From Euryarchaeota archaeon UBA182 (GTDB taxonomy: Archaea; Thermoplasmatota; Poseidoniia; Poseidoniales; Thalassarchaeaceae): a stretch of DNA of 64,000 bases. The number at the start of each line of letters is the position of its first letter. The first letter of the stretch is position 1. The stretch is from assembly GCA_002495675.1 (NCBI GenBank), contig DAGH01000025.1, positions 14,258-78,257 on the forward strand, read 5' to 3'. This document shows, piece by piece, positions 1 to 64,000 of this stretch. A program made the position numbers and the translations under genes. The notes below the pieces were generated by a model. It worked only from the letters and a program-made list of their open reading frames with translations. It did not search any database and had not been told where the DNA came from.

Positions 1-1226
1 CATGGGAGGTCGAGAGAAATCCTATTTCGTACGCGGAGGGGGCTAGCATGAATCCCCGGTCCAACATTCCTTTGTGCAAGTCTGCGTATTTTTCCCCAGC
101 ATCTGATGGGATCATGTCCGCTCTTCTAGGTGGATCCTCGTTCCCGGGTGAGAACCAAAACAGGCTCTCCAGTCTAACCAATCTGAATGGATTGCCGAAT
201 TTTTCTAGGATTGGGCATACAAGCTGCTCTAATCTCTCTCCCATTGAGTCGAGTCTTGCATAAGCGGCATCGTCCAGCATTGAAAGGGTAGATTTCCCGG
301 CAGCCATCGCCAGGGGGTTCCCTGACAAGGTGCCAGCCTGGTAAACCGGGCCGAGAGGCGACAGATGCTGCATTACCTCTTTGCAGGCGCCATACGCGCC
401 AACCGGCAATCCTCCGCCGATTATCTTGCCAAGTGCAGTTATGTCCGGGGTGATTCCACAGAATCCCCCGTAGCTTCCCTCTCTAAATCTAAACCCCGAG
501 ATCACCTCGTCAAAGACAAGTAGTGTTCCATTATCAGTGCAGAGTTCCCTTAGTTCACGGAGGAACTCGTCCCGTTGAATCAGGAGGCCGTTGTTTGCTG
601 GGAGAGGTTCGATGAGGACTGCAGCAATTTTCTGCGGGTATTCCTTGAAGAGATATCTTACTGCATCGATGTCATCCAATGGGCTAACCAACGTAGTGGA
701 TATGGTGTCCTTAGGTATGCCGGGGCTGCTCGCGATGCCAAAAGTAGCCAGGCCGCTTCCGGAATTTACCAATAGGGCATCGATGTGTCCATGATAACAA
801 CCATCAAATTTCAGTATGTGGTCTCTGCCAGTGTAACCGCGCGCAAGTCTAACAGCGCTCATTGCAGCTTCAGTCCCAGAGGAGGTGAAGCGGACCATAT
901 CGACGTGGGAGAATCTCTCTTTTACCATTCTCGCCAACTCTATCTCTCCGAGATGTGGTGCACCGAATGAGGTCCCTCGCGACATAACCTCAGAAATATC
1001 CGCGATGATCTTAGGATGGGAATGGCCATGGATGAGGGGCCCCCATGATTGCACGAAGTCAACGTACTCGTTGCCGTCGACGTCAGTCACGATCGCGCCA
1101 TTGGCCTGTTGAAAGTAAACGGGACTTCCATGTACTGACTTGAATGCCCGTACGGGGGAGTTGACGCCTCCAACCAAATGGTCCTGCGCCTCGGTGTGGA
1201 GTATCGTGGAGTTGTGCCTTGACATG
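1..1226 (-). CDS. hemL: glutamate-1-semialdehyde 2,1-aminomutase (C-terminus cut by window edge)
   Basis: Minus-strand translation from ATG at 1226 gives MSRHNSTILHTEAQDHLVGGVNSPVRAF...LVFDEVISGFRFREG...ALGKIIGGGLPVGAYG, a HemL/class-III aminotransferase signature. The frame runs off position 1 with no stop. Confidence 0.85.
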
Positions 1227-1238
1227 TTAACAACCTCC

Positions 1239-2216
1239 CTAGACCCAACCCCGACCGATAGCTTCTCTAGTGTGGTAGCTGACGATTATATCCGCACCTG
1301 CTCTTTTGAATGATCCGAGTATCTCGACCACCATTTTGTGTCGATTTTCAACATCTGTGGCATGATCCATGACCATGGAATACTCGCCGCTGACGTTGTA
1401 AACGGCAACAGGCCTGTTGACCTTCGATGAGACTTCCCTTAGGACGTCCAAATAAGGCAGCCCAGGTTTTATCATCAAAATGTCAGATCCTTCTTGAACG
1501 TCCAGCTCCGCCTCAAGGATCGCCTCTTTGTAATCTGACCGGGGATCCATTTGGTGGCTAGATCGGTCCCCAAACGTAGGCGCTGATGAAGCAGCGCTCC
1601 GGAAGGGGCCGTAGAAGGACGAGGCATACTTTACGGAGTAGCTAAGCACACCAGTGGATCTCATCCCTTTCTCCTCAAACGCCCGGCGGACGGATCTCAC
1701 TCGGCCATCCATCATGTCTGACAGGCAGACATAGTCCGCACCTGAGTTTGCGTGAGAGAGTGATATCTTAACCAGCATGTCGACTGATTCGTCGTTCACT
1801 ATCACGCCATCTTGGACTAGTCCACAATGCCCATGGTCCGTTGAAGTACAAAGGCAGGAGTCCGTCATCACTACAATTTGGTCTCCGAATTTTTCTTTCA
1901 ATTTGCGTACAGTTTGTTGCAGAGGCATCTGATCGTCAGCTGCAGATGTACCATTTTCGTCCTTGTAGTGGTCTTCTAGGACGCCGAAGATCATGTGCGA
2001 TGTAATGCCAATGGATAGGTCGTCTGATATTTGTTTGATTAGGACGTCACTAGACTGCCTGTTAATGCCGGGCATTCCGGGTATTTGCTCGTTCACTCCC
2101 TTGCCGGACACGACAAAGTGGGGCTGGACGAGTGATTCAGCGATCGATTGACCAAAAACCAGGTTCCTCCTGGAGTGTGTCCATCTGTTTATTCTGGGCC
2201 TAATTTCCAACCTCAA
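1239..2216 (-). CDS. hemB: porphobilinogen synthase (delta-aminolevulinic acid dehydratase)
   Basis: 325-aa ORF with ALAD hallmarks: RRNLVFG, DSCLCTSTDHGHCG, SDMMDGRV, SYSVKYASSFYGPFR, SHQMDP, IKPGLPYLDV, VYNVSGEY. Start overlaps hemL stop region by spacing typical of an operon. Confidence 0.9.
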   Translation of the reverse strand: MRLEIRPRINRWTHSRRNLVFGQSIAESLVQPHFVVSGKGVNEQIPGMPGINRQSSDVLIKQISDDLSIGITSHMIFGVLEDHYKDENGTSAADDQMPLQQTVRKLKEKFGDQIVVMTDSCLCTSTDHGHCGLVQDGVIVNDESVDMLVKISLSHANSGADYVCLSDMMDGRVRSVRRAFEEKGMRSTGVLSYSVKYASSFYGPFRSAASSAPTFGDRSSHQMDPRSDYKEAILEAELDVQEGSDILMIKPGLPYLDVLREVSSKVNRPVAVYNVSGEYSMVMDHATDVENRHKMVVEILGSFKRAGADIIVSYHTREAIGRGWV

Positions 2217-3913
2217 CCCTCCTCTGATCTTGATTCCCAGAAAGCGAGGATGTACTCAACCGTGGGCCCATCTAAGGTTTTAATGGCTGAGTCTTGGAAA
2301 TAAGGTGTTGTTTCCAATGCCGTTGTGGTGGATTTTCCCATTGAAAGAATGGTACTCGGCGATGGCAATCGGTTTTTGGCCCACGATTCTGCTGATGAGG
2401 GGGATGAAACCAATAGGACGTCGTTCTCAGATATGGAGAATCTTTCAACCTCTGTCTGCATGTTTTCATATCCAATCCATTGCCTGACCAGAAACCCCAT
2501 TTTGGCGAGAGATGTGCAAAAGGATTGGTCGGAGCTCGATGACCTCGGGACGAACAATGTGGACCCAGGGGGGAGGGAGTCCCGAATGTAGGTCACAAGG
2601 TTCTCGCTATTAATTGCCATTCCGCAGTAAGCAGCCGTAATGCCTGCTTGGAAACACGCTTTGTGTGTACCCTCGCCCAAAGTCAGCCAAGGTATCTTGG
2701 CGACCTCGGGATTCGATTCGGACACCAAAGCCGCACATTTGGCCGCGAAGGGAGAGGTCAACACGAGTATCGGCCAACTAGATTTCTTACTTTCAACGCT
2801 CAGGAAGTCCCGCGGCCATGCTTCTGCCAATGGGCTTAGTTTGACAACGGGCTTGTCTATGGTGGGAATCCCTTTTTTCCTCAGCTGGGTTGAAATTCGG
2901 TCTGAAGTCAGAGTGGTTATCAGAGTTGGCTTATTGCGGTCTATGTTCTCGGACACCTTGTCCTGTGATTTATTTTCGAAAATAAAACTTTCAAAATCAC
3001 CCTTATATCTGGCTATTTCGAAGGTCTCGCCCCGGGCGTACTTAGACCTCCAGTCACTGGGAGATACCGCGGTTGTAATCTTAGATCCCATGGACAGTAC
3101 GCCGGCGGGGTAGAGGCACCCGCCGCCAAGTTTCTTTAGGATGCTGCGCTCCCTCTCCACTTCGTCGAATGTCGGTTCATGGTTGAGAATTGTTCTTATT
3201 TTTTCAGTCAAACTAGAGTCTTCATCGCGACAGTGGACGGCTATTGCTCCCTGCCCTGGAGCAGTAGGCCAATCTTCCTCTCTGATCCTGGTTGCATTCA
3301 GGCCAAGATGCCGTTTTGAGATCTCATTCGACTCATATAGTCGTTTCAAACCAATCTCGGCCAATATGAGAAAACTGACTCGTCCGTCTAACAATCCATC
3401 CAACCTTGTTTCGATATGGCCTCGCACAGAAATGGGAATGATATCTGGCCGAGAACTCAACAAAAAGGATTGCCTCCTACCTGAAACTGTCCCGACTTTC
3501 GATTTCATGGGCAGATCCTCAAGTACGTCCATGAGGGGTTTCGAGGACTTGTTCTGGAGTACTTTAGAGAGTTTTTTCCATCCATTCATTTCTTTGGATA
3601 GTACGAAATCTGAAGTTGCGCCCCTAGCGAGATATGCAAGTGCTCTAATACCGCTTTTGGAATCCACTGGAACGTCCTTGGCCGAATGCACCGTGATATC
3701 TGCCTCACCTGAAATTAACAATCGGTCTATCCCATCGACAAATTGGCCCACTTTGGCGGACAAATCTCCTCCCAATGACCTATCGCCATGGCTGCTAATG
3801 GGAATCAGGACGCATTGCAGCCCAGCATTCTCTAACGCTTGTCTTACTTTAATGGCTTGAATGATTGCGAGCTTTGATTTTCTCGTTCCTAAACGGATCG
3901 GCTTCACCATCAT
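2213..3913 (-). CDS. hemCD: fused porphobilinogen deaminase / uroporphyrinogen-III synthase
   Basis: 566 aa. N-terminal ~300 aa matches HemC (LGTRKSKLAIIQA, GGGCLYPAG cofactor-Cys region). C-terminal ~230 aa has the two HemD half-domain motifs (ILVLTSPFAAK ... LLVSSPSSAESW). 4-nt overlaps with hemB and hemA. Confidence 0.75.
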   Translation of the reverse strand: MMVKPIRLGTRKSKLAIIQAIKVRQALENAGLQCVLIPISSHGDRSLGGDLSAKVGQFVDGIDRLLISGEADITVHSAKDVPVDSKSGIRALAYLARGATSDFVLSKEMNGWKKLSKVLQNKSSKPLMDVLEDLPMKSKVGTVSGRRQSFLLSSRPDIIPISVRGHIETRLDGLLDGRVSFLILAEIGLKRLYESNEISKRHLGLNATRIREEDWPTAPGQGAIAVHCRDEDSSLTEKIRTILNHEPTFDEVERERSILKKLGGGCLYPAGVLSMGSKITTAVSPSDWRSKYARGETFEIARYKGDFESFIFENKSQDKVSENIDRNKPTLITTLTSDRISTQLRKKGIPTIDKPVVKLSPLAEAWPRDFLSVESKKSSWPILVLTSPFAAKCAALVSESNPEVAKIPWLTLGEGTHKACFQAGITAAYCGMAINSENLVTYIRDSLPPGSTLFVPRSSSSDQSFCTSLAKMGFLVRQWIGYENMQTEVERFSISENDVLLVSSPSSAESWAKNRLPSPSTILSMGKSTTTALETTPYFQDSAIKTLDGPTVEYILAFWESRSEEG

Positions 3914-5289
3914 ACCCCCGGCTCAGCGGAAGCTTCAATCGAGGTCACCAATCGAGTTACGTCAATGGCTATATTTTGAAGGAGGGTCGAGTCGATTTCC
4001 CGTTTAGTTCCAATGACATATTTGTGTAAATCCCCCAAGTCAAAAATGCCGTCTTTTTGGCATATCCAACTCGCAATCTCTTTGGAGAAGGCTTCCAACT
4101 GTGGTTTTTCGTCATCTTCGAGGTCGTACTTTTCGGCCCATGTTGTTGGTTTGTCATTGAAGGCAGCGTATATCCTGGATCTAAATTTAGCTTTAGACAC
4201 GTTCTTCAGTGACATCTTGAAATTCTCCTCAATCTCACTTATGATTTCCACACCCCGTCTGGTGGTATCTTCATAGTTCCAGTCAATTCCAAGTTTCCTA
4301 GATCTTCGTATCCAGTACTCCATGTCGTAAAGCAGATCTCCTTCACGAACGCCGCCCTGTGTGAAGGAGGATGGCCAAGAAAAATCCATTATCACTGTGT
4401 TTCCATCGCTTGGAAAGGGTGATTCTTTTGTGAAGGTCGGCTTCTTATTCCTTAGTGTTGATATCACTAGGTCAGTATTCACTCCAGAATTGGCCCATTC
4501 TTCAAAGGACAGAATTTTTACTTTCTCAGTGAGGTCAGGGTATCGAAAGGCGGCATTCACAGGGTCACTGGAAATAACGGATATTCTCTCTTGGTCGAAT
4601 TCGATCAACGCCTCGACCGCTTTGGCGCCCATCTCACCAAAGCCAAGCACCAATGTATCTAGTTGCTCATTGCTTCTGATCATTTCTTTCATCGCATTTG
4701 TTGCCAAGTTTAACATCGACTCGGCTGTCTTGTCAAAGCCTAGTTCCTTCCTGACTGTGCGATTAGCGGCTATGACGTGATCGAAAAGTACGGAATTCGA
4801 GTGAGATATGTATTCATTCTCCTTGTGCCATGAAACGGTATCCCTGAACTGGCCCATGACCTGTAGCTCTCCCAGGATGAATGAGTCTAGGCCACTGCAT
4901 ATTTTCACCAGTACTCTCCATACCTCCATACCGGTTGAGATCTGAAAAGGGCATCCACGTACACCCGTGACGTTCTCTATGGCTGTGACCAATTCAGTTT
5001 CGTTCATCGAAAATCCGACATACAGGACCCTGTTGCAGGTGGAGAATTCCAAGACCTCCCCCCCAGCTGCTGATTTCAGGTTGGCAAGGTATTCTACCTT
5101 TTCTTGACTCGAGAAGCCTTCTGAGGTCAGTGCCTCGACGAAGTCTTTGGTGTCTGAATCGAGTTTCATGGAAGCCATTACAACTCCGTCCATCGGGGAG
5201 TGAGGACGAGGGTGATTCACGGCGTTCCTACTGGATTCGGTGTGGGTGACATCAGATAAGTTCACAAGACCACTGGGTCGTCTAAGCAT
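3910..5289 (-). CDS. hemA: glutamyl-tRNA reductase
   Basis: HemA motifs: LEFSTCNRVLYV (active-site Cys), ILGELQVMGQ, VLGFGEMGAKAV NADPH-binding. The ORF extends to 5379, but the internal ATG at 5289 (MLRRPSGLVNL...) gives a typical ~460-aa HemA. Start choice is uncertain. Confidence 0.8.
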   Translation of the reverse strand: MLRRPSGLVNLSDVTHTESSRNAVNHPRPHSPMDGVVMASMKLDSDTKDFVEALTSEGFSSQEKVEYLANLKSAAGGEVLEFSTCNRVLYVGFSMNETELVTAIENVTGVRGCPFQISTGMEVWRVLVKICSGLDSFILGELQVMGQFRDTVSWHKENEYISHSNSVLFDHVIAANRTVRKELGFDKTAESMLNLATNAMKEMIRSNEQLDTLVLGFGEMGAKAVEALIEFDQERISVISSDPVNAAFRYPDLTEKVKILSFEEWANSGVNTDLVISTLRNKKPTFTKESPFPSDGNTVIMDFSWPSSFTQGGVREGDLLYDMEYWIRRSRKLGIDWNYEDTTRRGVEIISEIEENFKMSLKNVSKAKFRSRIYAAFNDKPTTWAEKYDLEDDEKPQLEAFSKEIASWICQKDGIFDLGDLHKYVIGTKREIDSTLLQNIAIDVTRLVTSIEASAEPGV

Positions 5290-5561
5290 ATTTATCACCA
5301 CGGTATTTTGTAATCCCTGACAAACGAAACTTTGTTGTTCCGGTGTCAAATACTCCAAATTCTGCCCATCGGTGCACAAGGTCTGCCCGACTTAATCTAC
5401 CGCGACAACGGACCTTAATTAACGCCAGCATAACATGGGACTAAATTTCCGTTAAGAGAAACTCCAAAAATGGCCTAAAAAACGAACATGATTGTTGTGT
5501 GATAGAGACTGACTGAATAACACTCAGCGGTGCATATTGAGGGTGTTGGATTGTGTCATAT

Positions 5562-5638
5562 TGGTGGACGCTGGGGGATTTGAACCCCCGGCCCCCTGGT
5601 TGCAAACCAGGTGCTCTTCCAAGCTGAGCTAAGCGCCC
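5562..5638 (-). tRNA. tRNA-Ala (anticodon UGC), CCA encoded
   Basis: Reverse complement GGGCGCTTAGCTCAGCTTGGAAGAGCACCTGGTTTGCAACCAGG...GGGGGTTCAAATCCCCCAGCGTCCACCA folds as a cloverleaf. Anticodon loop is UUUGCAA and the G3:U70 alanine identity pair is present. Confidence 0.9.
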
Positions 5639-5690
5639 TATGGACGCCCGACAGAGGCATTGGTCTTGAGTGCATCCCCTCTGGAAAGGC

Positions 5691-6359
5691 TCAATCTCCT
5701 CCTTGCCTCATCAATACGATTCCGAACAATAACACAGACACGGCACCGATGGCCAAGCCCACCCTGGCATATGCCTCAGTGGGGCTGGAATCAGCCTCTT
5801 CTTCAGTTGGTTGGATAAGTGTTCCATCCTCGATGTGATTATCCTCAGAGAAGTGGGCAGTGAATGACAGATTGTCGGACACATATGTGCCATTCATGTG
5901 CTGGATCATGAACGAGACTGTCCCGGGGAGCAGTCCATTCGAGGGGCCCATCTCGAGCGTGTAGGTCACGGCACACTCTGGATCCGACTTGTTCCCCTCG
6001 CTGTCTAGGGCGCAGGAACTCGTCAGAATGGGGGAGTGCAGGTCGTCCGTGCCGGAGAAGTCGCCATCCCCGTCTACATCGACGAGGATCTGCTGGCTCT
6101 TGTTCTCCCCATCATCGACCATCATGAAGAAGATTCGATCGGTCGTGACCAGTATCCCTGCTGGTATTTCGGCAGGCGAAGTCCCATCCGATCTCAACAG
6201 AACGGTGTAGTCCTTCGCCTCGTGGGCCGATGCGGTTGGGCAGAGCAAAATGGCTACGACGATGATCAGGGCCCTCCCGCGCACGATGGACGGGAGGGAG
6301 CCGAGTGTTTGAAGATGATAGGCTTCAATACCTGTATGAATCGGACTTGAAGGGGCCAT
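5691..6359 (-). CDS. hypothetical secreted protein with C-terminal transmembrane anchor
   Basis: 222-aa ORF with an N-terminal hydrophobic signal-like segment ([16 protein letters not shown]), a Asp-rich segment [13 protein letters not shown], and a C-terminal hydrophobic helix followed by RQGGD. No recognisable catalytic motif. Confidence 0.5.
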
Positions 6360-7749
6360 CCTTGGTCACACCGATGTAGTCTGCCTGGTCTTTCGTCAGG
6401 CTGGTCAGCTTGGCTCCGATCCTGTTGAGATGGAGCATGGCCACTTCCTCGTCGAGCTCCTTAGGGAGCATGTAGACCTGCTTGCCATAGAGACCTTGGC
6501 TGGCCCAAAGGTCCATCTGCGCTAGCACCTGATTGCAGAAGCTTGTGGACATGACGAAACTTGGGTGTCCTGTCCCGCATCCCAGGTTCACGAGGCGCCC
6601 CTCAGCAAGCAGGTAGATCGAGTGACCCTCAGGGAAGTCGTACCTGTCAACCTGCGGCTTGATGTTGACGTGCGCGATGCTTGCCTCGCCTTGGAGGCGC
6701 TCGACCTGTATCTCATTGTCAAAGTGGCCTATGTTGCACACTATTGCTTGGTCCTTCATACTGCTAAGGTGTTCGAGAGTGATGATGTCCCTGTTGCCCG
6801 TCGCTGTTACGTAGATGTCGGCAGATCCCAATGTATCCTCCAACGTAGTGACTGTGTACCCCTCCATAGCAGCTTGCAAGGCGCAGATGGGATCAATCTC
6901 AGTCACGGAAACCCTAGCACCCTGAGCCTTCAGCGCAGCCGCCGAGCCCTTGCCGACATCTCCATAGCCACAGACGACTGCATGCTTCCCGGAGATCATC
7001 ACATCAGTGGCCCGCTTGATTCCATCCACGAGGGACTCCCTGCAACCATACAGGTTGTCGAACTTGGATTTCGTGACGGAGTCGTTGACGTTGATTGCTG
7101 GGAAAAGGAGCGTGCCGTCCTCAACCCTCTGATTCAGTCGGAGGACGCCGGTCGTCGTCTCCTCTGATACGCCGACGATGGATTCGACCATCTTTGTCCA
7201 TCTTCTTGGGTCTGCATTGTGTATATCCTTCAGGAGGGCCTTAATCGCGGCCTCTTCGGCAGACGCAGGTGGCTCATGCACCCAGTCGCTGCCTCCCTCC
7301 AATTCGTAGCCCTTGTGGATGAGGAGGGTTGCGTCGCCACCATCATCCACGATCAGCTGGGGGCCGTCATGGCCTTCATGGGAGAGTGCGAGATATGTGC
7401 ACTCCCAGTAGTCTTCAAGGCTCATTCCCTTCCAAGCGAAAACGGGGACGCCGGCTTCGGCGATGGCCGCAGCAGCGTGATCCTGGGTCGAGAAGATGTT
7501 ACAGCTTGCCCATCTGACCTCGGCCCCAAGGTCAACCAGGGTTTCGATCAGAACCGCCGTCTGGATCGTCATGTGGAGTGACCCGCTGACCCTAACGCCG
7601 TCCAGGGGTTTTGATTCGGCATATTTCGCTCGTATCTGCATCAGCCCGGGCATCTCATGCTCTGCGACCGAGATCTCCTTCCTCCCAAAATCAGCGAGAG
7701 CAGGGTCTGCAACCATGAATGGGGGAGGGTCGACTAGGGATTGGTTCAT
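6325..7749 (-). CDS. ahcY: adenosylhomocysteinase
   Basis: AhcY signatures: [19 protein letters not shown] near the N-terminus and the NAD-binding [25 protein letters not shown]. The ORF extends to 7944, but ATG at 7749 ([11 protein letters not shown]...) avoids overlap with divergent metK and matches canonical AhcY length (~475 aa). Confidence 0.9.
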
Positions 7750-7770
7750 GCTCCTTCCCAATGGAGGGTG

Positions 7771-7777
7771 TAAATTA
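7771..7777 (-). promoter_or_regulatory. candidate archaeal TATA-like box for leaderless ahcY
   Basis: TAAATTA (TAATTTA on the minus strand) is centred ~25 nt upstream of the proposed ahcY ATG, in the 96-nt divergent ahcY/metK intergenic region. Positional inference only. Confidence 0.25.
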
Positions 7778-7845
7778 GGATATGTACTGAGTCCGAGGGG
7801 CCAATCAACCGCGCGATTGAAGTTCGTCATTGCTGCGGGCGGACC

Positions 7846-9090
7846 ATGGCGCGCACGTTCACCTCGGAATCTGTGTCTTCTGGGCATCCCGACAAGCTGT
7901 GCGATGCGATATCCGACGCAATCCTCGACGAGTGTATCATGCATGACCCGGGTGCGAGGGTGGCGGTGGAGGCCTTGGTGAAGGGGGCCTCTCGTTCCAG
8001 CAACATCGTCCTGGCAGGAGAGGTATCGCTGGCGGGGGATCCTGAAATCGAATTCGAACAGATCGCCAGGAGGGTGGCTGTGGAAATCGGGTACGACGAC
8101 CTGTCGGTCGGGATGGATGCCTCAAACGAAGGAACCTGTGAAGTCACGTGCTTGATTGGGAAGCAATCTGCAGACATAGCCCAAGGTGTCGACTTTGGCT
8201 CTGGGATCGACCCCGACCAAGGAGCAGGGGACCAGGGGATAATGTTCGGCTATGCTACCATTGAGTCAAATTTCATCGATGGGGCCGAGGGGTTGCTGAT
8301 GCCCGTCCCCATCCTGCTTTCCCACATGCTAACCAACGCAACTACAGAGGCCATGCATACAGGGAAACTGCCGTGGGTCAGGCCTGATGCGAAAAGCCAG
8401 GTCTCGATCAGATACGATGGATTGGAACCAGTAGAGATAACCAGCCTTGTGTTGGCTGTCCAGCATGACGACCTTGCGAGTGAGATATTCGAAGGCGACG
8501 TCTCGAAAGAACACTCTTTCATCAGGTCAGAGGTCATTGAGAAGATCATCAAGAAGTTCATGCCGAGCCGCTTGCTAACGGACAACACAGAGATCGTCAT
8601 CAATGGTACTGGGAGGTTTCTTCTGGGCGGACCGCATGCCGATGCAGGGATAACGGGACGAAAGGTCATTGTGGACTCCTACGGAGGTATGGGCCGACAT
8701 GGAGGGGGGGCGTTCAGCGGGAAGGACCCCAGCAAGGTCGACAGGTCCGCGTCATACGCAGCAAGATGGGCTGCGAAACATGTCGTTGCAGCAGGCTTAG
8801 CTGATAAGTGCGAGATTCAGATCTCCTATGCCATTGGCGTCGCACAGCCAACGGCCATACACGTCGATACACAGGGAACTGGGGCACATGGCATTTCGGA
8901 CATCGAGATCGAACAGAGAGTGAGGGGTGCATTCGACTTTAGGCCCTCATCCATAATCGAGAGGCTCGGACTGAGGCGGCCGATCTATCGGAGGACCGCC
9001 GCAGGGGGCCACTTTGGGAGGAATCCCGATGATGACGGGGGATTCTCCTGGGAGATTCTGGACGACTCCATCCTCTCGTTGCTCTCTTGA
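7846..9090 (+). CDS. metK: S-adenosylmethionine synthetase, bacterial/eukaryotic type
   Basis: N-terminus [25 protein letters not shown] and downstream [23 protein letters not shown] are classic MetK motifs (not the divergent archaeal MAT). Divergently paired with ahcY. Confidence 0.9.
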
Positions 9091-9156
9091 CCTGCGCACC
9101 CGTGATTGAGTGTAGGGGAGCGATGGCTTCAACACGGCCCGCCTACACGGAATGCC

Positions 9157-10896
9157 ATGAGCAGGCAGCGTGCCGCAACCATCGCAGGCCTGTCATTGTC
9201 AATCCTCCTCCTACTAGGCTCGGCCGGAGTCTTACTTCTTGGAGAGGATGGAAGCTCGGACGTAGAAGTCTCAAACAGCATCATTGATCCATTGTTGCAG
9301 GACGATGGCCACGACCACAGAAATGCTAGCCAGCACGTACTCTCCACCCCCAACATAAAGCCCCTAGGCTATAATCCGCTGACTGAGCCTGGAAATGCCG
9401 AGGTTCAAGTGGCTGAGTCCCCAGACGGAAGGATATATGCCTACATCGCCGGATGGACGGAGATGCACATAGTCGACGTCACAGACCCAGAGAACACGAC
9501 GTGGATGGGGGAATACTACGACCCTAACACGCAGGTTCTGGATGTGAAGTACATCCAATACGATGGACGCGAGTACGTCGTGCTTCAGAACCAATTGGTC
9601 GATCCTGGGGCTGCAGACCCGAATGTGGGGGCATGGGAAGACCCCACTCAAGTGACCGTCACACTTGTCGAAGTGACTGACAAGGAGGACCCCCAGTGGG
9701 TCGGTGCCTGGTATGACGCCGACCACCCCAGCGGCCCGCACAACCTCTACACCCATGTCATCGACGGAGAGTGGTATATCTTCGTCGCCAACCCCGACTA
9801 CGACTCGTGCGACGTCGGACAAGGAGACGCATGCGGGGGGATAACCATCGCACATCTGAACTTCGATGGACCCAGCGACCAGCCAGTTATACTCAAGGTC
9901 GGCGAGGCCGAGGTGAACTGGGAGACAACTCTAGGTGGTTGGATTTACATCCATGACATGACCGTCCAGACGTGGCCTGGGGACGATCCAAATGACCCTC
10001 GCTTCGGCAAGACATACGTGTATGGGGCCTATTGGGAGGCTGGACTGAGGATCTTCGATGTGAGCGACGTCCCGCATCCAACGAACACCCCTCTTGAGTA
10101 TGCCTTCATCGCAGGAGGATGCGTCGTCACAATAGGAACCCAGTTGGGTTGCAACTGGAGAGCCCCTGAGGTCGGCCTCTGGATGGAGTATGCTGACTTG
10201 GACGGGGACGGCTCGCCTGACAGTGGCTACAATGGGAACGAGAACGGGGGAAGGGCCTCTTACATCCACTACGCCGAGCCAGTAGATGAAATGGTGGATG
10301 CGAGCCATCTCGGCTATCCCGAGGGGGAAATGCACCTTACTATCCTATCGACAGAGGTGCTCGAGACCTCTGTTGGCACCGGCATGTCATACCTCCTCGA
10401 CACCACCAAGTACGAGGAGGTAAACGGACAAGTCAGGTTCCTTCCAGAACTCATATACGACTACGAGATCCCATTCGCGGAGGACCACTTCATACCAGGT
10501 GGAGAGGAGTGGTTGCTATTCAGCCCGCACAATGCAGACACGCAAATCTTCTCCACGACCGGCGACTTCCAGGACACGAGCCACGGCGGAACTTGGGATG
10601 GTAGGATCTACCTCTCAAGCTACCACGCTGGGCTGTGGATCGTAGACATCGAGAGCCTGATGGTGGCGGGCTTGGGGGACGGCAACTCAACAGACGCGTA
10701 CTTCGACGCCACTGTGGGCTACCACTTGCCACACGGTGCCGATGGACAGCCCTTGGAGAGCGCCTTCTACGACTTCGGGTGGACTCCGTTCCTCTGGGCA
10801 GCGGAGTACCATGAGGGGTACACGTATCTGTCCTGCATCACCTCGGGCCTCTACATTGTCCAACTCGATATCGATGCCCCCTACGCCACGAGATGA
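9157..10896 (+). CDS. secreted LVIVD-repeat beta-propeller protein
   Basis: Signal-like N-terminus (MSRQRAATIAGLSLSILLLLGSAGV). Repeated G[LW]xI[VF]D[VI]S/TDP blocks: EMHIVDVTDPENT, GLRIFDVSDVPHPTNT, GLWIVDIESL, GLYIVQLDI. These match the LVIVD repeat pattern. Confidence 0.65.
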   Translation: MSRQRAATIAGLSLSILLLLGSAGVLLLGEDGSSDVEVSNSIIDPLLQDDGHDHRNASQHVLSTPNIKPLGYNPLTEPGNAEVQVAESPDGRIYAYIAGWTEMHIVDVTDPENTTWMGEYYDPNTQVLDVKYIQYDGREYVVLQNQLVDPGAADPNVGAWEDPTQVTVTLVEVTDKEDPQWVGAWYDADHPSGPHNLYTHVIDGEWYIFVANPDYDSCDVGQGDACGGITIAHLNFDGPSDQPVILKVGEAEVNWETTLGGWIYIHDMTVQTWPGDDPNDPRFGKTYVYGAYWEAGLRIFDVSDVPHPTNTPLEYAFIAGGCVVTIGTQLGCNWRAPEVGLWMEYADLDGDGSPDSGYNGNENGGRASYIHYAEPVDEMVDASHLGYPEGEMHLTILSTEVLETSVGTGMSYLLDTTKYEEVNGQVRFLPELIYDYEIPFAEDHFIPGGEEWLLFSPHNADTQIFSTTGDFQDTSHGGTWDGRIYLSSYHAGLWIVDIESLMVAGLGDGNSTDAYFDATVGYHLPHGADGQPLESAFYDFGWTPFLWAAEYHEGYTYLSCITSGLYIVQLDIDAPYATR

Positions 10897-10956
10897 GGGA
10901 CATCTGACCATCATCTTCAACAGCCTAGCCACCACCCGATGGGATGAGGTCCCCTC

Positions 10957-12897
10957 ATGCGAAACCACTTCCTGCCCGCCTTGTCGATTACACTCCTCCT
11001 CCTCTCGTCTTTTGCATCCGGGTGCTTCGGCAGCGAGGAAGAAGGCTCTGAGATGGATGAATGGGTGTGGGTGGACCCTGTCGAGGAGATAGAGGACGAG
11101 AACCACTCCCACAGCGACCTCATGGCACACAGGCTCAAGACCCCCAATGCCGTAATGATCGACTACCACAATCTCAACTGCGATGGCGAGGTAACGCCCC
11201 CTGCTGATCTGGACAACGTTGCAGGTCGCCCCTGTTTTGACCAATTCAAGAACGTGGGTCCAACCCCAGGCGACAACTCGGAGATCGCGATAGAGGGCAA
11301 CTTCCTCGACGATTGCGAGATCTACGGGGACGGGTCAGGGGGGTGCTTCGCCTACGTCTCGTCATACAACCAATTCGAGATACTGGACATAAGCAAGCCG
11401 AATGAGATTCGCTTGCTATCAACCTACTACGCAGAAATAGCCCGAATCATCGACATCAAGGCAACGCAGGACAACAACTGGGTCCTCATCAACCACGAGT
11501 TGACAAACTCGGAGTTGGATCCTATACCAAACGACGACGATGCAAACAGCGGTGCGAACCGACTTGACCTGATCTACGTGGGTGACAAGACCAGCCCCAT
11601 TAAGGTGGCAGAGTGGGACAACCCCCCAGCAGGATTCCACAACCAAGACCTTCACGTCTACTGCGATTGGTCTCCCGCCAACCCAGTCTGGGCCCAAGAG
11701 GACTGCCACCTTTTCCTCTTTGGTGCAGACCCGTATCCAGAGATGGTGGAGGGCTCTAGCGGCACCTTCTACAAAGGCACTCAGGTGTTCTACGCACTCA
11801 TAGACTTCGAGGGGTTAAACCCATTCAACAATCAAGAGCAGCAAAACGCCAGTCGCGAAATCCTCAGATGGGGTGGATACACACCTGAGCCCGAAACCAC
11901 GTGCGGTGGGTCAATCTTCAACCATGACAACGTTTTCTTCATTCACCCCATAACCAAGCAGAAGATGCTCGCGATATCATACTGGGGCGCTGGCCTGAGG
12001 CTGGTGGACGTCTCGCAGCCACCACAGGTCGCCGATCCACTCGGGATCTCATGGCCACCGGAAACAGGGAGATGGCTTGGATGCGCCACCGACGACTCAG
12101 GGTGGTATGGCCCCGATGGAGGGGGACATGCGAACATGGAGCCCGAAGTATGGTTGGATGCAGAGCAAGGCAACGACAACATTCACTATGCCGTGCCCAA
12201 CGACTACCTCGTATGCAGCGGCATAAGCCAACTCGACCCAATGGACGAGTGGCCCAGCCAGTGCGGGACAGGGCCTGACGATTCTACACATGGCGTCAAT
12301 TGGCGACACTACACCTACATCGCCCCGGAATACGGAACCAACGCGAACCACACCGGCTTCATATGGACCATAGACACGACAGATCCCGCCAAGCCCTTCC
12401 TGGTCTCAAAATGGAAGCTCCCGGGTACCAGCATCAAGGACGGGGAGGAGCACCCCCACCACTACATCCCTGGGGGATACATCTACAGCCCACACAACGG
12501 CGACACTGCAGCCAATGGGATGGTCTACTGGACCCACTACCACGCAGGGATATGGGCAACGGACCACGGGAAAATATGGGATGAGATCGAGTGGAAGAAC
12601 GGAGTACCGGCGCCTGAACTTGGGTTCCAGGGTATCGAGAGTCTCGCCCCCACGCACACAATTGGATACTACCTTCCAGCCGGACCAGAGTGGTCAGACA
12701 ACGCCTCAGCAGACATGGGCTACGACATGGCAGACTGCTGGGCGTCTTGCATGATTCCTTTCGACTGGGGGCTCCAGTTCGACCCAAGAGGATTCGTCTT
12801 CATCTCAGAGATGGTCAGTGGGGTCTACGTTGTTCAGTTCGACGAGGACTACGACCCTAGGTTCGACTACCCCCCGCTATGGGAAGATGACTTGTGA
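10957..12897 (+). CDS. secreted LVIVD-repeat beta-propeller lipoprotein (paralog of preceding gene)
   Basis: Lipobox-like LSSFASGCFGS. LVIVD-like blocks FEILDISKPNEI, GLRLVDVSQPPQ, GVYVVQFDED. Shares many identical stretches with the 9157-10896 protein (e.g. HYIPGG, YHAG[LI]W). Confidence 0.65.
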   Translation: MRNHFLPALSITLLLLSSFASGCFGSEEEGSEMDEWVWVDPVEEIEDENHSHSDLMAHRLKTPNAVMIDYHNLNCDGEVTPPADLDNVAGRPCFDQFKNVGPTPGDNSEIAIEGNFLDDCEIYGDGSGGCFAYVSSYNQFEILDISKPNEIRLLSTYYAEIARIIDIKATQDNNWVLINHELTNSELDPIPNDDDANSGANRLDLIYVGDKTSPIKVAEWDNPPAGFHNQDLHVYCDWSPANPVWAQEDCHLFLFGADPYPEMVEGSSGTFYKGTQVFYALIDFEGLNPFNNQEQQNASREILRWGGYTPEPETTCGGSIFNHDNVFFIHPITKQKMLAISYWGAGLRLVDVSQPPQVADPLGISWPPETGRWLGCATDDSGWYGPDGGGHANMEPEVWLDAEQGNDNIHYAVPNDYLVCSGISQLDPMDEWPSQCGTGPDDSTHGVNWRHYTYIAPEYGTNANHTGFIWTIDTTDPAKPFLVSKWKLPGTSIKDGEEHPHHYIPGGYIYSPHNGDTAANGMVYWTHYHAGIWATDHGKIWDEIEWKNGVPAPELGFQGIESLAPTHTIGYYLPAGPEWSDNASADMGYDMADCWASCMIPFDWGLQFDPRGFVFISEMVSGVYVVQFDEDYDPRFDYPPLWEDDL

Positions 12898-13731
12898 GTG
12901 CTGAGAATGTCTCGTATCGTCGCGATCCTAATGATCCTGGCCATATCAGGCCAAGTCGCCGCACACGGTGCGAACAGCTACGCCATAATCGTCAGAAACG
13001 AGAGCGTGATGCCAGAGTCGGCGGATTTGATCGTAAATGACACCCTCGTGCTCTACAACACGGCAGCATGGGAGAGGACCGCTGGGATCGACCTAGATGG
13101 AGATGGGTCATTCGAACACTCTTGCACGATGAGCGCGAGGAACACGACATCGAACGAAGACGAATGCCAGTTCCCCTTCTGGTCAAACCAGTCATGGGTG
13201 GCAGGCGACTATGTGGTCGAGGTTCATCAGAACGGTTCGTTTTGGAAGGAAATATCGGTCGAACTCCTGCCTGACAACCACAGCGAGCCCGCAGCCTCAG
13301 GGCCGTACGTCCTGCTCCCTGACTTCGACCCCATGGCTGAAAACATGGCCATGATCGGGGAGGATGGGGCTTCATTCAGCAAGTCCAAGATCAGGTTGCC
13401 ACCTGGCGGGAACGCCTACCTCTACACATCCAATGCGGGGAATTTCACCATTCTCTCCGAGAATGGCGAGTCCCTCTGCGACATATCCGGCCCCGCAGGC
13501 TCGGGATGCAAGATATGGTTTCGAGCCAGTGAATGGAGCATTGGCGAGCATGAGTTGAGAATCTCCCAACCAGACGAAAGCCGGTCACAATCCCTAATCA
13601 TCAGTATTCAGACTAGTGGGGACGAGGGTACGCGTGCGGGAATGGTTCAAATGATCTCGGCGGCGGGGGTTGCATTGTGCCTACTCTCATTCGCCTTGCT
13701 GCGTTCTCGAAGATCGCTAGGAAAAGAATGA
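12898..13731 (+). CDS. hypothetical secreted protein with C-terminal TM anchor
   Basis: GTG/ATG start directly after the preceding stop. N-terminal signal (IVAILMILAISGQVAAHG), a soluble domain with several Cys (CQFPFW, CDISGPAGSGCKIW), and a C-terminal hydrophobic segment followed by RSRRS. No assignable family. Confidence 0.5.
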   Translation: MLRMSRIVAILMILAISGQVAAHGANSYAIIVRNESVMPESADLIVNDTLVLYNTAAWERTAGIDLDGDGSFEHSCTMSARNTTSNEDECQFPFWSNQSWVAGDYVVEVHQNGSFWKEISVELLPDNHSEPAASGPYVLLPDFDPMAENMAMIGEDGASFSKSKIRLPPGGNAYLYTSNAGNFTILSENGESLCDISGPAGSGCKIWFRASEWSIGEHELRISQPDESRSQSLIISIQTSGDEGTRAGMVQMISAAGVALCLLSFALLRSRRSLGKE

Positions 13732-14444
13732 TTTCCTTGGCGTTGGTTTCGACCTTGCTGGCAGCGGGATGTCTGGGATCAGACGGAGAACCCGACATCT
13801 TCTACGGTGAGGACATAAATCCCCCGAGGCCCACCGAAGACTTCGTTCTCTTCGACCAAAACGGGGACCCAGTTGCGTTCAACGACTATCTCGGCGACGT
13901 CGTCGTGGTTGCCTTCCTCTTTACAAGGTGCCCTGACGTCTGCCCACAAGTCAGTGCAAACATGGCATGGATAGGGGAAGCGTTGGGAGAAGACCTCGGA
14001 AAGGAGGTGCATCTCCTTTCAATCACGGTCGACCCATGGTACGATAATTCCAGCGTCCTGTGGAACTATGCATACGACAGGGGCCTTGAATGGCCCCACC
14101 TCTCTTCTGAACTGGAAATCATGGAACCTGTCTGGAGATCATTCGAGGTGGGACTTGAGACGTATGCAAATGACTCGGATGGAGATGGGACTGTCGATGG
14201 CTTCGACCTGTGCCCGGACACCCCCGAGGGCGAGCAGACTGACGCCGATGGGTGTGGCGTTGAGACCCAGCAGCCAGAGGATGAGGTCCAAACCATGCAC
14301 CACCCCCTCTACTACATCGATCACACCACTGGCACCATAATTGTGGACAGGCAAGGCTACCAACGAGTGTACTGGGGAGATTTCGTCTGGAATGCGGACA
14401 TGGTCTTGGATGACATCCGGCAACTCATGGAGGAAAACCCTTGA
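13728..14444 (+). CDS. SCO1/SenC-family copper chaperone lipoprotein
   Basis: ATGA overlap with upstream stop. Lipobox LLAAGC. Thioredoxin-like CPDVCP (the SCO1 CxxxC copper site, FTRCPDVCPQ) plus a downstream His. Carries an Asp-rich insert DSDGDGTVDGFDLCPDTPEGEQTDADGCG. Confidence 0.75.
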   Translation: MISLALVSTLLAAGCLGSDGEPDIFYGEDINPPRPTEDFVLFDQNGDPVAFNDYLGDVVVVAFLFTRCPDVCPQVSANMAWIGEALGEDLGKEVHLLSITVDPWYDNSSVLWNYAYDRGLEWPHLSSELEIMEPVWRSFEVGLETYANDSDGDGTVDGFDLCPDTPEGEQTDADGCGVETQQPEDEVQTMHHPLYYIDHTTGTIIVDRQGYQRVYWGDFVWNADMVLDDIRQLMEENP

Positions 14445-15541
14445 CGGCAAGGACGTTGATCCTTACAGCGATCCTCCTTTCAGCCCCCTTGGCTGGATGC
14501 CTCGAAACAGTCGGTGACGGGGGCTTCAATGGTATCGAATACCGGAATCCGTCTGAGGCGCCAGACTTTACTCTGTTGGATCAAAATGGCCAGAACGTCT
14601 CCCTATCAGACTACGATGGGAAGGTCGTGATCCTGGCGTTCATCTACACATCCTGCCCTGACGTGTGTCTGATAATCTCCTCGAACCTCCAATGGGCAAA
14701 GATGAACCTGCCCGAGGACATGGCCAGTGAGGTAGCATTCCTGTCGGTGACAATCGATCCGGCCAAGGATACCGTTGATCGGCTATCCCGCTGGACAGAG
14801 GCAACTGGGTACGATTGGCCCCACCTGACATCAAACGACATAGACGAGCTTGTTGGCGTGTGGTCGGACTGGAACGTCGTTGTCGACAATGACCACATAA
14901 ACGCCAGCACGCCACCAGATGACACCTCGAACAGAATCGTTGTGATGGGGGCTGATGGCTCAACGACATCTTTCGACACGCCATGGGGTGAAGTCGAGTT
15001 CCAGCCCAATGCAAAAGGAATGGCGGAAGTGGCGTTCGAGAGAGAGAATCTTACTTTTGACTATGAAAATGGGACGATCATTGAATGGACTGAGAACGAG
15101 AGCCTCAGTTGGTCCACGGCGGTCTGGGACTCAATCTCCTGGGCGTGGATAGGCACGAACTCCTCATTGGATAACATTCCGGTGACCCCTGACACTCACT
15201 TAGCATTCGTGCCCAATGATGCGAACCTCAGTCTGCTTCCCCCTGGAGTGGATTGCAACGGACATGGCTGGGTCATGGGGAAGGGGAGCGGGGCGCACTG
15301 CATGTGCGACGAGGGATGGAAGCGGCCCAGTGGCGATTGGTTGAGCTGCGTATCAGAAGGTGGCGAAGATGATACGAATGGGACTGACCCCCATGAGGAG
15401 TCCCTTGGCGAATACCAGGTTGGGCACACGACTGCCACATTCATCATTGACAAGGACGGTGACAAGCGGGTAGCATGGGGTGGCGTGACCTGGGATCCAG
15501 GCCTCTTCCTGATGGACATCGAGAAGCTCGTTGAAGAGTGA
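14441..15541 (+). CDS. SCO1/SenC-family copper chaperone lipoprotein, paralog with large insertion
   Basis: TTG start overlapping upstream TGA. Lipobox PLAGC. YTSCPDVCLIIS (SCO1 CxxxC). Otherwise collinear with the preceding gene, with a ~130-aa insertion. Confidence 0.7.
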   Translation: MTARTLILTAILLSAPLAGCLETVGDGGFNGIEYRNPSEAPDFTLLDQNGQNVSLSDYDGKVVILAFIYTSCPDVCLIISSNLQWAKMNLPEDMASEVAFLSVTIDPAKDTVDRLSRWTEATGYDWPHLTSNDIDELVGVWSDWNVVVDNDHINASTPPDDTSNRIVVMGADGSTTSFDTPWGEVEFQPNAKGMAEVAFERENLTFDYENGTIIEWTENESLSWSTAVWDSISWAWIGTNSSLDNIPVTPDTHLAFVPNDANLSLLPPGVDCNGHGWVMGKGSGAHCMCDEGWKRPSGDWLSCVSEGGEDDTNGTDPHEESLGEYQVGHTTATFIIDKDGDKRVAWGGVTWDPGLFLMDIEKLVEE

Positions 15542-15581
15542 TCATCTACGATATCGAAGCCCATAGCATCGATGAGATAAA

Positions 15582-17615
15582 ATGTCCTTGATCAGGTCCT
15601 ACGACATGGGACAGAGGACACAGAGCCTGACACTTGCAGGAATAATGTTCCTCAGCGTGCTCGCTGGCATGCTTATGTTTGATCTGGACAGCACCACAGA
15701 GGAGCCTCCAAACATCAAGCCCTCGATAGCGGGGGACTCGGGCAAGACGTTTCAAGCCGGCCAGGAGTCACGTGTGATGCTCCTCGTCTCTGACGAGAAT
15801 CTCGAGAGCGTCGCATTGGAGATTCTGATCGACGGGGCTAGAACCGAGGGCTACACTTTGACTCAAAGTGGTGAGGTATGGATTGAAATCCCGCCTGACA
15901 AAAGGGGCGTGGTCCTGATTGAGGCGTCAGTCATCGACGATGAGGGGCTGTCGGATGATTGGGCCGGGACGTTCACAGTTTCAGCTGCGAGCCCAGTGCT
16001 GGTCATTGGCGATCCCATTCCAGCCGAGGAGGGAGAAAAACTGGTCTTCGGCGGGACGATTTTCTTCGAAGAGATATCCACTTGCACCGCAAGGTGGGAG
16101 GAACTAGGGGGGAGCGGGGGGTCATTGCCGATCGAGCTGTTTGATGATGGGAGGTTCATTCATGAGATTGATGGAGAGGTTGGGACTGTGACCATCCGTG
16201 TCATCGCAAACTGCGGATCCGATACAACACAAACAGAATTCCTCGCCACCTGGCTCGAAGGCGACAATGCGGGGTGCACCGACCCAGCGGCCTCCAACTA
16301 TGACTCCTCATCCCAGACCGATGATGGAAGTTGCGAATACACGTCGGACAACGACGGGGATGGAACCAATGATGACCAGGACCTCTGTGAGGGGCATGAC
16401 GACTCTGCCGATGCAGATGGCGATGGAATTCCTGACGGATGCGACGACGCGTCATCAAAATACAACTCATCAGACATGCTGGAGTTCTGGATGGACAAGT
16501 TCCTATGTCAAAATAACTCTGGTCTAGAAGTCGATGACTACAACACTACAGGACACGATGCCCATGTGTGCTCTGTGGGTCTTAGGTCGGAGGACGGGAA
16601 CATTACGATCACCATGAATGGCCTCCCGAACCATGACTTCGAATCTGGACCAGGTTGCTGCGCCTCCCCGCAAAGCCACGTCATCACGATACCCCGCGCC
16701 CCGGCGAATGACACGCAGGGGGGACATGATCCTGCCAATTGCCCAGAGGCTGCTGGGTCCTACCAGTGTGCTGCTGACAGAGGCAACATAGCATTCGCGA
16801 TTAACGGGGTCCCCATCTTTGGACCCGAGGATGGCCCCGGAGGGGATGCTGTCGCAAGTCAACACGGGGCCTACGAAGAGGACAGGCAGGAGATCTGGCT
16901 CGGGTTGTGTCACGGCCACTCGGGTCCCGGTGGGACGTACCACTACCACGCCGATGCGAATTGCGTCCATTGGCACGATGAGGCCCAAAACGAGGGGTGG
17001 AGAAACTACTCCTTCCCACCAGACCAATCAGGGGAGCCTTCCCCTGTGATCGGAGTGGCTCTCGACGGCTATCCGATCTATGGCGCCTATGGATTGGACT
17101 CATCGGGCGTGGTGGCGGAAATGAAATCGTCCTACAGGCTAAAGGAGGGTCAGACAGGATACAACGGAATTGACGATTACGAATATGTGGAGGGGTTGGG
17201 CGACCTGGATGTATGCAACGGGCATTTCGGCCCTACCCCAGACTTCCCGGAGGGCATATACCACTATCACTCAACAATGAAGAACGGGGATGGAGAAATG
17301 GGGTTCCCATACTTCTTGATTTGCTACCACGGACTTGTTCCGGAAGGCGACTCTGACCCATGCGATGGCTATGGAGAGACATGGGGGCCCGGCGTGGGCC
17401 CTCCTCCCGAGGGTTGCGATCCCGGGCCTCCCCAAGGCCAAGAGAGTCTATCGACAATCGGACTACTGGGCCCGTTGAAGCCTCCGATCATCGGGTTGAT
17501 CGGTCTCCTCTGGTTGTTGATCCGGCCATCGAATCTCTTCAGAGGATGGGCATCTTGGATAGGACCATCAGGTCGGGCTGATACAACTCGCGTATGTCGT
17601 CCAACCCAAGGATGA
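15582..17615 (+). CDS. YHYH-domain surface protein with Asp-rich (TSP3-like) region and C-terminal TM anchor
   Basis: 677 aa. N-terminal TM/signal. Central DNDGDGTNDDQDLCEGHDDSADADGDGIPDGCDD calcium-binding-like repeats. Two YHYH motifs (GGTYHYHADANCVHWH and GIYHYHSTMKNG). C-terminal hydrophobic helix IIGLIGLLWLLIRPS. The last ~75 nt overlap convergent pheS. Confidence 0.6.
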   Translation: MSLIRSYDMGQRTQSLTLAGIMFLSVLAGMLMFDLDSTTEEPPNIKPSIAGDSGKTFQAGQESRVMLLVSDENLESVALEILIDGARTEGYTLTQSGEVWIEIPPDKRGVVLIEASVIDDEGLSDDWAGTFTVSAASPVLVIGDPIPAEEGEKLVFGGTIFFEEISTCTARWEELGGSGGSLPIELFDDGRFIHEIDGEVGTVTIRVIANCGSDTTQTEFLATWLEGDNAGCTDPAASNYDSSSQTDDGSCEYTSDNDGDGTNDDQDLCEGHDDSADADGDGIPDGCDDASSKYNSSDMLEFWMDKFLCQNNSGLEVDDYNTTGHDAHVCSVGLRSEDGNITITMNGLPNHDFESGPGCCASPQSHVITIPRAPANDTQGGHDPANCPEAAGSYQCAADRGNIAFAINGVPIFGPEDGPGGDAVASQHGAYEEDRQEIWLGLCHGHSGPGGTYHYHADANCVHWHDEAQNEGWRNYSFPPDQSGEPSPVIGVALDGYPIYGAYGLDSSGVVAEMKSSYRLKEGQTGYNGIDDYEYVEGLGDLDVCNGHFGPTPDFPEGIYHYHSTMKNGDGEMGFPYFLICYHGLVPEGDSDPCDGYGETWGPGVGPPPEGCDPGPPQGQESLSTIGLLGPLKPPIIGLIGLLWLLIRPSNLFRGWASWIGPSGRADTTRVCRPTQG

Positions 17616-19029
17616 GCATTGCCAGACGCTCCAAGCCCATCCCCCATGCGCAGACTGGCCAGTCAGTACCCAGGGGTTGTGTCACCTCCGGCCTGAATAT
17701 TCCAGCTCCCCCAAGCTCCAACCACTTCCCCCTCCAGAGGATCTCAACCTCGATGCTCGGCTCAGTATACGGAAAATATGCTGGTCTGACTCTGACGTCG
17801 GAGTACCCCATCTTCGAATAGAAGGTTCTCAGCGTCGTGATCAACATTGGTAAACTCGCCGATTCTTCATGTATGATCCCCTCGATCTGGTGGAATTCTG
17901 GAAGGTGGGTCCGGTCTATCGTCTCTTGTCTGAAGACTCTGCCTACTCCGAAGACCCTGCTTGGAGAAGATGGATTTTCGGCAATGTGTCTAACGGTGTT
18001 CACAGTCGTGTGGGTGCGTAGTAGTCCCCTTCTAGACTCATCCTTGTCAAAGTTGCCGCCCCACCCTGATGAGGTCGTTCCCATCCCTCGTTCGTGGGTC
18101 CCTTCCCATTGTTCCAATCGACTTGACTCGATTTCCATCTTTGCTGGATCTTCGAGATAAAATGTATCCTGCATCGTACGAGCGGGGTGATCCTGTGGTA
18201 TGAAGAGGGCGTCCATGTTCCAGCCAGCAGATTGGACGAAGTTCCCGGATATCTCCGAGAAGCCCATCTCCAGAAACACTGCCCGGATCCTATCTATGAG
18301 TGACTGGAGGGGATGTGGCCTCCCACCCAATGGAATCGGTGCTGGTGCGTGGATGTCGAAAGGCTTGAACTCCTTGGTCCTCCAGGCGTCCCCTTGGAGT
18401 AGATCTGGAGTTATTTCGTTGATCTGATCTATTTCGATCAACTCTTCCGCCCCCAAAGACAGGCCCTTTTCCGTCGCACTCCAAGATCTGGACACGGACC
18501 GCTCCAATTCGATGAGGCCCCTCCTCTTGGCGAAGTGACTGGTCAAGCGCTCGTCCAACTCGTTGGCGGGGATCGGTGAATCCGAGAGGGCCATGATGAA
18601 GGCCGTCCTACGTTCCGCCTCGCTCAAGGCTCCTTGCATGTCAGGGGCCTCCAGTCTACCTCCAACTATCCTGACACCCATTGATCGAAGGATGCCGACA
18701 CCCGCGCCAGCCTCAGTCTTATCGAAATCCTCTGATATGGCCGCCATGGAACGATTTTGGGGATCTCTCGATTGTAGCCACTCCAACATCCTCATTTCAA
18801 GCAGACCATCACGAGCGGCCTTATGCCCCTCGACACCCAACTTGACCAATACCGACTCTTCCTCCGAGAGGCTTGCAAGCCCTCGATCGGTGAGTCCCAT
18901 AGCCGCTCCGACGACATGAGCCTGATCAGTCCAGCCTGTCTCCTCGGAAAGGGAAGACACCCCCAAGGGGATGGTTGAGTCCCTGAGTATCGCCATGATG
19001 CGCTTCTCACGGTTATCCAGCGCTTTCAT
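17539..19029 (-). CDS. pheS: phenylalanyl-tRNA synthetase alpha subunit (archaeal/eukaryotic type)
   Basis: FIPQDHPARTMQDTFYL, GWGGNFDKDESRRGLLRTHTTVNTVRH, and class-II motif 3 region GIFRPEV...WGMGLERLAM. The ORF extends to 19218; internal ATG at 19029 (MKALDNREKRIMAIL...) was chosen to avoid overlap with the upstream small ORF. Confidence 0.85.
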   Translation of the reverse strand: MKALDNREKRIMAILRDSTIPLGVSSLSEETGWTDQAHVVGAAMGLTDRGLASLSEEESVLVKLGVEGHKAARDGLLEMRMLEWLQSRDPQNRSMAAISEDFDKTEAGAGVGILRSMGVRIVGGRLEAPDMQGALSEAERRTAFIMALSDSPIPANELDERLTSHFAKRRGLIELERSVSRSWSATEKGLSLGAEELIEIDQINEITPDLLQGDAWRTKEFKPFDIHAPAPIPLGGRPHPLQSLIDRIRAVFLEMGFSEISGNFVQSAGWNMDALFIPQDHPARTMQDTFYLEDPAKMEIESSRLEQWEGTHERGMGTTSSGWGGNFDKDESRRGLLRTHTTVNTVRHIAENPSSPSRVFGVGRVFRQETIDRTHLPEFHQIEGIIHEESASLPMLITTLRTFYSKMGYSDVRVRPAYFPYTEPSIEVEILWRGKWLELGGAGIFRPEVTQPLGTDWPVCAWGMGLERLAMLILGLDDIRELYQPDLMVLSKMPIL

Positions 19030-19075
19030 AGCCAGCCTGAGGGCGTATTCTCTCTTGACGATTGCTGGTTGTGAC

Positions 19076-19468
19076 CTACTCTTCCTCTTGTTTCCACAAA
19101 TCCATGGCGCATGCTGGGCACCTGAATGCCCTTGGCTTGCCGCCATCAACCCACTCAAGGTTCCCACAGGCCCCACAGAGAATCGATGTTCTGATGGGAT
19201 CGTCCAAGGTGGTGTCAACCCTGAACATCACCCTCCCTGCCTCAGGGAGAGTTTCAGGACTCGGTGCCCAATTTGGATCCGCATTGCGTTCCGTTTGGGA
19301 TCTCCCCCTCGATAGTGCCATCAAGAGTAGGGGAAACCCAGCGATCAACAGTGGGCTGCCAACCAACAACCCCATTGGATCAGGGAGTGTGAAAACTAAT
19401 CCGGTCCCTAGGAGTGTGCAACTCCAACCCGCAATTAGGAGGTTCCAACCGATCGAGTCGTTGGCCAT
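19076..19468 (-). CDS. small membrane protein with C-terminal zinc ribbon (hypothetical)
   Basis: 130 aa from ATG 19468: two hydrophobic helices (WNLLIAGWSCTLLGTGLVF, LLVGSPLLIAGFPLLLMAL), then CGACGNLEWVDGGKPRAFRCPAC (CxxC-x15-CxxC). The longer ORF to 19636 is antisense to tRNA-Thr and was trimmed. Confidence 0.35.
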   Translation of the reverse strand: MANDSIGWNLLIAGWSCTLLGTGLVFTLPDPMGLLVGSPLLIAGFPLLLMALSRGRSQTERNADPNWAPSPETLPEAGRVMFRVDTTLDDPIRTSILCGACGNLEWVDGGKPRAFRCPACAMDLWKQEEE

Positions 19469-19554
19469 GTCCGAGCGTGAGGGCCCCTCGCTACAAGATC
19501 TCCTAACGAATTCATCAGGAGGCTTCAAGGACTGGAGACCAGAGCGAAGGGTAC

Positions 19555-19627
19555 GCCTCAGTAGCTCAGCTGGTAGAGCACTGGATTTGTAATCCAGCGG
19601 TCGGGGGTTCGATTCCCTCCTGGGGCT
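19555..19627 (+). tRNA. tRNA-Thr (anticodon UGU), no encoded CCA
   Basis: GCCTCAGTAGCTCAGCTGGTAGAGCACTGGATTTGTAATCCAGCGGTCGGGGGTTCGATTCCCTCCTGGGGCT: 7-bp acceptor stem with one G-U pair, anticodon loop UUUGUAA, TPsiC loop TTCGATT, discriminator U. Confidence 0.8.
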
Positions 19628-19667
19628 CAGTGACAACAGTCAAGCATCGAAGCCCGCACGACGTCAC

Positions 19668-20531
19668 GTGACCGCTCAAGTTATCGACGGCAAGGCGATG
19701 GGCGCGATTATCGAGAAGGGTTTGACTGATGAGGCCAAAGCCATGGAAAAGAGGGGCAGAGCCCCACATCTAGTTGTCGTAATCGTTGGCGATGATGCTG
19801 CAAGCCACGTTTACGTAAGGAATAAACAGAGGGCGTGCGAGAGAATTGGGATCAAGAGCACTCGGTATGACCTACCTTCGACCAGCAACCCCTCCGACCT
19901 GATCGACCTGGTTGACAACCTAAACAAGGATGTCGGGGTCGATGGAATTCTCGTCCAAAGTCCACTACCTGCCGGATTCGACGAGATCTCAATAACAGAA
20001 ATGATCGATCCAAAGAAGGATGTCGACGGTTTTCACCCGGTGAATCTCGGTCGGATCGTCACAGGGAAGGTAGACGGATTGCTGCCCTGCACGCCCTCTG
20101 CTGTTATTCACATGCTAGAGTCCACGGGAGAGAGGCTCGCTGGCAAGAAGGCCCTTGTTGTTGGCAGGTCTAGGATTGTCGGGATGCCTACGGCGTTGTT
20201 GCTTGCTCAAAAGGGAGTTGATGCCACGGTAACCATTTCCCATTCCCGGAGCTCGGACCTTCAGGGGCTTTGTCTGGACTCTGACATAATAGTCGCAGCG
20301 GTCGGGAGGCCAGGTATGATCAAATCCGACTGGGTGAAGAGTGGTGCGATCGTCATTGATGTGGGCATAAACAGGATAGAAACAGAAGGGGGCAGCAAGC
20401 TGGTCGGAGATGTTGAGAAGGGGGCCTCCGATCGAGCCTCTTGGATGACTCCAGTCCCTGGGGGTGTGGGCCCAATGACCATAGCCATGTTGATGAGAAA
20501 CACGATTAGGGCCGCAGGCGATGAGGTCTGA
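19668..20531 (+). CDS. folD: bifunctional methylenetetrahydrofolate dehydrogenase / methenyl-THF cyclohydrolase
   Basis: FolD motifs: LVVVIVGDDAASHVYVRNK, QSPLPAG, DVDGFHPVNLGRI, PCTP, VVGRSRIVGMP, PGGVGPMTIAML. Confidence 0.9.
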   Translation: MTAQVIDGKAMGAIIEKGLTDEAKAMEKRGRAPHLVVVIVGDDAASHVYVRNKQRACERIGIKSTRYDLPSTSNPSDLIDLVDNLNKDVGVDGILVQSPLPAGFDEISITEMIDPKKDVDGFHPVNLGRIVTGKVDGLLPCTPSAVIHMLESTGERLAGKKALVVGRSRIVGMPTALLLAQKGVDATVTISHSRSSDLQGLCLDSDIIVAAVGRPGMIKSDWVKSGAIVIDVGINRIETEGGSKLVGDVEKGASDRASWMTPVPGGVGPMTIAMLMRNTIRAAGDEV

Positions 20532-20534
20532 CCC

Positions 20535-20843
20535 TCAGAACACTCCTAATTCCATCTGGGCATCCTCCGTCGCATGTACTCTGGGGTCCCATAGGGGAGA
20601 GAATGTCAAATTCACGTGCACGGATTCTACCTCGTCCACAGATAATGCCGCACGGTGAACCGCTGCCATTATCTCTGGTGCGACTGGGCAGCCCGGACTG
20701 GTGAGAGTCATGGTCACCTCAAGATGGCCCTCCTGATTCTCCACGCCGTATATCAGCCCTAAATCCGTCACAGATATTCCCATCTCTGGGTCAATCACCT
20801 CAGACAACGCGTCCATCACTCCATCATTATTGCTCATTTTCAC
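20535..20843 (-). CDS. DUF59/MIP18-family Fe-S cluster assembly protein (SufT-like)
   Basis: 102 aa: VIDPEMGISVTDLGLIYGV ... VTMTLTSPGCPV, the conserved DUF59 pattern with Cys in TxPxCP. Cotranscribed position downstream of sufE. Confidence 0.75.
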   Translation of the reverse strand: MKMSNNDGVMDALSEVIDPEMGISVTDLGLIYGVENQEGHLEVTMTLTSPGCPVAPEIMAAVHRAALSVDEVESVHVNLTFSPLWDPRVHATEDAQMELGVF

Positions 20844-21271
20844 TCCCCCATCATCCTTGACGCCTCGTTAACCACTCGGTCGAGCATGTTCTTGAAGCCA
20901 TTGGACCTACTTGGGGTCAGGGCTGAATTGAAGCCCATTGCCTCGGCGAATTCAGGGGTCAGCAAGGAGACCTGTTCGCAACTGCTTCCATCAACTGCTA
21001 TCCTCGTGATCTCCATCAACCCCTGGACAATCTGAGCATCCGCACCGCCTCTCATCCTGAAAAGGCCACTTGAATCCAATGTGCATTCCACGTGTGCTCT
21101 GGATTGGCAACCCTGAATCATGTTGGCGTCGTTCCATCTATCTTGTGGAAGTGCGTTGGTTGCGTTAGAAGCATATTCAAACAGCAGTTCGTACCGTTCC
21201 ATTGAGTCAAAGCAGTCCTGAAATTCCGCGACCACCGGATCAAGTGCCTCAGGCCACAGCCTCTCTCCCAT
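20840..21271 (-). CDS. sufE: cysteine desulfuration protein SufE
   Basis: 143 aa with the SufE active-site context MIQGCQSRAHVE. 4-nt overlap with the downstream DUF59 gene and sits directly after sufS. Confidence 0.8.
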   Translation of the reverse strand: MGERLWPEALDPVVAEFQDCFDSMERYELLFEYASNATNALPQDRWNDANMIQGCQSRAHVECTLDSSGLFRMRGGADAQIVQGLMEITRIAVDGSSCEQVSLLTPEFAEAMGFNSALTPSRSNGFKNMLDRVVNEASRMMGE

Positions 21272-21310
21272 GATGCCTGTTCGTGGCCGGTGTTTTTGAA
21301 TGGTTCCAGA

Positions 21311-22549
21311 TCAGGCGCCGAACCTGTCACAAACCATCTTCAAATGGTCAAGGAAAGAGCGTATTTCCTCCTCTGTGTTGTACAGCCAGAGTGATATCCG
21401 ATTCGTCGAAGCCACGCCGAGCGCGTCCATCAGGGGCTGTGCGCAATGCTGGCCGGTCCTCAGAGCGAATCCCCCCTCGTCCAACAACATCGCCAAGTCG
21501 TCTGAATCGATCCTCTCATGGAGGAAGGATATTGTCCCACTGCTCCCGGGTCGTCTCGGATCTGAGTAGATGGTTATGCCATCTATCTGGACCATGCCCT
21601 CGTATGCCATGATTGCCAGGGACTTGATATGGTCGTGCATCTGAGTGAAATCGATTTTCGAGAGCCAGTCAATCGCTGCCCCCCATCCGATTGCCTCCGC
21701 GATTCTGGGGGTTCCAGTCTCAAGGAGGGCGGCCCCGTCTCGATAGACTGAGCCATCGGTGGAGACTGACCTGATCATCTGGCCACCTGTCAGGAAAGGC
21801 CCGCATTGCGAGAGGGCCTCGTTCGTTGCGAGCAGGCCTCCAATCCCTGTGGGGCCAGCCATCTTGTGTGCGGACAGTGTGAGGAAATCTGCTCCCAACT
21901 CCTTGAAGTTGATTCTCTCATGAGATGCACCTTGTGCGGCGTCGATGAGTGTTCTCGCACCTGATTCCTTTGCCAGTGCGATGATGTCCTCTATAGGGTT
22001 CCTTGTGCCCAATACGTTGCTTGTGTGGACTACGCACACCAATTTAGCCCCCGGCAGCGCATGCTTGTATGCCTCCATGTCAAGGCACATGCGCCCCAGA
22101 TCCAGAGGCACGTATCTCAGCTCTATGCCAATCTCCTTCGATAGCTCCTGCCATGGAACGATGTCCGCGTGGTGCTCCATCTCCGTGAGCACGACCGCAT
22201 CCCCCTCTGAGAGGTTCCTTCGTGCCCAAGCATAGGCAACTAGGTTGATTGCTTCGGTGGTTCCACTAGTGTAAATCAGGTTCGAGGGGTCGGCACCGAA
22301 GAAGGAGGCAATTGATTCCCGTGCAGTCTCCAGTGCAGTAGTCGCCTCGTCAGCTAATGTGTGGGCGCCCCTGTGAGCATTAGAGTTGTATGTCTTGTAG
22401 TATCGAGTCATTGCATCTATTACCGTATCTGGCTTCTGGCTTGTCGCAGCATTGTCGAAGTACACCAAGGGCTTGCCGTTTGGTAGGACCCTGTTTAGGA
22501 TCGGGAAATCAGATCGGATCTCCTGAACGTCGTACATATTCACGAGCAT
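21311..22549 (-). CDS. sufS: cysteine desulfurase SufS (group II)
   Basis: N-terminus MYDVQEIRSDFPIL...VYFDNAATSQKP. PLP lysine context FLTLSAHKMAGPTGIGGL. C-terminal LRTGQHCAQP active-site Cys loop. The ORF start at 22621 was trimmed to ATG 22549. Confidence 0.9.
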   Translation of the reverse strand: MLVNMYDVQEIRSDFPILNRVLPNGKPLVYFDNAATSQKPDTVIDAMTRYYKTYNSNAHRGAHTLADEATTALETARESIASFFGADPSNLIYTSGTTEAINLVAYAWARRNLSEGDAVVLTEMEHHADIVPWQELSKEIGIELRYVPLDLGRMCLDMEAYKHALPGAKLVCVVHTSNVLGTRNPIEDIIALAKESGARTLIDAAQGASHERINFKELGADFLTLSAHKMAGPTGIGGLLATNEALSQCGPFLTGGQMIRSVSTDGSVYRDGAALLETGTPRIAEAIGWGAAIDWLSKIDFTQMHDHIKSLAIMAYEGMVQIDGITIYSDPRRPGSSGTISFLHERIDSDDLAMLLDEGGFALRTGQHCAQPLMDALGVASTNRISLWLYNTEEEIRSFLDHLKMVCDRFGA

Positions 22550-22595
22550 CCCTGTCGGTTTTGGGATATTAAGACGCGTTATGTGCTTTTTGTCC

Positions 22596-23087
22596 TCACA
22601 GACCCAGGCGCGAGAGCGCATCCATGATGGACTCTTCAGTCGCTGGGGAGCTCTTGGCGTCTCTTAGGTACCTGCCGACTACATCTGACCCCAAGTGAGC
22701 GAACTGTTCCCTCATCGCGGCCAGGGCCTTCCACCCATGGCCGCCACTGGCCGTCCCTATGGCGACCTTTCTTCGATTGAACAAGGACCTGAAGTCTTCG
22801 TAGTCCACTGAAATCCAGGTCAGGGCATTGATCCACACTGGGGGGAGCCCGCCGTTGTATTCTGGGAGCAGGACTATCCATGGTGCAGCCCCCTCTAGGT
22901 CTTGGATAAGCCGCCTCAGATGTTCCAACTTTGCGTTTTTGTTGGCCCTGGTGTAGATTGGCATCTCATAATTGTCCAACTCGATGATTGAGGATGTTTT
23001 TCCCATGCCCTCGACAAGTGACTTCACGCGCTTGCCCAAATCCAAGTTCCTTCCACCGCTCGTGACGATGATTTTGAGGTCCTCCAT
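22596..23087 (-). CDS. NADPH-dependent FMN reductase family flavoprotein
   Basis: Flavodoxin-like pattern: KIIVTSGGRN, PEYNGGLPPVWINALTWIS, KVAIGTASGGHG. Start trimmed to ATG 23087 (MEDLKIIV...). Confidence 0.65.
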   Translation of the reverse strand: MEDLKIIVTSGGRNLDLGKRVKSLVEGMGKTSSIIELDNYEMPIYTRANKNAKLEHLRRLIQDLEGAAPWIVLLPEYNGGLPPVWINALTWISVDYEDFRSLFNRRKVAIGTASGGHGWKALAAMREQFAHLGSDVVGRYLRDAKSSPATEESIMDALSRLGL

Positions 23088-23161
23088 GTTCCGATGCCGG
23101 GCCGTCTTCCTATTGAATCCCACGTTGGCAATTTCGCGAAAGAAATACATGACGGCGTTGA

Positions 23162-24406
23162 TTGGGGAATACCATGAGGGCGTTCGGACGAACACTGTTG
23201 ATGGCCTTCTTCATGATTTCAGTTTCCCTGTCTGGATGTTTTGGAAACGAGGAAAAGGTCGACGAGGATATGGACGAGTTCGACGAATTCGGAGGTTATA
23301 GCGTCGTCGCACCAATCGACACGGGCATCAATGTGTATCACAACCACTTCGCAATGAACGGCACCTACCCAGGTTGGCTCCTCGAGGGCCTAGGTGTGAC
23401 CATGTGGTGCAATCTGACAGATACAGGAACATGGTCAGAGAGGTATGAGGCTGATCGTGAGCTCTGCTGGGACGTAATCTCCTCCGAAGACATAGTCTAT
23501 TTTGTTGGAACCAGAATCATCGGCACCACGCCTGATGACGAGACGGACATCCCGATCCTCGATGACCCCTCTGATGGTCACGGGACCGCAGTCACCGGCT
23601 CGGTATTGGATGCGAATCCGGATGCTGTGATATTTTTCGTCGAGGGTTTCAGTGACGCAGCGGTTTTGGCAGCCGCCAATCAACCGCTTGTGGACATAAT
23701 CTCCACGTCATTCGGGCCAATTGGCTCGATTCCCGTGCCTGGGATCGAGGATGCAACGAAGGTCGCCGTGGTCCAGAACGGGAAAATCCACACAGGGGCG
23801 TCTGACAACACTCCCTCCCCCGCGATCCAAGACTCTACGGCAGGGCCACCTTGGTCAATTGGAATCTCGGGTTATGCCGAAGAGGATGACGACCAAAAGG
23901 AGACGATGAGCGGGTCCTACCCCGATATCGCCGCCGATTGGACCCAACTGCTACCTAATCACGACGACATCGACGGGTACCATGTAACCTCTGGCACATC
24001 CTTCGCCACCCCACGGACTGCGGGAATCCTCAGCGAGGTCCTAGAGGACCTAAGGAGCAAGGCAGGGGACAACAGATCCGGGGCCTCGGGCGACAGGAAT
24101 GGCTTGCTTGTACTGCCAGACAATGGAATTGAGCCCATCGAAAATTCTGATCTCAGGGAAGCTCTGAACCTCTCGGCATGGTATCCAAGTTTTTCCAGTT
24201 GGGACCCAACTGCGGGAACACTCCCCATATCCCCTGTGGCCCCTTGCACCCAGGTTGGATGGGGCGTTGTCAACATGTCCAATGTCCAACCCCTCATAGA
24301 CCACCTTGACGGGACTTCTGAGATGCCCCCCCGGCCAGCCGACGTTGTTGCGTGCATGGATGCGAATCAGGACATCAGGCAGGCTTACTGGTCATTCGTC
24401 GGATGA
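23162..24406 (+). CDS. secreted subtilisin-like serine protease (S8) lipoprotein
   Basis: Lipobox SLSGCFGN. Catalytic triad contexts: VVAPIDTGI (Asp), DGHGTAVTGS (His), TSGTSFATPRTAG (Ser). Confidence 0.8.
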   Translation: MGNTMRAFGRTLLMAFFMISVSLSGCFGNEEKVDEDMDEFDEFGGYSVVAPIDTGINVYHNHFAMNGTYPGWLLEGLGVTMWCNLTDTGTWSERYEADRELCWDVISSEDIVYFVGTRIIGTTPDDETDIPILDDPSDGHGTAVTGSVLDANPDAVIFFVEGFSDAAVLAAANQPLVDIISTSFGPIGSIPVPGIEDATKVAVVQNGKIHTGASDNTPSPAIQDSTAGPPWSIGISGYAEEDDDQKETMSGSYPDIAADWTQLLPNHDDIDGYHVTSGTSFATPRTAGILSEVLEDLRSKAGDNRSGASGDRNGLLVLPDNGIEPIENSDLREALNLSAWYPSFSSWDPTAGTLPISPVAPCTQVGWGVVNMSNVQPLIDHLDGTSEMPPRPADVVACMDANQDIRQAYWSFVG

Positions 24407-26137
24407 CTCCTCGCTGTTTCTCGAAGCAAAAATGATGATCCCTATCAGGCCAACTATCAGAAGTGCAGATATCATGCCTAGGATGCTTCCACCCTCACTG
24501 TCTTCGTCATCGCCCTGCCCGCTACCATCCGAGGTTCCTTCTGTGGAGGAGTTCCCCCCATCCGCTTGGCAGGTTCCATCATCTATGGTCGCAGAGGCAT
24601 CGAAGTTAGGGGCATTTTCATCCGTACAACCGGAACGATGTGAGTGATCGAGTGTTGCAAGGAACCCATCTGGCCATTGGTAAGTACTCTCGTTGTCCCA
24701 ATTCTGGATGGTTAAGTTTCCGAATTCAGCATGGGTCGTTGAGAATGACCCTCCCATTGCAGTCTTGCCATTTGAATGGTGCAATGACGTTGCTTCCGGC
24801 CACTTTGCCATTCCAAGTCCAAGGGCCCACTCCCATATTCCGTTATCTGAGATTCCTGCCATCCAGAGATCCATGTTTAGTGGGTCATCTGACTTCAAGA
24901 TTGAGTGTGTGTCGAATGCCAGTTGCAACGAGGCCGTCCCGCCCAAGACAATGGCACCACCAGACATAGAGGCGATCGCATGTGCGTCATCGTTCCCCGC
25001 CCCTGAAACAGACTCTGTCCATTGCCATTTGCCCTCGTTTGAAATCTTGGAGACCATCACATCAGTTGTACCAGTAAGGCCTGTGTTTGTATTGCTGATC
25101 CTGGACGAGTTGTCTGGGTCGATTGAGTAGGTGACGCGTGAGGAGGTTCTGGACAACACATAGGCACCACCTGTTTCATCGGCGTCGATTGAGTAGATCT
25201 CCTCGCTATTCTGACCCCCGATTGAGGCGATCCATTCCCATGTGTTGGATGACGGGTCCCAAGATGCGATCATTCCTTCGGAATAGCCTGGTGAATCATT
25301 GACGGTCTTGTTCGGAACCCCATAAGCTGCCTGCCCCAGAAAGTACCCAGCCACCATGACCTTGCCATCGGAGGTCAACGCCATGCTGTGCACCTCCAAA
25401 CTAGAATCCGCATCGAACAAACTTGCGTGGGAGGCAATTGCCCCCGTGGAATCGAACTCCACTAGGAAGGAGTCAGTCAATCCCCCATCTGCCCAACCCG
25501 GCATTAAGCTGGATCCGCCGTCATAAATCGGATCGCTGGCATAATTTCCAACGACAAAAACCCCTCCACTGGGGGCAGGCTCAAGTGCTACGGCCCAGTC
25601 TGAAGATTGGCCTTGAAAGGAATATGCCCATGTCCAGCTACCGGTCGTCGGATCCAACTTCCCAACGAAGGCCTCTGAGGTGGGGGATGTCGTTAGGGTC
25701 CTTGGAGTCTGGTCCGTGTTGTTCAACTCAAAGTTCCCAAAGACGGAAGTGTTCGACTTGAAGCCACCCGCGACATACACGGAGCCGTCTGTGGCAATGG
25801 TTATCGCTGCCCCCCAGTCGTCATCCGGGCCACCTGCAGTCGAAAGCCAAGCCCAATCGCCATCTGCCCATTTTCCGACAAAGATGTCCGTCGTGTTGCC
25901 AGTTTCATGTTGATTCGCCTCGAGCGATAATTCCCCAGCATGCAGGTCAAACCTGTAGGCTCCAACCACGTAGATATCACCGGACTCTGTATCAATGTGG
26001 ACATCATTGACTGAGTCGCCCCACCATCCAGATATAGCCTCGGCATCGGCCCAGATCGGGGGTTGTGCAGTAGTGTATCCTGCCAGGTGAGATACAAGCA
26101 GGATCGTGGTCAGAGTACCTGCCAGTCGCCACCTCAT
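24392..26137 (-). CDS. secreted beta-propeller (SBBP-repeat-like) surface protein with C-terminal TM anchor
   Basis: Signal peptide. Repeated DGxxYVxG blocks (DGSVYVAGGF, GDIYVVGAY, GGVFVVGNY, DGKVMVAGYF). C-terminal GMISALLIVGLIGIIIFASR anchor then acidic tail. Confidence 0.6.
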   Translation of the reverse strand: MRWRLAGTLTTILLVSHLAGYTTAQPPIWADAEAISGWWGDSVNDVHIDTESGDIYVVGAYRFDLHAGELSLEANQHETGNTTDIFVGKWADGDWAWLSTAGGPDDDWGAAITIATDGSVYVAGGFKSNTSVFGNFELNNTDQTPRTLTTSPTSEAFVGKLDPTTGSWTWAYSFQGQSSDWAVALEPAPSGGVFVVGNYASDPIYDGGSSLMPGWADGGLTDSFLVEFDSTGAIASHASLFDADSSLEVHSMALTSDGKVMVAGYFLGQAAYGVPNKTVNDSPGYSEGMIASWDPSSNTWEWIASIGGQNSEEIYSIDADETGGAYVLSRTSSRVTYSIDPDNSSRISNTNTGLTGTTDVMVSKISNEGKWQWTESVSGAGNDDAHAIASMSGGAIVLGGTASLQLAFDTHSILKSDDPLNMDLWMAGISDNGIWEWALGLGMAKWPEATSLHHSNGKTAMGGSFSTTHAEFGNLTIQNWDNESTYQWPDGFLATLDHSHRSGCTDENAPNFDASATIDDGTCQADGGNSSTEGTSDGSGQGDDEDSEGGSILGMISALLIVGLIGIIIFASRNSEESSDE

Positions 26138-26198
26138 GGGCCCGGGGCCGCAGGTTCAACAAATAATCCGTCCGGCCTGAGGGGGATATTTGCCGCCT

Positions 26199-28811
26199 CT
26201 AAGCAAGGTCATCGTCTTGTCTGGGGAGTGGGGGAGGCGATGGTGGGCTGGAGGGTATGGCCGGCCTCCTGGCTACCATCGATACCACCACGCCAAGGAC
26301 CACCAAGAGGACCATTATACCGGCCACACCGGCAAAGCCCCCCAGATCCAAGGAGGAGGGCTCCATGTCGTCGCATACGCCATCAGAATCTCCGTCCGAT
26401 GGGACGTTGGTTGCCACGAGGGAGTCGGAACCACAGGCAATCTCATCCGTGTCGAGCCATCCATCCCCATCATCGTCCAAGTCTGAGTTGTCTCCGATTC
26501 CATCGCCATCTGTATCCGAGGATTCGGTTGAGATCAGGGGGAAGGCGTCATCGGAATCCAGAATTCCGTCGTTGTCATCATCCATGTCCTCCACATAGGC
26601 GGAATTCGCTCCGATCAGCACCCAGTCTGGTTTGCCATCTCCGTCGGAGTCGCCGCCCACCTTGTCATCAAGGGGTTCCACGTCATCGACGTCAGGGACC
26701 CCATCACCATCATCATCGTGGTCGACCACGAGCGATGTCGGGCAATTTGGTATCGTGAACTCGTCGGGCATTCCATCCATGTCCCTATCCAAGCTGGCAC
26801 AAATCTCCAAGGGGAATGCATCCAGAGCATCCTCGACGTCGTCCGCATCGTCATCGTTGTCAATTTCGTTGCATTCCCCATCTTGGTCTGTGTCAACTGG
26901 CATTGAAAGAGGGTCCAAGGGGTCTGTGCCCCCGCATTCTCCCTCCAACAGGTCAGACCACCCATCTGAATCGTCATCGTCGTCCCTGTTATCCCCGATG
27001 CCATCGTCGTCGGTATCCATCCATTCGAGTGGGTCTGTTGGGAATTCGTCCAAGTCATCATGAGTGCCGTCCCCATCATCGTCGGCATCTTGGTCAGAAT
27101 CTCTGCAACCATCCCCGTCCATGTCAGTGATCGAGTCACTGGCCCATCCGGCCTCTGGACTCTCAAGACACTGATCAAACGCGTCGTAAACGCCGTCACC
27201 GTCTGAGTCGAATGTGATTTGGTAGATAAGAGTGGCATTCTCGACACCGATGTACTGGTCAGTACCTACCGCTGCTGAACAGCCAGTATTGTTACCAGTC
27301 ACGCAGACCGGGAAGTTTGCGGCTATGTTGCCTGCAGGGCTAATCGCTAAGTCGCCCAGAGGTGAAACCCCAGCTCCGTTGTATGCTATCCCTCGCATCC
27401 AATCGACGCTACCCCATTCGGTGTTGTGGAGCATCAGGAAGCCCTCCGCTTCCTCTGAGTTTCTTTCTCTTGTCATTTGCATGCCATCCGCACTATCAAA
27501 CGTCACCGGGCAGTCTGTTCCCTCATTCCCCCAACATTGAGTGCCTCCCAGTAGGAAATGCCCCTCCGGCGTCACCGCAGCTGAGTGGAATACCTCGTTG
27601 CCATCAGTCTTTGAGTCCCAAAGGCCCTCATACTCCCATGACGTGTGATTGAAAACCGCATACCAAGCATCAGAACCGCCGGAGTTGTACACCGAGAAAC
27701 TCCCGGCGCTGAATGTCGAGGAATAGTGGTTTCCTGCCAAGAGGACGCTGTGGGCATCCACCTCTACCATGACCTGTACGTAATCGGCAGCGGCGCCATT
27801 CATGACGCTCAGGCTTTCAACGGTGCCGTTCTCGTCGTACTTTACGATGAACGGGTTGTGGTTGGCCACTGAATACCCAGGGGCTATTGTCATCATACAG
27901 TTGGCGTCCCATCCCTCACATCCATATCCAGACATCAACAAACCTCCATCTGATGTGGCAACGATCCCTTTCTGGTTCAATGAGTACCATGAGTTCCACA
28001 TGTTGTTGTCGGCTGCTCCACTCCCGAAGGACTTAGACCACAATACATCACCTTGGGCTGAGAGTTTGATAATCATCACGTCAGACACCCCATTCGATTG
28101 GTGAGTGTTATCGCCAATGGAAATGCTGCAAAGGAGGTTGTAGTTCTGGCAGAAGGTGCCCGCGACATAGATCGATCCATCCGGTGCCTCTGAGATAGAA
28201 TGGATGGTGTCGAATCCCTTTGATCCAATGATCATTGACCATAGAGCCTCGCCACCAGGTCCAATCCTTGCGAACCAGGCGTCGCTCCCGTCATCTACGA
28301 CGGGGAGTGAAATTCCAAAACCTGTCAGCGTGCAGTCCGTTGGTTGAAGCCAACATGCACTGCCACCAACGAGCATGTCTCCATTGTTGGCAAAGGAAAT
28401 TGAGTCAATCCGGTCTCCTCCGCTCGAGGATATGATCTGGACGTCCTTGGCGCTGCCGGTAGAGTCCAAGGTCAACAGATAAGCAGGCGCGAAGTCGTCA
28501 CTCGTGACATCGACTCCATCGACGGTCAGCTGACAGGTTTCAGGATCCTCTGGGAGGTAGTATACTCCGCACAGGGTCCCTCCAATCACCAAATCGCCGT
28601 TTGGGGCGTATGCCATGGCGTTCACCGTCTCGTGCATGTATCCTAGATCTAGCAGGTATGAGGACTCTGATGAGAGCGAGATCTGCGTGGTCTCGGCCCT
28701 CTCGATCATGTCCTCCATTTCGACGGTGAAAATCGGACTTATGGACCAACTTGTCAACATAATGGCGAAGAGGATCGTCAGTTTGTGTCGTGTCGCGTTG
28801 GCTGTACCCAT
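26199..28811 (-). CDS. large cell-surface protein: beta-propeller repeats + Asp-rich TSP3/calcium-binding-like repeats + C-terminal TM anchor
   Basis: 870 aa. Signal peptide. DGSIYVAGTF-type repeats. ~300 aa of DxDxDG-type repeats (DSDGDGVYD, DMDGDGCRDSDQDADDDGDGTHDD, DTDDDGIGDNRDDDDDSDGWSD, DHDDDGDGVPDVDD). Hydrophobic anchor GIMVLLVVLGVVVSMVARR and Pro-rich tail. Confidence 0.6.
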   Translation of the reverse strand: MGTANATRHKLTILFAIMLTSWSISPIFTVEMEDMIERAETTQISLSSESSYLLDLGYMHETVNAMAYAPNGDLVIGGTLCGVYYLPEDPETCQLTVDGVDVTSDDFAPAYLLTLDSTGSAKDVQIISSSGGDRIDSISFANNGDMLVGGSACWLQPTDCTLTGFGISLPVVDDGSDAWFARIGPGGEALWSMIIGSKGFDTIHSISEAPDGSIYVAGTFCQNYNLLCSISIGDNTHQSNGVSDVMIIKLSAQGDVLWSKSFGSGAADNNMWNSWYSLNQKGIVATSDGGLLMSGYGCEGWDANCMMTIAPGYSVANHNPFIVKYDENGTVESLSVMNGAAADYVQVMVEVDAHSVLLAGNHYSSTFSAGSFSVYNSGGSDAWYAVFNHTSWEYEGLWDSKTDGNEVFHSAAVTPEGHFLLGGTQCWGNEGTDCPVTFDSADGMQMTRERNSEEAEGFLMLHNTEWGSVDWMRGIAYNGAGVSPLGDLAISPAGNIAANFPVCVTGNNTGCSAAVGTDQYIGVENATLIYQITFDSDGDGVYDAFDQCLESPEAGWASDSITDMDGDGCRDSDQDADDDGDGTHDDLDEFPTDPLEWMDTDDDGIGDNRDDDDDSDGWSDLLEGECGGTDPLDPLSMPVDTDQDGECNEIDNDDDADDVEDALDAFPLEICASLDRDMDGMPDEFTIPNCPTSLVVDHDDDGDGVPDVDDVEPLDDKVGGDSDGDGKPDWVLIGANSAYVEDMDDDNDGILDSDDAFPLISTESSDTDGDGIGDNSDLDDDGDGWLDTDEIACGSDSLVATNVPSDGDSDGVCDDMEPSSLDLGGFAGVAGIMVLLVVLGVVVSMVARRPAIPSSPPSPPPLPRQDDDLA

Positions 28812-29072
28812 GTTTGATGATACGTGTTCGCAATTTCATATTTGCCCCAAATTCAAGTCAATAACGGGCACAAAGTGATGTATAAGTTGAGATCGATGTG
28901 GAATTATGCTGATAGGCATATTTTTCGATGTTCTTGAGATTCTTGGCTTTCTGGCCCTCTTCCTCGTGATTGGCGCTTTGATAATGGCTCTTAGTGGCCC
29001 ATTGGGGATCATCAGAACCGCGATATCGAACTCGGACCAGGAGCAAGATACTTGGTGGAATTGAACACGAGT

Positions 29073-29150
29073 TGGTGCTCGTGCCGGGATTTGAACCCGG
29101 GTCGCCGCCTCGAAAGGGCGGCATGATGGACCGAACTACACCACACGAGC
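29073..29150 (-). tRNA. tRNA-Glu (anticodon UUC), CCA encoded
   Basis: Reverse complement GCTCGTGTGGTGTAGTTCGGTCCATCATGCCGCCCTTTCGAGGCGGCGACCCGGGTTCAAATCCCGGCACGAGCACCA. Anticodon loop CUUUCGA. Architecture matches archaeal tRNA-Glu. Confidence 0.85.
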
Positions 29151-29177
29151 GGTGGACCTCGGTCCACTGTTTCCGGT

Positions 29178-29795
29178 TTAACGGGTTCGCATTCCTTCTT
29201 CCTTTGGATGCCCTTGATTTTGCATCCACCTAAAGACGGGGACCATCAAGATCAAACCCAGCATTGATATCAAGAGGAATCTGGCCGGTGTGAACCATTC
29301 CAGTGCTGCGTCCCCGTAGTACCAGATGGCGACGGCCGGAATGGAGAACCTCATGAGCCTGCCAATGCCTCCCGAGATCATAAACGGAATAAGTGGCATA
29401 GAACCGGCTCCTGCGGTCCATGCAAGGGCCTTGTATGGCACCGGTCCCAATGCCGCGAAGAATACTCCGAATGATCCATGTCTGTGCATAATCTGCTCCA
29501 AACGGGCTATAGAAGACTCACTAGCAAACCGGGAGAGGACGTAGTCACCGGCCACTGATCCCATCCAATAGCCCACCAGCGATCCGAGTACTGAGCCAAC
29601 AGTCGCTACGATAACGATGGTCAAAAGTTCGGGAATACTGCCTGCCCCCAATGCCATCGGCCAAGAAACGAGGTCTGGGGGGACTGGTTGTACAGCAGAC
29701 TCGGTTGCTGATACCAAAAACAGCCCCATCAGCCCGAATGATTCGGCTGCATCGACAGTCCAATCGACCCACGTCTCCGGAACTAGGCCCGCCAT
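29178..29795 (-). CDS. DedA/SNARE-associated (TVP38) family membrane protein
   Basis: Multi-pass hydrophobic protein with the DedA-type motif region FFAALGPVPYKALAWTAGAGSMP. Confidence 0.65.
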   Translation of the reverse strand: MAGLVPETWVDWTVDAAESFGLMGLFLVSATESAVQPVPPDLVSWPMALGAGSIPELLTIVIVATVGSVLGSLVGYWMGSVAGDYVLSRFASESSIARLEQIMHRHGSFGVFFAALGPVPYKALAWTAGAGSMPLIPFMISGGIGRLMRFSIPAVAIWYYGDAALEWFTPARFLLISMLGLILMVPVFRWMQNQGHPKEEGMRTR

Positions 29796-29889
29796 GCCTT
29801 GACGGGAAGGCCCGATTGAATCAACATTGCCCGCTGATTACATCCAATGTAATGAAACGCAAATGGGTGCACGGGTCGATGGGGATCGG

Positions 29890-30357
29890 ATGATCATCGA
29901 CACGGCTGGATTCATCCACTGGCCGCATGACCGCATTAGAGGAGCCATGGTCTCAGCTTCCCAAGTCGCAGAAATTGAAAGGCATGCACCAGAAGTTTAC
30001 CTTCTCCTCGAGCAACTAGACGTGGAAATTGCGATGCCCAGCGAGGAAAGCCTCCAACGAATAGCAGTCATCGCGGCCGAAACGGGTGATTTGGGCGGTC
30101 TCTCACCAGTGGACCTCGAGGTCCTCGCACTAGGACTTGACTACAATCGCGAGATTGCAACAGATGATCATCGAGTCCAGAACGTGGCTGAAGCCAACAA
30201 CATGGCCTGGAGAAGTGTTTCTGGGAGTGGTATCCGAACCAAGTGGAGGTGGAAGTTGAGGTGCTTGGGCTGCAGGAGGGAGTGGCAAGATTCGGAATTG
30301 GAGGATGGAGAGATCTGTAGCGATTGTGGTTCGAGGGTTCGCTTAGTCAGGTCCTGA
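29890..30357 (+). CDS. Nob1-like endonuclease (PIN domain + zinc ribbon)
   Basis: MIIDTAGFIH (PIN acidic residue) ... C-terminal CLGCRREW...CSDCGS ribbon. Size (~155 aa) and architecture of archaeal Nob1. The ORF starts at 29827, but ATG at 29890 is more likely. Confidence 0.6.
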   Translation: MIIDTAGFIHWPHDRIRGAMVSASQVAEIERHAPEVYLLLEQLDVEIAMPSEESLQRIAVIAAETGDLGGLSPVDLEVLALGLDYNREIATDDHRVQNVAEANNMAWRSVSGSGIRTKWRWKLRCLGCRREWQDSELEDGEICSDCGSRVRLVRS

Positions 30358-30570
30358 CTATTCCTCGGAATGCGACTCTGTCCTTCCGCCCCTATCTAGG
30401 TCCTTCTCTGTTTCTGAGGCACCTGCCAAGCCCTCCCTGAGGCCCTGCTGGAACTCCCCTTTGGCCCGACCCATACTCCTGAACAAGGCAGGGATTCTCT
30501 GTGATCCGAAGAATAGGATTCCAATGAATGCGAGAATTGCAAGTTCTGTCACCCCAAGTGTGCCTGCCAT
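30358..30570 (-). CDS. tatA: twin-arginine translocase TatA/E component
   Basis: 70 aa: TM helix ELAILAFIGILFFGS followed by the amphipathic hinge RIPALFRSMGRAKGEFQQG, the TatA signature (FG...P...R..G.A.GEF). Confidence 0.75.
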   Translation of the reverse strand: MAGTLGVTELAILAFIGILFFGSQRIPALFRSMGRAKGEFQQGLREGLAGASETEKDLDRGGRTESHSEE

Positions 30571-30620
30571 GTGCTACTTGAGGGGGTACTATGTCTCAAA
30601 CCCTTCGCAACTCTAAGGCC

Positions 30621-30875
30621 TCATCCCCCGGAGGAGGGGGGCAAGAAGGCGATCTCAGATCCATCTTGCAACACAAGGTCCAACGGGGCCCCGATGTTGC
30701 CGTCAGCGGCTATTCTGATTCCAGAATTGCCCTCCATGGGTATCTCAAATCTTGAAATTAGGTCCCCTACGGTTGAGCCCAAAGGGAGGGTCACTTCGAT
30801 TGATTCAGCCCCCATGACATCCTTGAGCTGCCCAAAGAAAATCATGGATATCCTGACTGCCAACTCGTCTGCCAT
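30621..30875 (-). CDS. MoaD/ThiS-family ubiquitin-like protein (SAMP-like) ending in Gly-Gly
   Basis: ~84 aa from ATG 30875. Beta-grasp pattern RISMIFFGQLKDVMGA ... DGSEIAFLPPSSGG with diglycine C-terminus. ORF N-terminal extension trimmed. Confidence 0.6.
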   Translation of the reverse strand: MADELAVRISMIFFGQLKDVMGAESIEVTLPLGSTVGDLISRFEIPMEGNSGIRIAADGNIGAPLDLVLQDGSEIAFLPPSSGG

Positions 30876-30949
30876 GCTTGCGCCGTGTACAAGAGTTGAA
30901 TAAATTCTCACGTCGGAAGTTGGAAAAGTCAGGTCAGTGGCAGGTGACC

Positions 30950-31621
30950 ATGGCGGATCCACTGGCAGTGGTGTTTGATTGCGACGGAGTATTAGCTAGC
31001 AATGGGTCCTCTTGGCAGTCAATTCACGAAAACTTTGGAACAGAGAACAGAGAAATGTTCTCCAGATTTGTAAAAAGGGAGATCGATGATGACGAGTTCA
31101 TGGCAGACGATGTGTCGAAGTGGATGCAAAAGAGGGAGCGGATTCACAAGGACGATATCGCAAGGTGCTACTCCGGTGTGAAGTTGATGGATGGCGCTAG
31201 AGAAGTTGTTTCAAGGCTTCAGGAAAGAGGTGCCTTAGTTGCGATTGTTTCCTCAGGAGTAGATGTTTTTGTCGGGATGGTAGCCTCGATGCTGAAGGTC
31301 GATGATTGGATTGCCAACGGATTTGAATGGGATGAAGAAGGTTGGATGATCGGCCCTCTGCCATCCCGGGTGTTATCATTCGAAAAGGGACTTGCAGTCG
31401 AGAAATTTAGGAGAATAAATGATCTGAGTCCTGGAGAAATCATATCAGTTGGGGACTCGGGATCGGACCTCTCAATGAAAATTGAGGGTTCGGGCTTCAT
31501 AGCATTCAACCCGAGTGCGAGGTGGTCTCTCGAAGCATTTGAGGCAGCCTCTGTCCCGATTGTGGATTCTGATGATCTCAGAAACATCTGGCCACTCCTT
31601 TTTGATGGCGAGGAATTCTAG
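30950..31621 (+). CDS. HAD-superfamily hydrolase (phosphoserine-phosphatase-like)
   Basis: HAD motif I VVFDCDGVL, motif II SSG, motif IV VGDSGSDLSM. Start trimmed to ATG 30950 (MADPLAVVFDCDG). Confidence 0.7.
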   Translation: MADPLAVVFDCDGVLASNGSSWQSIHENFGTENREMFSRFVKREIDDDEFMADDVSKWMQKRERIHKDDIARCYSGVKLMDGAREVVSRLQERGALVAIVSSGVDVFVGMVASMLKVDDWIANGFEWDEEGWMIGPLPSRVLSFEKGLAVEKFRRINDLSPGEIISVGDSGSDLSMKIEGSGFIAFNPSARWSLEAFEAASVPIVDSDDLRNIWPLLFDGEEF

Positions 31622-31622
31622 G

Positions 31623-33248
31623 TCACACGAAAGGAATAGAAGCGACGGCGTGAGTTTCCAGATTTACCACCGTCAGTATACAGGGAAGGGGTTGGAATCC
31701 CAACATTCGCTGGTAGTCGGTTTGATTCTGCCAGGTCGAACTATGGATGATGTGTGTGCCTTTGTACTGGCTGGCATGATGGCCATGGACATGGCCGGTG
31801 ACAAAAATATCCGGAATGGTTTGAATCACCATCGAATCCTCCGGCTCGGGGGACAAAGGCGTCTTGCCTCCCCATGATGGGGCAAGGTGCCTCCTCTCCA
31901 ACATGGCCATCATGGCTCTTTCCGGGTGTTCGAAGCTTACCGACCGTAAGCTCGACACAAAGTCAGATATGCTCACCCCGTGGTACGCGAGCACCCTAAC
32001 ACCATGCAAACTGAAGTCCGATGGGTTACCGGAAAATGTGACGTCAGAGTAGTCCTGTTGAACATCAGGGTCCAAGGCTGGCTGGGGCTCTGCAGGACGG
32101 ACTGCGTCATGATTCCCGGGCATGATGATTGTGTCGACCCAATCTGGCAGCTCCTCGATCATTCGGGCCAATTCACCATACTGTTTGTAGAGGTCGCGGA
32201 TTGAGAGATGTTTTTCCTGCCCCGGGTATATGCCCACGCCATCAACCCCGTCTCCTGTCATCACGAAATACTTGATCGTCCTGGCGAGAGGATCCTCCTT
32301 GAACCACTGGACCATCTTTTTCCATTGGGCATCGAGGAATGTCTTGCTGCCCACATGTATGTCGGACAAGAAGGCGACTGAGATTGCAGCATCACTACCA
32401 GAAGTTGCCTTTTGGTGGGCTCCCAATGATGGGCGATGCAGGTCCGAGGCCCTCAATCGGCCACTCTCAGTGAAGTATCCAGTTACTCCTATGACATCGT
32501 CATCCAGCAACCCATCTGTAACAGGATGTGTCTTTGTCCATTCTGGCTTTGGGTACAATATGCATTCTACAGAGCCAGTTTCGTCCTCTAAAGCAAACTG
32601 TATGTCTCCATTTCTCCCAAACCTCTTGAACTCGACAAGCCCAACTACCGACACTTCCTTCTCGGGCGAATTTCTTGATTTCCTCTCCCTCCACGCATCA
32701 GATATTCGCGATGGCCGTGTCGGCAATGATCCGGAATCCAAGATCATCTTCCTAATCTTCGCCAACCTGTCAGTGAAACAAGACTGCATGTCGGTCAGGC
32801 GGCCTTCAGTGACAGAGTTTCCCGTGATGTCAAAGTGGATATCTATCTCGGGGTCGATGTCAGTTGCATCCATGGGAAAATCCCGGATGGAGTAATGCTC
32901 GAGACCGTGCGGCCTCGGGGCTACTTGTATCCCATTACTTTCCAACGGGGCGAGGACTCTGCCAGAGTTGCCCGCAGATTGCTCATTGGGAGATTTCCCG
33001 ATTCCGTCCCTTTGAAGATCCATCGTTTGAATTTCGCCTGTCTCTGATGGCTCCATGAGCTTAGATCCTGATTGTATCAGGCTCCTGACAGCGGAGTCGT
33101 CTAAGAGCCTGATTGATTTCTCAAGAGCAGCCTTAATGAGTTGGTCTAGGTTGTCAACAGACTCAATCAAGGGGATGGCGGATCGCTTGACTAGGAGGCC
33201 ATGGGAGATTAACTCCCTGCTGAGTCTGGCCCCATCATCCCCGGTCAT
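31623..33248 (-). CDS. DNA polymerase II (PolD) small subunit DP1
   Basis: Archaea-specific calcineurin-like phosphoesterase/exonuclease: VAFLSDIHVGS, YFVMTGDGVDGVG, IIMPGNHDA, GVRVLAYHG, VTGHVHG. 541 aa. Confidence 0.8.
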   Translation of the reverse strand: MTGDDGARLSRELISHGLLVKRSAIPLIESVDNLDQLIKAALEKSIRLLDDSAVRSLIQSGSKLMEPSETGEIQTMDLQRDGIGKSPNEQSAGNSGRVLAPLESNGIQVAPRPHGLEHYSIRDFPMDATDIDPEIDIHFDITGNSVTEGRLTDMQSCFTDRLAKIRKMILDSGSLPTRPSRISDAWRERKSRNSPEKEVSVVGLVEFKRFGRNGDIQFALEDETGSVECILYPKPEWTKTHPVTDGLLDDDVIGVTGYFTESGRLRASDLHRPSLGAHQKATSGSDAAISVAFLSDIHVGSKTFLDAQWKKMVQWFKEDPLARTIKYFVMTGDGVDGVGIYPGQEKHLSIRDLYKQYGELARMIEELPDWVDTIIMPGNHDAVRPAEPQPALDPDVQQDYSDVTFSGNPSDFSLHGVRVLAYHGVSISDFVSSLRSVSFEHPERAMMAMLERRHLAPSWGGKTPLSPEPEDSMVIQTIPDIFVTGHVHGHHASQYKGTHIIHSSTWQNQTDYQRMLGFQPLPCILTVVNLETHAVASIPFV

Positions 33249-33318
33249 GGTGTGTTACAGTCAGAAGGTCGCTCATGATGCTATCGGGTGTAGTTTGGTC
33301 AGAACTTGTTCGATCAAC

Positions 33319-33987
33319 TCAATCCCAATCTGTTTCCGCGGAAAAATCGACTGATGAGGGTTCTGCTCTACTGATGCCGCGAGGCTCCCATGCCTCTGCA
33401 CCATCCCAATCGTCTTGTTCGATGGTTTTGTTTTCATCATCGACGGTCCTTCTTTGCTCGGCTTTCTTTCGCCTCATCTCTATGTCATCTGCGTGGTCTA
33501 GAATCTCAAGAACCATCCTCAGTGCAAATTGAACGAATGATCGTTTGTTTTCTATTCTATCATTTGACCCAAAATCGTTCCTCCTCACAATGTATCTTCC
33601 GTCGTGGGTCGTCACGGCGACGTAGACCAAACCAACCTCCTTAGTCTCAGTTCCGCCGGTAGGCCCAGCAATCCCTGTTATCGATAGGCTCACTTCGGTC
33701 CCTGCATGGTGCCTGGCTCCGTGTGCCATTTGCAGGGCAACTTTGTGGGAGACCGCACCCTCTCCGCCTAAATCGAATGCGTTTGGAGAAACATCCACCT
33801 CCGATATTTTCGATTCATTGGTGTATACCACCCAACCTTGTTTGAACCATGCCGAGCTTCCTGATATGTCAGTAAAGGTCGAGCAAATCAACCCACCAGT
33901 GCATGACTCAGCCACAGAAATGGACCAACCTCGCTTCTTTAGCCTTCTACCAATTCGCGAAGCCAGGCCTGCGATCTCTTCGACCAT
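33319..33987 (-). CDS. CinA C-terminal domain protein (nicotinamide-nucleotide amidohydrolase PncC-like) with acidic C-terminal tail
   Basis: ISVAESCTGGLICS and SITGIAGPTGG are the CinA-C/PncC signatures. ~60-aa Asp/Glu-rich C-terminal extension. Confidence 0.7.
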   Translation of the reverse strand: MVEEIAGLASRIGRRLKKRGWSISVAESCTGGLICSTFTDISGSSAWFKQGWVVYTNESKISEVDVSPNAFDLGGEGAVSHKVALQMAHGARHHAGTEVSLSITGIAGPTGGTETKEVGLVYVAVTTHDGRYIVRRNDFGSNDRIENKRSFVQFALRMVLEILDHADDIEMRRKKAEQRRTVDDENKTIEQDDWDGAEAWEPRGISRAEPSSVDFSAETDWD

Positions 33988-34022
33988 GTGCCGCGGTGGC
34001 GGGCTTGCCCTAATTGGGTTGA

Positions 34023-34098
34023 TGGTGGGTCCGGCAGGAATTGAACCTGCGATCTTCGCTTTGTAAGAGCGACGTCATAACCCCTAGACCACGGACCC
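34023..34098 (-). tRNA. tRNA-Val (anticodon UAC), CCA encoded
   Basis: Reverse complement GGGTCCGTGGTCTAGGGGTTATGACGTCGCTCTTACAAAGCGAAGATCGCAGGTTCAATTCCTGCCGGACCCACCA. Anticodon loop CUUACAA. Confidence 0.85.
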
Positions 34099-34177
34099 CA
34101 TCCCCCGCAGAGGGTACATGGCTTGAACAACTCGGTCGTTTGATTGGGTTCAAGCAGGACCCCTTGCTCGTACCTAC

Positions 34178-35200
34178 ATGCTCTCCAAGGAGATCAGTCG
34201 TCTCAGGGACAAGGATATCCGCCAAAGGAGAAAGGCGGTAAGGAGGCTTTTCGAAGATGGAGACCCATCAGCTTTGCCTCATTTCATCCCATTCCTAAAC
34301 GACCCCGACGAGTGGTTTGTGGAGCGGGCCATGATAGCGATAGAGAGATGGTATGACGGGATGGACAGGGGGATAGCCCACGCTCTGGCAAATAGCGAAT
34401 TCGCAGAGAGACGACTCTTGGCTGCGAGAGTAGCCTTGAGGCTGGAAAACCCAAGAGGAACATTAAGTGAGCTTACACGGGATGGTGACTTGAAGGTAAG
34501 GATCGCTGCATGGAAGGGGTTGATGAGACTAGACTCCGAGGAGTCAAAAAATGCGCTTAAATCAATGGACACAGCGGTCAGGAAGATGGCTGTTGACAAT
34601 CTGTTTGAGTCAGGATTGGTAAACGAGAAGGTCATGAATGAATTGATGTCAGATCCAGCCTCTGCAGTTCGTAATGCAGTCGCGAAGAACATCTCGGATA
34701 GAAATCTCGATGACTCGGCCAAGGGGGCTTACGACCGATTTGTAAATGACAGAATGGGGGTTGAAGATGCTTCTGAAGCAATCATTGAATCCCCCGTTCT
34801 GGCCTTGAGACTTGCCTGGGTGCAACAATACCTGGCCAGTACAAACCCGAAGGACGTTACATTGCTAACCAAAGGTTTCCGAAACTCATCATGGATGGAG
34901 GAAGGCGCGGCGGTTGATATGGTCTTGGAGCACGCATCGGACCAACTGCTGGAGAGAATATTACGAAGGGGCAAAGGGGATCTTGTTGAGGGAGTTTGCC
35001 TAAGAGTTATCAGGGACCGGAATCGTTCGTCATCAACCAAAGCGAGGGTTGTTCTGGATCGAATAGGCCGAGATCCCAGTCCCGAATTTGCTGAATCGTT
35101 GTTAGCGGAGGAACTAATCACTGATCATGAGCTTTCTTCATCCATTTCGCTACTTGTCAGGGAAACGCTAGGAGTCGATAGCGGGATGCATGAGCCTTGA
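34178..35200 (+). CDS. HEAT/PBS-lyase-like repeat protein (hypothetical)
   Basis: 340 aa of ~30-aa alpha-helical repeats each ending in a VRxxAxxAL-like motif (RRKAVRRLFE, VRIAAWKGLMRL, VRKMAVDNL, VRNAVAKNI). No catalytic motifs. Confidence 0.5.
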   Translation: MLSKEISRLRDKDIRQRRKAVRRLFEDGDPSALPHFIPFLNDPDEWFVERAMIAIERWYDGMDRGIAHALANSEFAERRLLAARVALRLENPRGTLSELTRDGDLKVRIAAWKGLMRLDSEESKNALKSMDTAVRKMAVDNLFESGLVNEKVMNELMSDPASAVRNAVAKNISDRNLDDSAKGAYDRFVNDRMGVEDASEAIIESPVLALRLAWVQQYLASTNPKDVTLLTKGFRNSSWMEEGAAVDMVLEHASDQLLERILRRGKGDLVEGVCLRVIRDRNRSSSTKARVVLDRIGRDPSPEFAESLLAEELITDHELSSSISLLVRETLGVDSGMHEP

Positions 35201-35590
35201 AAGGGGTACTGAAATCGGCGGCAAATCATCCGACAAAAGATGCCTGCTGGTTTTAGGAGGCATCAGATCGCCAGAAAGGCCTGCTTGGATTACATCGTCC
35301 TTGGATATGCTTTCCCTATCGCTGTTTGGCCATAGCAAAAGGGTGATTGAGTCATCGTCGAGGTATTCTACAACAACGCATGGCAAACACTGCAGGTCAA
35401 GCCTTCTCGCGATCTCATATCTGTGGTGCCCATCGAGGATCGTCCCCGTGGCGCCATCGACCAACAAGGGCTTGGTGTATGCGTCCCACCTAATTGTCAT
35501 CCTCTCAAGTTGATCCACCTTCTTCTGAATAACCTGCTCATGTGGCTTCAGTACCTCCACTGGTATCAACTGGACCCTCACAACACTCAA
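35168..35590 (-). CDS. ParB/sulfiredoxin-fold domain protein (hypothetical)
   Basis: PVEVLKPHEQ ... LLVDGATGTILDGHHRYEIARRL resembles the ParB N-terminal/Srx nuclease-like motif (GxxR / DGHHR). Overlaps the HEAT ORF end by ~30 nt. Confidence 0.45.
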   Translation of the reverse strand: MSVVRVQLIPVEVLKPHEQVIQKKVDQLERMTIRWDAYTKPLLVDGATGTILDGHHRYEIARRLDLQCLPCVVVEYLDDDSITLLLWPNSDRESISKDDVIQAGLSGDLMPPKTSRHLLSDDLPPISVPLSRLMHPAIDS

Positions 35591-35655
35591 GACCTGCGTC
35601 AGCGTTTAGCACTGTCTGAACGGCACCGTAAAACGGTAGTCGTCCATGGACCCGC

Positions 35656-36888
35656 GTGGAGGACCCCTCGACCCTACTAACAAAACTCGGTGAGGATGAC
35701 CTCCAAGTGCTCAGAAGGTTGTCCTCTGAAGGAGCAGTGTGGATAGTCGGAGGATGGGTTAGGGACGGCTTGTTATCCACGCACAACTCAGACATGGACA
35801 TTGCTACAGATCTTCTACCCTCGGATGTAATTCGGCTTTTTCCCAACTCCCTCACTCATGGTGCTCGTTTTGGAACGATCGGCGTCAGGATGCCGGGCAA
35901 CGACAGGACCTGGGAGGTCACATCACTGAGGTCTGAGGCAGGCTACACCGACGGTCGCAGGCCAGATGCGGTAGTTTTCGGAAAGGACATAATCGAGGAC
36001 CTCTCGAGAAGGGACTTCACAGTCAACTCGATGGCGATTTCCTTCCCAGACGGTGAATTTCTCGACCCGTTTTGTGGCATGGTCGACCTGCACTCGAAGA
36101 CCATAAGAACCGTGGGGGATCCATCCAAGCGATTCTCGGAAGATGGCTTGAGGATATTACGAGGGTATCGATTCAAGGCGGCTTCGGACCTCTGGACATT
36201 GAACGATGGAACTGAGTTAGCAATGAAAGAATGTGTTCGCATGATAAACAAAGTGTCGCCCGAAAGGATAGGGAGTGAGATAAGGAGGATAATCGAACTC
36301 CCGTCAGGCGGTAATTCAATCAAATTGATGCAAGAGCATGGCATCCTCGAAAAAATACTGCCTGGGGCCAACCTCCCTGGTCATTTTCACGCAACAGGCG
36401 ACATATCCGTGGACATGGCGTTGCTTTACTGCGACAGCGAGGTTGACCTCAAAACATCCTCCGGTATCATCAAAGACAATCTTAAGCTCACGAAAGAAGA
36501 GGTCTCAATCTTTGAATTGTTGATGTCATTGCAAGTTCAAAATGCCCTGACCTCCGCTGAGGAAGTTCGCAGGTTCCACGTGGCTGTTCCACCGGATTGG
36601 AAAGGTAAGGTAGTGAGATATTTTGAGAGCAAGGGAGAGGATCGATCTCAGATTTTGAGCACCGTCGGCCCCCCAGTGGCAGGGACAGTCCCACTTGTTG
36701 ATGGCAACGAGCTTTCCGAGTTCACAGGGTTGGATCCTGGAATTAGACTCGGTCGGCTCAAGGGTCACCTGCATAGACTGCAAATCGAAAGGGATATGAC
36801 TTGCAAAGAAGAAGTTCTCGACTGCATCAGCGAGATTGACTATGTCAACGGGGATCCCCTCGATTGGGATCTATTGTCCTGGCCCTGA
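35656..36888 (+). CDS. class II (bacterial/eukaryotic-type) tRNA nucleotidyltransferase, CCA-adding enzyme-like
   Basis: Pol-beta head motifs VGGWVRDGLLSTHNSDMDIATD (GGxVRD...DxD), RRDFTVNSMAI, EDGLRILRGYRFKAA. ~410 aa. Confidence 0.65.
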   Translation: MEDPSTLLTKLGEDDLQVLRRLSSEGAVWIVGGWVRDGLLSTHNSDMDIATDLLPSDVIRLFPNSLTHGARFGTIGVRMPGNDRTWEVTSLRSEAGYTDGRRPDAVVFGKDIIEDLSRRDFTVNSMAISFPDGEFLDPFCGMVDLHSKTIRTVGDPSKRFSEDGLRILRGYRFKAASDLWTLNDGTELAMKECVRMINKVSPERIGSEIRRIIELPSGGNSIKLMQEHGILEKILPGANLPGHFHATGDISVDMALLYCDSEVDLKTSSGIIKDNLKLTKEEVSIFELLMSLQVQNALTSAEEVRRFHVAVPPDWKGKVVRYFESKGEDRSQILSTVGPPVAGTVPLVDGNELSEFTGLDPGIRLGRLKGHLHRLQIERDMTCKEEVLDCISEIDYVNGDPLDWDLLSWP

Positions 36889-37383
36889 TTACAGGCTCTC
36901 TGCTAAGAATTCGATGTATTCCTGGGGAGAAAGGAAATGATCCTCTTCGTATTCGTGTGGCCTTACTATCATCAACCAGCCATCACCATAAGCCTCGGAA
37001 TTGACTAGGTCTGGTGAGTCCTCTACCTCGCCGTTCAACTCAAGGATTCCACAAGGAAAAGGGCTGTCCAGTAGTACGACGTCGTCAGCGGTCCTCAGAG
37101 TGACAAGTATGTCCTCTGCAGCCAACTCGCCCTCAAGGCCGGATTTCTCCTGTGATTTTTCCTCGCCCTCATCAAAGCCGTCAAGCGCACTCAAGTTGGG
37201 GAGTGTGACTCGGATGAATTCGCCCCACACAGCCGCGACATATTCGCTAACACCCACCTTGACACTGGTTTGTACGTTGCCGTCCTCATCTTCATCCCTG
37301 TCAATCACCTGGAGCCACAAATGCTCCTTTGTGTACCTTCTGTCTTCTGCAACGCTGAATTCAATGTCACCGTCTTCCGCCAT
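36889..37383 (-). CDS. glycine cleavage H-protein-like lipoyl-domain protein with lipoyl-Lys replaced by Arg
   Basis: From ATG 37383: YTKEHLWLQV, VGVSEYVAAVWGEF, DLVNSEAYGDGWLMIVRP match GcvH. The position aligned to the ESVKA lipoyl lysine reads VTLRTAD (Arg). Carries acidic insertions (DRDEDEDGN, DGFDEGEEKSQEKSG). Confidence 0.55.
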   Translation of the reverse strand: MAEDGDIEFSVAEDRRYTKEHLWLQVIDRDEDEDGNVQTSVKVGVSEYVAAVWGEFIRVTLPNLSALDGFDEGEEKSQEKSGLEGELAAEDILVTLRTADDVVLLDSPFPCGILELNGEVEDSPDLVNSEAYGDGWLMIVRPHEYEEDHFLSPQEYIEFLAESL

Positions 37384-37503
37384 GTTGATCGATCCGCGCG
37401 CGGGACCCACCTGACTTGAATCATTCGATTGACGGACGGTCCAATACAATCCAAATTTCGATGGGTTAACAACCATCCACCGCTTCATGGGTACGGGACT
37501 GCA

Positions 37504-38688
37504 ATGGATTTCAGAGAAACTGACGAGCAATCGATGATCAGACAACTCGTAAGAGACTTCGCCGAGGAGGTACTCGCCCCCACTGCATCCCAAAGAGACA
37601 AAGAGCAGCGACCACCTATCGAAGAATGGGAAAAATTCTGCGAAATGGGACTCCAGTCTATGACTATCCCAGAGGAATACGGGGGCAACCCGCTAGACGA
37701 CATCTCTGAGGCGATCGTCGTTGAAGAGCTCGCCAGAGTTGATGCATCTTTCTCAGTGATGTTTTGCGTGCATGTCGGGTTGTGTTCCGCGACTATCGCC
37801 ATACACGGCAATGAACAACAGAAATCGAAGTACCTCCCTATGCTCGCAGGGGGGGAGATTGGTGCCTACTCCCTTTCAGAGGCTGGCTCTGGAACCGACG
37901 CCGCAGCAATGAGCTGCAGTGCAAAACTAAGTGAAGACGGAACCCACTACATCTTGAACGGAGAGAAGATGTGGGTCTCAAACGGCAGTACTGCTGGAAT
38001 CTATGTGCTTTTCGCCAAAGACGTAGATCACCCTGAATTCGGTGTCCGCAGCCATGGTGGAACCACGGCGTTCATCATTGAGAAGGACTTTCCAGGGTTT
38101 TCTGTCGGCAAGAAAGAGGACAAACTAGGAATCAGGTCCTCCGATACTTGCTCATTGGTTCTCAAGGATTGCATGGTGCCGATAGAGAACGTACTAAGGG
38201 CAGCCGGAGAAGGTTTTCCAATAGCGATGAACGCACTTGATAACTCAAGGATTGGGATTGCCGCTCAAGCACTGGGAATAGCTCAGGGGGCATACGAAAC
38301 CGCGCTGAACTACGCCCAACAAAGAACCACCTTTGGCAAACCGATATCACGTCACCAATCCGTTGGGAATTATCTCGCTGACATGGCCACAAAAATTTCC
38401 GCGGCCAGGCTTGTTGTCTACCAGGCGTCATGGGCGAAGGGGAACCACTACCACTCCGGTGGTCCAAGACACACAACAGAAGCCTCGATGGCGAAACTTC
38501 TCGCCGGCGACACGGCGATGTGGGTTGCGGAGAGGGCGGTGCAGGTTCTGGGCGGCTACGGGTACACAACTGATTTCCCTGCTGAGCGCTTCTTCAGGGA
38601 TGCAAAAATTACCCAGATTTACGAAGGTACCCAAGAAGTTCAAAGGATCGTGATCAACAGAGCAATATCCTCAAAGAGATCTGAGTGA
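37504..38688 (+). CDS. acyl-CoA dehydrogenase
   Basis: ACAD fold motifs: GAYSLSEAGSGTDAAAM, LNGEKMWVSNG, and C-terminal QVLGGYGYTTDFPAERFFRDAKITQIYEGTQEVQR (catalytic Glu in YEGT). Start trimmed to ATG 37504. Confidence 0.85.
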   Translation: MDFRETDEQSMIRQLVRDFAEEVLAPTASQRDKEQRPPIEEWEKFCEMGLQSMTIPEEYGGNPLDDISEAIVVEELARVDASFSVMFCVHVGLCSATIAIHGNEQQKSKYLPMLAGGEIGAYSLSEAGSGTDAAAMSCSAKLSEDGTHYILNGEKMWVSNGSTAGIYVLFAKDVDHPEFGVRSHGGTTAFIIEKDFPGFSVGKKEDKLGIRSSDTCSLVLKDCMVPIENVLRAAGEGFPIAMNALDNSRIGIAAQALGIAQGAYETALNYAQQRTTFGKPISRHQSVGNYLADMATKISAARLVVYQASWAKGNHYHSGGPRHTTEASMAKLLAGDTAMWVAERAVQVLGGYGYTTDFPAERFFRDAKITQIYEGTQEVQRIVINRAISSKRSE

Positions 38689-38690
38689 AT

Positions 38691-39803
38691 TCACAATGTA
38701 TCCACATTGAACACACCTGCAACAGGCAGCAACTTGTTTTCGAAATCGAAAATTGCCTGATTTTCCCATACAGAGCCATTATTCGATTCCGGACCGCTCC
38801 AAGATATCATGTCAGCACCCCAATAACAGAACCCTACTCCTCTCTCCACGCTCAAGATTTCGTCCTTCAAAGCTGTCATGAAGTCCAATTGCCCCTGAGG
38901 TGATGCAGGATATAGAGAGGCGATTATCTGGTCCTCTGATCCTATGATGTTATTCGTCCAATCGTTCCAGTCAAGCGTGAATGGATAAGCGGTCTCTGCG
39001 ATCATCACATCCTTGTCGTTTTGTTGAGCCAATTCCGTCAGCGTGTCACCGACTCTCCCAATAGACTTGCCGTGCCACAGCGGGTAGAAGGAAATGCCTG
39101 CGATGTCATAGTCCAGCGAACTCAATTCACCGTAGAAGTCACTTGAGGACTCCAGCCCAGCGTAGTGGATTATGATTCTAGCGTGCCCGGAGTTTTCCCT
39201 GATGGCTCTTGATCCAGCATCGAGAAGTTCAAGAAATTGCGTTTTATTTTGGTTTATTTCCCCATGGGGGAACAAAAAACCGTTGTTGATCTCGTTCCCA
39301 ATCTGGACGAAATCAGGATTCAAATCGGAGACGATGTCGCTTGTATACTGGTAGAACTCATCTTTCACTTCAGAGTAGTTCAGACCGTCCCAAGCGCGGG
39401 GCTGATCTTGCGCTCCGGGGTCAGCCCAGGTGTCTGAGTAGTGGGGACAGAGCCAGAGTTTCAGCCCCAAAGATTTTATTTTTTCAGAGAAATCTGCCAC
39501 CTCTTGCAAGGATGAGCCGCTATGGCTTGGGTCATGCCAAATCCTGAGCCTCACTGTGTTGACTCCGGCATCCTTCAATGATTGAATGAAATCCACCTGA
39601 TCCCCGTTTGAGTCGTAAAAAGTGTGGTTCAAGCTTGAGATCAGGGGGTAATATGAGATGTCAACGGCAGAAATTATTTCGGGCATAAACTCGGAATTAT
39701 GTGATTCAATTTGCAAACCCTGGGTATCTTGGCTGAGGCACCCTGACAACATACACGCTACGATCAAGATGGAGAGCGGTGCCCGCAAAGTCATAGGAAT
39801 CAA
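38691..39803 (-). CDS. glycoside hydrolase family 53 endo-beta-1,4-galactanase lipoprotein
   Basis: Lipobox MLSGCLS. GH53 pattern ISAVDISYY...LKDAGVNTVRLRIWHDP, acid/base VQIGNEINNG, nucleophile IAETAYPFT, ISFYPLWHG. Confidence 0.75.
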   Translation of the reverse strand: MIPMTLRAPLSILIVACMLSGCLSQDTQGLQIESHNSEFMPEIISAVDISYYPLISSLNHTFYDSNGDQVDFIQSLKDAGVNTVRLRIWHDPSHSGSSLQEVADFSEKIKSLGLKLWLCPHYSDTWADPGAQDQPRAWDGLNYSEVKDEFYQYTSDIVSDLNPDFVQIGNEINNGFLFPHGEINQNKTQFLELLDAGSRAIRENSGHARIIIHYAGLESSSDFYGELSSLDYDIAGISFYPLWHGKSIGRVGDTLTELAQQNDKDVMIAETAYPFTLDWNDWTNNIIGSEDQIIASLYPASPQGQLDFMTALKDEILSVERGVGFCYWGADMISWSGPESNNGSVWENQAIFDFENKLLPVAGVFNVDTL

Positions 39804-39834
39804 AAAGCAATTGTGTGGGTAGACCGTAACTTTG

Positions 39835-41391
39835 CTAGTTCACCCATGAGTATCTCCTCTCGCCCTCTAGGTGGCCTTCAGCCCCAATCGAGACGAGGGC
39901 AAACTCCGCTGACGGGCTGATTACAGATGAGTTCCTCGAGCCCCTATGAAGGGCCTCATAGACAGATTTGTCGATTGATTGGCGTTCGTCTATCCTAGCG
40001 AAAAGCGAGAATCTTGAGACAATATGTTTCCAATCCGGCTGGATGATCCCCTCGAACACCTTGGCCTTCGCACCAGAGCCATATCCACAGAGGCCAACAC
40101 GAGTGCCATTCATGTCTTGATTGTCCTCTAAGTCGGATTCCAATGCTGACATCAATGCTAGAAAAATGGATCCAGTGTATTGATTGCCGACCTTAGACGA
40201 AGCGCGTTGTGTCTTTTCGATCCTCTGCTCGACGAATTGCTTGAATTGATCCGTCTTGGAAATCTTCCTTCGATAAACATCGTTAGCAGCCTCGAACTCG
40301 CTTTCTCCTGATTCGCCCTCGGGGTAATCGGGCCTAATTGGTTCTGGGCCTATTTCAGCCTCGATCTCTGACCATGTCGGGAGATGCCGCCTGTCGTGGC
40401 GGAAAACATCCGGGAACATTCGCTTGGCCTGGAAAGCATATGGCAGGTGGACTATGATCCTTGACCATTGCTCTGTGAGGATATCATCATCATTCGGATC
40501 ATACCTTCCATGGGCTATAGCCTTCGACCTGAAGTTGATGAAAGCCTGCTTAACCGACTCCGAATAGCACCTATTCGAGAAGGCACCGTCGAACACTGGG
40601 GTGTCCTTGTGGACCTTCAGGGTCTCGGATTCGAACAAGGTATGGTCCCGCTTGTCTGTCTTGTCGATGATCCTCATGATTCTCTCGGATAGATTTGTCT
40701 TGAATTTCTCCCCAGCATCAGAGGCCAGCTCCAGCACTGTCTCGACTATTGACTTCCTCGTAATTTCCCTGCGAGGCTTGAAGAAATCATGAACGGGCAT
40801 CGTGGATACACCCCATATGTCTGGGATCTCCAGCAACCTTGGGTTGTGCCTGATGAGGATGGCCCCGCCACCCGCACCTTGAGTGTACTCGCCCGATGAG
40901 CCCAGGTCGTACTTTGCATTGTCGGCGAAGACCACGACCCCGATCCTATCCTGCTCCACGCCTCCCCTAGCAACCCAGTCCAGAGTGTTGTGCATCGCAT
41001 CCACGGCCCCGATGCAAGCAAAAGTCATGTCCACGACATCACAATTTCTGAAACATTCCGGACCGTACTTTTTCGAGTAGCGTTGTTCAAGCATGTCCAT
41101 GATGTAAGTGGCAGTGGGCTTCGACCCATCTAAGGCTGATTCAGTGCCAAGATATATCCTACCAATTTTTTTTGGTTCGAGCTTGTTCCTGTCAATTATT
41201 CTAGCAACCGCATTAGCGCCCATGGTCGCGGTGTCCTCATGGACATCTGGGATAGCCATCGCGGATAAGCCAAGACCTCGATTCAGCTTGCCGTAGTCCG
41301 CCCCTCTGAATTCTGCAAAGTCCTTGATGTCGAAATAAAGCCTAGGTATGTGGATCGCGATGTCGTCTATACCCACAGAAACTGTCATCAT
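39835..41391 (-). CDS. hydroxymethylglutaryl-CoA synthase, long form
   Basis: VGIDDIAIHIPRLYF...DYGKLNRGLG...EDTATMGANAV, catalytic Cys context MTFACIGAVDAM, and C-terminal helical extension. 518 aa, considerably longer than the ~350-aa archaeal HMGCS. Confidence 0.8.
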   Translation of the reverse strand: MMTVSVGIDDIAIHIPRLYFDIKDFAEFRGADYGKLNRGLGLSAMAIPDVHEDTATMGANAVARIIDRNKLEPKKIGRIYLGTESALDGSKPTATYIMDMLEQRYSKKYGPECFRNCDVVDMTFACIGAVDAMHNTLDWVARGGVEQDRIGVVVFADNAKYDLGSSGEYTQGAGGGAILIRHNPRLLEIPDIWGVSTMPVHDFFKPRREITRKSIVETVLELASDAGEKFKTNLSERIMRIIDKTDKRDHTLFESETLKVHKDTPVFDGAFSNRCYSESVKQAFINFRSKAIAHGRYDPNDDDILTEQWSRIIVHLPYAFQAKRMFPDVFRHDRRHLPTWSEIEAEIGPEPIRPDYPEGESGESEFEAANDVYRRKISKTDQFKQFVEQRIEKTQRASSKVGNQYTGSIFLALMSALESDLEDNQDMNGTRVGLCGYGSGAKAKVFEGIIQPDWKHIVSRFSLFARIDERQSIDKSVYEALHRGSRNSSVISPSAEFALVSIGAEGHLEGERRYSWVN

Positions 41392-41465
41392 ACCCCCCCG
41401 ATTAGACTTGATATTTAGCGAGATCCCCGATTAACTAGGCTATGACCCTTTGTCTGGGCGATTTC

Positions 41466-42575
41466 TCATTTTCCGGCTATCTCAAACATTTTTTGCAATT
41501 TATCTGGATTATCGTCGAAATGACTTCTCAATGGGGCCAACACAGACGAAAGTCCCTCCGCAACACCCATCTTGAGGTCGAATGGGTGTACTTCACCCCC
41601 CATAACGGCCTTGGCCAGCTTGTCAGTGTCGGTCCATGTGCTGGGCTCCCCGAACTCCGGCTTCGGAGTCACCCTCAACTCGCCCAGAGTTGGAATGATA
41701 ATGTGCCTCGCTATCTCGTAGACAGGGGAATCAGAATCATTCTGGTCCAAATACGCCTTCCTCAACTTCTTGCTGAGTGACTTTGCGGAATCGTGGAGAA
41801 TTATCGCATTAGCAGGATCCGATTTGGACATTTTATGGTCGAAGACCTCCATACGTCCCCCCCGGCGACCCTTCAGCCCTGATATCATGGGAGTGTGTAT
41901 GCAGGTCGCCTTTGTCCACTTATTCCTATCAGCGACGTCGCGCATGTACATGTGTGCCTTTCTCTGATCCATGCCTCCGAAAGCTATGTCCACCTTCAGG
42001 TGGAATATGTCCGCGGCCTGCATGGGGGGGTAGAAGAAGGCTGAGAGGTCTTCTTCAGAGGAGTCCTCGCTGCGCCCCATAATGCTGAACGTCCTCCTCG
42101 CTCTGGCCAGGCTCATGCCCTTGGAGCACCTCAGCACTTTCTCCCAGTATTCGCCGCTGTCCATCAAGTCGCTTGCCATCAGGAAATTGAGCTGGCCGGG
42201 GCCTACCCCCTCCTCAGGGAACCCCAAGAGGGCCCTGAAAACCTCAGCCATGTAATCGGCGGCGATTGAGATCTTCTCCATGTCTCTGCCGAACTTGTCG
42301 TTCACCCATGCATGCCAATCTGCTAACAGGATGGTAACCTGCACGCCTTCCTGCAACATGTTCCTGACGCAATCTGCAATCAATATCCACCCTACGTGTG
42401 CCTTTCCACTTGGCTCAAGCCCGATGTAGGCTCGAAGAGTTCCGTCCCCTCCCGCGCTAGGTGCCCCGTCCAGTACGGAGGCAACATGGTTTCCACCTAC
42501 AACCTCTTCCACGTTTTTGAACATCCTATTCATGGCTGATTGGGCCGAATCGCTGTAATCTTCAGGGAATTTCAT
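41466..42575 (-). CDS. tyrS: tyrosyl-tRNA synthetase (archaeal type)
   Basis: Class I signatures: AYIGLEPSGKAHVGW (HIGH-region variant), GGMDQRKAHMYMRD, KMSKSDP. TrpRS is not fully excluded, but KMSKS plus DQRK favour TyrRS. Confidence 0.7.
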   Translation of the reverse strand: MKFPEDYSDSAQSAMNRMFKNVEEVVGGNHVASVLDGAPSAGGDGTLRAYIGLEPSGKAHVGWILIADCVRNMLQEGVQVTILLADWHAWVNDKFGRDMEKISIAADYMAEVFRALLGFPEEGVGPGQLNFLMASDLMDSGEYWEKVLRCSKGMSLARARRTFSIMGRSEDSSEEDLSAFFYPPMQAADIFHLKVDIAFGGMDQRKAHMYMRDVADRNKWTKATCIHTPMISGLKGRRGGRMEVFDHKMSKSDPANAIILHDSAKSLSKKLRKAYLDQNDSDSPVYEIARHIIIPTLGELRVTPKPEFGEPSTWTDTDKLAKAVMGGEVHPFDLKMGVAEGLSSVLAPLRSHFDDNPDKLQKMFEIAGK

Positions 42576-42584
42576 GGTAGGGCC

Positions 42585-43103
42585 TCATGGGTTGAGAAGC
42601 TTGCCAAGTTTCTCCGCCTTGCCAGCTGCCCGGGTGTTATCTCCAGCCTCGAGTGCGGCTTCTATCTCGGAAATCATGGCCTCAGCTTGTTTCTTGATGT
42701 CCTCGGACAGGTTTGTTGCCATTCCCATGAAGTGTCGGGCCGAGGATATTCCGGATGCTGCCTTTGAGGCTTTTTTTGCCCATTCCTTTGCTTTGTCTCC
42801 CCTTTGTTTAGAGTTGTACCCAGTTGCTTCATCCAAGAACTGGGTCCACCTCTTCCTCGCATCCATCGCCGACTTTACAGCATCGGGATCGTCAAAGTCC
42901 GGTGGCACGTTTGTGACGTCGACAATCAATGCACCAGAATCGTCATACTTTCCCTCTATCGAGGTCATGATCCCGTGGGAGGCGGAAAAAACATGGACAC
43001 CCTTTACATCGACATTGTCAAAATATTTTGAGGCGAGCGATGATAATCCACCTTCTTCACCTATCTTCTTCACTAGTCCTCTCTTAACATCAAAGCGCTC
43101 CAT
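42585..43103 (-). CDS. hypothetical protein (N-terminal alpha/beta domain + Lys/Ala-rich helical C-terminus)
   Basis: 172 aa from ATG 43103 (MERFDVKRGLVKKIGEEGG...). The ORF extension to 43280 would overlap the divergent neighbour. No recognisable motif. Confidence 0.35.
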   Translation of the reverse strand: MERFDVKRGLVKKIGEEGGLSSLASKYFDNVDVKGVHVFSASHGIMTSIEGKYDDSGALIVDVTNVPPDFDDPDAVKSAMDARKRWTQFLDEATGYNSKQRGDKAKEWAKKASKAASGISSARHFMGMATNLSEDIKKQAEAMISEIEAALEAGDNTRAAGKAEKLGKLLNP

Positions 43104-43170
43104 GGCCGGGGGAGGAACAGGGAGGATTTGAAGGCTGTCCGAAATACAACATACTAGACCCGGGATCGCA

Positions 43171-44325
43171 GTGGCTAAGCAGTGTAATGTCCTGCGGACA
43201 CACATGATCGGCAGGGCACTGGTGTTGGCATTGATGCTCGCAACCACCACGACGGTGGGCGGGCAAACTGGATCTGTCATGAAGATCGATCATTCATTTG
43301 AACTGATCGACTATGACCCGGGGATAGAGGGTTCTACGCATCACAGTGCTTCAAGATGGGTTCTTGTGATTGGAGCTGAAGGGTATGCCATCGCAATGGA
43401 CAAGGAGTCCCCAAGTACGATGATTCCCCTTGCAAAGTCCACCACCGAGGACCTGCTAGATTCAGATTACCATCCTGGCGGAAACACGGCATTGGCAGTG
43501 GGCAAGAATGGAACCACACTGAGATACTCAAATGCAGATCAATCACTAGAAATGGCTGCTCAAGAGCAATCTTTCGGGTTTGACACCCTCCTGTCTGTGT
43601 CATGGAATGCCAACGGAGAATGGGCATATGTCGGAGCCGAGGAGGGCAGTCTCTTCAGGATGCGTACCACCAGTGATGGCGGGGCGGAGGTACTACCCAT
43701 TCCGGGAACCGGGGGGTCCGCAATCAATGCCATTGACTGCCTGCCAGATCCATTTGTCTGCGTAGTTGTATCCCAAGATCAAGGCATCGGCGTGATAGAT
43801 CGTGATCACAGGCTCTCGTGGATAGGAGGGAGTGGCAAGCCTTGGTCCGACATAATCTGTCGGTCAGGTGGCACCCCCGTCTGTATCGGGATCTCAATGG
43901 AAAGGTACCTCGCTGAGGTAAGTTTCGATGGCGGGATCCCCAGCGTCGATCAAAAACAGCTCACTGGAACACTGGGGACACCCATGTCTCTTGGACTCAC
44001 CGGGCTTGGGGAGATATTGGTGGTTTCCACACCAGCCGAGATTCTTGAACACAGACCCCACAGCGGGGGGACCTACACTTGGTTGACAAGGGAAGATATC
44101 AACAGTCAATCCTTTGGCATCGGTGGGTCGACCATAACCAGCCAGTGGGATGGGAGTGGTGAAGACCATTGGATAGTGACTCGGGACGGCACTGTAGCCC
44201 TACTCATTCCCGTGCAATCCGGTGAAGCTCCAGGAATTGCAAGGTTGGTGACCCTGCTTGCACTCGGAACAATGGGTTTGATGGCATTGGGGATATGGTC
44301 AACGAGGTCGAGAGGGGCCTCTTGA
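43171..44325 (+). CDS. hypothetical secreted protein with C-terminal TM anchor (probable beta-propeller)
   Basis: Signal-like MIGRALVLALMLATTTTVGG. Repetitive Gly/Ser-rich beta-strand-like segments. C-terminal LVTLLALGTMGLMALGIWSTRSR anchor. Confidence 0.45.
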   Translation: MAKQCNVLRTHMIGRALVLALMLATTTTVGGQTGSVMKIDHSFELIDYDPGIEGSTHHSASRWVLVIGAEGYAIAMDKESPSTMIPLAKSTTEDLLDSDYHPGGNTALAVGKNGTTLRYSNADQSLEMAAQEQSFGFDTLLSVSWNANGEWAYVGAEEGSLFRMRTTSDGGAEVLPIPGTGGSAINAIDCLPDPFVCVVVSQDQGIGVIDRDHRLSWIGGSGKPWSDIICRSGGTPVCIGISMERYLAEVSFDGGIPSVDQKQLTGTLGTPMSLGLTGLGEILVVSTPAEILEHRPHSGGTYTWLTREDINSQSFGIGGSTITSQWDGSGEDHWIVTRDGTVALLIPVQSGEAPGIARLVTLLALGTMGLMALGIWSTRSRGAS

Positions 44326-44371
44326 ATTGCGAACCTTGAAGGGGCTCGTCCTCAGCGGGTGTACAGATATT

Positions 44372-45544
44372 ATGGGATACGAGGCTCTAGACTTCTACGA
44401 TGTTGACTCTCTGCTCACAGACGAGGAACGGATGATTCGCGACGCAGTGCGGGATTGGGTTGACGAGTCTGTGATACCAAAGATAGAGAATGCCTGTAGG
44501 GAGGGGGTTTTCCTCGATGAATGGCGGCAGGACATCGGGAGCATGGGCATACTTGGGGCCCCGCTCAAAGGATACGGTTGCCCTGGCCTGTCATACACCG
44601 CCTACGGAGTCATTTGCAGGGAATTGGAGCGTGGCGACAGCGGCATCAGATCATTCGCCAGTGTCCAGGGGTCATTGGCCATGTACCCAATCTGGGACTT
44701 CGGTAGTGAGGAACAGAAAGAGAAGTACCTTCCCGGAATGGCGACCGGAGAGCTCATCGGATGCTTCGGGCTGACAGAGCCGGACTATGGATCCAACCCA
44801 GGAGACATGGTCACGAAAGCAACAGAAGACGGTGACGGCTTTGTCCTAAACGGAGCAAAGATGTGGATTACAAACGGAACAATAGCGGATCTTGCCATCG
44901 TATGGGCAAAGCTAGATGGCGTCATCAGAGGTTTCATCGTTGAGAAGGGAGACCCTGGTTTCTCTGCCCCGGAGATGAAAGGCAAACATTCTCTCAAGGC
45001 AAGCGTCACCTCTGAATTGGTTTTCCAGGATTGTCGCATACCAAAAGATCGCATACTACCGGGGGTAAAGGGCCTAAGAGGGCCATTCTCATGTCTCAAC
45101 AATGCGAGATTCGGGATCTCTTGGGGTGCCATCGGATCGGCTCAGGCATGCTACGATTCGGCCAAAAGCTATGCCCTGAGCAGAATTCAGTTCGACCACC
45201 CAATCGCTGCATACCAACTCGTCCAGAACAAACTTGCATGGATGCTCCGCGAGATAACCAAGGGACAACTGCTGGCTTACCACCTCGGCAAGAAGAAAGA
45301 CGCGGGTGAGTGGATACCCGAACACATATCACTTGCGAAAATGAACAACGTCGACATAGCATTGGAGATAGCAAGGGTGTCACGGGACATTCATGGCGCG
45401 AATGGAATTCTGGACGAGTACCCGGTGATGCGGCATATGGCCAATCTTGAGTCGGTGAAGACCTATGAGGGCACCCATGACATACACAACCTGATTCTAG
45501 GTCGTCACATTACAGGCATACAAGCCTTCACGAAAGGAGCATGA
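44372..45544 (+). CDS. glutaryl-CoA dehydrogenase-like acyl-CoA dehydrogenase
   Basis: GCFGLTEPDYGSNPGDM, LNGAKMWITNG, and C-terminal ILDEYPVMRHMANLESVKTYEGTHDIHNLILGR (GCDH-typical YEGTHDIH). Start trimmed to ATG 44372. Confidence 0.85.
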   Translation: MGYEALDFYDVDSLLTDEERMIRDAVRDWVDESVIPKIENACREGVFLDEWRQDIGSMGILGAPLKGYGCPGLSYTAYGVICRELERGDSGIRSFASVQGSLAMYPIWDFGSEEQKEKYLPGMATGELIGCFGLTEPDYGSNPGDMVTKATEDGDGFVLNGAKMWITNGTIADLAIVWAKLDGVIRGFIVEKGDPGFSAPEMKGKHSLKASVTSELVFQDCRIPKDRILPGVKGLRGPFSCLNNARFGISWGAIGSAQACYDSAKSYALSRIQFDHPIAAYQLVQNKLAWMLREITKGQLLAYHLGKKKDAGEWIPEHISLAKMNNVDIALEIARVSRDIHGANGILDEYPVMRHMANLESVKTYEGTHDIHNLILGRHITGIQAFTKGA

Positions 45545-45595
45545 TGGCTCCGTTGACTTCATAGGACTGCCTTGGTGTGAGAGATACGTGATAGC

Positions 45596-46351
45596 ATGAA
45601 GGTAGCCGTACTCATCAAACAGGTCCCCGACACGACAGCCAAAGTCGGCATCACCAGCGGCAGCGTGGATGAGGGTGCCATATCCAAATGGTCGATTAGC
45701 CCCTACGACGAATACGCCTTGGAATCAGCATTGAGCCTGCAGAGCGGCTCTGGGGCAACAGTGGTTGCGATAACCCTCGGGCCCGAGAGGTCCTCGAAAT
45801 CCCTAATCGATGCTGCAGCGGTGGGCGCTGACGAGCTACTGCACGTCGTTCACGATGGGGGCCTTGGCTCGCTGTCGCTCCAAAAGGCACTCTCAGAGGC
45901 GGTGACCAGAGTTGGGGCAGAGGTCGTGCTTGTCGGAAAACAGGCAGCGGACACCAACTCAGGTTCAACTGGACCGGGAGTCGCTAAGATGCTGAACTAC
46001 TCATGTGTCGGTTTGGTATCAAGAATCGAAGCTGGCTCCGATGGCTTTGAAGCCACTAGGTCCACACCCTCAGGAATGGAACGAGTCTCCGTAAAATTAC
46101 CCTGCGTCTTTGCATTCGACAAGGGGGATGTGGAACTGCGAAGGCCAAACGTCAGAGGGATAATGATGGCCAAGAAAAAGCCAATAGAGAAGATATCCCT
46201 CGCGGACCTCGGTGTGGACAACACAGGCGAAGGTGTTTCCACAACTTCGGTGGATTACCCCCCAGAGAAGCCCGAGGGCCAGAGATTCGAGGGTGCCGAT
46301 GCCGCTGCCGAAGTCGCAGTCAAGCTCAGGGAAGAGGCCAACGTCATCTAA
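45596..46351 (+). CDS. etfB: electron transfer flavoprotein beta subunit
   Basis: MKVAVLIKQVPDT..., ISPYDEYALESAL, VLVGKQAADTNSG are EtfB signatures. 251 aa. Confidence 0.9.
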   Translation: MKVAVLIKQVPDTTAKVGITSGSVDEGAISKWSISPYDEYALESALSLQSGSGATVVAITLGPERSSKSLIDAAAVGADELLHVVHDGGLGSLSLQKALSEAVTRVGAEVVLVGKQAADTNSGSTGPGVAKMLNYSCVGLVSRIEAGSDGFEATRSTPSGMERVSVKLPCVFAFDKGDVELRRPNVRGIMMAKKKPIEKISLADLGVDNTGEGVSTTSVDYPPEKPEGQRFEGADAAAEVAVKLREEANVI

Positions 46352-46363
46352 GGAGGAATTTGA

Positions 46364-47281
46364 ATGAGTACCACCATAATCGCAGAACAGCAAGAAGAAG
46401 GGATACATCCAACGTTGCCCCAGTTGGTGCACGCGGCCTCTATAATTGGCGGCGAATGCACCATAATAATTCCCGGTGGTGGCGGAGAGTCTGAAGCCTC
46501 TGAGATAGTAGGAGTTGACAGGGTACTGAAGTTCAACGGAAGCTGCTTCTCTGTTTTCGACTCCCAGTCTTGGTCGAGCGCACTGAAGGGATCCGTGGGT
46601 GGGACCGTCCTTCTGGCATCAACCCCCCGGGGCCGCGAGCTCGGGGCTAGTCTTGCTGCTGACATCGGCATCTCGGTCGTTCAGGACATAACATCGATTT
46701 CGGAAGGTATCAACGTAGAGAGGCCGGTCTTTTCAGGCAAGGCGATAGAGAAAGTCACCATCTCTAGTCCTGCCGTAATTACCATCCGCCCCAACTCGCT
46801 GGATCCAGCGGGGAATGGAGCCTCAGCCCCGGTATCGACGATCGATTCGGGTGAAGATCTCAGAATGGCGGTAGAAGAGGCGATAACCAAGGCTAGCGAG
46901 AAGATCGATGTCTCAGAGGCGGACATCATAATTTCCGGCGGGAGAGGTTTGGGAGATATCTCGAACTTCGAAAAGTTGGAGGAAGTCGCTTCGACTCTCG
47001 GTGCTGCAGTGGGGGCTAGTAGGGCCGTCGTGGATGAGTGGGGCCTCCCCCACAGTATGCAGGTTGGCCAGACTGGAAAGACCGTAACACCGTCCCTCTA
47101 CATCGCGGTGGGGATATCTGGTGCAATACAGCATTTGGCTGGAATGAGATCCAGCAGTTACATTGTCGCCATAAACAAGGACCCCGAAGCTCCAATTTTC
47201 ACCGTTGCCGACTACGGAATCGTAGCCTCCTGGGAAGATGCCCTCCCGGTTCTGCACGACTCCATCAAGGCGCTTCCGTGA
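46364..47281 (+). CDS. etfA: electron transfer flavoprotein alpha subunit
   Basis: IISGGRGLG...ASRAVVDEWGLPHSMQVGQTGKTVTPSLYIAVGISGAIQHLAGM...VAINKDPEAPIF is the conserved EtfA FAD-binding C-terminal domain. Confidence 0.9.
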   Translation: MSTTIIAEQQEEGIHPTLPQLVHAASIIGGECTIIIPGGGGESEASEIVGVDRVLKFNGSCFSVFDSQSWSSALKGSVGGTVLLASTPRGRELGASLAADIGISVVQDITSISEGINVERPVFSGKAIEKVTISSPAVITIRPNSLDPAGNGASAPVSTIDSGEDLRMAVEEAITKASEKIDVSEADIIISGGRGLGDISNFEKLEEVASTLGAAVGASRAVVDEWGLPHSMQVGQTGKTVTPSLYIAVGISGAIQHLAGMRSSSYIVAINKDPEAPIFTVADYGIVASWEDALPVLHDSIKALP

Positions 47282-47879
47282 TTAAACGGGCAATAGAAAC
47301 AAGGTGGTAGACTCCTCCAACGAGCCTCTGCTCGAAATCCACTTTCCATGACTCTCCCCTGAGTTTCCATACCCCTCTTGAATAGGAAATTTCCCTGGAT
47401 ATTGAAAGGCCATATCCTGTGGCCTTAGATACAGCCTCAATGGCCATCCAAGTCTCCAGATTCGTGGGATATGGGGTTTGTTTCTTTACATCTTCTGTTG
47501 CAATCTGATCCAAGGTTCCCATATCGACAAGTCTGGACTTGGGCTCCATATCCACCCCTATTGGATATGGTCCGGTCGATTTGACTGCCACGGCACCATG
47601 ATCTGTGTGGGATATGCTCCAATGGTTCAACAGAGTTCCATTTCTGGTGTGGCAACCGCCCTTTCCAGGCTCAATGTTGGCAACATCGCCTTGGATGGCA
47701 CCTAGAAGGTTCCCTAGGGCGATCCTCCCCGAAATATGGTGTTTTTTCCTATCTCCCCTCATCCTACGGAACCTATCTTCTTCCACTAGGATCGGCAAAG
47801 TTCCTTGGCTTGAAAGGTCGTCATGGTCGACGTATTCTGCCAGAAACCCGTCAATTGACATATTCTGATTTTGAATCAT
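47265..47879 (-). CDS. 4'-phosphopantetheinyl transferase (Sfp/EntD superfamily)
   Basis: GRIALGNLLG, WSISHTDHGAVAV, PIGVDMEP (GxDxE) and WMAIEAVSKATG (W..KEA-like). ATGA overlap with the upstream PKS stop. Confidence 0.75.
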   Translation of the reverse strand: MIQNQNMSIDGFLAEYVDHDDLSSQGTLPILVEEDRFRRMRGDRKKHHISGRIALGNLLGAIQGDVANIEPGKGGCHTRNGTLLNHWSISHTDHGAVAVKSTGPYPIGVDMEPKSRLVDMGTLDQIATEDVKKQTPYPTNLETWMAIEAVSKATGYGLSISREISYSRGVWKLRGESWKVDFEQRLVGGVYHLVSIARLITEAP

Positions 47880-50800
47880 GTCAATTCTCCGGAATACTCT
47901 GCCAGGCCGGGACGTTGATCATCGCTCAAGTCTCTGAGTTTTTTCATTTTGAGCCCGTCGATCCTCATAATCGGGGAGCCATCCAGTCTGATTACGGACT
48001 CATGCACGAAGGTACCGTTGGGATCGGATCCCTTCCTAACCGAAGTTACGGTCAAGGAACCCTCGGGAATTTCACCTGCGATTAGAATACGCTTGGCTCC
48101 GACAGGGAGGGATTCCGCCGAATCCAGATCCATCGATGTGAGCCCTGCTGCCTGGAAGCAGGACTCGATCAACATGGGATAGGACGTCAAATCGGGGATG
48201 ATTCCTTTTCCTCGAATATTGAATAGTCGAGGATCCGGAAGATCCTGTATGGAGTTCACCCTGGCCTCGATGCCAGTGCCTGAAGTGGTTTCGATGGTCG
48301 CGACGACTCCCTTTAGTGGTTGGAACCTAGGGCCATGGAACATCAAGCCATAGATGTCCACAGCACCGAGAATCCGTGATCCGTCCTCGTCGGTGGTTAT
48401 CAGATCGTCAATTTTCTCCTGCGGATTCTTTGAGGCAAGAGCGATTATCGCCGTGTGATGCACAATGGGTTCTGCCATACCACCGGGGGCTTCCGAGACT
48501 ATCCTGCAACTGTATGCCTCGGCCCAGTCTCCCTCGATTGCCTCCACTATGCAACGAATCTCTTTGTGGGACTTTGTCAACTTAACTGGCAGGCCAAATT
48601 CAACGTCTTCGAATGAGGATATTCTGTTTCCACTGGTGATGCAAGATTGAACTGTCTCCGCCATCATCTCCAATGCCATGACCCCGGGTAGGTACGGTAC
48701 GCCTGAAATCGAATGATCCATGAGGTAACTGTGTGATTCAAGATCTAATCTGACTGCAGAAACAGCGCCCTTCCCGTGTTCACAGTATGTGATCACATCA
48801 ATCATTGGATGCCTTGAGGCTGTGCCGTACTCACTGGAGAAACCCGGAGGGAGCACGACGCCTGCCATCCTAACGGACTTGTTCTGGTCGAGAATTCCGA
48901 GATTTCCTGAGATCAGGACTGATTCACCTCCTTGGGTGAGAACCTCGTCCGTAAACATCCTAGCACCAGTCTCCAGGGGTATCATGTCCACCTCGGCCAT
49001 TTGGAAAACTGTCTCCAAGGAACCCCTAGTTGCCATCCCTGCGCCTGACCATGGAGCCCACGCAATCGAGATCGACGTGAGGCCACCCTTGTTGATTCTC
49101 GAGTGCTCAGCGTCCAGTATTCTATTTGCGGCACAGTATCCGAGTTGGGTGGCGTTCCCAAGCCTGCCGGAGACCGATGTGAAAGAGCAGGCAAATCTCA
49201 GGTCTTGATTTGCTTCTTTGAGGGAATTGTAAATTTCCCTCCACCCTGACACCTTTACGTCGAGGACCTGATTGACTGTTGCCTCAGATTTTGACTCAAA
49301 GGGAGTCGAGTCCTCGATCCCCGCTCCATGAATTACTCCTGTGATTCTGCCGTGTTTTGAAATTACTTCATCGACAACGGCTCTGACCCTCTCGCTGGAC
49401 GTCACATCTACCTGGAAATACTCTGCCGTGGCTCCTTTGGAGTTGAGTCTGGCGAGGTTTTTGTGTATGTCCACGCCACGCAATACTTTCTGCCAAGCGT
49501 CATTCCACTCTCTCAGGGTGACTTTGCCATCGTCCCTGCCGGACTCCATAGCCAACTTTAGCTTCAGTTTCTCATTCTCGAGATCCTGATCGGACATGGC
49601 AGACATTTTTTCCAACTTGGGGTCGAGTGTTGTTCGGCCGAGTAGTATGAACGTGGGAGGGCCCGATGGGCTCCTACCAGCGATATCCACCATGCATTCC
49701 GAGGTCACACCCGATGCTCCACCACTGACCAGCCATATCTCGTCTCCGGGAAATTCCCCGGCCATCTCCTGTGCCTCTGCTCTCTTGAGGGTCAGCCTAT
49801 GCCTAGCACCGCCGTCGCCTATGCCGACTTCTATCGGGCCATCTTTCCTTGAAATCTCTTTCATTATCGAGGTTATGAGGGTATCCTCATCGTCCATGAG
49901 CCCTGGATGTATGTCAATGGCGAGGACGTCCAATTCCGGCCTCTCGCAGCCGAAGCTCATGACTGCCCCGTGGATTCCAGCGACGGATGAATTGTAATCA
50001 CCCCCCTCAATACCATGGGAGCCGTCCATCGAGGTCACCGTTGCTATCCTTCGAACGGCCCCCCTTGGAAGGCTGTCTACTTTCTTCAACAGGTTGTAGG
50101 TCTCAATCGTCCAGTGATTTGGAGACGGATCGGTGTAGAGAGATCCCTCAGCCCCGAGGGAGGACATTTGTACAATGCAGGCGTCTCGAATTTCCTCGTC
50201 TGATAGGCTATCCTCCTCGATGATCCGCGCTTCGCCCCCCATTCTGGTTATTCGTGCAACCAACGAATCTGAGAGTCCAAGTGGGTCTCTTGTGACCAAT
50301 ACCAATCGTGGGAGCTGGTGGATTTCGATATCTCCCATCGCCTCTGTGACAACCACATGTCTGAATATCGGTGCGGGTGGATTTTCCTCTTCCTGGGGTT
50401 CTCTTGATTCTCCACTCTTTGGCGGTGAGTCTGTCGATCCTGCGACATAGTTTGCTACGTGCCCCAGCGTCGGGTAATCCCTGATCTGGAAGTCCTCATC
50501 CAATTCTAAGTTGAATTGTGCCCTGATGTCAGACATTATCTCCGCCTGTTTGATCGAGTCTATTCCGAGCTCGCCCTCCATGTCTGCGTCGGTCTCAAGG
50601 AATTCAACGGGGTATCCCGTGTGTTGTGCTACGATCGGGAGTATCGATGAGAGGATTTCGTCATTAGGGGCTCCATACTCGACCTGGGGTTGCATCTCCA
50701 TCTTCTTGCCCTCCGACTCTCCCGCTGATTGGTCGAACTCTTCCAACGGCCTCCTGCTTTCGTTCGAATCGGTGAATGAGCCGATGTATCTGATCACGTG

Positions 50801-53800
50801 GCCGATCGTTGGGTGGTCCCTGAGTTGGAAACTCTCATCGAGCGGGAGCGAGTATCGATCACGGATCTCAGACATTATCTCCGCCTGTTTAATCGAGTCA
50901 ATTCCGAGTTCGCCCTCCATGTCCGCGTCGAACTCGATGAATTCCTCTGGGTAGCCAGTCGATTCAGAGACTATCTCAAGCACCCCCCTACTGACGTCAT
51001 CAGTGGAAATTAATGGGGGTGAGGGAGTTGGCCTAGTCGGTTTCTCAGGGCTAATTGCCCCATTCTTTTCCACTGGAATTGATCCTGTTGAGTCGTTGGG
51101 GAGGGTTTGAGCGTGATCCTTCAAAGGGGCAGTTGACTTCATCCTCGGCGGATCATACAACTCTCCGACGACCCCCCCGACCAGATCATCGTCAGCATCG
51201 ACGTAGGCAACGAGCTTCCGGTGCAATACCCTCAGGCTAACATCTTTACCCCTGCTGGCCCTCAAAGCCCATTGAGTTATCCTGTCGGGGTCGAATCTCT
51301 CTGTGTCTGATACCGCGATCTTCCTCAGGAATGTCAGGGCAATCTGGCTACCGAAACCTGCACCGTGCCTGAGGGCGAGATCGATATCCTTCGGCCCTCC
51401 CTTCGATATATTGAGGGTGCCGAGGTCTTCGTCTTCAACCTCGTAGTTCGCGACCGGCGGGAAGATTCCCGCAGCAAGGCTCCTGATTACCACAGCGTCC
51501 TCCAATCCCACGCCCATTGGATGGCCAGTGTACCCCTTCGCGTTCGTAATGAGGATCTCCTGGGCCTTGTTCCCGAAGACGTGGCGGAGAGCGCTGACTT
51601 CTGCTGATGCAGAACCGCCCCGAGGCGGGGTATAGGGCTCATGTGACATGAATGTCATTCTATCGGCCATCTCACTTCTGCCGATCTTCCATTTGCGTTC
51701 CATGCGACCAACGAATGACTCCATGACCGAGGCTGCATGGTCCGTGTCGAGCCTCGTTGGGTGGAATGCGCTGTTGGCGATCTCCGCGCCGAGGACCTCG
51801 ACATATGGGGTGACTCCCCGCTCTCTGGCGTCTCCCTGCCTCTCGAGTACGAAGCCCGCGCCCCCCATTCCTAGAAGCATCCCGTGTCTACGTGCATCGA
51901 AAGGCAGGGCGACCTGCGTGACATCGTCGCCCATCGCATGGGCTCCTGCCCCAGAGAAACCAGCACCTACCCAGGGCATCAGGGTGTCGGATGTCGAGTC
52001 GTCACCACTGACGATAATTACTCTATCACATCTTCCTCTTGCCATCCAGTCCTCTGCTATTGCAAATGCGGCCGGGGTAGAGGCGCAGGCGTTGTTGATC
52101 GCGAGATTTGGCCCTCTGGCCCCTATCCATGAAGCAAATTGACTATGCCCCATTGATAGGACCTGGAGCAGGTACTTCCTGTCGAATTGATCATATTCTG
52201 GCGATTTCCTGCGTAGTACGTGTTCTATCGCCTTCTCCAACCCTGGGAATACGGAGGCGAAGATCACGCCTGTTCTGTCCTTTTCATGCTCGGGAAGGTT
52301 CCACCCCCGGATGACACGCAGGCCACTGCTGTTGGACTGTTCTACTGGCAATAATGGTAATCCTGCGTCCTTGAGGGCCTCCAAGCCAGAGGCAAATGCC
52401 AATGAGGTCGCAATGTCGAAAGCCTCGACCAGTTTCTTGTCGATCCCATATTGCTCCGTAAGGTCAAACCTTCCACCGATTCCTGCCAATTGTGGAACTT
52501 TCTCGAAAGCATCAGCAGGCACCAGCCTGGATGTTCCATCCTCACTCTTAACCAATCGAACGATTTTTTGGTCTACGAGTTTCTGTTTCATATCATTGGA
52601 AATCTCAGAGATGAGGTTCCTGCCCTCCAAGATGGCCTCCCAAACACCGTCATCGAAAACTTCGTCCATGCCAGGAACCCCGAGTGAAATCCCGCTTACG
52701 ACAGGAGGCTCTGGGTTCGCATCGGGGGTATTGGAGCGATTTTCAGGTTCGATTGAGATTGCCTGTACTATGTCTGCGACAGTAGAGAATGAGCCGGGGC
52801 CTGATATGGAAACTAGGTCTGGATGGCCTACCTCATCGAGAACGTACCGTATTCTTGATTCGTCGACTCCTATCTCGTCAAGGCTGACGTTTCCAGTCAA
52901 GACGGAGCTTGGATAACCTGTTATTTTGGCCAATATGTCTGAGACAATCCTCTCTGATTGGATCGACTCGGGCATGGGGCGAACAAGGCGAGTATTTCCA
53001 TGGGGGCTCGCAGGGGAGGGGTTCGACGGCAATGGTCTTGATCTCGTTCTGAGTGCCTCGAGATTCTCAGAAACAGAGGCGAGATCGGTGTCGTTTGGGG
53101 GTTCCATAAACTCAGGTGAGAGCAGCCCTTTGCCCCATTCATCGATAATCGGCATCTTCCCATTGATCGCCAGAAACGCGATTGAATCGAGGAAAGTGGC
53201 AATGCCGCCGACTTTGGGGTGATTTGTTGATGATGTCTTCGCGTCGCCCCCAAGAATGGCAGCAACGGTTGAAGACAGAGCTCGTTTAGGGCCCACTTCG
53301 AGGAAGATACGGGCTCCTGCACCATACATCGTCTCGACTTGATCGATCCAGTTGACGGGCGATGACATCTGTGGAGCCAACTTTTCCAGTATCGATTCCC
53401 TCGGGTTGTCAGAATGCATGGGATAGAATGAGCCATCGACGTTCGCAGTGACCGGGATTGTCGGTAGGGAGATGTCGATTGATTCTAGGAATCGACGAAG
53501 AGGGGCATTGGCCGGCGAAACAATGTCTGTGTGGAATGCATGGCTCGTCTGAAGTGGGATCACAGTGGCTCCCAGATCCGATAAAATGTGAATCGCGGAT
53601 TGTACTGCATCGGTCTCGCCGGCAATGACCGTCGAGACAGGACTGTTCCTGTTCGCCGCGATGACATAACCATCTACCGACCGAAGCGCCTCCTCGACCT
53701 TACTGGCTGGGGCTCCAACCGCGGCCATGAGGCCCTTGTCAGGTACCTCCACGGAGCCCATCTCAGTTCCACGGGCTGCCGCAGCGCTCATTGCATCTCT

Positions 53801-56002
53801 GAAACTGAGGATGCCCGAGACCATCAGTGCTGCGTATTCGCCAAGGCTGTGTCCTGCGACCATATCAGGGAAGATTTCATGATCAGCCAAGAGACGGTCA
53901 ATGGCTAGGTCCGCAGTTAGCATGGCCGGTTGTGTGAACTCTGTTTGGGTTAGCCTGGATTGAGCCTCTTCCATATCTGCTCCAATGAGATTGTTGTTCA
54001 GTACAATTCCAGACAAAGGCTCTCCAATGATCGGAGTCATGATGCCGTCGGCCTCCCTCCAGGTGGATGCCACAACATGGTACCTCTGTGCCAGATCAAG
54101 AGTCATGCCGAGGTATTGGCTGCCTTGGCCGGGGTACATGTGTGCTAATTTGGCGTTGGGGTCCAGAGGTGCATCTTCGATGTGTATCTGTTGACTTTTT
54201 AGGAATGAGTGCCTCCCCGAATCGGTAATTCCTTCCATAGCCAAGGCTATTCTCTTCTCTAATTGGGGCCAACTGGTCGCAACTATGGAGAGCCTGATAC
54301 CCTCGGGTTTGAAACCCAAGGAGGACAGGGGGAGGGCCCTTGAGAGTCTCTTTCCAGTGGGGTGGTCATCGAAGGTCGGGGTTCCGTCGAACAGTTCTTC
54401 GGAGATTTCACCTAGTCTCTCGAGGAGCGCTTCCTCGGAGTTCCCGTTGACGAGTAATACTCCGCCTTCTAATGCCTTGAGGTGCGCCCAACTGAGTGAT
54501 GTCGGTCGATGGGCATCGCCTCCCTCTCTATGGTGGTGTCTTCTCGACCTCCACTTTGCTGAGAGTTTCGAGTGTTTTTCGGGATGGTATTGCTCGAGGG
54601 CGACGTGGAAATTCGTACCCCCGAATCCAAACGCGCTCACCCCTGCTCTGCGTGGATTGTCAGTTGGCTGGGGCCAATCCCCTGCCACAGTGGGGACATA
54701 GAATGGTACCTCCGACCATGGGACGGTTTCATTCGGCTGTTCAAATCCTGCCGAGGGCGGTATCGTTCGATGATGAAGGGACAACGCTACTTTGAGTATG
54801 CCCGCCAAACCTGCAGCAGCCTTCAGGTGCCCAATCTGTGACTTAATTGACCCCACGGCAACGGTCCCTGGCATGTTGGACTGGCCATACACGGAGGATA
54901 GTGACGCCAACTCGGTGGCATCACCGACGGATGTGCTGGTTCCATGGGCCTCTATCAGTTCCACGCTGGATACAGGATACCCTGCTTGACTGTATGCATT
55001 TGAGATTGCTAGGACCTGTCCGCCTTGACTTGGTGCGGTAATCCCCTTTCCACGGCCATCGCTGCTGGCGCCTATCCCTCTGATCACGGAGTATACCTTG
55101 TCGCCTGCCTTGATAGCATCATTCAGTCTCTTCAAGACCAACGCACCTGCGCCCTCCCCCATAACGAAGCCATCGGCTCTCCGGTCAAATGGCACCGACC
55201 TTGTCGCTGATAATGCCCCAATCGCGCTGAATTTCGCAAAAGTAGCAGGGTCCATTGTTCGATCTGCGGCTCCTGCCACCATGACGTCTACTTGGCCACT
55301 GTGTAGCAGGTGACAGGCATCCATGACGGCTGCCATCGCCGAGGCGCAGGCGGCGTCAGTGGTGAAATTAGGGCCCCTTAGGTCTAGCATGTTCGCTACC
55401 CTCCCAGCCACAACGTTGGCTAGCTCGCCGGGCATGGTGTCCTCGTCTACCCTTGGTGCCCCATCAAGCAATGAAGTCTTGAACCTAGAAAAGGCGTCAT
55501 CTGATATTCCGGCTTCCTTTGCGTGCCTTTGGTACCTGTCGATCAGCACCCTCTCTGTTGACCGTGTTCGGTTCTCGCCCCCCAGCGCATTTGCGAAGAC
55601 GACTCCAGTCTTCTCTCTAGGTAAATTCGAAGTAGCGCCATCACCGAGGTATCCAGCATCCTCCAACGCAGCGGCGGACACACTCACGGCCCATTGTTGA
55701 CAAAGGTCGATCTGCGGCAGGGATCCAGGGGGTATCCTCCATCTCTTCCAGTCAAACTCGTATTCGTCAACCCAAGCTCCAATCTTGCTGTAGGTCTTGC
55801 CCTCGGAGATGTTCTTTGGTCCACCTGCCTCCCAGTGATCTCCTGACCTCCAACGATCTTTTGGGAGATTTCGTATTGATACTTCGCCCGAGATCACATT
55901 CTTCCAGAAGGTAGAGACGTCTGGCGCGTCTGGCAGGATTGCTCCGAGCCCGACAATCGCAATCGGCTCGAAAGTTCCAATTTCATCTTTGGAATTGGCC
56001 AT
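47876..56002 (-). CDS. type I polyketide / PUFA-synthase-like secondary-lipid synthase: KS - malonyl-AT - (degenerate ACP-like) - FabF-like KS - ACP - ACP - KR - PKS-type DH
   Basis: Uninterrupted 2708-aa ORF with six motif sets. KS1: DAACASAMAAV (Cys), EAHGTSTSVGD, GSIKSQIGH. AT: YPGQGSQYLGM, VAGHSLGEYAAL, QTSHAFHT. KS2: AINNACAST, NSAFHPTRLD, KGYTGHPMGVGLEDAV. Two ACPs with ELGIDSIKQAEIMS. KR: WLVSGGASGVTSEC Rossmann and YCAANRILD. DH: HSYLMDHSISGVPYLPG. Confidence 0.9.
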   Translation of the reverse strand: MANSKDEIGTFEPIAIVGLGAILPDAPDVSTFWKNVISGEVSIRNLPKDRWRSGDHWEAGGPKNISEGKTYSKIGAWVDEYEFDWKRWRIPPGSLPQIDLCQQWAVSVSAAALEDAGYLGDGATSNLPREKTGVVFANALGGENRTRSTERVLIDRYQRHAKEAGISDDAFSRFKTSLLDGAPRVDEDTMPGELANVVAGRVANMLDLRGPNFTTDAACASAMAAVMDACHLLHSGQVDVMVAGAADRTMDPATFAKFSAIGALSATRSVPFDRRADGFVMGEGAGALVLKRLNDAIKAGDKVYSVIRGIGASSDGRGKGITAPSQGGQVLAISNAYSQAGYPVSSVELIEAHGTSTSVGDATELASLSSVYGQSNMPGTVAVGSIKSQIGHLKAAAGLAGILKVALSLHHRTIPPSAGFEQPNETVPWSEVPFYVPTVAGDWPQPTDNPRRAGVSAFGFGGTNFHVALEQYHPEKHSKLSAKWRSRRHHHREGGDAHRPTSLSWAHLKALEGGVLLVNGNSEEALLERLGEISEELFDGTPTFDDHPTGKRLSRALPLSSLGFKPEGIRLSIVATSWPQLEKRIALAMEGITDSGRHSFLKSQQIHIEDAPLDPNAKLAHMYPGQGSQYLGMTLDLAQRYHVVASTWREADGIMTPIIGEPLSGIVLNNNLIGADMEEAQSRLTQTEFTQPAMLTADLAIDRLLADHEIFPDMVAGHSLGEYAALMVSGILSFRDAMSAAAARGTEMGSVEVPDKGLMAAVGAPASKVEEALRSVDGYVIAANRNSPVSTVIAGETDAVQSAIHILSDLGATVIPLQTSHAFHTDIVSPANAPLRRFLESIDISLPTIPVTANVDGSFYPMHSDNPRESILEKLAPQMSSPVNWIDQVETMYGAGARIFLEVGPKRALSSTVAAILGGDAKTSSTNHPKVGGIATFLDSIAFLAINGKMPIIDEWGKGLLSPEFMEPPNDTDLASVSENLEALRTRSRPLPSNPSPASPHGNTRLVRPMPESIQSERIVSDILAKITGYPSSVLTGNVSLDEIGVDESRIRYVLDEVGHPDLVSISGPGSFSTVADIVQAISIEPENRSNTPDANPEPPVVSGISLGVPGMDEVFDDGVWEAILEGRNLISEISNDMKQKLVDQKIVRLVKSEDGTSRLVPADAFEKVPQLAGIGGRFDLTEQYGIDKKLVEAFDIATSLAFASGLEALKDAGLPLLPVEQSNSSGLRVIRGWNLPEHEKDRTGVIFASVFPGLEKAIEHVLRRKSPEYDQFDRKYLLQVLSMGHSQFASWIGARGPNLAINNACASTPAAFAIAEDWMARGRCDRVIIVSGDDSTSDTLMPWVGAGFSGAGAHAMGDDVTQVALPFDARRHGMLLGMGGAGFVLERQGDARERGVTPYVEVLGAEIANSAFHPTRLDTDHAASVMESFVGRMERKWKIGRSEMADRMTFMSHEPYTPPRGGSASAEVSALRHVFGNKAQEILITNAKGYTGHPMGVGLEDAVVIRSLAAGIFPPVANYEVEDEDLGTLNISKGGPKDIDLALRHGAGFGSQIALTFLRKIAVSDTERFDPDRITQWALRASRGKDVSLRVLHRKLVAYVDADDDLVGGVVGELYDPPRMKSTAPLKDHAQTLPNDSTGSIPVEKNGAISPEKPTRPTPSPPLISTDDVSRGVLEIVSESTGYPEEFIEFDADMEGELGIDSIKQAEIMSEIRDRYSLPLDESFQLRDHPTIGHVIRYIGSFTDSNESRRPLEEFDQSAGESEGKKMEMQPQVEYGAPNDEILSSILPIVAQHTGYPVEFLETDADMEGELGIDSIKQAEIMSDIRAQFNLELDEDFQIRDYPTLGHVANYVAGSTDSPPKSGESREPQEEENPPAPIFRHVVVTEAMGDIEIHQLPRLVLVTRDPLGLSDSLVARITRMGGEARIIEEDSLSDEEIRDACIVQMSSLGAEGSLYTDPSPNHWTIETYNLLKKVDSLPRGAVRRIATVTSMDGSHGIEGGDYNSSVAGIHGAVMSFGCERPELDVLAIDIHPGLMDDEDTLITSIMKEISRKDGPIEVGIGDGGARHRLTLKRAEAQEMAGEFPGDEIWLVSGGASGVTSECMVDIAGRSPSGPPTFILLGRTTLDPKLEKMSAMSDQDLENEKLKLKLAMESGRDDGKVTLREWNDAWQKVLRGVDIHKNLARLNSKGATAEYFQVDVTSSERVRAVVDEVISKHGRITGVIHGAGIEDSTPFESKSEATVNQVLDVKVSGWREIYNSLKEANQDLRFACSFTSVSGRLGNATQLGYCAANRILDAEHSRINKGGLTSISIAWAPWSGAGMATRGSLETVFQMAEVDMIPLETGARMFTDEVLTQGGESVLISGNLGILDQNKSVRMAGVVLPPGFSSEYGTASRHPMIDVITYCEHGKGAVSAVRLDLESHSYLMDHSISGVPYLPGVMALEMMAETVQSCITSGNRISSFEDVEFGLPVKLTKSHKEIRCIVEAIEGDWAEAYSCRIVSEAPGGMAEPIVHHTAIIALASKNPQEKIDDLITTDEDGSRILGAVDIYGLMFHGPRFQPLKGVVATIETTSGTGIEARVNSIQDLPDPRLFNIRGKGIIPDLTSYPMLIESCFQAAGLTSMDLDSAESLPVGAKRILIAGEIPEGSLTVTSVRKGSDPNGTFVHESVIRLDGSPIMRIDGLKMKKLRDLSDDQRPGLAEYSGELT
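50438..51010 (-). repeat. intragenic tandem duplication (~345-bp period) encoding the two ACP domains
   Basis: Plus-strand segments near 50523-50600 and 50868-50945 are almost identical (tcagacattatctccgcctgttt[g/a]atcgagtc[t/a]attccgag[c/t]tcgccctccatgtc[t/c]gcgtcg...). They translate to the repeated EGELGIDSIKQAEIMS[ED]IR blocks. Confidence 0.8.
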
Positions 56003-56009
56003 CTGAGTT

Positions 56010-56813
56010 TCACCTGTTCACATCTTCCGGTACCATGGTGGAACTGTATCCCCCGTCCACATGGATTACCTGGGCGGTGACTCCCGACGATAATGGACTG
56101 GCCAGCCATGTCGCTGCTCCTGCGACATCCATTTGGTCGACGTTCCTCCTGAGGGGGGAGTTCCTCTCGACGTGGTCCAAAATTCCCTCGAAGCCTGGGA
56201 TCCCAGATGCAGCCAAGGTTTTGATGGGGCCAGCACTGATGGCATTCACTCTATGTCCATCTGGCCCCAGTCTTGCAGCAATCTCGCGAACCCACGCCTC
56301 TAGGGCAGCCTTTGCTATGCTCATGAGGCCATAACTGGGGACGTGTCTCGTGCTCGCGGCATAGGTCAGTGTAATGGTGGAGGATTCGGGTGCCAGATGG
56401 GGAAGGCCGCTTCTGAGTATGGATTGAAGGCTATGAGCGCTGATTCTCAAAGCGGTATCAATCGGATCGCTGTCCACGAAGAGTAGGTTTCTGTCGAAGG
56501 CCTCCCTAGGAGCGAAGCCAATGGCATGGATCACGATGTTGGCCTTCTGACCCGGGGACTCCGCCTGCCATGATTTGTAGAAATTTGATATTGAGTCTGG
56601 CTTGTTTACATCGATAGGGTGTATCTGAGTGTTCTTTGGCAGAGTTGGGAGAAGCTGTTGAATCCTGCTTCTGAACCTAGGTTGGAACCCCAGCACAAGG
56701 TTGCAGCCTGCGGACGATAGGCTCTTGCAGATAGCATAGGCGATGCTCTCCTCAGAGGCCACACCAAACACCAGTGCTGTTTTACCATCGAGTTTCAGGA
56801 TGGTATCGCCCAT
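56010..56813 (-). CDS. fabI: enoyl-[acyl-carrier-protein] reductase, FabI type (SDR)
   Basis: KTALVFGVASEESIAYAI, IGFAP, catalytic Y-x6-K in SYGLMSIAKAAL, and the FabI signature RVNAISAGPIKTLAASGI. Ends 7 nt upstream of the PKS start. Confidence 0.85.
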   Translation of the reverse strand: MGDTILKLDGKTALVFGVASEESIAYAICKSLSSAGCNLVLGFQPRFRSRIQQLLPTLPKNTQIHPIDVNKPDSISNFYKSWQAESPGQKANIVIHAIGFAPREAFDRNLLFVDSDPIDTALRISAHSLQSILRSGLPHLAPESSTITLTYAASTRHVPSYGLMSIAKAALEAWVREIAARLGPDGHRVNAISAGPIKTLAASGIPGFEGILDHVERNSPLRRNVDQMDVAGAATWLASPLSSGVTAQVIHVDGGYSSTMVPEDVNR

Positions 56814-56890
56814 GGTAACTACCGTGATGATCTCCGGAGGCGGTGGTTCTTGACCGTTGGGCCTCGGTAGCGACGTTGAGATCAGATCAA

Positions 56891-58378
56891 TCAGGTAATT
56901 CTGATCGTCACAATGGCTATTGATGTTGATTTTTTGTCATCAGTGACTCTTAGTGTGAAGGAATGTGTCCCTTGTCTGAGCTTTACCCTGATAGACGATG
57001 ATGAGCCAATCACACGTTGCTTCTCGTCAATCCATTCCCAGGTCGTGATTTCGCCATCCGGATCGTAGGACCTTGACCCATCCAGCGATACAACCAGAGT
57101 GCCATCAGAGTCTGATTTCAGGGTCTTGTCTTCACCGGCGTCTGCAACAGGGGGGAGGTTGATTTTCTTCGCCGTGGATGACAGCTCCTCCAAAAGGTCA
57201 ACATCCTCCTCCTCGATAGCGCCGGGGGGGACCTCAATTGCCATTTGGCTCAGTAGTTCAGAAGTTTCCTCAGGGGTGTGCTCGAATCTAGAATCAGGCT
57301 CAGGCTCGTAAATGAAATTCTCCCTCTCATCGACTTCATAGTCTTCCGCAGGATCTTCAATTAAAGGCCCGTGAGGGTCCAATGCAAATATCGAGATGTG
57401 ATTATTTGAGGGGTTCTCGCACACCACGGCAATTCGACTATCGTCTAACCTAGAAATGGTTGAGGGCATGCCATCAAACTCAGCCTTCCACATGACCTCC
57501 CCCTGTCGGATCCCATAGACATGAAACCATGATCCTACCAGAGTAATATCATCCGATGTGTAAATCAGATTTATTTTCTGGTGATCGACCTCTATTTTCC
57601 TCAGACCGCCACCATCCTCGAGAAATGTAATCACCCCCATCTCGTCCCCGATGACAACCCCTCTTTCGTGGGCGGTTATGGAGGCAACTGGGTTGTCAAC
57701 CTCGTGTGTGTATATGTGCCCACGATCGCTACTCCAACACTCTATCCTATTCTCTGGCCTATCATCACTCATCTCGTCCAGAGACCTTCGATACGTGACC
57801 AATACTCCAGATGGCATGAATACGGATGGACCAGCAATTTCTGCTAGACCTTCGTCAGGCACGGATGAGTGGATGAGAGAACCATCCTTGATAATGTAGA
57901 GTCCTCCAAAAACGCCCATTGCTGCTAATTCATGACCATGATGGCATACATCTGAAATCTCCTCAATGCCCTCGATACGCTTGTATTTTCCTGATTTGTC
58001 AAACCACGTGACGGATCCCGCCTCATCCAGAGCCCAAGCACAGCCCCTACCGCTCAATATCTTCGAGATCGGGCTTCCGAGGTTCAAGACCTCCTCGAGG
58101 CCAGACTCGGATACGTGATTGATTCGACCATTCTGATCTCCGGTGAGAAACCCGATTCCGTCGTGGGTGAAGCAGCTAACCTCCCGATCCATGCTAATCT
58201 CCATAGTGACTTCGTCGCCGACTTGCAAGGTGCAAATTTCTCGGCCCTTGTCCAAAAAAGCAATTCCCGATAGAATCGCGTCAATGCACGTTATCGATTC
58301 CGAGGGGCCAAGAAGTCTCTCAATGGCATCGAGAGTCCTCACCACGGTCACGCCCAGAAGTAGGTGATTGATAATCAT
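56891..58378 (-). CDS. hypothetical beta-propeller protein with C-terminal PKD-like domain
   Basis: Repetitive beta-strand-rich body. C-terminal VADAGEDKTL...DGSRSYDPDGEITTWEWIDE matches the PKD-domain motif. No signal peptide recognised. Start uncertain (ORF to 58438 would overlap purF). Confidence 0.45.
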   Translation of the reverse strand: MIINHLLLGVTVVRTLDAIERLLGPSESITCIDAILSGIAFLDKGREICTLQVGDEVTMEISMDREVSCFTHDGIGFLTGDQNGRINHVSESGLEEVLNLGSPISKILSGRGCAWALDEAGSVTWFDKSGKYKRIEGIEEISDVCHHGHELAAMGVFGGLYIIKDGSLIHSSVPDEGLAEIAGPSVFMPSGVLVTYRRSLDEMSDDRPENRIECWSSDRGHIYTHEVDNPVASITAHERGVVIGDEMGVITFLEDGGGLRKIEVDHQKINLIYTSDDITLVGSWFHVYGIRQGEVMWKAEFDGMPSTISRLDDSRIAVVCENPSNNHISIFALDPHGPLIEDPAEDYEVDERENFIYEPEPDSRFEHTPEETSELLSQMAIEVPPGAIEEEDVDLLEELSSTAKKINLPPVADAGEDKTLKSDSDGTLVVSLDGSRSYDPDGEITTWEWIDEKQRVIGSSSSIRVKLRQGTHSFTLRVTDDKKSTSIAIVTIRIT

Positions 58379-58385
58379 TCGACAG

Positions 58386-59891
58386 TCATGGCGTTGCCTG
58401 CTGGGCTTCCTTCGCCCCATCCTTCCTCTTGGCTTCAAGCCTGTCGAGATAGGTGGCGTCTATCGCACCTGCAATGTAAATTCCATCGAAGCATGAGCAA
58501 TCGAACGTCACAGCATTGGTGGAGTCTCCTGTGCAGGCTGCAATTAGATCATCGAGTCTCTGATATACCATCCAATCCGCACCGATGGCCTCACAAATCT
58601 GGTCGACAGATCGACCATGGGCGATGTATTCCTCTCTCGCTGGCATGTCAATGCCATACACGTTTGGATGGATCACAGGAGGGGCACAGCTGGCGAAAAA
58701 GACGCTCTTCGCACCAGCCGACCTTGCCATTTCCACGATTCTCTTGGAGGTATTTCCCCTAACGATGCTGTCATCCACAATCAGGACGTTCTTGTTTTTG
58801 AATTCGCCCTCAATGGTGTTCAATTTCTTCCTCACGGAATCCTTCCTGACACTCTGGCCCGGCATGATGAATGTCCTGCCGATATATCGGTTCTTGACGA
58901 AACCCTCTCGGTATTGCACGCCCAGGGTTCTTGCCATCTCCAATGCTGCGATTCTCCCGCTATCTGGGACTGGGACCACGACGTCGATTTCGTGGGACGG
59001 CCTCTCCGCCAGTATTCTCTCCCCCAGCAACCTCCCCATCCTGAGCCTCGCACCATGGACGGAGATTCCGTCGATGGTTGAGTCTGGTCTGGAGAAGTAG
59101 ACATGTTCGAAGATGCAAGGGCGATGTTCTCCGTTTGGTGCGGTAACCTTTGAGCTGAAAGCTCCATTGGACCTGATTATGACGGTCTCGCCCGGCGCCA
59201 CATCCCGCTCCAACTTGAAATCCAGTACGTCTAGGGCCACACTCTCAGATGCGAAAATCCACTCAGTCTTGCCCTTGACTTCCCTTGAGCCCATGCACAA
59301 TGGCCTTATTCCATTCTTGTCCCTGATTGCAACTACGCCCCATCCAGTTATCATCGCGACAACGGAGAATGAGCCGACTGCACGTTGGTGCAACCTCTCA
59401 ACAGCCAAAAACACCGAATCCTCGTCCAATCCCCCATCCATACCACCTCGATCTGCTACCGCCCTCTGTAGTTCCGCCGCAAAGAGGTTCAAGAGTGCCT
59501 CAGAGTCGGAATCCGTGTTGATTCTCCTGTGATCCTTTCTTTGCAGATCCTCAATGAGTTCATCTGAGTTGGTTAGGTTCCCGTTGTGGGCTATGCTCAG
59601 TCCAAAGGGGGAATTGGTGTAGAAGGGTTGGGCCTCGGCAGCGGAGCTGCTACCGGCTGTGGGGTACCTGACGTGGCCGATACCCATAGATCCCTGTAGG
59701 AGTTCGATGTGCTTCAGCTGGAAGACGTCACGGACAAGGCCATTTGCTCTGCGATGGTAGACCCGCGATGGGGTGCTAGTAAGTATTCCCGCAGCGTCCT
59801 GACCGCGATGTTGCAGAACAAGCAAGCCATCATACAGAGTTGGGGAGATGGTAGACTCGGGCACCCCGACAATTCCTAGTATGCCGCACAT
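58386..59891 (-). CDS. purF: amidophosphoribosyltransferase
   Basis: MCGILGIVG N-terminal nucleophile, GQDAAGI, and PRTase motif VLIVDDSIVRGNTS. Start set at ATG 59891 (MCGI). Confidence 0.9.
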   Translation of the reverse strand: MCGILGIVGVPESTISPTLYDGLLVLQHRGQDAAGILTSTPSRVYHRRANGLVRDVFQLKHIELLQGSMGIGHVRYPTAGSSSAAEAQPFYTNSPFGLSIAHNGNLTNSDELIEDLQRKDHRRINTDSDSEALLNLFAAELQRAVADRGGMDGGLDEDSVFLAVERLHQRAVGSFSVVAMITGWGVVAIRDKNGIRPLCMGSREVKGKTEWIFASESVALDVLDFKLERDVAPGETVIIRSNGAFSSKVTAPNGEHRPCIFEHVYFSRPDSTIDGISVHGARLRMGRLLGERILAERPSHEIDVVVPVPDSGRIAALEMARTLGVQYREGFVKNRYIGRTFIMPGQSVRKDSVRKKLNTIEGEFKNKNVLIVDDSIVRGNTSKRIVEMARSAGAKSVFFASCAPPVIHPNVYGIDMPAREEYIAHGRSVDQICEAIGADWMVYQRLDDLIAACTGDSTNAVTFDCSCFDGIYIAGAIDATYLDRLEAKRKDGAKEAQQATP

Positions 59892-59946
59892 GGTGAACAC
59901 GCTGCTCTGGTGACGTCGGAACTTAGGCATTCCCCAAAGCGCAGAG

Positions 59947-60105
59947 TTAGTCAGTCATGCGCCGATTCTTCTTGGCCCATCTGTAGCCGCGCATCCTTGC
60001 TGTCTTCCCGAACCCACAGGAAGCGCAGACGGCTTTGGACTTGTGATAGGAGTGCCTGCCACAGCGTCTGCAACGGATGTGCGTTTGCTTCTGCCTCTTT
60101 CCCAT
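59947..60105 (-). CDS. rpl37e: 50S ribosomal protein L37e
   Basis: 52-aa [55 protein letters not shown] with the C4 zinc ribbon. Below the 60-aa ORF-track cutoff; found by reading the sequence. Confidence 0.8.
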
Positions 60106-60197
60106 GCTGGGTGTTCCCTTTGACATGCCAAGCCCTCCTCGATGCTCGCGCGACCTACCTCAATGTTATGAGGGTTATCACTGGACTCAATATCAAA

Positions 60198-60482
60198 TTA
60201 CGATGAACCCGGGACCCTGTTCATGGTTATCTTCAGCATCACAAATGAGGCAAGAAGGGAGCTCAACGATAGCATTGAGAAGGTGGCACTGATCGATCCT
60301 TGAACGATGTCATTAGAGAGCCGCGATGAGAGCCAAATGGACAACGCGGTGTTGAGTAGTGAGGTGAAAATTAGGATTTTTGAGGATGATCCCGATCTGT
60401 AAGTCGCAAACAGATGGATCGAGAATGCCAGTGCTATGATCGAATAACCAACGATGAAACCCGAGAGGGGGGCAGGGGTCAT
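60198..60482 (-). CDS. small hypothetical membrane protein
   Basis: 94 aa, three hydrophobic segments, no motifs. 4-nt overlap with the upstream membrane-protein gene. Confidence 0.35.
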   Translation of the reverse strand: MTPAPLSGFIVGYSIIALAFSIHLFATYRSGSSSKILIFTSLLNTALSIWLSSRLSNDIVQGSISATFSMLSLSSLLASFVMLKITMNRVPGSS

Positions 60483-61057
60483 TCTCCACCACCACCTAGG
60501 TGTTTTGCCAGAATAGACAGCATCGCATCCCTCTCATCATCATCCAAGCCCGGGGCAGGCGGGAGGGGGGGTTCAAAATTTTCAGACAGGGCTGTGAGAC
60601 CGATGATGGACAGAAGTCCGATCATAATTCCAACTATGACCGGCAGGGATTTGATCAGTGTGTCCACGGTCAGCAGCCCGCTTGGGTGGAATACAAGTGA
60701 TAGGATCACCGATGCCAGTATCATGATCCAGCCAACAGACAAACTGGGGATGGAATAATCCCCATAAGAGCCAGCCCCGTTTAGAGCCAAAGCGACACCG
60801 GAGACCAGTAATGCCAGCCAGATCGCCGTGTACCTCAGTACCGATGACAAGTCCGATGTACCACAGGAGTCGTAGAAACTACACAAGAAATCATCTGTAA
60901 TTTTGCTATCAAAATCCCATGAGAGGATGAGTATCAACCCAATGATGAAGGTTGATGGGGCGATCCTCCTTCTAAGGTATGCTGGCCCCATCCTGTTCCA
61001 AGAGAGGGATGCGACGCATATCGCGCCCCCGATAATGGCCGGCAATGGTGTGCTCAT
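60479..61057 (-). CDS. hypothetical integral membrane protein
   Basis: 192 aa with ~5 predicted TM helices and a C-terminal PLPPAPGLDDDERDAM...HLGGGGE tail. Confidence 0.4.
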   Translation of the reverse strand: MSTPLPAIIGGAICVASLSWNRMGPAYLRRRIAPSTFIIGLILILSWDFDSKITDDFLCSFYDSCGTSDLSSVLRYTAIWLALLVSGVALALNGAGSYGDYSIPSLSVGWIMILASVILSLVFHPSGLLTVDTLIKSLPVIVGIMIGLLSIIGLTALSENFEPPLPPAPGLDDDERDAMLSILAKHLGGGGE

Positions 61058-61176
61058 GTGGCACGGGATGAGTCGTACGGCTTGAATCAGCCGGGGATTT
61101 CGATTGGTTCCAGACAGCCTCCACTATCGCCACACTCAAATAGGGACCGTTGGTGGACGGCTCGCTGGTGATACAG

Positions 61177-61458
61177 ATGGTAAAGCGCCCGAGGAAAGTT
61201 ATGCGCTACAGTCCGTCTGCTGGAAAGCACACTGAGCACACAGTCGAGCGGGTCAAGAAGCGCCGCGCCAGCGAGTTGAAATGGGGCCAGAGGCGTTTCC
61301 GAAGAGTGACCGCTGGATACAGGGGTTTCCCACGGCCGAAGCCCTCCGGCGAGAAACCGACGAAGAGAGTGAATCTGCTCTACAGATGCACTGAGACAGG
61401 TAAGGCACATCAACCCGCAGCAAAGAGAGCGAAGAAGTTCGAACTCGTGGACAGGTGA
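61177..61458 (+). CDS. rpl44e: 50S ribosomal protein L44e (zinc-ligand cysteines largely lost)
   Basis: MVKRPRKVMRYSPSAGKHTEHTVERVKKRRASELKWGQRRFRR...KPTKRVNLLYRCTETGKAH aligns to L44e (MKMPRRFNTYCPHC...RCGECGKAH). Three of the four Cys are replaced (S, A, T). Confidence 0.75.
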   Translation: MVKRPRKVMRYSPSAGKHTEHTVERVKKRRASELKWGQRRFRRVTAGYRGFPRPKPSGEKPTKRVNLLYRCTETGKAHQPAAKRAKKFELVDR

Positions 61459-61464
61459 ACGTAG

Positions 61465-61638
61465 ATGTCAGGATCGGACTTTCTGAAGGTGAGCTGCAAG
61501 GACTGCGGGAACGAAACGATAATCTTCAGCAGAGCTTCGTCTGAAGTCTCCTGCTCCGTCTGCGGAAGTACGCTTGCTAAACCCAAGGGCGGGAAGGCAG
61601 ACCTGGTGGGGAGCACGATCGTCGAAGTCCTCGAGTGA
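61465..61638 (+). CDS. rps27e: 30S ribosomal protein S27e
   Basis: 57 aa MSGSDFLKVSCKDCGNETIIFSRASSEVSCSVCGSTLAKPKGGKADLVGSTIVEVLE with the C4 zinc ribbon. Not in the ORF track (<60 aa). Confidence 0.85.
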   Translation: MSGSDFLKVSCKDCGNETIIFSRASSEVSCSVCGSTLAKPKGGKADLVGSTIVEVLE

Positions 61639-61651
61639 AGGGGGGCGAATC

Positions 61652-62437
61652 TTGGCAAGAAAACAAACATGGCCAGAAGAAGGCGACCTGCTCGTCTGCA
61701 TCGTAAAGTCAGTCAGCGACAAGGGGGCCTACCTGGAGATAGATGGCCTGGATGGGGTCGAGGGCTTCGTCTTCATCGGCGAGGTCGCCGCAGGATGGGT
61801 CAAATCTGTAAGATCTCACCTCAGGGAGGGGCAGAGAGTCGTAGCCAAGGCCATTGGGGTCAAACAGGACCGAGGAAGGATTGACCTCTCCATCAAATCA
61901 GTCTCTGACGAAAGGCGTCGGGATGCTCTCCAGTTCTGGAAGAACGAGCAACGAGCTGGGCAGATCATGAAGGTGGCGGCCGAGAGGGTCAAATGGAGCG
62001 ATGACGAGCTTGATTCCAAGTCTGACGACCTCGTTGACGCCTTCGGCTCCTTGTATGGCGCCCTGGAAGAGGCTGCCGGCGACCCAGATTCCCTCTCCAA
62101 TGCCGGCTTCTCAGGTGATTGGACCACCACCATCGTGGAACTAGCCGTTGAGAACATCGTCCCCGAGTCGGTGAAACTCAAGGGCAGCTTCCACATAGAG
62201 ATCTGGTCCAGCGAGGGGGTTGCGGGGATCATGAAAGTCCTGGAGAAAGCCGAGGAAAGCGCCAGTTCAGCTGATGAAGTGACACTCACATGCCACTACG
62301 ACGGGGCCCCGAATTATCGAGTCGAGATCGAAGGCCCCGACTACAACTCTGCTGAATCAGCCTGGGAGGCTTGCGTCAAGGCGGCCGAGTCTGAGATGGC
62401 GGCCTTTGACGGGAAATTCGCTGCTGATAGGGTCTGA
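61652..62437 (+). CDS. eif2a: translation initiation factor 2 alpha subunit (aIF2-alpha)
   Basis: PEEGDLLVCIVKSVSDKGAYLEIDG...EGFVFIGEVAAGWVKSVRSHLREGQRVVAKAIGVKQDRGRIDLSIKSV is the S1-domain N-terminus of aIF2-alpha. Proposed TTG start at 61652, preceded by GGGGGG 7-12 nt upstream. The ATG at 61574 would overlap rps27e by 65 nt. Confidence 0.85.
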   Translation: MARKQTWPEEGDLLVCIVKSVSDKGAYLEIDGLDGVEGFVFIGEVAAGWVKSVRSHLREGQRVVAKAIGVKQDRGRIDLSIKSVSDERRRDALQFWKNEQRAGQIMKVAAERVKWSDDELDSKSDDLVDAFGSLYGALEEAAGDPDSLSNAGFSGDWTTTIVELAVENIVPESVKLKGSFHIEIWSSEGVAGIMKVLEKAEESASSADEVTLTCHYDGAPNYRVEIEGPDYNSAESAWEACVKAAESEMAAFDGKFAADRV

Positions 62438-62484
62438 TAACCGTATTACTTCAAGGACCAGTTGCATCGGTATTTGGCTCGCGC

Positions 62485-62700
62485 ATGCCAAGATCAAAGT
62501 TGCAGAGATGCCCTACATGTCACTCCTACGGCTTCAAGAGAGTGTGTGACTGTGGGGCTACCCGTGTATCTGTGGCGCCATTGAAGTACTCCCCGGAAGA
62601 TCCCCAAGGAGACAGGCGCAGAACGAGGGAGGGCTGGGGGACAGAGGAGTGGGTCGATGGACTTCCCAGCCCACGCAATGCAGGGGAGGAAGAGGAGTGA
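62485..62700 (+). CDS. nop10: H/ACA ribonucleoprotein subunit Nop10
   Basis: MPRSKLQRCPTCHSYGFKRVCDCGATRVSVAPLKYSPEDPQGDRRRTR is a Nop10 zinc ribbon plus the P.KYSP.D motif. Acidic C-terminal extension. Canonical archaeal position downstream of aIF2-alpha. Confidence 0.75.
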   Translation: MPRSKLQRCPTCHSYGFKRVCDCGATRVSVAPLKYSPEDPQGDRRRTREGWGTEEWVDGLPSPRNAGEEEE

Positions 62701-63446
62701 ACAGAACAAAGGTCCATTGGCTGAAGGAAATGCCCCTGCACACGGCAGTGTTGGAGGCAGTGCCGGGGATCGGCAATGTTGGGAAGCTGATCGTCGACGG
62801 CCTAGTCTCGACCCATCAATCTGAGTTAATTGCCATGTTCTTGCACCCAGATATGCCTCCTCATGCAACCCTAGGCTCAGATGGAATCCTAAGGCCATCC
62901 CATATCTCCATGCACTCCGTCGACCTGGGGGGCTCCAACATCCTGTGCATAGGTTCCAATGCCCAACCCATGACTGCCTCGGGGCAGTACGAGATGTCAG
63001 AAAAGATACTGGAAACGCTGAATGAACACAGTACGTCCCCACTCTATGTCCTTGCGGGACTGGCAATGCCCCCTGAGTCCAAGGACATTCACCTTGTGTG
63101 CTCAGACTTGAGGATCAAGGAGCAGTTGGGAGAAAGGGGGCTACGCGTGAAGTCTGATCAACCAGAAGCGGGAATGATAGGCTTGGCTGGGTTACTAATA
63201 TCAATGGCTCCTTTGTACGGTGTGGATGTTGTGGGATTTGTGGCTGAGACAGTGGGCGGTGCGACAGATGCTGCTGCAGCCGAGAGGCTCTCACGCTTCA
63301 TCGAGCAGGAGTTCGGTACAGCCGTTGCTTTGAGTCTGGACAGGACACAGAAGATTGCATCCGAACTGCTGGAGTCCGTTGGGATATCTGAATCTGCAAT
63401 CGCCGAGTTAATGGGGGAGTCCGGCCTGGGTGACCTCTACGTTTGA
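62697..63446 (+). CDS. proteasome assembly chaperone (PAC2) family protein
   Basis: LHTAVLEAVPGIGNVGKLIVDGL N-terminal motif of PAC2/DUF75-type proteins. Proposed GTG start at 62697 (GGAGG 8 nt upstream) overlapping the nop10 stop as GTGA. The ORF track starts earlier in-frame (62649). Confidence 0.6.
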   Translation: MNRTKVHWLKEMPLHTAVLEAVPGIGNVGKLIVDGLVSTHQSELIAMFLHPDMPPHATLGSDGILRPSHISMHSVDLGGSNILCIGSNAQPMTASGQYEMSEKILETLNEHSTSPLYVLAGLAMPPESKDIHLVCSDLRIKEQLGERGLRVKSDQPEAGMIGLAGLLISMAPLYGVDVVGFVAETVGGATDAAAAERLSRFIEQEFGTAVALSLDRTQKIASELLESVGISESAIAELMGESGLGDLYV

Positions 63447-63454
63447 GGGTTGAC

Positions 63455-64000
63455 ATGAGGGTCCTTCTTGGGAGTGGTGGAATTGGCACCAAGGAACGAA
63501 CCGCTAGGTTCAAAGGTCTACTGACCGAGCATTTTGAGGGTTGCAGCAGAATTCTATTCATCCCACTGGCTTCTGCGAATCACCAAGACAGGGTCATCAA
63601 GATGAGGGATCTGTTGGGTATGGACGAGTCCAATCTCGTGCTCATCGATCAAAGCCATGCGGAGGATCAGATACAGGACGTTGACGGGATCTACATGGGA
63701 GGAGGGAATTCATTCCTACTGATTCAAGAGCTTCACAGACTGGGTATCGTCAAGGCGATCAGGGAGTCTGTCAAGAACGGCATGCCGTACGTCGGCGTTA
63801 GCGCAGGTAGCAACGTGGCTTGTCCAACCATGATGACCACGAACGACATGCCGATCGTGCTCCCTGAAACCTTTGACTCACTAGGCATCGTTCCGTTCCA
63901 GATCAACCCACACTATTACCCCGGGAAAATTACATTCACCCACCAAGGCGATCAACACCCCCACTACGGCGAGTCCCGGGCACAGAGGATCTCGGAATAC
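63455..64000 (+). CDS. pepE: peptidase E-like (S51) alpha-aspartyl dipeptidase, 3' end beyond window
   Basis: From ATG 63455: [11 protein letters not shown]...[10 protein letters not shown]...[12 protein letters not shown]...[43 protein letters not shown]...GESRAQRI. Closely matches E. coli PepE motifs ([42 protein letters not shown]). Confidence 0.8.
   Translation, partial: [182 protein letters not shown]

Follow-up and report, generated by a model that had tools for sequence, protein, structure and literature searches.

HglE, of heterocyst glycolipid synthesis, and ArsA/ArsD, of alkylresorcinol synthesis in Azotobacter, are iterative pfa-like synthases that make long, largely saturated chains without a canonical thioesterase (TE). 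The HglE and ArsA/ArsD systems correspond to Types F and P of the pfa-like synthases, among which a further kind, Type R, was described in 2011 in the bacteria Koribacter, Solibacter, Elusimicrobium and Roseiflexus, its product being uncharacterised (Shulse & Allen 2011, PMC3098273). A Type R cluster encodes a pfaA homologue with the domain order KS-MAT-CLF-ACPn-KR and three to six tandem ACPs, followed downstream by a gene for a phosphopantetheinyl transferase (PPTase), and in Koribacter the cluster is linked to ACC genes (PMC3098273).

Here, we analyze a three-gene operon in a 64-kb stretch of DNA (the window) from a Poseidoniales (Marine Group II, MGII) archaeon, and propose that it is likely to be a vertically inherited MGII operon for a type I fatty-acyl ('secondary lipid') synthase of the pfa-like Type R kind, whose operation would be iterative, fully reducing and ACP-dependent. 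No archaea are more abundant in surface seawater than MGII, a group without cultures and with uncharacterised membrane lipids. The statement of a 'putative fatty-acid pathway' reportedly goes back to Villanueva et al. 2017. Genome surveys covering 270 MAGs report G1P dehydrogenase as absent and G3P dehydrogenase as present (PMC6461757). In the literature on PKS, fatty acid synthase, ACP and the lipid divide in MGII/Poseidoniales we found no description of the operon, only automated tallies of BGCs, which count such synthases as T1PKS/hglE-KS; a T1PKS biome survey (PMC10308959) does not mention archaea.

The three genes are co-directional on the minus strand and encode a FabI-family enoyl-(ACP) reductase of 267 aa (56010..56813 (-)), a type I synthase of 2708 aa (47876..56002 (-)) and an Sfp-type 4'-phosphopantetheinyl transferase of 204 aa (47265..47879 (-)). 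The original prediction had the reading frames exactly right, as it did the junctions: 7 nt separate the TGA stop of fabI from the ATG of the synthase, and the synthase stop and PPTase start overlap as ATGA. Six loci whose flanking genes differ from one another keep this triad at a spacing of 7-9 nt, and fabI lies directly upstream of the synthase in 6 of the 6 loci examined. The core reading of the original prediction, that of a tightly coupled FabI/giant synthase/PPTase operon in an archaeal genome, is supported by synteny, composition and catalytic residues alike. The synthase with its carrier domains, the activating enzyme and the enoyl reductase all fit within about 9.5 kb, a size that suits heterologous expression.

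The synthase has the order KS1-AT-(degenerate ACP-like linker)-KS2-ACP-ACP-KR-DH, as delimited by the ORF and its Pfam and NCBIfam domains. Pfam recovers the anticipated pair of ketoacyl-synt domains, Acyl_transf_1, two PP-binding domains, KR and PS-DH, though not an extra '+1' PP-binding domain. AT, KR and DH each occur once, and Pfam and segment scans find neither a TE nor a reductase (R) release domain, as had been claimed; the protein thus lacks the several collinear modules, loading module and terminal TE/R of a modular cis-AT assembly-line PKS. KS1, AT, KS2, KR and DH all retain their catalytic residues, which do not vary in a set of 15 diverse homologues (46-77% identity).

KS1 (aa 12-480; 54563..55969 (-)) is a PfaA/PKS-type ketosynthase that matches Pfam ketoacyl-synt N/C and KAsynt_C_assoc over aa 12-479 and has TIGR02813 PfaA as its best NCBIfam match; the DAACAS motif is present at aa 216, and the Cys-His-His triad (C219, H353, H392) is invariant in the homologue alignment. 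The malonyl-type acyltransferase (aa 618-918; 53249..54151 (-)) matches Pfam Acyl_transf_1 (7e-35, aa 622-909) and TIGR00128 FabD (5.9e-57). Besides R744 it carries the quoted motifs GQGSQ at 625, GHSLG at 717 (with S719) and HAFH at 821-824, and these motifs are invariant in the 15 homologues. The second ketosynthase, KS2 (aa 1098-1560; 51323..52711 (-)), which Pfam places at about aa 1098-1517, is FabF-like: its residues C1306, H1454, K1489 and H1494 include a Cys, His and His that stand in register with those of a solved FabF (8qm1, 2.8e-22), and of 153 family representatives 152 retain this triad. We considered and rejected a role for KS2 as a chain-length factor (CLF), since the triad, and with it the Cys, is retained; judged by its residues, KS2 is predicted to be a catalytically complete FabF-like KS and no inert domain.

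Two carrier domains follow, each bearing the quoted GIDSIK motif (at 1700 and 1813). ACP1 (aa 1674-1740; 50783..50983 (-)), a Pfam PP-binding domain, has its attachment Ser at S1703 in LGIDSIKQAEIM, and ACP2 (about aa 1787-1853; 50444..50644 (-)), the second PP-binding stretch, has it at S1816. The third ACP that had been proposed around 'LDEIGVDES' (about aa 1022-1075; 52778..52939 (-)) is not real: it gives no Pfam match even at E<=10, and what is conserved in this degenerate ACP-like linker is a remnant, 'GYP...G.V.L.E.G', without a Ser/Thr attachment site. Family members contain from 1 to 6 ACPs, compared with 2 in the window protein. In most relatives the phosphopantetheine attachment site of the ACPs is Thr, not Ser.

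The C-terminal part of the synthase holds the ketoreductase catalytic subdomain (aa 2088-2340; 48983..49741 (-); Pfam KR 1e-27 at aa 2180-2319), with a GGASGVT NAD(P)-binding motif and catalytic residues K2250, S2276, Y2289 and N2293 that are invariant among aligned homologues; its PDB matches are PKS KR domains. It is followed by a PKS-type double-hotdog dehydratase (aa 2398-2692; 47927..48811 (-); Pfam PKS_DH_N and PS-DH) with the motifs H2430xxxG2434xxxxP2439 and E2613xxxQ2617. H2430, P2439, E2613 and Q2617 are likewise invariant among aligned homologues, and the second motif has Glu (E2613) where Asp is canonical.

The FabI protein has the SDR adh_short_C2 fold (Pfam, 5.6e-62), bears the Tyr-x6-Lys pair claimed for it (Y161/K168) together with an upstream Tyr (Y151), and aligns over its full length with its best solved relative, Thermus thermophilus FabI (1ulu, 1.3e-52). 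Its 14 best NCBIfam matches are all FabI equivalogs at about 215 bits, each under its curated cut-off (best score 214.6 bits vs a cut-off of 441). It is a divergent member of the FabI family with predicted enoyl-ACP activity, proposed here as a trans-acting enoyl reductase (ER), and its position below every curated FabI cut-off means that its substrate could differ.

By itself the PPTase has no match in Pfam or NCBIfam at standard thresholds, and under relaxed thresholds its match to Pfam ACPS (PF01648) stays at E=0.022, scoring 15.2 bits where the cut-off is 25. Its syntenic homologues do match PF01648, and a profile of four of these sequences, by which the gene was assigned, matches solved Sfp-type PPTases (7ed1, 5e-9; PptT; Sfp 1qr0, 2e-5), bearing out the claimed identity along with the GVDME and WMAIEAVSKA motifs. 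H91, D110, E112, E148 and K152 are invariant among aligned homologues. Its length within the ~200-250 aa range, conserved His, GxDxE Mg2+ site and W/F..(K)EA..K motif place it in the Sfp type (group II), with the caveat that in motif 3 (W..KEA) the window protein has Ile where homologues have Lys.

No conserved partner for release or tailoring was found near the operon: neither the window nor the related loci contain a thioesterase, reductase or acyltransferase that could serve in release. Upstream, TatD and two small unknown genes are all that MGII loci have in common, and the window has none of the three; an unknown protein of ~620 aa downstream in two Asgard loci is unrelated to anything in MGII loci. 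The original prediction placed the operon beside acyl-CoA dehydrogenase (ACAD) and ETF genes. These neighbours are indeed there, but we reject them as components of the system for lack of conservation at other loci; the adjacency is probably lineage-specific and coincidental.

The archaeal gene context is verified in the window by PolD DP1, PheRS-alpha, a Nob1-like PIN domain, aIF2-alpha, PAC2, rpl44e and rps27e. The contig nonetheless derives from a short-read metagenome assembly (a k119 contig), and all three genes have bacterial-type homologues, both of which would fit an assembly chimera or a bacterial contaminant fused to archaeal DNA. Against this, the exact synthase protein is found on 7 contigs and a 97%-identical copy in the independent MAG UBA558, and homologous triads are syntenic in independent assemblies, including contigs of 0.59, 2.0 and 3.0 Mb, among archaeal neighbours such as PCNA, Nop56, fibrillarin, TFIIS, aIF2a and PolD. 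A scan of the GTDB species genomes with the synthase returns only near-identical matches (UBA558) and one 50% homologue. In the composition check, codon preference (r=0.97) and tetranucleotide usage (r=0.93) in the operon are the same as in the flanks, and synthase divergence runs parallel to that of PheRS, so that the chimera reading is already effectively refuted. It is also highly improbable that the operon is what remains of an old transfer, now decaying and non-functional. The PPTase, which is the most divergent gene, has the lowest GC (0.48) and carries the motif-3 Lys-to-Ile change, could be taken that way, but the 8.1-kb ORF is intact with all its catalytic residues invariant, and the three genes are under purifying selection (dN/dS 0.09 for FabI, 0.13 for the synthase over 2023 codons relative to the UBA558 genome, and 0.23 for the PPTase).

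From these features we infer a working scheme that covers iteration, chain length and saturation as well as release and physiological role. We propose that the PPTase would convert the two tandem ACPs to their holo form, that the malonyl-specific AT would load malonyl-CoA, and that the PfaA-like KS1 and FabF-like KS2 would extend the chain, probably acting as a pair or splitting the chain-length range between them. KR, DH and the separate FabI, serving as a trans enoyl reductase, would complete each reductive cycle, and the product would most likely be a long-chain acyl thioester that is wholly or largely saturated. Because the synthase has no thioesterase or reductase domain, release may occur by AT-mediated transfer to CoA, or an acyltransferase or some other enzyme whose gene lies elsewhere may use the acyl-ACP directly.

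Three other products deserve consideration. An EPA/DHA-type polyunsaturated fatty acid (PUFA) would accord with the marine habitat, the LGIDSIK motif of the ACPs and the best NCBIfam match of the synthase, TIGR02813 PfaA at 796 bits; this score is under the 1010-bit cut-off, however, and the ER is a FabI. ORF scans across the 64-kb window and five related loci find no pfaB (AT), no pfaC (KS-CLF-FabA-type DH x2) and no pfaD (FMN ER), and the lack of a FabA-type dehydratase/isomerase leaves no route to cis double bonds, so that the PUFA option raised earlier is disfavoured and seems to us very improbable. That the system instead makes a specialised metabolite, not a fatty-acyl lipid but a polyketide with a bioactive or signalling role, is suggested by the class that antiSMASH-type surveys give such genes, by the KS1-AT didomain, whose closest solved structures are PKS modules, and by the missing TE, which leaves room for downstream tailoring. 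This reading has to contend with a single module that has a malonyl-only AT, a full KR/DH/ER set and tandem PUFA-type ACPs, with no conserved tailoring genes nearby, and with apparent conservation across the whole order amid changing neighbours, a pattern typical of primary or secondary lipid synthases and not of accessory BGCs; we think it unlikely. More doubtful still is a supply of short-chain acyl-ACP (for example, octanoyl-ACP) for lipoylation, like that of mitochondrial type II FAS. The trait does look conserved and housekeeping-like, and a GcvH-domain protein is encoded ~10 kb away (36889-37593), but none of the other loci examined shows this neighbour, genes for LipB or LipA are absent nearby, and long-chain pfa-like synthases are the ones that feature two KS domains with tandem ACPs.

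The textbook view is that archaea are without ACP-dependent FAS/PKS machinery (Lombard et al. 2012; Dibrova et al. 2014). The synthase family is present in Poseidoniales, in other Thermoplasmatota and in Heimdall/Asgard MAGs, and the absence of such machinery from archaea is therefore not general. The novelty first ascribed to the operon was overstated: the synthase appears to be common throughout Poseidoniales, occurs in other archaeal MAGs and is automatically annotated in public records. For a fatty-acyl synthase of the kind we propose, the operon is a concrete, complete and conserved candidate source of fatty-acyl chains in MGII, makes fatty-acid synthesis in this group directly testable, and would provide the orphan Type R family with a host of great abundance in the environment. 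A further-reaching joint reading, which we offer as a speculation that we would not expect to hold in full, is that Poseidoniales use fatty acids from a Type-R-like megasynthase in G3P-based ester or mixed ester/ether membrane lipids, and that the wider family attaches 4'-phosphopantetheine to Thr. If the membrane part were true, other Thermoplasmatota and Heimdall/Asgard archaea could do likewise, and a carrier-protein-dependent fatty-acid pathway would be a native and ancient trait of several archaeal lineages, with a bearing on the 'lipid divide' and the archaea-to-eukaryote membrane transition. Thr-linked phosphopantetheine, if true, would mean that a universal post-translational modification has a variant not recognised before.

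Relatives found through KS2, an Elusimicrobiota protein being among the close ones, share the core KS1-AT-KS2-ACPn-KR-DH, which in many of them is fused to an NMO/PfaD-type ER at the N-terminus, to a PPTase at the C-terminus, or to both. Since ER and PPTase are fused to the core in so many of them, both functions appear integral to the ancestral unit, and in MGII a non-orthologous FabI would take the place of the fused ER. Downstream of one Thermoplasmatota homologue lie BioY, biotin carboxylase and BCCP, which indicates a link to malonyl-CoA supply. Uncharacterised bacterial and archaeal all-in-one proteins of the form ER(NMO)-KS-AT-KS2-ACPn-KR-DH-PPTase (for example, Bradymonadaceae MBA2665313.1 and Asgard MEA2070463.1) have the same core, with 35-47% identity over KS2, but differ from the window system in that their FMN/TIM-barrel ER and their PPTase are fused, whereas here each has its own gene and an SDR-type FabI serves as the proposed ER. 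Almost without exception their ACPs carry Thr at the attachment site, in contrast to the Ser of the window synthase.

Among known systems, PfaA of pfaABCDE resembles the window synthase in its PfaA-like KS-AT, tandem LGIDSIK ACPs, KR and C-terminal PS-DH; the PUFA system also has a dedicated Sfp-type PPTase, and PfaA is the best-scoring curated family. The window synthase nevertheless scores 796.5 bits in three separate stretches, against a TIGR02813 cut-off of 1010.1, has an extra KS between AT and ACPs, and lacks the PfaB/C/D partners and FabA-type dehydratase/isomerase of the PUFA system. To HglE and ArsA/ArsD it is likened by description, through their iterative pfa-like working, which is proposed for it too; the gene sets of those systems include type III PKS partners, reductases or a KS-CLF protein encoded separately, none of which is near the MGII operon. 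The FabI and PPTase share their defining features with bacterial proteins, namely the fold and Tyr/Tyr/Lys residues of type II FAS FabI and the H/D/E/E/K catalytic set of Sfp-type PPTases, but both MGII proteins are divergent, fall below curated or Pfam thresholds on their own, and are dedicated to a type I megasynthase, not a dissociated FAS. Compared with Type R, the MGII operon has an archaeal host, where the survey in PMC3098273 took in no archaeon, a FabI gene coupled upstream, a C-terminal PKS-type DH that is unlisted in the 2011 description, two ACPs in the window protein instead of three to six, and, at the 'CLF' position, a KS with an intact Cys-His-His triad. In common with Type R, it has a single pfaA homologue with the order KS-MAT-second KS-like-tandem ACPs-KR and a downstream PPTase gene, here overlapping the synthase stop. 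The closest described kind is this 'Type R' pfa-like secondary-lipid synthase, likened to the MGII operon by domain order and PPTase, the type itself being defined by KS phylogeny.

The operon comprises three minus-strand ORFs lying exactly where the original prediction placed them: fabI (56010..56813, 267 aa, a FabI-family SDR), a type I synthase (47876..56002, 2708 aa) and a PPTase (47265..47879, 204 aa). Both of the tight couplings described for these genes are visible in the sequence: 7 nt separate the TGA stop codon of fabI from the synthase ATG, and the synthase ends and the PPTase gene begins within one shared ATGA. Measured against the independent MAG ‘Euryarchaeota archaeon UBA558’, dN/dS comes to 0.13 (synthase), 0.09 (FabI) and 0.23 (PPTase); all three genes are kept by selection. 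At their 3′ ends, the PPTase gene and a convergent ETF-alpha gene (46364..47281, plus strand) share 17 nt (window 47265-47281).

Pfam and NCBIfam searches agree with the domains claimed for the synthase: KS1 with a C-terminal extension (aa 12-479), an AT (aa 622-909), KS2 (about aa 1098-1517), two PP-binding (ACP) domains with attachment sites S1703 and S1816 (within window 50444-50983), a KR (aa 2180-2319) and a PKS-type double-hotdog DH (aa 2398-2692). Every motif originally quoted is also present. A suggested third ACP between the AT and KS2 (about aa 1022-1075; window 52778-52939, minus strand) did not hold up: it has no Pfam match at E<=10, and its attachment residue is unconserved in homologues. 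This degenerate segment reads ‘TGYP...G.VSL.E.G’, with the attachment residue lost; in some bacterial relatives, the same gap holds true ACPs.

The domains do not appear to be pseudo-domains, as all catalytic residues are invariant in an alignment of 15 family members with 46-77% identity to the window protein: C219/H353/H392 in KS1; Q626, S719, R744 and H821-AFH (the malonyl signature) in the AT; C1306/H1454/K1489/H1494 in KS2; K2250/S2276/Y2289/N2293 in the KR; and H2430xxxGxxxxP and E2613xxxQ in the DH, where E2613 is a Glu at a position usually occupied by Asp in PKS DHs. The Cys, His and His of KS2 are in register with those of solved FabF enzymes (2.8e-22), and the triad is kept in 152 of 153 wider-family representatives. 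Together, these comparisons mark KS2 as a genuine condensing enzyme and rule out a chain-length factor.

The upstream gene product likewise bears out its assignment, matching the solved FabI 1ulu over its full length (1.3e-52) and possessing Y151, Y161 and K168; because it scores below all curated NCBIfam FabI cut-offs, we regard it as a divergent member of the FabI family. The PPTase assignment stands at the level of a profile but not of the single 204-aa sequence, which has no significant match in Pfam or NCBIfam family scans. A four-sequence profile matches solved Sfp-type PPTases (7ed1 at 5e-9, PptT and Sfp), H91, D110, E112, E148 and K152 are invariant among homologues, and genes downstream of the synthase in related loci match Pfam ACPS. 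In the window lineage, the Lys of the PPTase W..KEA motif is replaced by Ile.

The flanks contain archaeal genes named in the original prediction, encoding aIF2-alpha, rps27e, rpl44e, PAC2, PolD DP1, PheRS-alpha and a Nob1-like PIN protein, as well as HMG-CoA synthase and others. The possibility that the operon is a chimera or a recent insertion among these genes is excluded by its recurrence and its composition. The exact window protein occurs on seven contigs, the longest of 183 kb, and homologous FabI-synthase-PPTase triads lie among archaeal genes on contigs of 0.59, 2.04 and 3.0 Mb, with PCNA, Nop56, fibrillarin, TFIIS and CDP-archaeol synthase among the neighbors in related loci. The cluster is also indistinguishable in composition from the rest of the window (r=0.97 for codon preference and r=0.93 for tetranucleotide usage, cluster versus flanks). 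UBA558 carries a 97%-identical synthase copy, and the best named relatives, 45-52% identical over the full length, belong to Candidatus Thalassarchaeaceae, Poseidoniaceae, Poseidoniales and ‘Marine Group II euryarchaeote’ MAGs; PheRS-alpha behaves likewise, being 62% identical to Thalassarchaeaceae. Upstream of the operon, most Poseidoniales loci have a conserved block that encodes a ~265-aa protein, a ~175-aa protein with a faint TBP-like match, and a TatD-family hydrolase (L005:5676-9078, L006:6846-9121, L007:3-1827 and L008:6579-8898). This block is absent upstream of the window fabI, where a PKD-domain protein and purF are found instead. Acyl-CoA dehydrogenase and ETF genes do adjoin the window operon, as had been pointed out, but are not its neighbors in the loci examined from other lineages, and are probably unrelated to it.

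With FabI, the domains found in the synthase make up a full reductive elongation cycle that uses a malonyl-only AT. Drawing on established FAS/PKS enzymology and on fused relatives, we propose that the PPTase primes both ACPs, that the AT loads malonyl units, and that KS1 and KS2 carry out condensation, either as a pair or with chain-length ranges divided between them; the KR, the DH and FabI acting in trans would then reduce each beta-keto group. Such a cycle should yield a saturated long acyl chain. A PUFA synthase is argued against by the absence of FabA-type dehydratase/isomerase domains and of PfaB/C/D partners across the window and five related loci, and by a PfaA model score of 796 bits, short of the 1010-bit cut-off. 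For the expected saturated chain, the most economical guess is release by acyl transfer, whether AT-mediated to CoA or through direct use of the acyl-ACP by an enzyme encoded elsewhere; Pfam scans of the window protein and two relatives found no TE or reductase domain.

Elsewhere in the window, a SAM synthetase of the bacterial/eukaryotic MetK type (Pfam S-AdoMet_synt N/M/C) rather than the archaeal type (7846-9090, plus strand) adjoins S-adenosylhomocysteine hydrolase (6325-7944, minus strand) and is probably another inter-domain acquisition in this archaeon. A haem-precursor cluster (1239-5379, minus strand; ALAD, a fused porphobilinogen deaminase/uroporphyrinogen-III synthase and glutamyl-tRNA reductase) occupies the lowest-GC stretch (0.46-0.49 versus about 0.54). 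Two LVIVD-repeat proteins, two SCO1/SenC proteins and a YHYH-domain protein (9106-17615, plus strand) form a run that is likely copper- or cell-surface-related. A GH53 endo-beta-1,4-galactanase (38691-39803, minus strand), consistent with reported algal polysaccharide use by Marine Group II (MGII), adjoins the long (518 aa) HMG-CoA synthase (39835-41391, minus strand), and two big neighboring ORFs of 581 and 870 aa (24392-28811, minus strand) have no Pfam match.

Separate from the operon itself, and possibly the most novel lead, is the residue at the ACP attachment site, surveyed in related synthases (proteins P0027-P0120 and P0121-P0272; loci L005:10001-18790, L007:2703-10655 and L008:10001-19837). 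The window protein has the canonical Ser at both sites, and its clade is a Ser-type minority in the family. Of the 120 closest MGII homologues, 84 are Thr-type: 83 have Thr (GIDTVK) in every ACP, and one combines GIDTVK with a GIDELK site. The other 36 have Ser. Among wider-family representatives, Thr occurs in 336 of 353 ACP domains and is the sole attachment residue in 120 of 129 proteins. In alignments this Thr takes the place of the Ser that is phosphopantetheinylated in solved ACPs, and Thr-type synthases retain a dedicated PPTase, adjacent or fused. AcpS is not known to modify the S36T mutant of E. coli ACP, so a conserved Thr at this site needs explaining; it may point to Thr-linked phosphopantetheinylation. 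We found no mention of a Thr attachment site in PMC3098273.

Searching the full library with the KS2 region (E<1e-30) yielded 510 clusters, almost all 2-4 kaa proteins with a KS1-AT-KS2-ACPn-KR-DH core; many also have an NMO/PfaD-type ER at the N terminus, a PPTase at the C terminus, or both. Named members are bacterial (Bradymonadaceae, Polyangiaceae and Elusimicrobiota) and archaeal (‘Thermoplasmatota archaeon’, ‘Asgard group archaeon’ and Heimdallarchaeota, whose homologue lies on a contig with the archaeal neighbors Pcc1, an S13_N/S15 ribosomal protein and DHH). In two Asgard/Heimdall MAG loci, a conserved ~620-aa protein directly follows the synthase homologue (L009:11094-12947 and L010:8927-10792); the two copies share 48% identity, have no Pfam match and are unrelated to anything near MGII operons. 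This protein is a candidate partner.

Our literature search found no paper describing the MGII operon. The principal genome papers on MGII confine themselves to fatty-acid degradation and the lack of a G1P dehydrogenase; in surveys of biosynthetic gene clusters, T1PKS ranks second in size among the classes in marine archaeal genomes, and T1PKS/HglE-KS clusters from Poseidoniaceae appear in a retracted paper. Public records bear automatic names such as ‘SDR family NAD(P)-dependent oxidoreductase’, ‘acyltransferase domain-containing protein’ and ‘Pks15/1’. The gene is thus visible in public records, yet undescribed, and the operon makes MGII fatty-acid synthesis directly testable. The kind of enzyme is known, having been defined in bacteria in 2011; we regard the archaeal, FabI-coupled member as new. 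‘Type R’ secondary lipid synthases pair a pfaA homologue of the order KS-MAT-CLF-ACP(3-6)-KR with a PPTase gene downstream; Shulse & Allen (2011, PMC3098273) found them in Acidobacteria, Elusimicrobia and Chloroflexi in a survey that included no archaea, and reported their product as unknown. Judged by architecture, the MGII operon appears to fit this class. In a Thermoplasmatota MAG, genes for BioY, biotin carboxylase and a biotin-carrier protein come directly after a synthase homologue with a fused PPTase (L011:19165-22188), linking the family to malonyl-CoA supply as reported for Koribacter Type R. The MGII operon differs from Type R in its archaeal host, and in encoding a discrete FabI where its relatives carry a fused FMN-type ER.

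Follow-up and report, generated by a model that had tools for sequence, protein, structure and literature searches.

In PUFA synthases, two active ketosynthase (KS) domains in one iterative system, namely the KS of PfaA and the KS of PfaC, are the norm, and it is not unusual for PfaA-like and type II FAS systems to lack a thioesterase (TE). A single polypeptide with a second KS-like domain was described by Shulse and Allen (2011, PLoS One) as the Type R secondary lipid synthase; its architecture was given as KS-MAT-CLF-ACPn-KR together with a PPTase, and no product was assigned to it (PMC3098273). Koribacter, Solibacter, Elusimicrobium, and Roseiflexus were reported as hosts, the number of tandem ACPs was 3–6, and ACC genes were described for Koribacter (PMC3098273). 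In the case of MGII archaea, which are uncultured, bacterial-type or mixed lipids are suspected (PMC6461757, PMC6962369, PMC7852524). Their genomes hold bacterial-like fatty-acid and PlsC genes and no G1P dehydrogenase (PMC6962369, PMC7852524, PMC6461757), and lipid surveys of MGII-rich waters identified no MGII-specific lipid (PMC6962369). A literature search on a type I synthase of MGII returned only generic statements and antiSMASH class labels, and a full-text search for KS-AT-KS strings and for the motif LGIDTVK gave no match.

The window, that is, the whole 64-kb stretch of DNA that was analyzed, contains a three-gene operon consisting of fabI, a megasynthase gene, and a PPTase gene (Table 1). 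The megasynthase ORF is unbroken and comprises 2708 codons and a stop codon. A gap of 7 nt separates fabI from the ATG of the megasynthase, and the ATG of the PPTase gene overlaps the megasynthase TGA (ATGA). The PPTase gene, which is translationally coupled to the megasynthase, had not been mentioned in the original prediction, nor had the archaeal host; the contig belongs to Marine Group II (MGII; Poseidoniales). The domain boundaries of the megasynthase were taken from Pfam and NCBIfam, and the domain order that had been read from the translation was reproduced by this parse, with hhalign, AF2, and Foldseek used for the degenerate ACP. As had also been predicted, no release domain was present; neither a TE nor an ER nor any other release domain was found in the megasynthase by Pfam and NCBIfam.

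Table 1. Features of the fabI-megasynthase-PPTase operon, with positions numbered within the window and residues numbered within the respective protein.
Feature	Position	Strand	Residues	Basis
fabI, predicted enoyl-ACP reductase	56010..56813	-	267 aa	PF13561, E 5.6e-62, 209.8 bits
Megasynthase, KS1-AT-pseudoACP-KS2-ACP-ACP-KR-DH	47876..56002	-	2708 aa	
KS1, type I PKS/PfaA-type ketosynthase	54563..55969	-	12-480	PF00109, PF02801, PF16197
AT, malonyl-CoA:ACP acyltransferase	53249..54151	-	618-918	PF00698, E 7e-35; fabD TIGR00128, E 5.9e-57
Degenerate ACP-fold domain (pseudo-ACP)	52733..52969	-	1012-1090	hhalign, AF2, Foldseek; E1048
KS2, FabF-like ketosynthase	51308..52711	-	about 1098-1565	fabF TIGR03150; alignment to FabF structures
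ACP1	50768..51001	-	1668-1745	PF00550; LGIDS motif, S1703
ACP2	50429..50662	-	1781-1858	PF00550, second stretch; LGIDS motif, S1816
KR with N-terminal subdomain	48968..50365	-	1880-2345; Y2289	PF08659 on aa 2180-2319
DH, PKS-type double-hotdog dehydratase	47927..48811	-	2398-2692	PF21089, PF14765
4'-Phosphopantetheinyl transferase (PPTase)	47265..47879	-	204 aa	Similarity to the syntenic PF01648 protein of MGII locus L001

The twelve best NCBIfam matches of the predicted enoyl-ACP reductase were all FabI, with scores below the equivalog cutoffs (214.6 vs. 441), and the SDR Tyr-x6-Lys motif was present (Y..SY-GLMSIA-K). The PPTase gave no Pfam match; against the PF01648 protein of L001, it showed 30% identity (E 4e-8), and the PPTase motifs of the two were in register. 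Both genes hold the same positions in four other MGII loci (L001, L082, L083, and L084), and the operon was kept in all five MGII loci examined. This conserved and tightly spaced arrangement supports the earlier proposal that FabI supplies the ER in trans. A scan for bacterial-type promoters and terminators gave nothing above shuffled expectation, and such a scan is not applicable to archaea.

In KS1, the catalytic residues C219, H353, K387, and H392 were invariant in the family alignment, the gate residue was F458, and the nearest solved structures were type I PKS KS-AT didomains. The AT carries GHSLGE at 717 (S719) and HAFH at 821–824, the latter being established in PKS as a mark of malonyl specificity. 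In the DH, H2430 lies in HxxxGxxxxP, and H2430, G2434, and P2439 were invariant or nearly so across the family alignment. The segment before the KR, residues 1880–2180, gave no Pfam match, yet it was conserved across the family, and this N-terminal subdomain is probably structural.

As judged from its architecture and the published description, the MGII megasynthase is most likely an archaeal version of the Type R synthase. In both, a single pfaA homologue has a second KS-like domain that lies after the MAT and before the tandem ACPs, and a KR comes next; a PPTase gene lies downstream, and pfaB, pfaC, and pfaD are missing from the locus. The ACC genes known from Koribacter have a counterpart in several acidobacterial and Chloroflexota relatives, which hold ACC between the synthase and the PPTase. 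However, the host is archaeal, and the MGII operon includes fabI, whereas many of the bacterial relatives have an ACAD gene directly upstream. The window protein carries two ACPs and not 3–6, within a range of 1–4 among MGII megasynthases. Moreover, its ACP before KS2 is degenerate, its ACPs use Ser at the phosphopantetheine site, where most members of the family have Thr, and the published label CLF does not fit a KS2 domain that keeps Cys-His-His-Lys.

At least 598 stretches from species-representative genomes carried the KS2 signature; these genomes belonged to Acidobacteriota, Chloroflexota, Actinomycetota, Myxococcota, Thermoplasmatota, and Asgard archaea. Acidobacteriota and Chloroflexota MAGs showed the same architecture, with 46–54% KS2 identity among aligned members. 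When an acidobacterial KS2 was used for a homologue search, mostly fragments were retrieved, and the named Type R genomes were not among the matches. The original prediction had presented the domain order as non-canonical and as matching neither PfaA nor PfaC. The architecture is no singular oddity, however: it was catalogued as Type R in 2011, and at least several hundred species have it.

An ACAD-family gene was found in 36 of 51 related loci, with a 558-aa ACAD directly upstream in most of those; in the Acidobacteriota loci, ETF genes lie further upstream of the ACAD. A PfaD-like protein was found in six related loci. Of these two partners, only the PfaD-like protein is of a known ER type. 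The related bacterial loci also pair the megasynthase with acetyl-CoA carboxylase and WS/DGAT genes. Taken together, ACC, WS/DGAT, and partners that may act on enoyl intermediates as reductases in trans argue for a reduced fatty-acyl product. Because ACAD-family genes are so frequent in the related loci and lie nearly always directly upstream, the convergent ACAD-EtfB-EtfA genes that adjoin the operon in the window (44327–47281) were also suspected of being functionally linked to the megasynthase. This link was rejected, as the ACADs of the window are only 28–31% identical to the ACAD of the bacterial clusters, lack its C-terminal extension, and are non-adjacent in the four other MGII loci.

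We put the chances at about even that the MGII operon encodes an iterative, ACP-dependent type I FAS-like machine, a version of Type R in which two KS domains share elongation. In such a machine, the downstream PPTase would turn the ACPs into their holo form at S1703 and S1816, the malonyl-specific AT would load malonyl units, and KS1, which is type I PKS/PfaA-like, and KS2, which is FabF-like, would both catalyze decarboxylative Claisen condensations on the tandem ACPs that they share. We infer that both KS domains are active and split the rounds by chain length, as the KS domains of PfaA and PfaC do in PUFA synthases; as a guess, KS1 may prime and carry out the early rounds, and KS2 may carry out the later long-chain rounds. 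Each beta-keto intermediate would be processed by the KR and the PKS-type DH, and the free-standing FabI would reduce the enoyl-ACP in trans, which would yield mainly saturated acyl chains. For release without a thioesterase, acyltransferases may take the chain from the ACP, or the AT may pass it to CoA.

For the role of the operon in the cell, a tentative reading, to which we lean less than to the machine itself, is that it serves as the sole primary FAS of MGII and possibly of some Asgard archaea. It would then be of bacterial origin, would feed PlsC/PlsY-type acyltransferases, and would form the basis of 'mixed' membranes through a two-KS mechanism. Alternatively, the megasynthase may be a specialised secondary lipid synthase and not the fatty acid source of the cell, which we regard as possible though somewhat unlikely. 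Its product would be a long-chain, hydroxylated, or partly unsaturated acyl group for a glycolipid, wax, or hydrocarbon, comparable to those of heterocyst-glycolipid/pfa-like clusters. Type R was placed among 'secondary lipid' synthases by Shulse and Allen (PMC3098273), and antiSMASH-based surveys call the Poseidoniaceae clusters T1PKS or HglE-KS (the paper was retracted). PUFA and HGL synthases typically carry tandem ACPs, and WS/DGAT adjoins the bacterial members. In L082–L084, an ABC exporter and a GT2 glycosyltransferase lie a few genes downstream, which would also fit an exported glycolipid, but neither is present in the neighborhood of the window's megasynthase. Against a secondary role, each of the 120 MGII protein clusters retrieved had the megasynthase, and this gene occurs, with fabI and the PPTase, throughout MGIIa and MGIIb, as would suit a core function. 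Moreover, the operon contains neither a FabA-type DH/isomerase nor genes for tailoring or reductive release. With no such DH/isomerase, the system has no means of introducing methylene-interrupted cis double bonds.

The second KS domain, KS2, is a FabF-type KS that is complete, and not a chain length factor (CLF); its activity is predicted from its conserved residues. It aligned with the fabF model TIGR03150 over nearly its whole length (positions 18–400 of 407, E 4e-37), with a score of 127.8 bits, which is below the equivalog cutoff of 493.75. In the alignment to FabF structures, C1306, H1454, K1489, and H1494 were in register with the catalytic set of FabF. None of the 235 non-redundant members, which come from several bacterial and archaeal phyla, lacked any of the four, and this points to strong purifying selection on catalysis. 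The earlier view that KS2 is not an inactive KS of the CLF type was therefore confirmed, and the Cys-His-His triad proved intact; the first His, however, had been placed wrongly in 'AFHPTR'. This residue, H1414, aligns with the non-catalytic 'DAFHMT' of FabF and was rejected as a catalytic His, whereas H1454 (SHEPYTPP) aligns with AHGTSTP of FabF.

Unlike FabF, KS2 is embedded in a megasynthase and has inserts in its N-terminal half. Ala1548 replaces the gate Phe (E. coli F400; C-terminal GFGG motif), with Ala in 231 of 231 members, and the motif of the first His is HEPYTPP instead of HGTGT, the family form being SHE(P/T)YTP. With an Ala gate and an atypical His motif, the chemistry of KS2 could therefore differ from that of a standard elongating KS. 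The AF2 model of KS2, built on a five-sequence alignment, was unusable (pLDDT 40.8). A recent duplication of KS1 was rejected as the source of KS2, as the two domains share only 30% identity over 196 aa, and the solved structures nearest to each of them differ.

KS2 could instead be a non-condensing partner of KS1, either CLF-like or structural, that shapes the acyl pocket as half of an intramolecular pseudo-heterodimer. Thiolase-fold KS domains are obligate dimers, so a KS1/KS2 pair in cis is geometrically attractive. In the KS-CLF of PfaC and the KS-alpha/KS-beta of type II PKS, two thiolase-fold KS-type units work together in an iterative system. However, the hallmark of a CLF is that its active-site Cys has been lost, usually through replacement by Gln, which makes it non-condensing, whereas KS2 keeps its Cys and is separated from KS1 by the AT rather than adjacent to it. 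The Ala gate, the atypical His motif, and the label CLF in the Type R description (PMC3098273) would suit a non-condensing role. Nevertheless, we consider this role improbable, as Cys, both His, and Lys persist over very deep divergence and the family profile fits active FabF enzymes best, its best PDB matches being free-standing FabF.

A still less probable reading is that the megasynthase is a true PfaA orthologue, that is, a PUFA synthase subunit with its partners encoded elsewhere. PfaA (TIGR02813) was the best whole-protein NCBIfam match, and PfaA shares with the megasynthase the KS-MAT, tandem ACP, KR, and PKS-type DH order, with the DH after the KR, as well as predicted iterative use, a dedicated PPTase, and the lack of a TE. 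However, the score of 796.5 bits was below the cutoff of 1010.1, in line with the original statement that the protein is neither PfaA nor PfaC, and a pseudo-ACP and a full FabF-like KS are inserted between the MAT and the ACPs. PfaB, PfaC, and PfaD were found neither in the window nor within 6–10 kb in L001 and L082–L084, and no PfaC, PfaD-like/NMO, or second KS gene was found in the 64-kb window. Moreover, the partner ER is FabI, an SDR, and not the FMN-dependent PfaD, and the isomerising FabA-type DH is absent from the operon.

The suggestion that the ORF is an assembly or frameshift artefact joining two genes, with a sequencing error near 52.7–52.9 kb as the original prediction had allowed, can be set aside as practically impossible; no supporting point was found, the same unbroken order recurs in independent assemblies from many phyla, and the junction region is itself a conserved ACP-fold domain. 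Every one of the 120 MGII protein clusters showed the continuous architecture, as did more than 100 clusters at 50% identity and dozens of independent genomes, and the full-length homologues comprised one class that was 98% identical and others that were 45–76% identical.

The junction domain, residues 1012–1090, gave no Pfam match. When it was compared with the true ACPs of the family by hhalign, the probability was 96.4% (E 1.3e-9). Its AF2 model (pLDDT 84.8) had four helices, and the best 50 Foldseek matches in the PDB were all carrier proteins (ACP/PCP) with TM of about 0.6–0.7. Accordingly, the ACP-like segment with a degenerate phosphopantetheine site that had been noticed in the translation is an ACP homologue, and the structure prediction that had been proposed for it returned the four-helix carrier-protein fold. 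The conserved phosphopantetheine Ser is absent, and its position is occupied by E1048; among the 120 MGII clusters this position is unconserved (D, P, E, S, A, or G). The relatives hold real ACPs where MGII have this domain. In our reading, the pseudo-ACP is a relic of a formerly functional ACP and now probably acts as a structural linker between the AT and KS2.

MGII are the most abundant archaea of the surface oceans, and, to our knowledge, no enzyme has been pinned down for their acyl chains. The three-gene operon is a compact, clonable candidate for how MGII archaea could make fatty acids. Type R has been known since 2011, and MGII adds an archaeal host. KS2, hitherto called CLF, seems to have an intact catalytic site, and the Type R machine has to be modelled differently as a result; the Thr at the phosphopantetheine site and the bacterial ACAD/ETF partners are further testable oddities of the family. 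If the operon is indeed the sole FAS of MGII, it would represent an undescribed mechanism with two active KS domains of different ancestry in one polypeptide and would be the enzyme system behind the 'mixed' membranes that have long been hypothesised to bridge the lipid divide.

The megasynthase is encoded by a single ORF, and its domains were parsed with Pfam and NCBIfam on the full protein and on sub-segments. This parsing established that the domain order originally predicted was correct, running from KS1 and AT through a segment without a Pfam match to KS2, two PP-binding domains, KR, and DH. Neither the whole protein nor its sub-segments showed an ER, a TE, or any other domain for chain release.

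Features of the megasynthase, its operon, the remaining window, and related loci (nucleotide positions unless marked aa)
Feature	Position	Strand	Details
Megasynthase	47876-56002	-	2708 codons
KS1	aa 12-480		Pfam/NCBIfam parsing
AT	aa 618-918		fabD TIGR00128, E 5.9e-57; GHSLGE at 717, HAFH at 821
Segment without Pfam match	aa about 990-1095		between AT and KS2
KS2, second complete ketosynthase	aa about 1098-1565		fabF TIGR03150 positions 18-400 of 407, E 4e-37
KS2 gate region	51353-51361		codons for A1548-F1550
Two PP-binding domains (ACPs)	50768-51001; 50429-50662		LGIDS motif; S1703, S1816
KR	aa 2180-2319		preceded by ~300 conserved residues without Pfam match
DH, PKS-type	aa 2398-2692		H2430 in HxxxGxxxxP
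fabI	56010-56813		directly upstream of megasynthase; PF13561 E 5.6e-62; top NCBIfam matches all FabI; Y-x6-K motif
PPTase ORF, 204 aa	47265-47879		directly downstream of megasynthase; no Pfam match
Acyl-CoA dehydrogenase (ACAD), EtfB, EtfA	44327-47281	+	convergent to and abutting PPTase gene
HMG-CoA synthase, 518 aa	39835-41391	-	isoprenoid lipid pathway; about 6.5 kb from operon
eIF-2 alpha	61574-62437		
PolD small subunit	31623-33248		
Heme-precursor cluster	1239-5379	-	ALA dehydratase; 566-aa fusion of porphobilinogen deaminase and uroporphyrinogen-III synthase domains; glutamyl-tRNA reductase-like gene
ORF, 646 aa	10957-12897	+	no Pfam match at E<=1e-4
ORF, 581 aa	24392-26137	-	no Pfam match at E<=1e-4
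ORF, 870 aa	26199-28811	-	no Pfam match at E<=1e-4
Exporter-GT2 stretch, MGII loci	L082 17361-20643; L083 17511-20742; L084 11851-15597		
Upstream ACAD, related loci	L012 1-6916		also L014, L016, L024, L025, L040 and others
Fused PPTase, related loci			L009, L023, L051, L053, L056, L057, L067 (and L002-L006)
Thr-type ACPs, homologous proteins	L001 gene 10001-18790		P0028, P0030, P0117, P0126, P0143 and others

As eIF-2 alpha, the PolD small subunit, and HMG-CoA synthase are encoded in it, the window is archaeal; the NCBI names on megasynthase homologues were Candidatus Poseidoniales, Thalassarchaeaceae, Poseidoniaceae, or Marine Group II (MGII). The fabI stop codon lies 7 nt upstream of the megasynthase ATG, and the megasynthase TGA overlaps the ATG of the 204-aa ORF (ATGA). 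This ORF aligned with a syntenic PF01648 (ACPS) protein of another MGII genome at 30% identity (E 4e-8), PPTase motifs included. The fabI-megasynthase-PPTase order was also present in 4/4 other MGII loci examined (L001, L082, L083, and L084, covering MGIIa and MGIIb), and KS1-AT-(pseudoACP)-KS2-ACP(1-4)-KR-DH was found in all 120 MGII protein clusters recovered. Since the neighboring ACAD and Etf genes showed only a generic likeness to the bacterial cluster partners (28-31% identity, no C-terminal extension) and were not adjacent to the operon in the four other MGII loci, their role is probably in beta-oxidation and their position fortuitous.

The most likely mechanism, in which we place about even confidence, is a FAS-like cycle run iteratively on two holo-ACPs. 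The PPTase would activate both ACPs, malonate would be loaded by AT, and condensation would be performed by KS1 and KS2, with the rounds divided by chain length. Such sharing would mirror KS(PfaA) and KS(PfaC) of PUFA synthases, which, reportedly from Hayashi et al. in 2019, divide rounds in this manner. The intermediate would then be processed by KR and DH and reduced in trans by FabI. Acyltransferases would take the acyl-ACP directly, and thus a TE would not be required; type II FAS and PfaA-type systems likewise need none. The data here back the domain identities, the catalytic-residue conservation, and the operon coupling, and we infer the remaining steps. A secondary lipid or glycolipid synthase is a possible but less probable reading. 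Within a few genes of the operon's downstream end, L082, L083, and L084 carry genes for an ABC exporter (ABC_membrane plus ABC_tran) and a GT2 glycosyltransferase, together with a small unknown gene, which could hint at an exported glycolipid; this set was not found downstream of the operon in the window.

The proposed FAS-like cycle calls on both ketosynthases, which share only 30% identity over 196 residues. The closest solved structures of KS1-AT were type I PKS KS-AT didomains (e.g., CurL, DEBS, and MAS), while the KS2 family profile matched free-standing FabF (130 bits), then KasA, mitochondrial KS, and actinorhodin KS-alpha, with type I PKS KS absent from its top 60 solved-structure matches. 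In a residue-level alignment to FabF structures, the KS2 catalytic set (C1306/H1454/H1494 and K1489) was intact, with H1454 (SHEPYTPP) opposite the first catalytic His of FabF (AHGTSTP). The intact Cys-His-His triad proposed earlier thus held, but its first His did not, as H1414 in 'AFHPTR' fell opposite DAFHMT, a non-catalytic FabF motif. Among the aligned non-redundant KS2 domains, none had lost the Cys, the Lys, or either His (235/235 retained). Judged by this conservation and by its FabF relatives, KS2 is, in agreement with what was proposed earlier, not a chain-length factor, and a role as a non-condensing partner is improbable. The FabF/FabB gate Phe (the Phe that opens the C-terminal FGFGG motif) was replaced by Ala in all 231 KS2 domains covering the position, unlike in KS1. 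The first catalytic His motif was SHE(T/P)YTP throughout, in the longer sequence SHE(T/P)YTP(A/P)RGGSA, versus HGTGT. By sequence, KS2 forms a FabF-like clade of its own that is deeply conserved and has partly atypical active-site surroundings. A true PfaA is more improbable still; the protein is neither PfaA nor PfaC, and neither another KS gene nor a PfaD-like gene was found within the 64-kb window. The architecture is real, and an artefact can practically be dismissed. The gene has a GC of 0.53-0.55, similar to the flanking DNA.

The ACP-like character of the segment between AT and KS2 was borne out by its AlphaFold2 model, a four-helix bundle (pLDDT 84.8), for which the best 50 Foldseek matches in the PDB were all acyl or peptidyl carrier proteins (TM about 0.6-0.7). 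In hhalign, the profile of aa 1006-1084 (13 homologues) matched the family true-ACP profile (probability 96.4%, E 1.3e-9), with E1048 facing the phosphopantetheine Ser/Thr. Across the 120 MGII clusters, this position was D, P, E, S, A, G, and others, and several bacterial relatives have one or two ordinary ACPs in place of the segment. The segment is taken to be a degenerated ACP, now probably structural, although a carrier function is conceivable in members with a nearby Ser or Thr.

A HMMER scan with KS2 over 1.8 billion representatives returned 515 at E<=1e-30; the best 150 lay almost all within 2000-4000-aa proteins, and more than 100 of them carried KS1-AT-KS2-ACPn-KR-DH when the window domains were mapped onto them. 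Two KS2 signature peptides scanned over one genome per GTDB species gave at least 599 stretches, 598 of them confirmed. The best 80 of these at least 598 were from Myxococcota/Bradymonadia, Acidobacteriota, Chloroflexota (Anaerolineae), Actinomycetota (Acidimicrobiia and others), KSB1, Thermoplasmatota, and Heimdallarchaeota; source names added Asgard, Thermoplasmatota, Polyangiaceae, and more Actinomycetota. In some Chloroflexota and Bradymonadia members, ACPs occurred between KS1 and AT.

The 'Type R' secondary lipid synthase was defined for Koribacter, Solibacter, Elusimicrobium, and Roseiflexus, with its product listed as unknown and, in Koribacter, an acetyl-CoA carboxylase (ACC) gene between synthase and PPTase (Shulse & Allen 2011, PMC3098273). 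Because the phyla, architecture, PPTase, and ACC association match this description, the window protein would be an archaeal member of Type R; the published 'CLF' label for the second KS is contradicted by the conserved Cys-His-His-Lys. A retracted survey noted Poseidoniaceae with antiSMASH 'T1PKS, HglE-KS' clusters, and no published dissection of the protein was found in open-access full text. The megasynthase type is catalogued, very widespread, and uncharacterised, and the window protein is thus an archaeal addition to a known type. The original observation was confirmed, while its interpretation was only partly supported.

Across the family, the PPTase was the next gene or was fused to the megasynthase C-terminus, the latter also in non-MGII Thermoplasmatota. 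An ACAD-family gene (median 558 aa) occurred in 36/51 related loci with enough flank, nearly always directly upstream on the same strand (median gap 55 bp); the bacterial members examined had a C-terminal extension. In Acidobacteriota, the genes ahead of it were those for WS/DGAT, a membrane Fe-S/CCG oxidoreductase, EtfB, and EtfA. This ACAD could serve, in place of FabI or PfaD, as an enoyl reductase or desaturase linked to ETF. Six loci had a PfaD-type ER, and in 13 the synthase was followed by acetyl-CoA carboxylase genes. A reductase acting in trans is indicated by this PfaD-type ER and the MGII fabI, and possibly by the ACAD, and a reduced fatty-acyl product is compatible with the lipid genes nearby.

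The canonical phosphopantetheine Ser was Thr (LGIDTVK or LGVDTVK) in 572/658 ACP domains of the family; in solved ACPs (PigH, S. coelicolor ACP), the residue aligned with this Thr is the attachment Ser. All ACPs were of the Thr type in 125 of the 131 representatives outside the MGII list, while the window protein and close MGIIb relatives carry Ser (LGIDSIK). As the ACPs are mostly Thr-bearing and an own PPTase is almost always present, a PPTase accepting Thr is suggested; we know of no precedent.

The interest of the finding lies partly in its host, as a fatty-acid-type operon in MGII bears on the lipid divide; with HMG-CoA synthase near it, genes of both lipid chemistries are found on one archaeal contig. 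It lies also in the evidence, at the level of conserved residues, that both KS1 and KS2 may be catalytic, and in the Thr-bearing ACPs and ACAD/ETF partners of the family.
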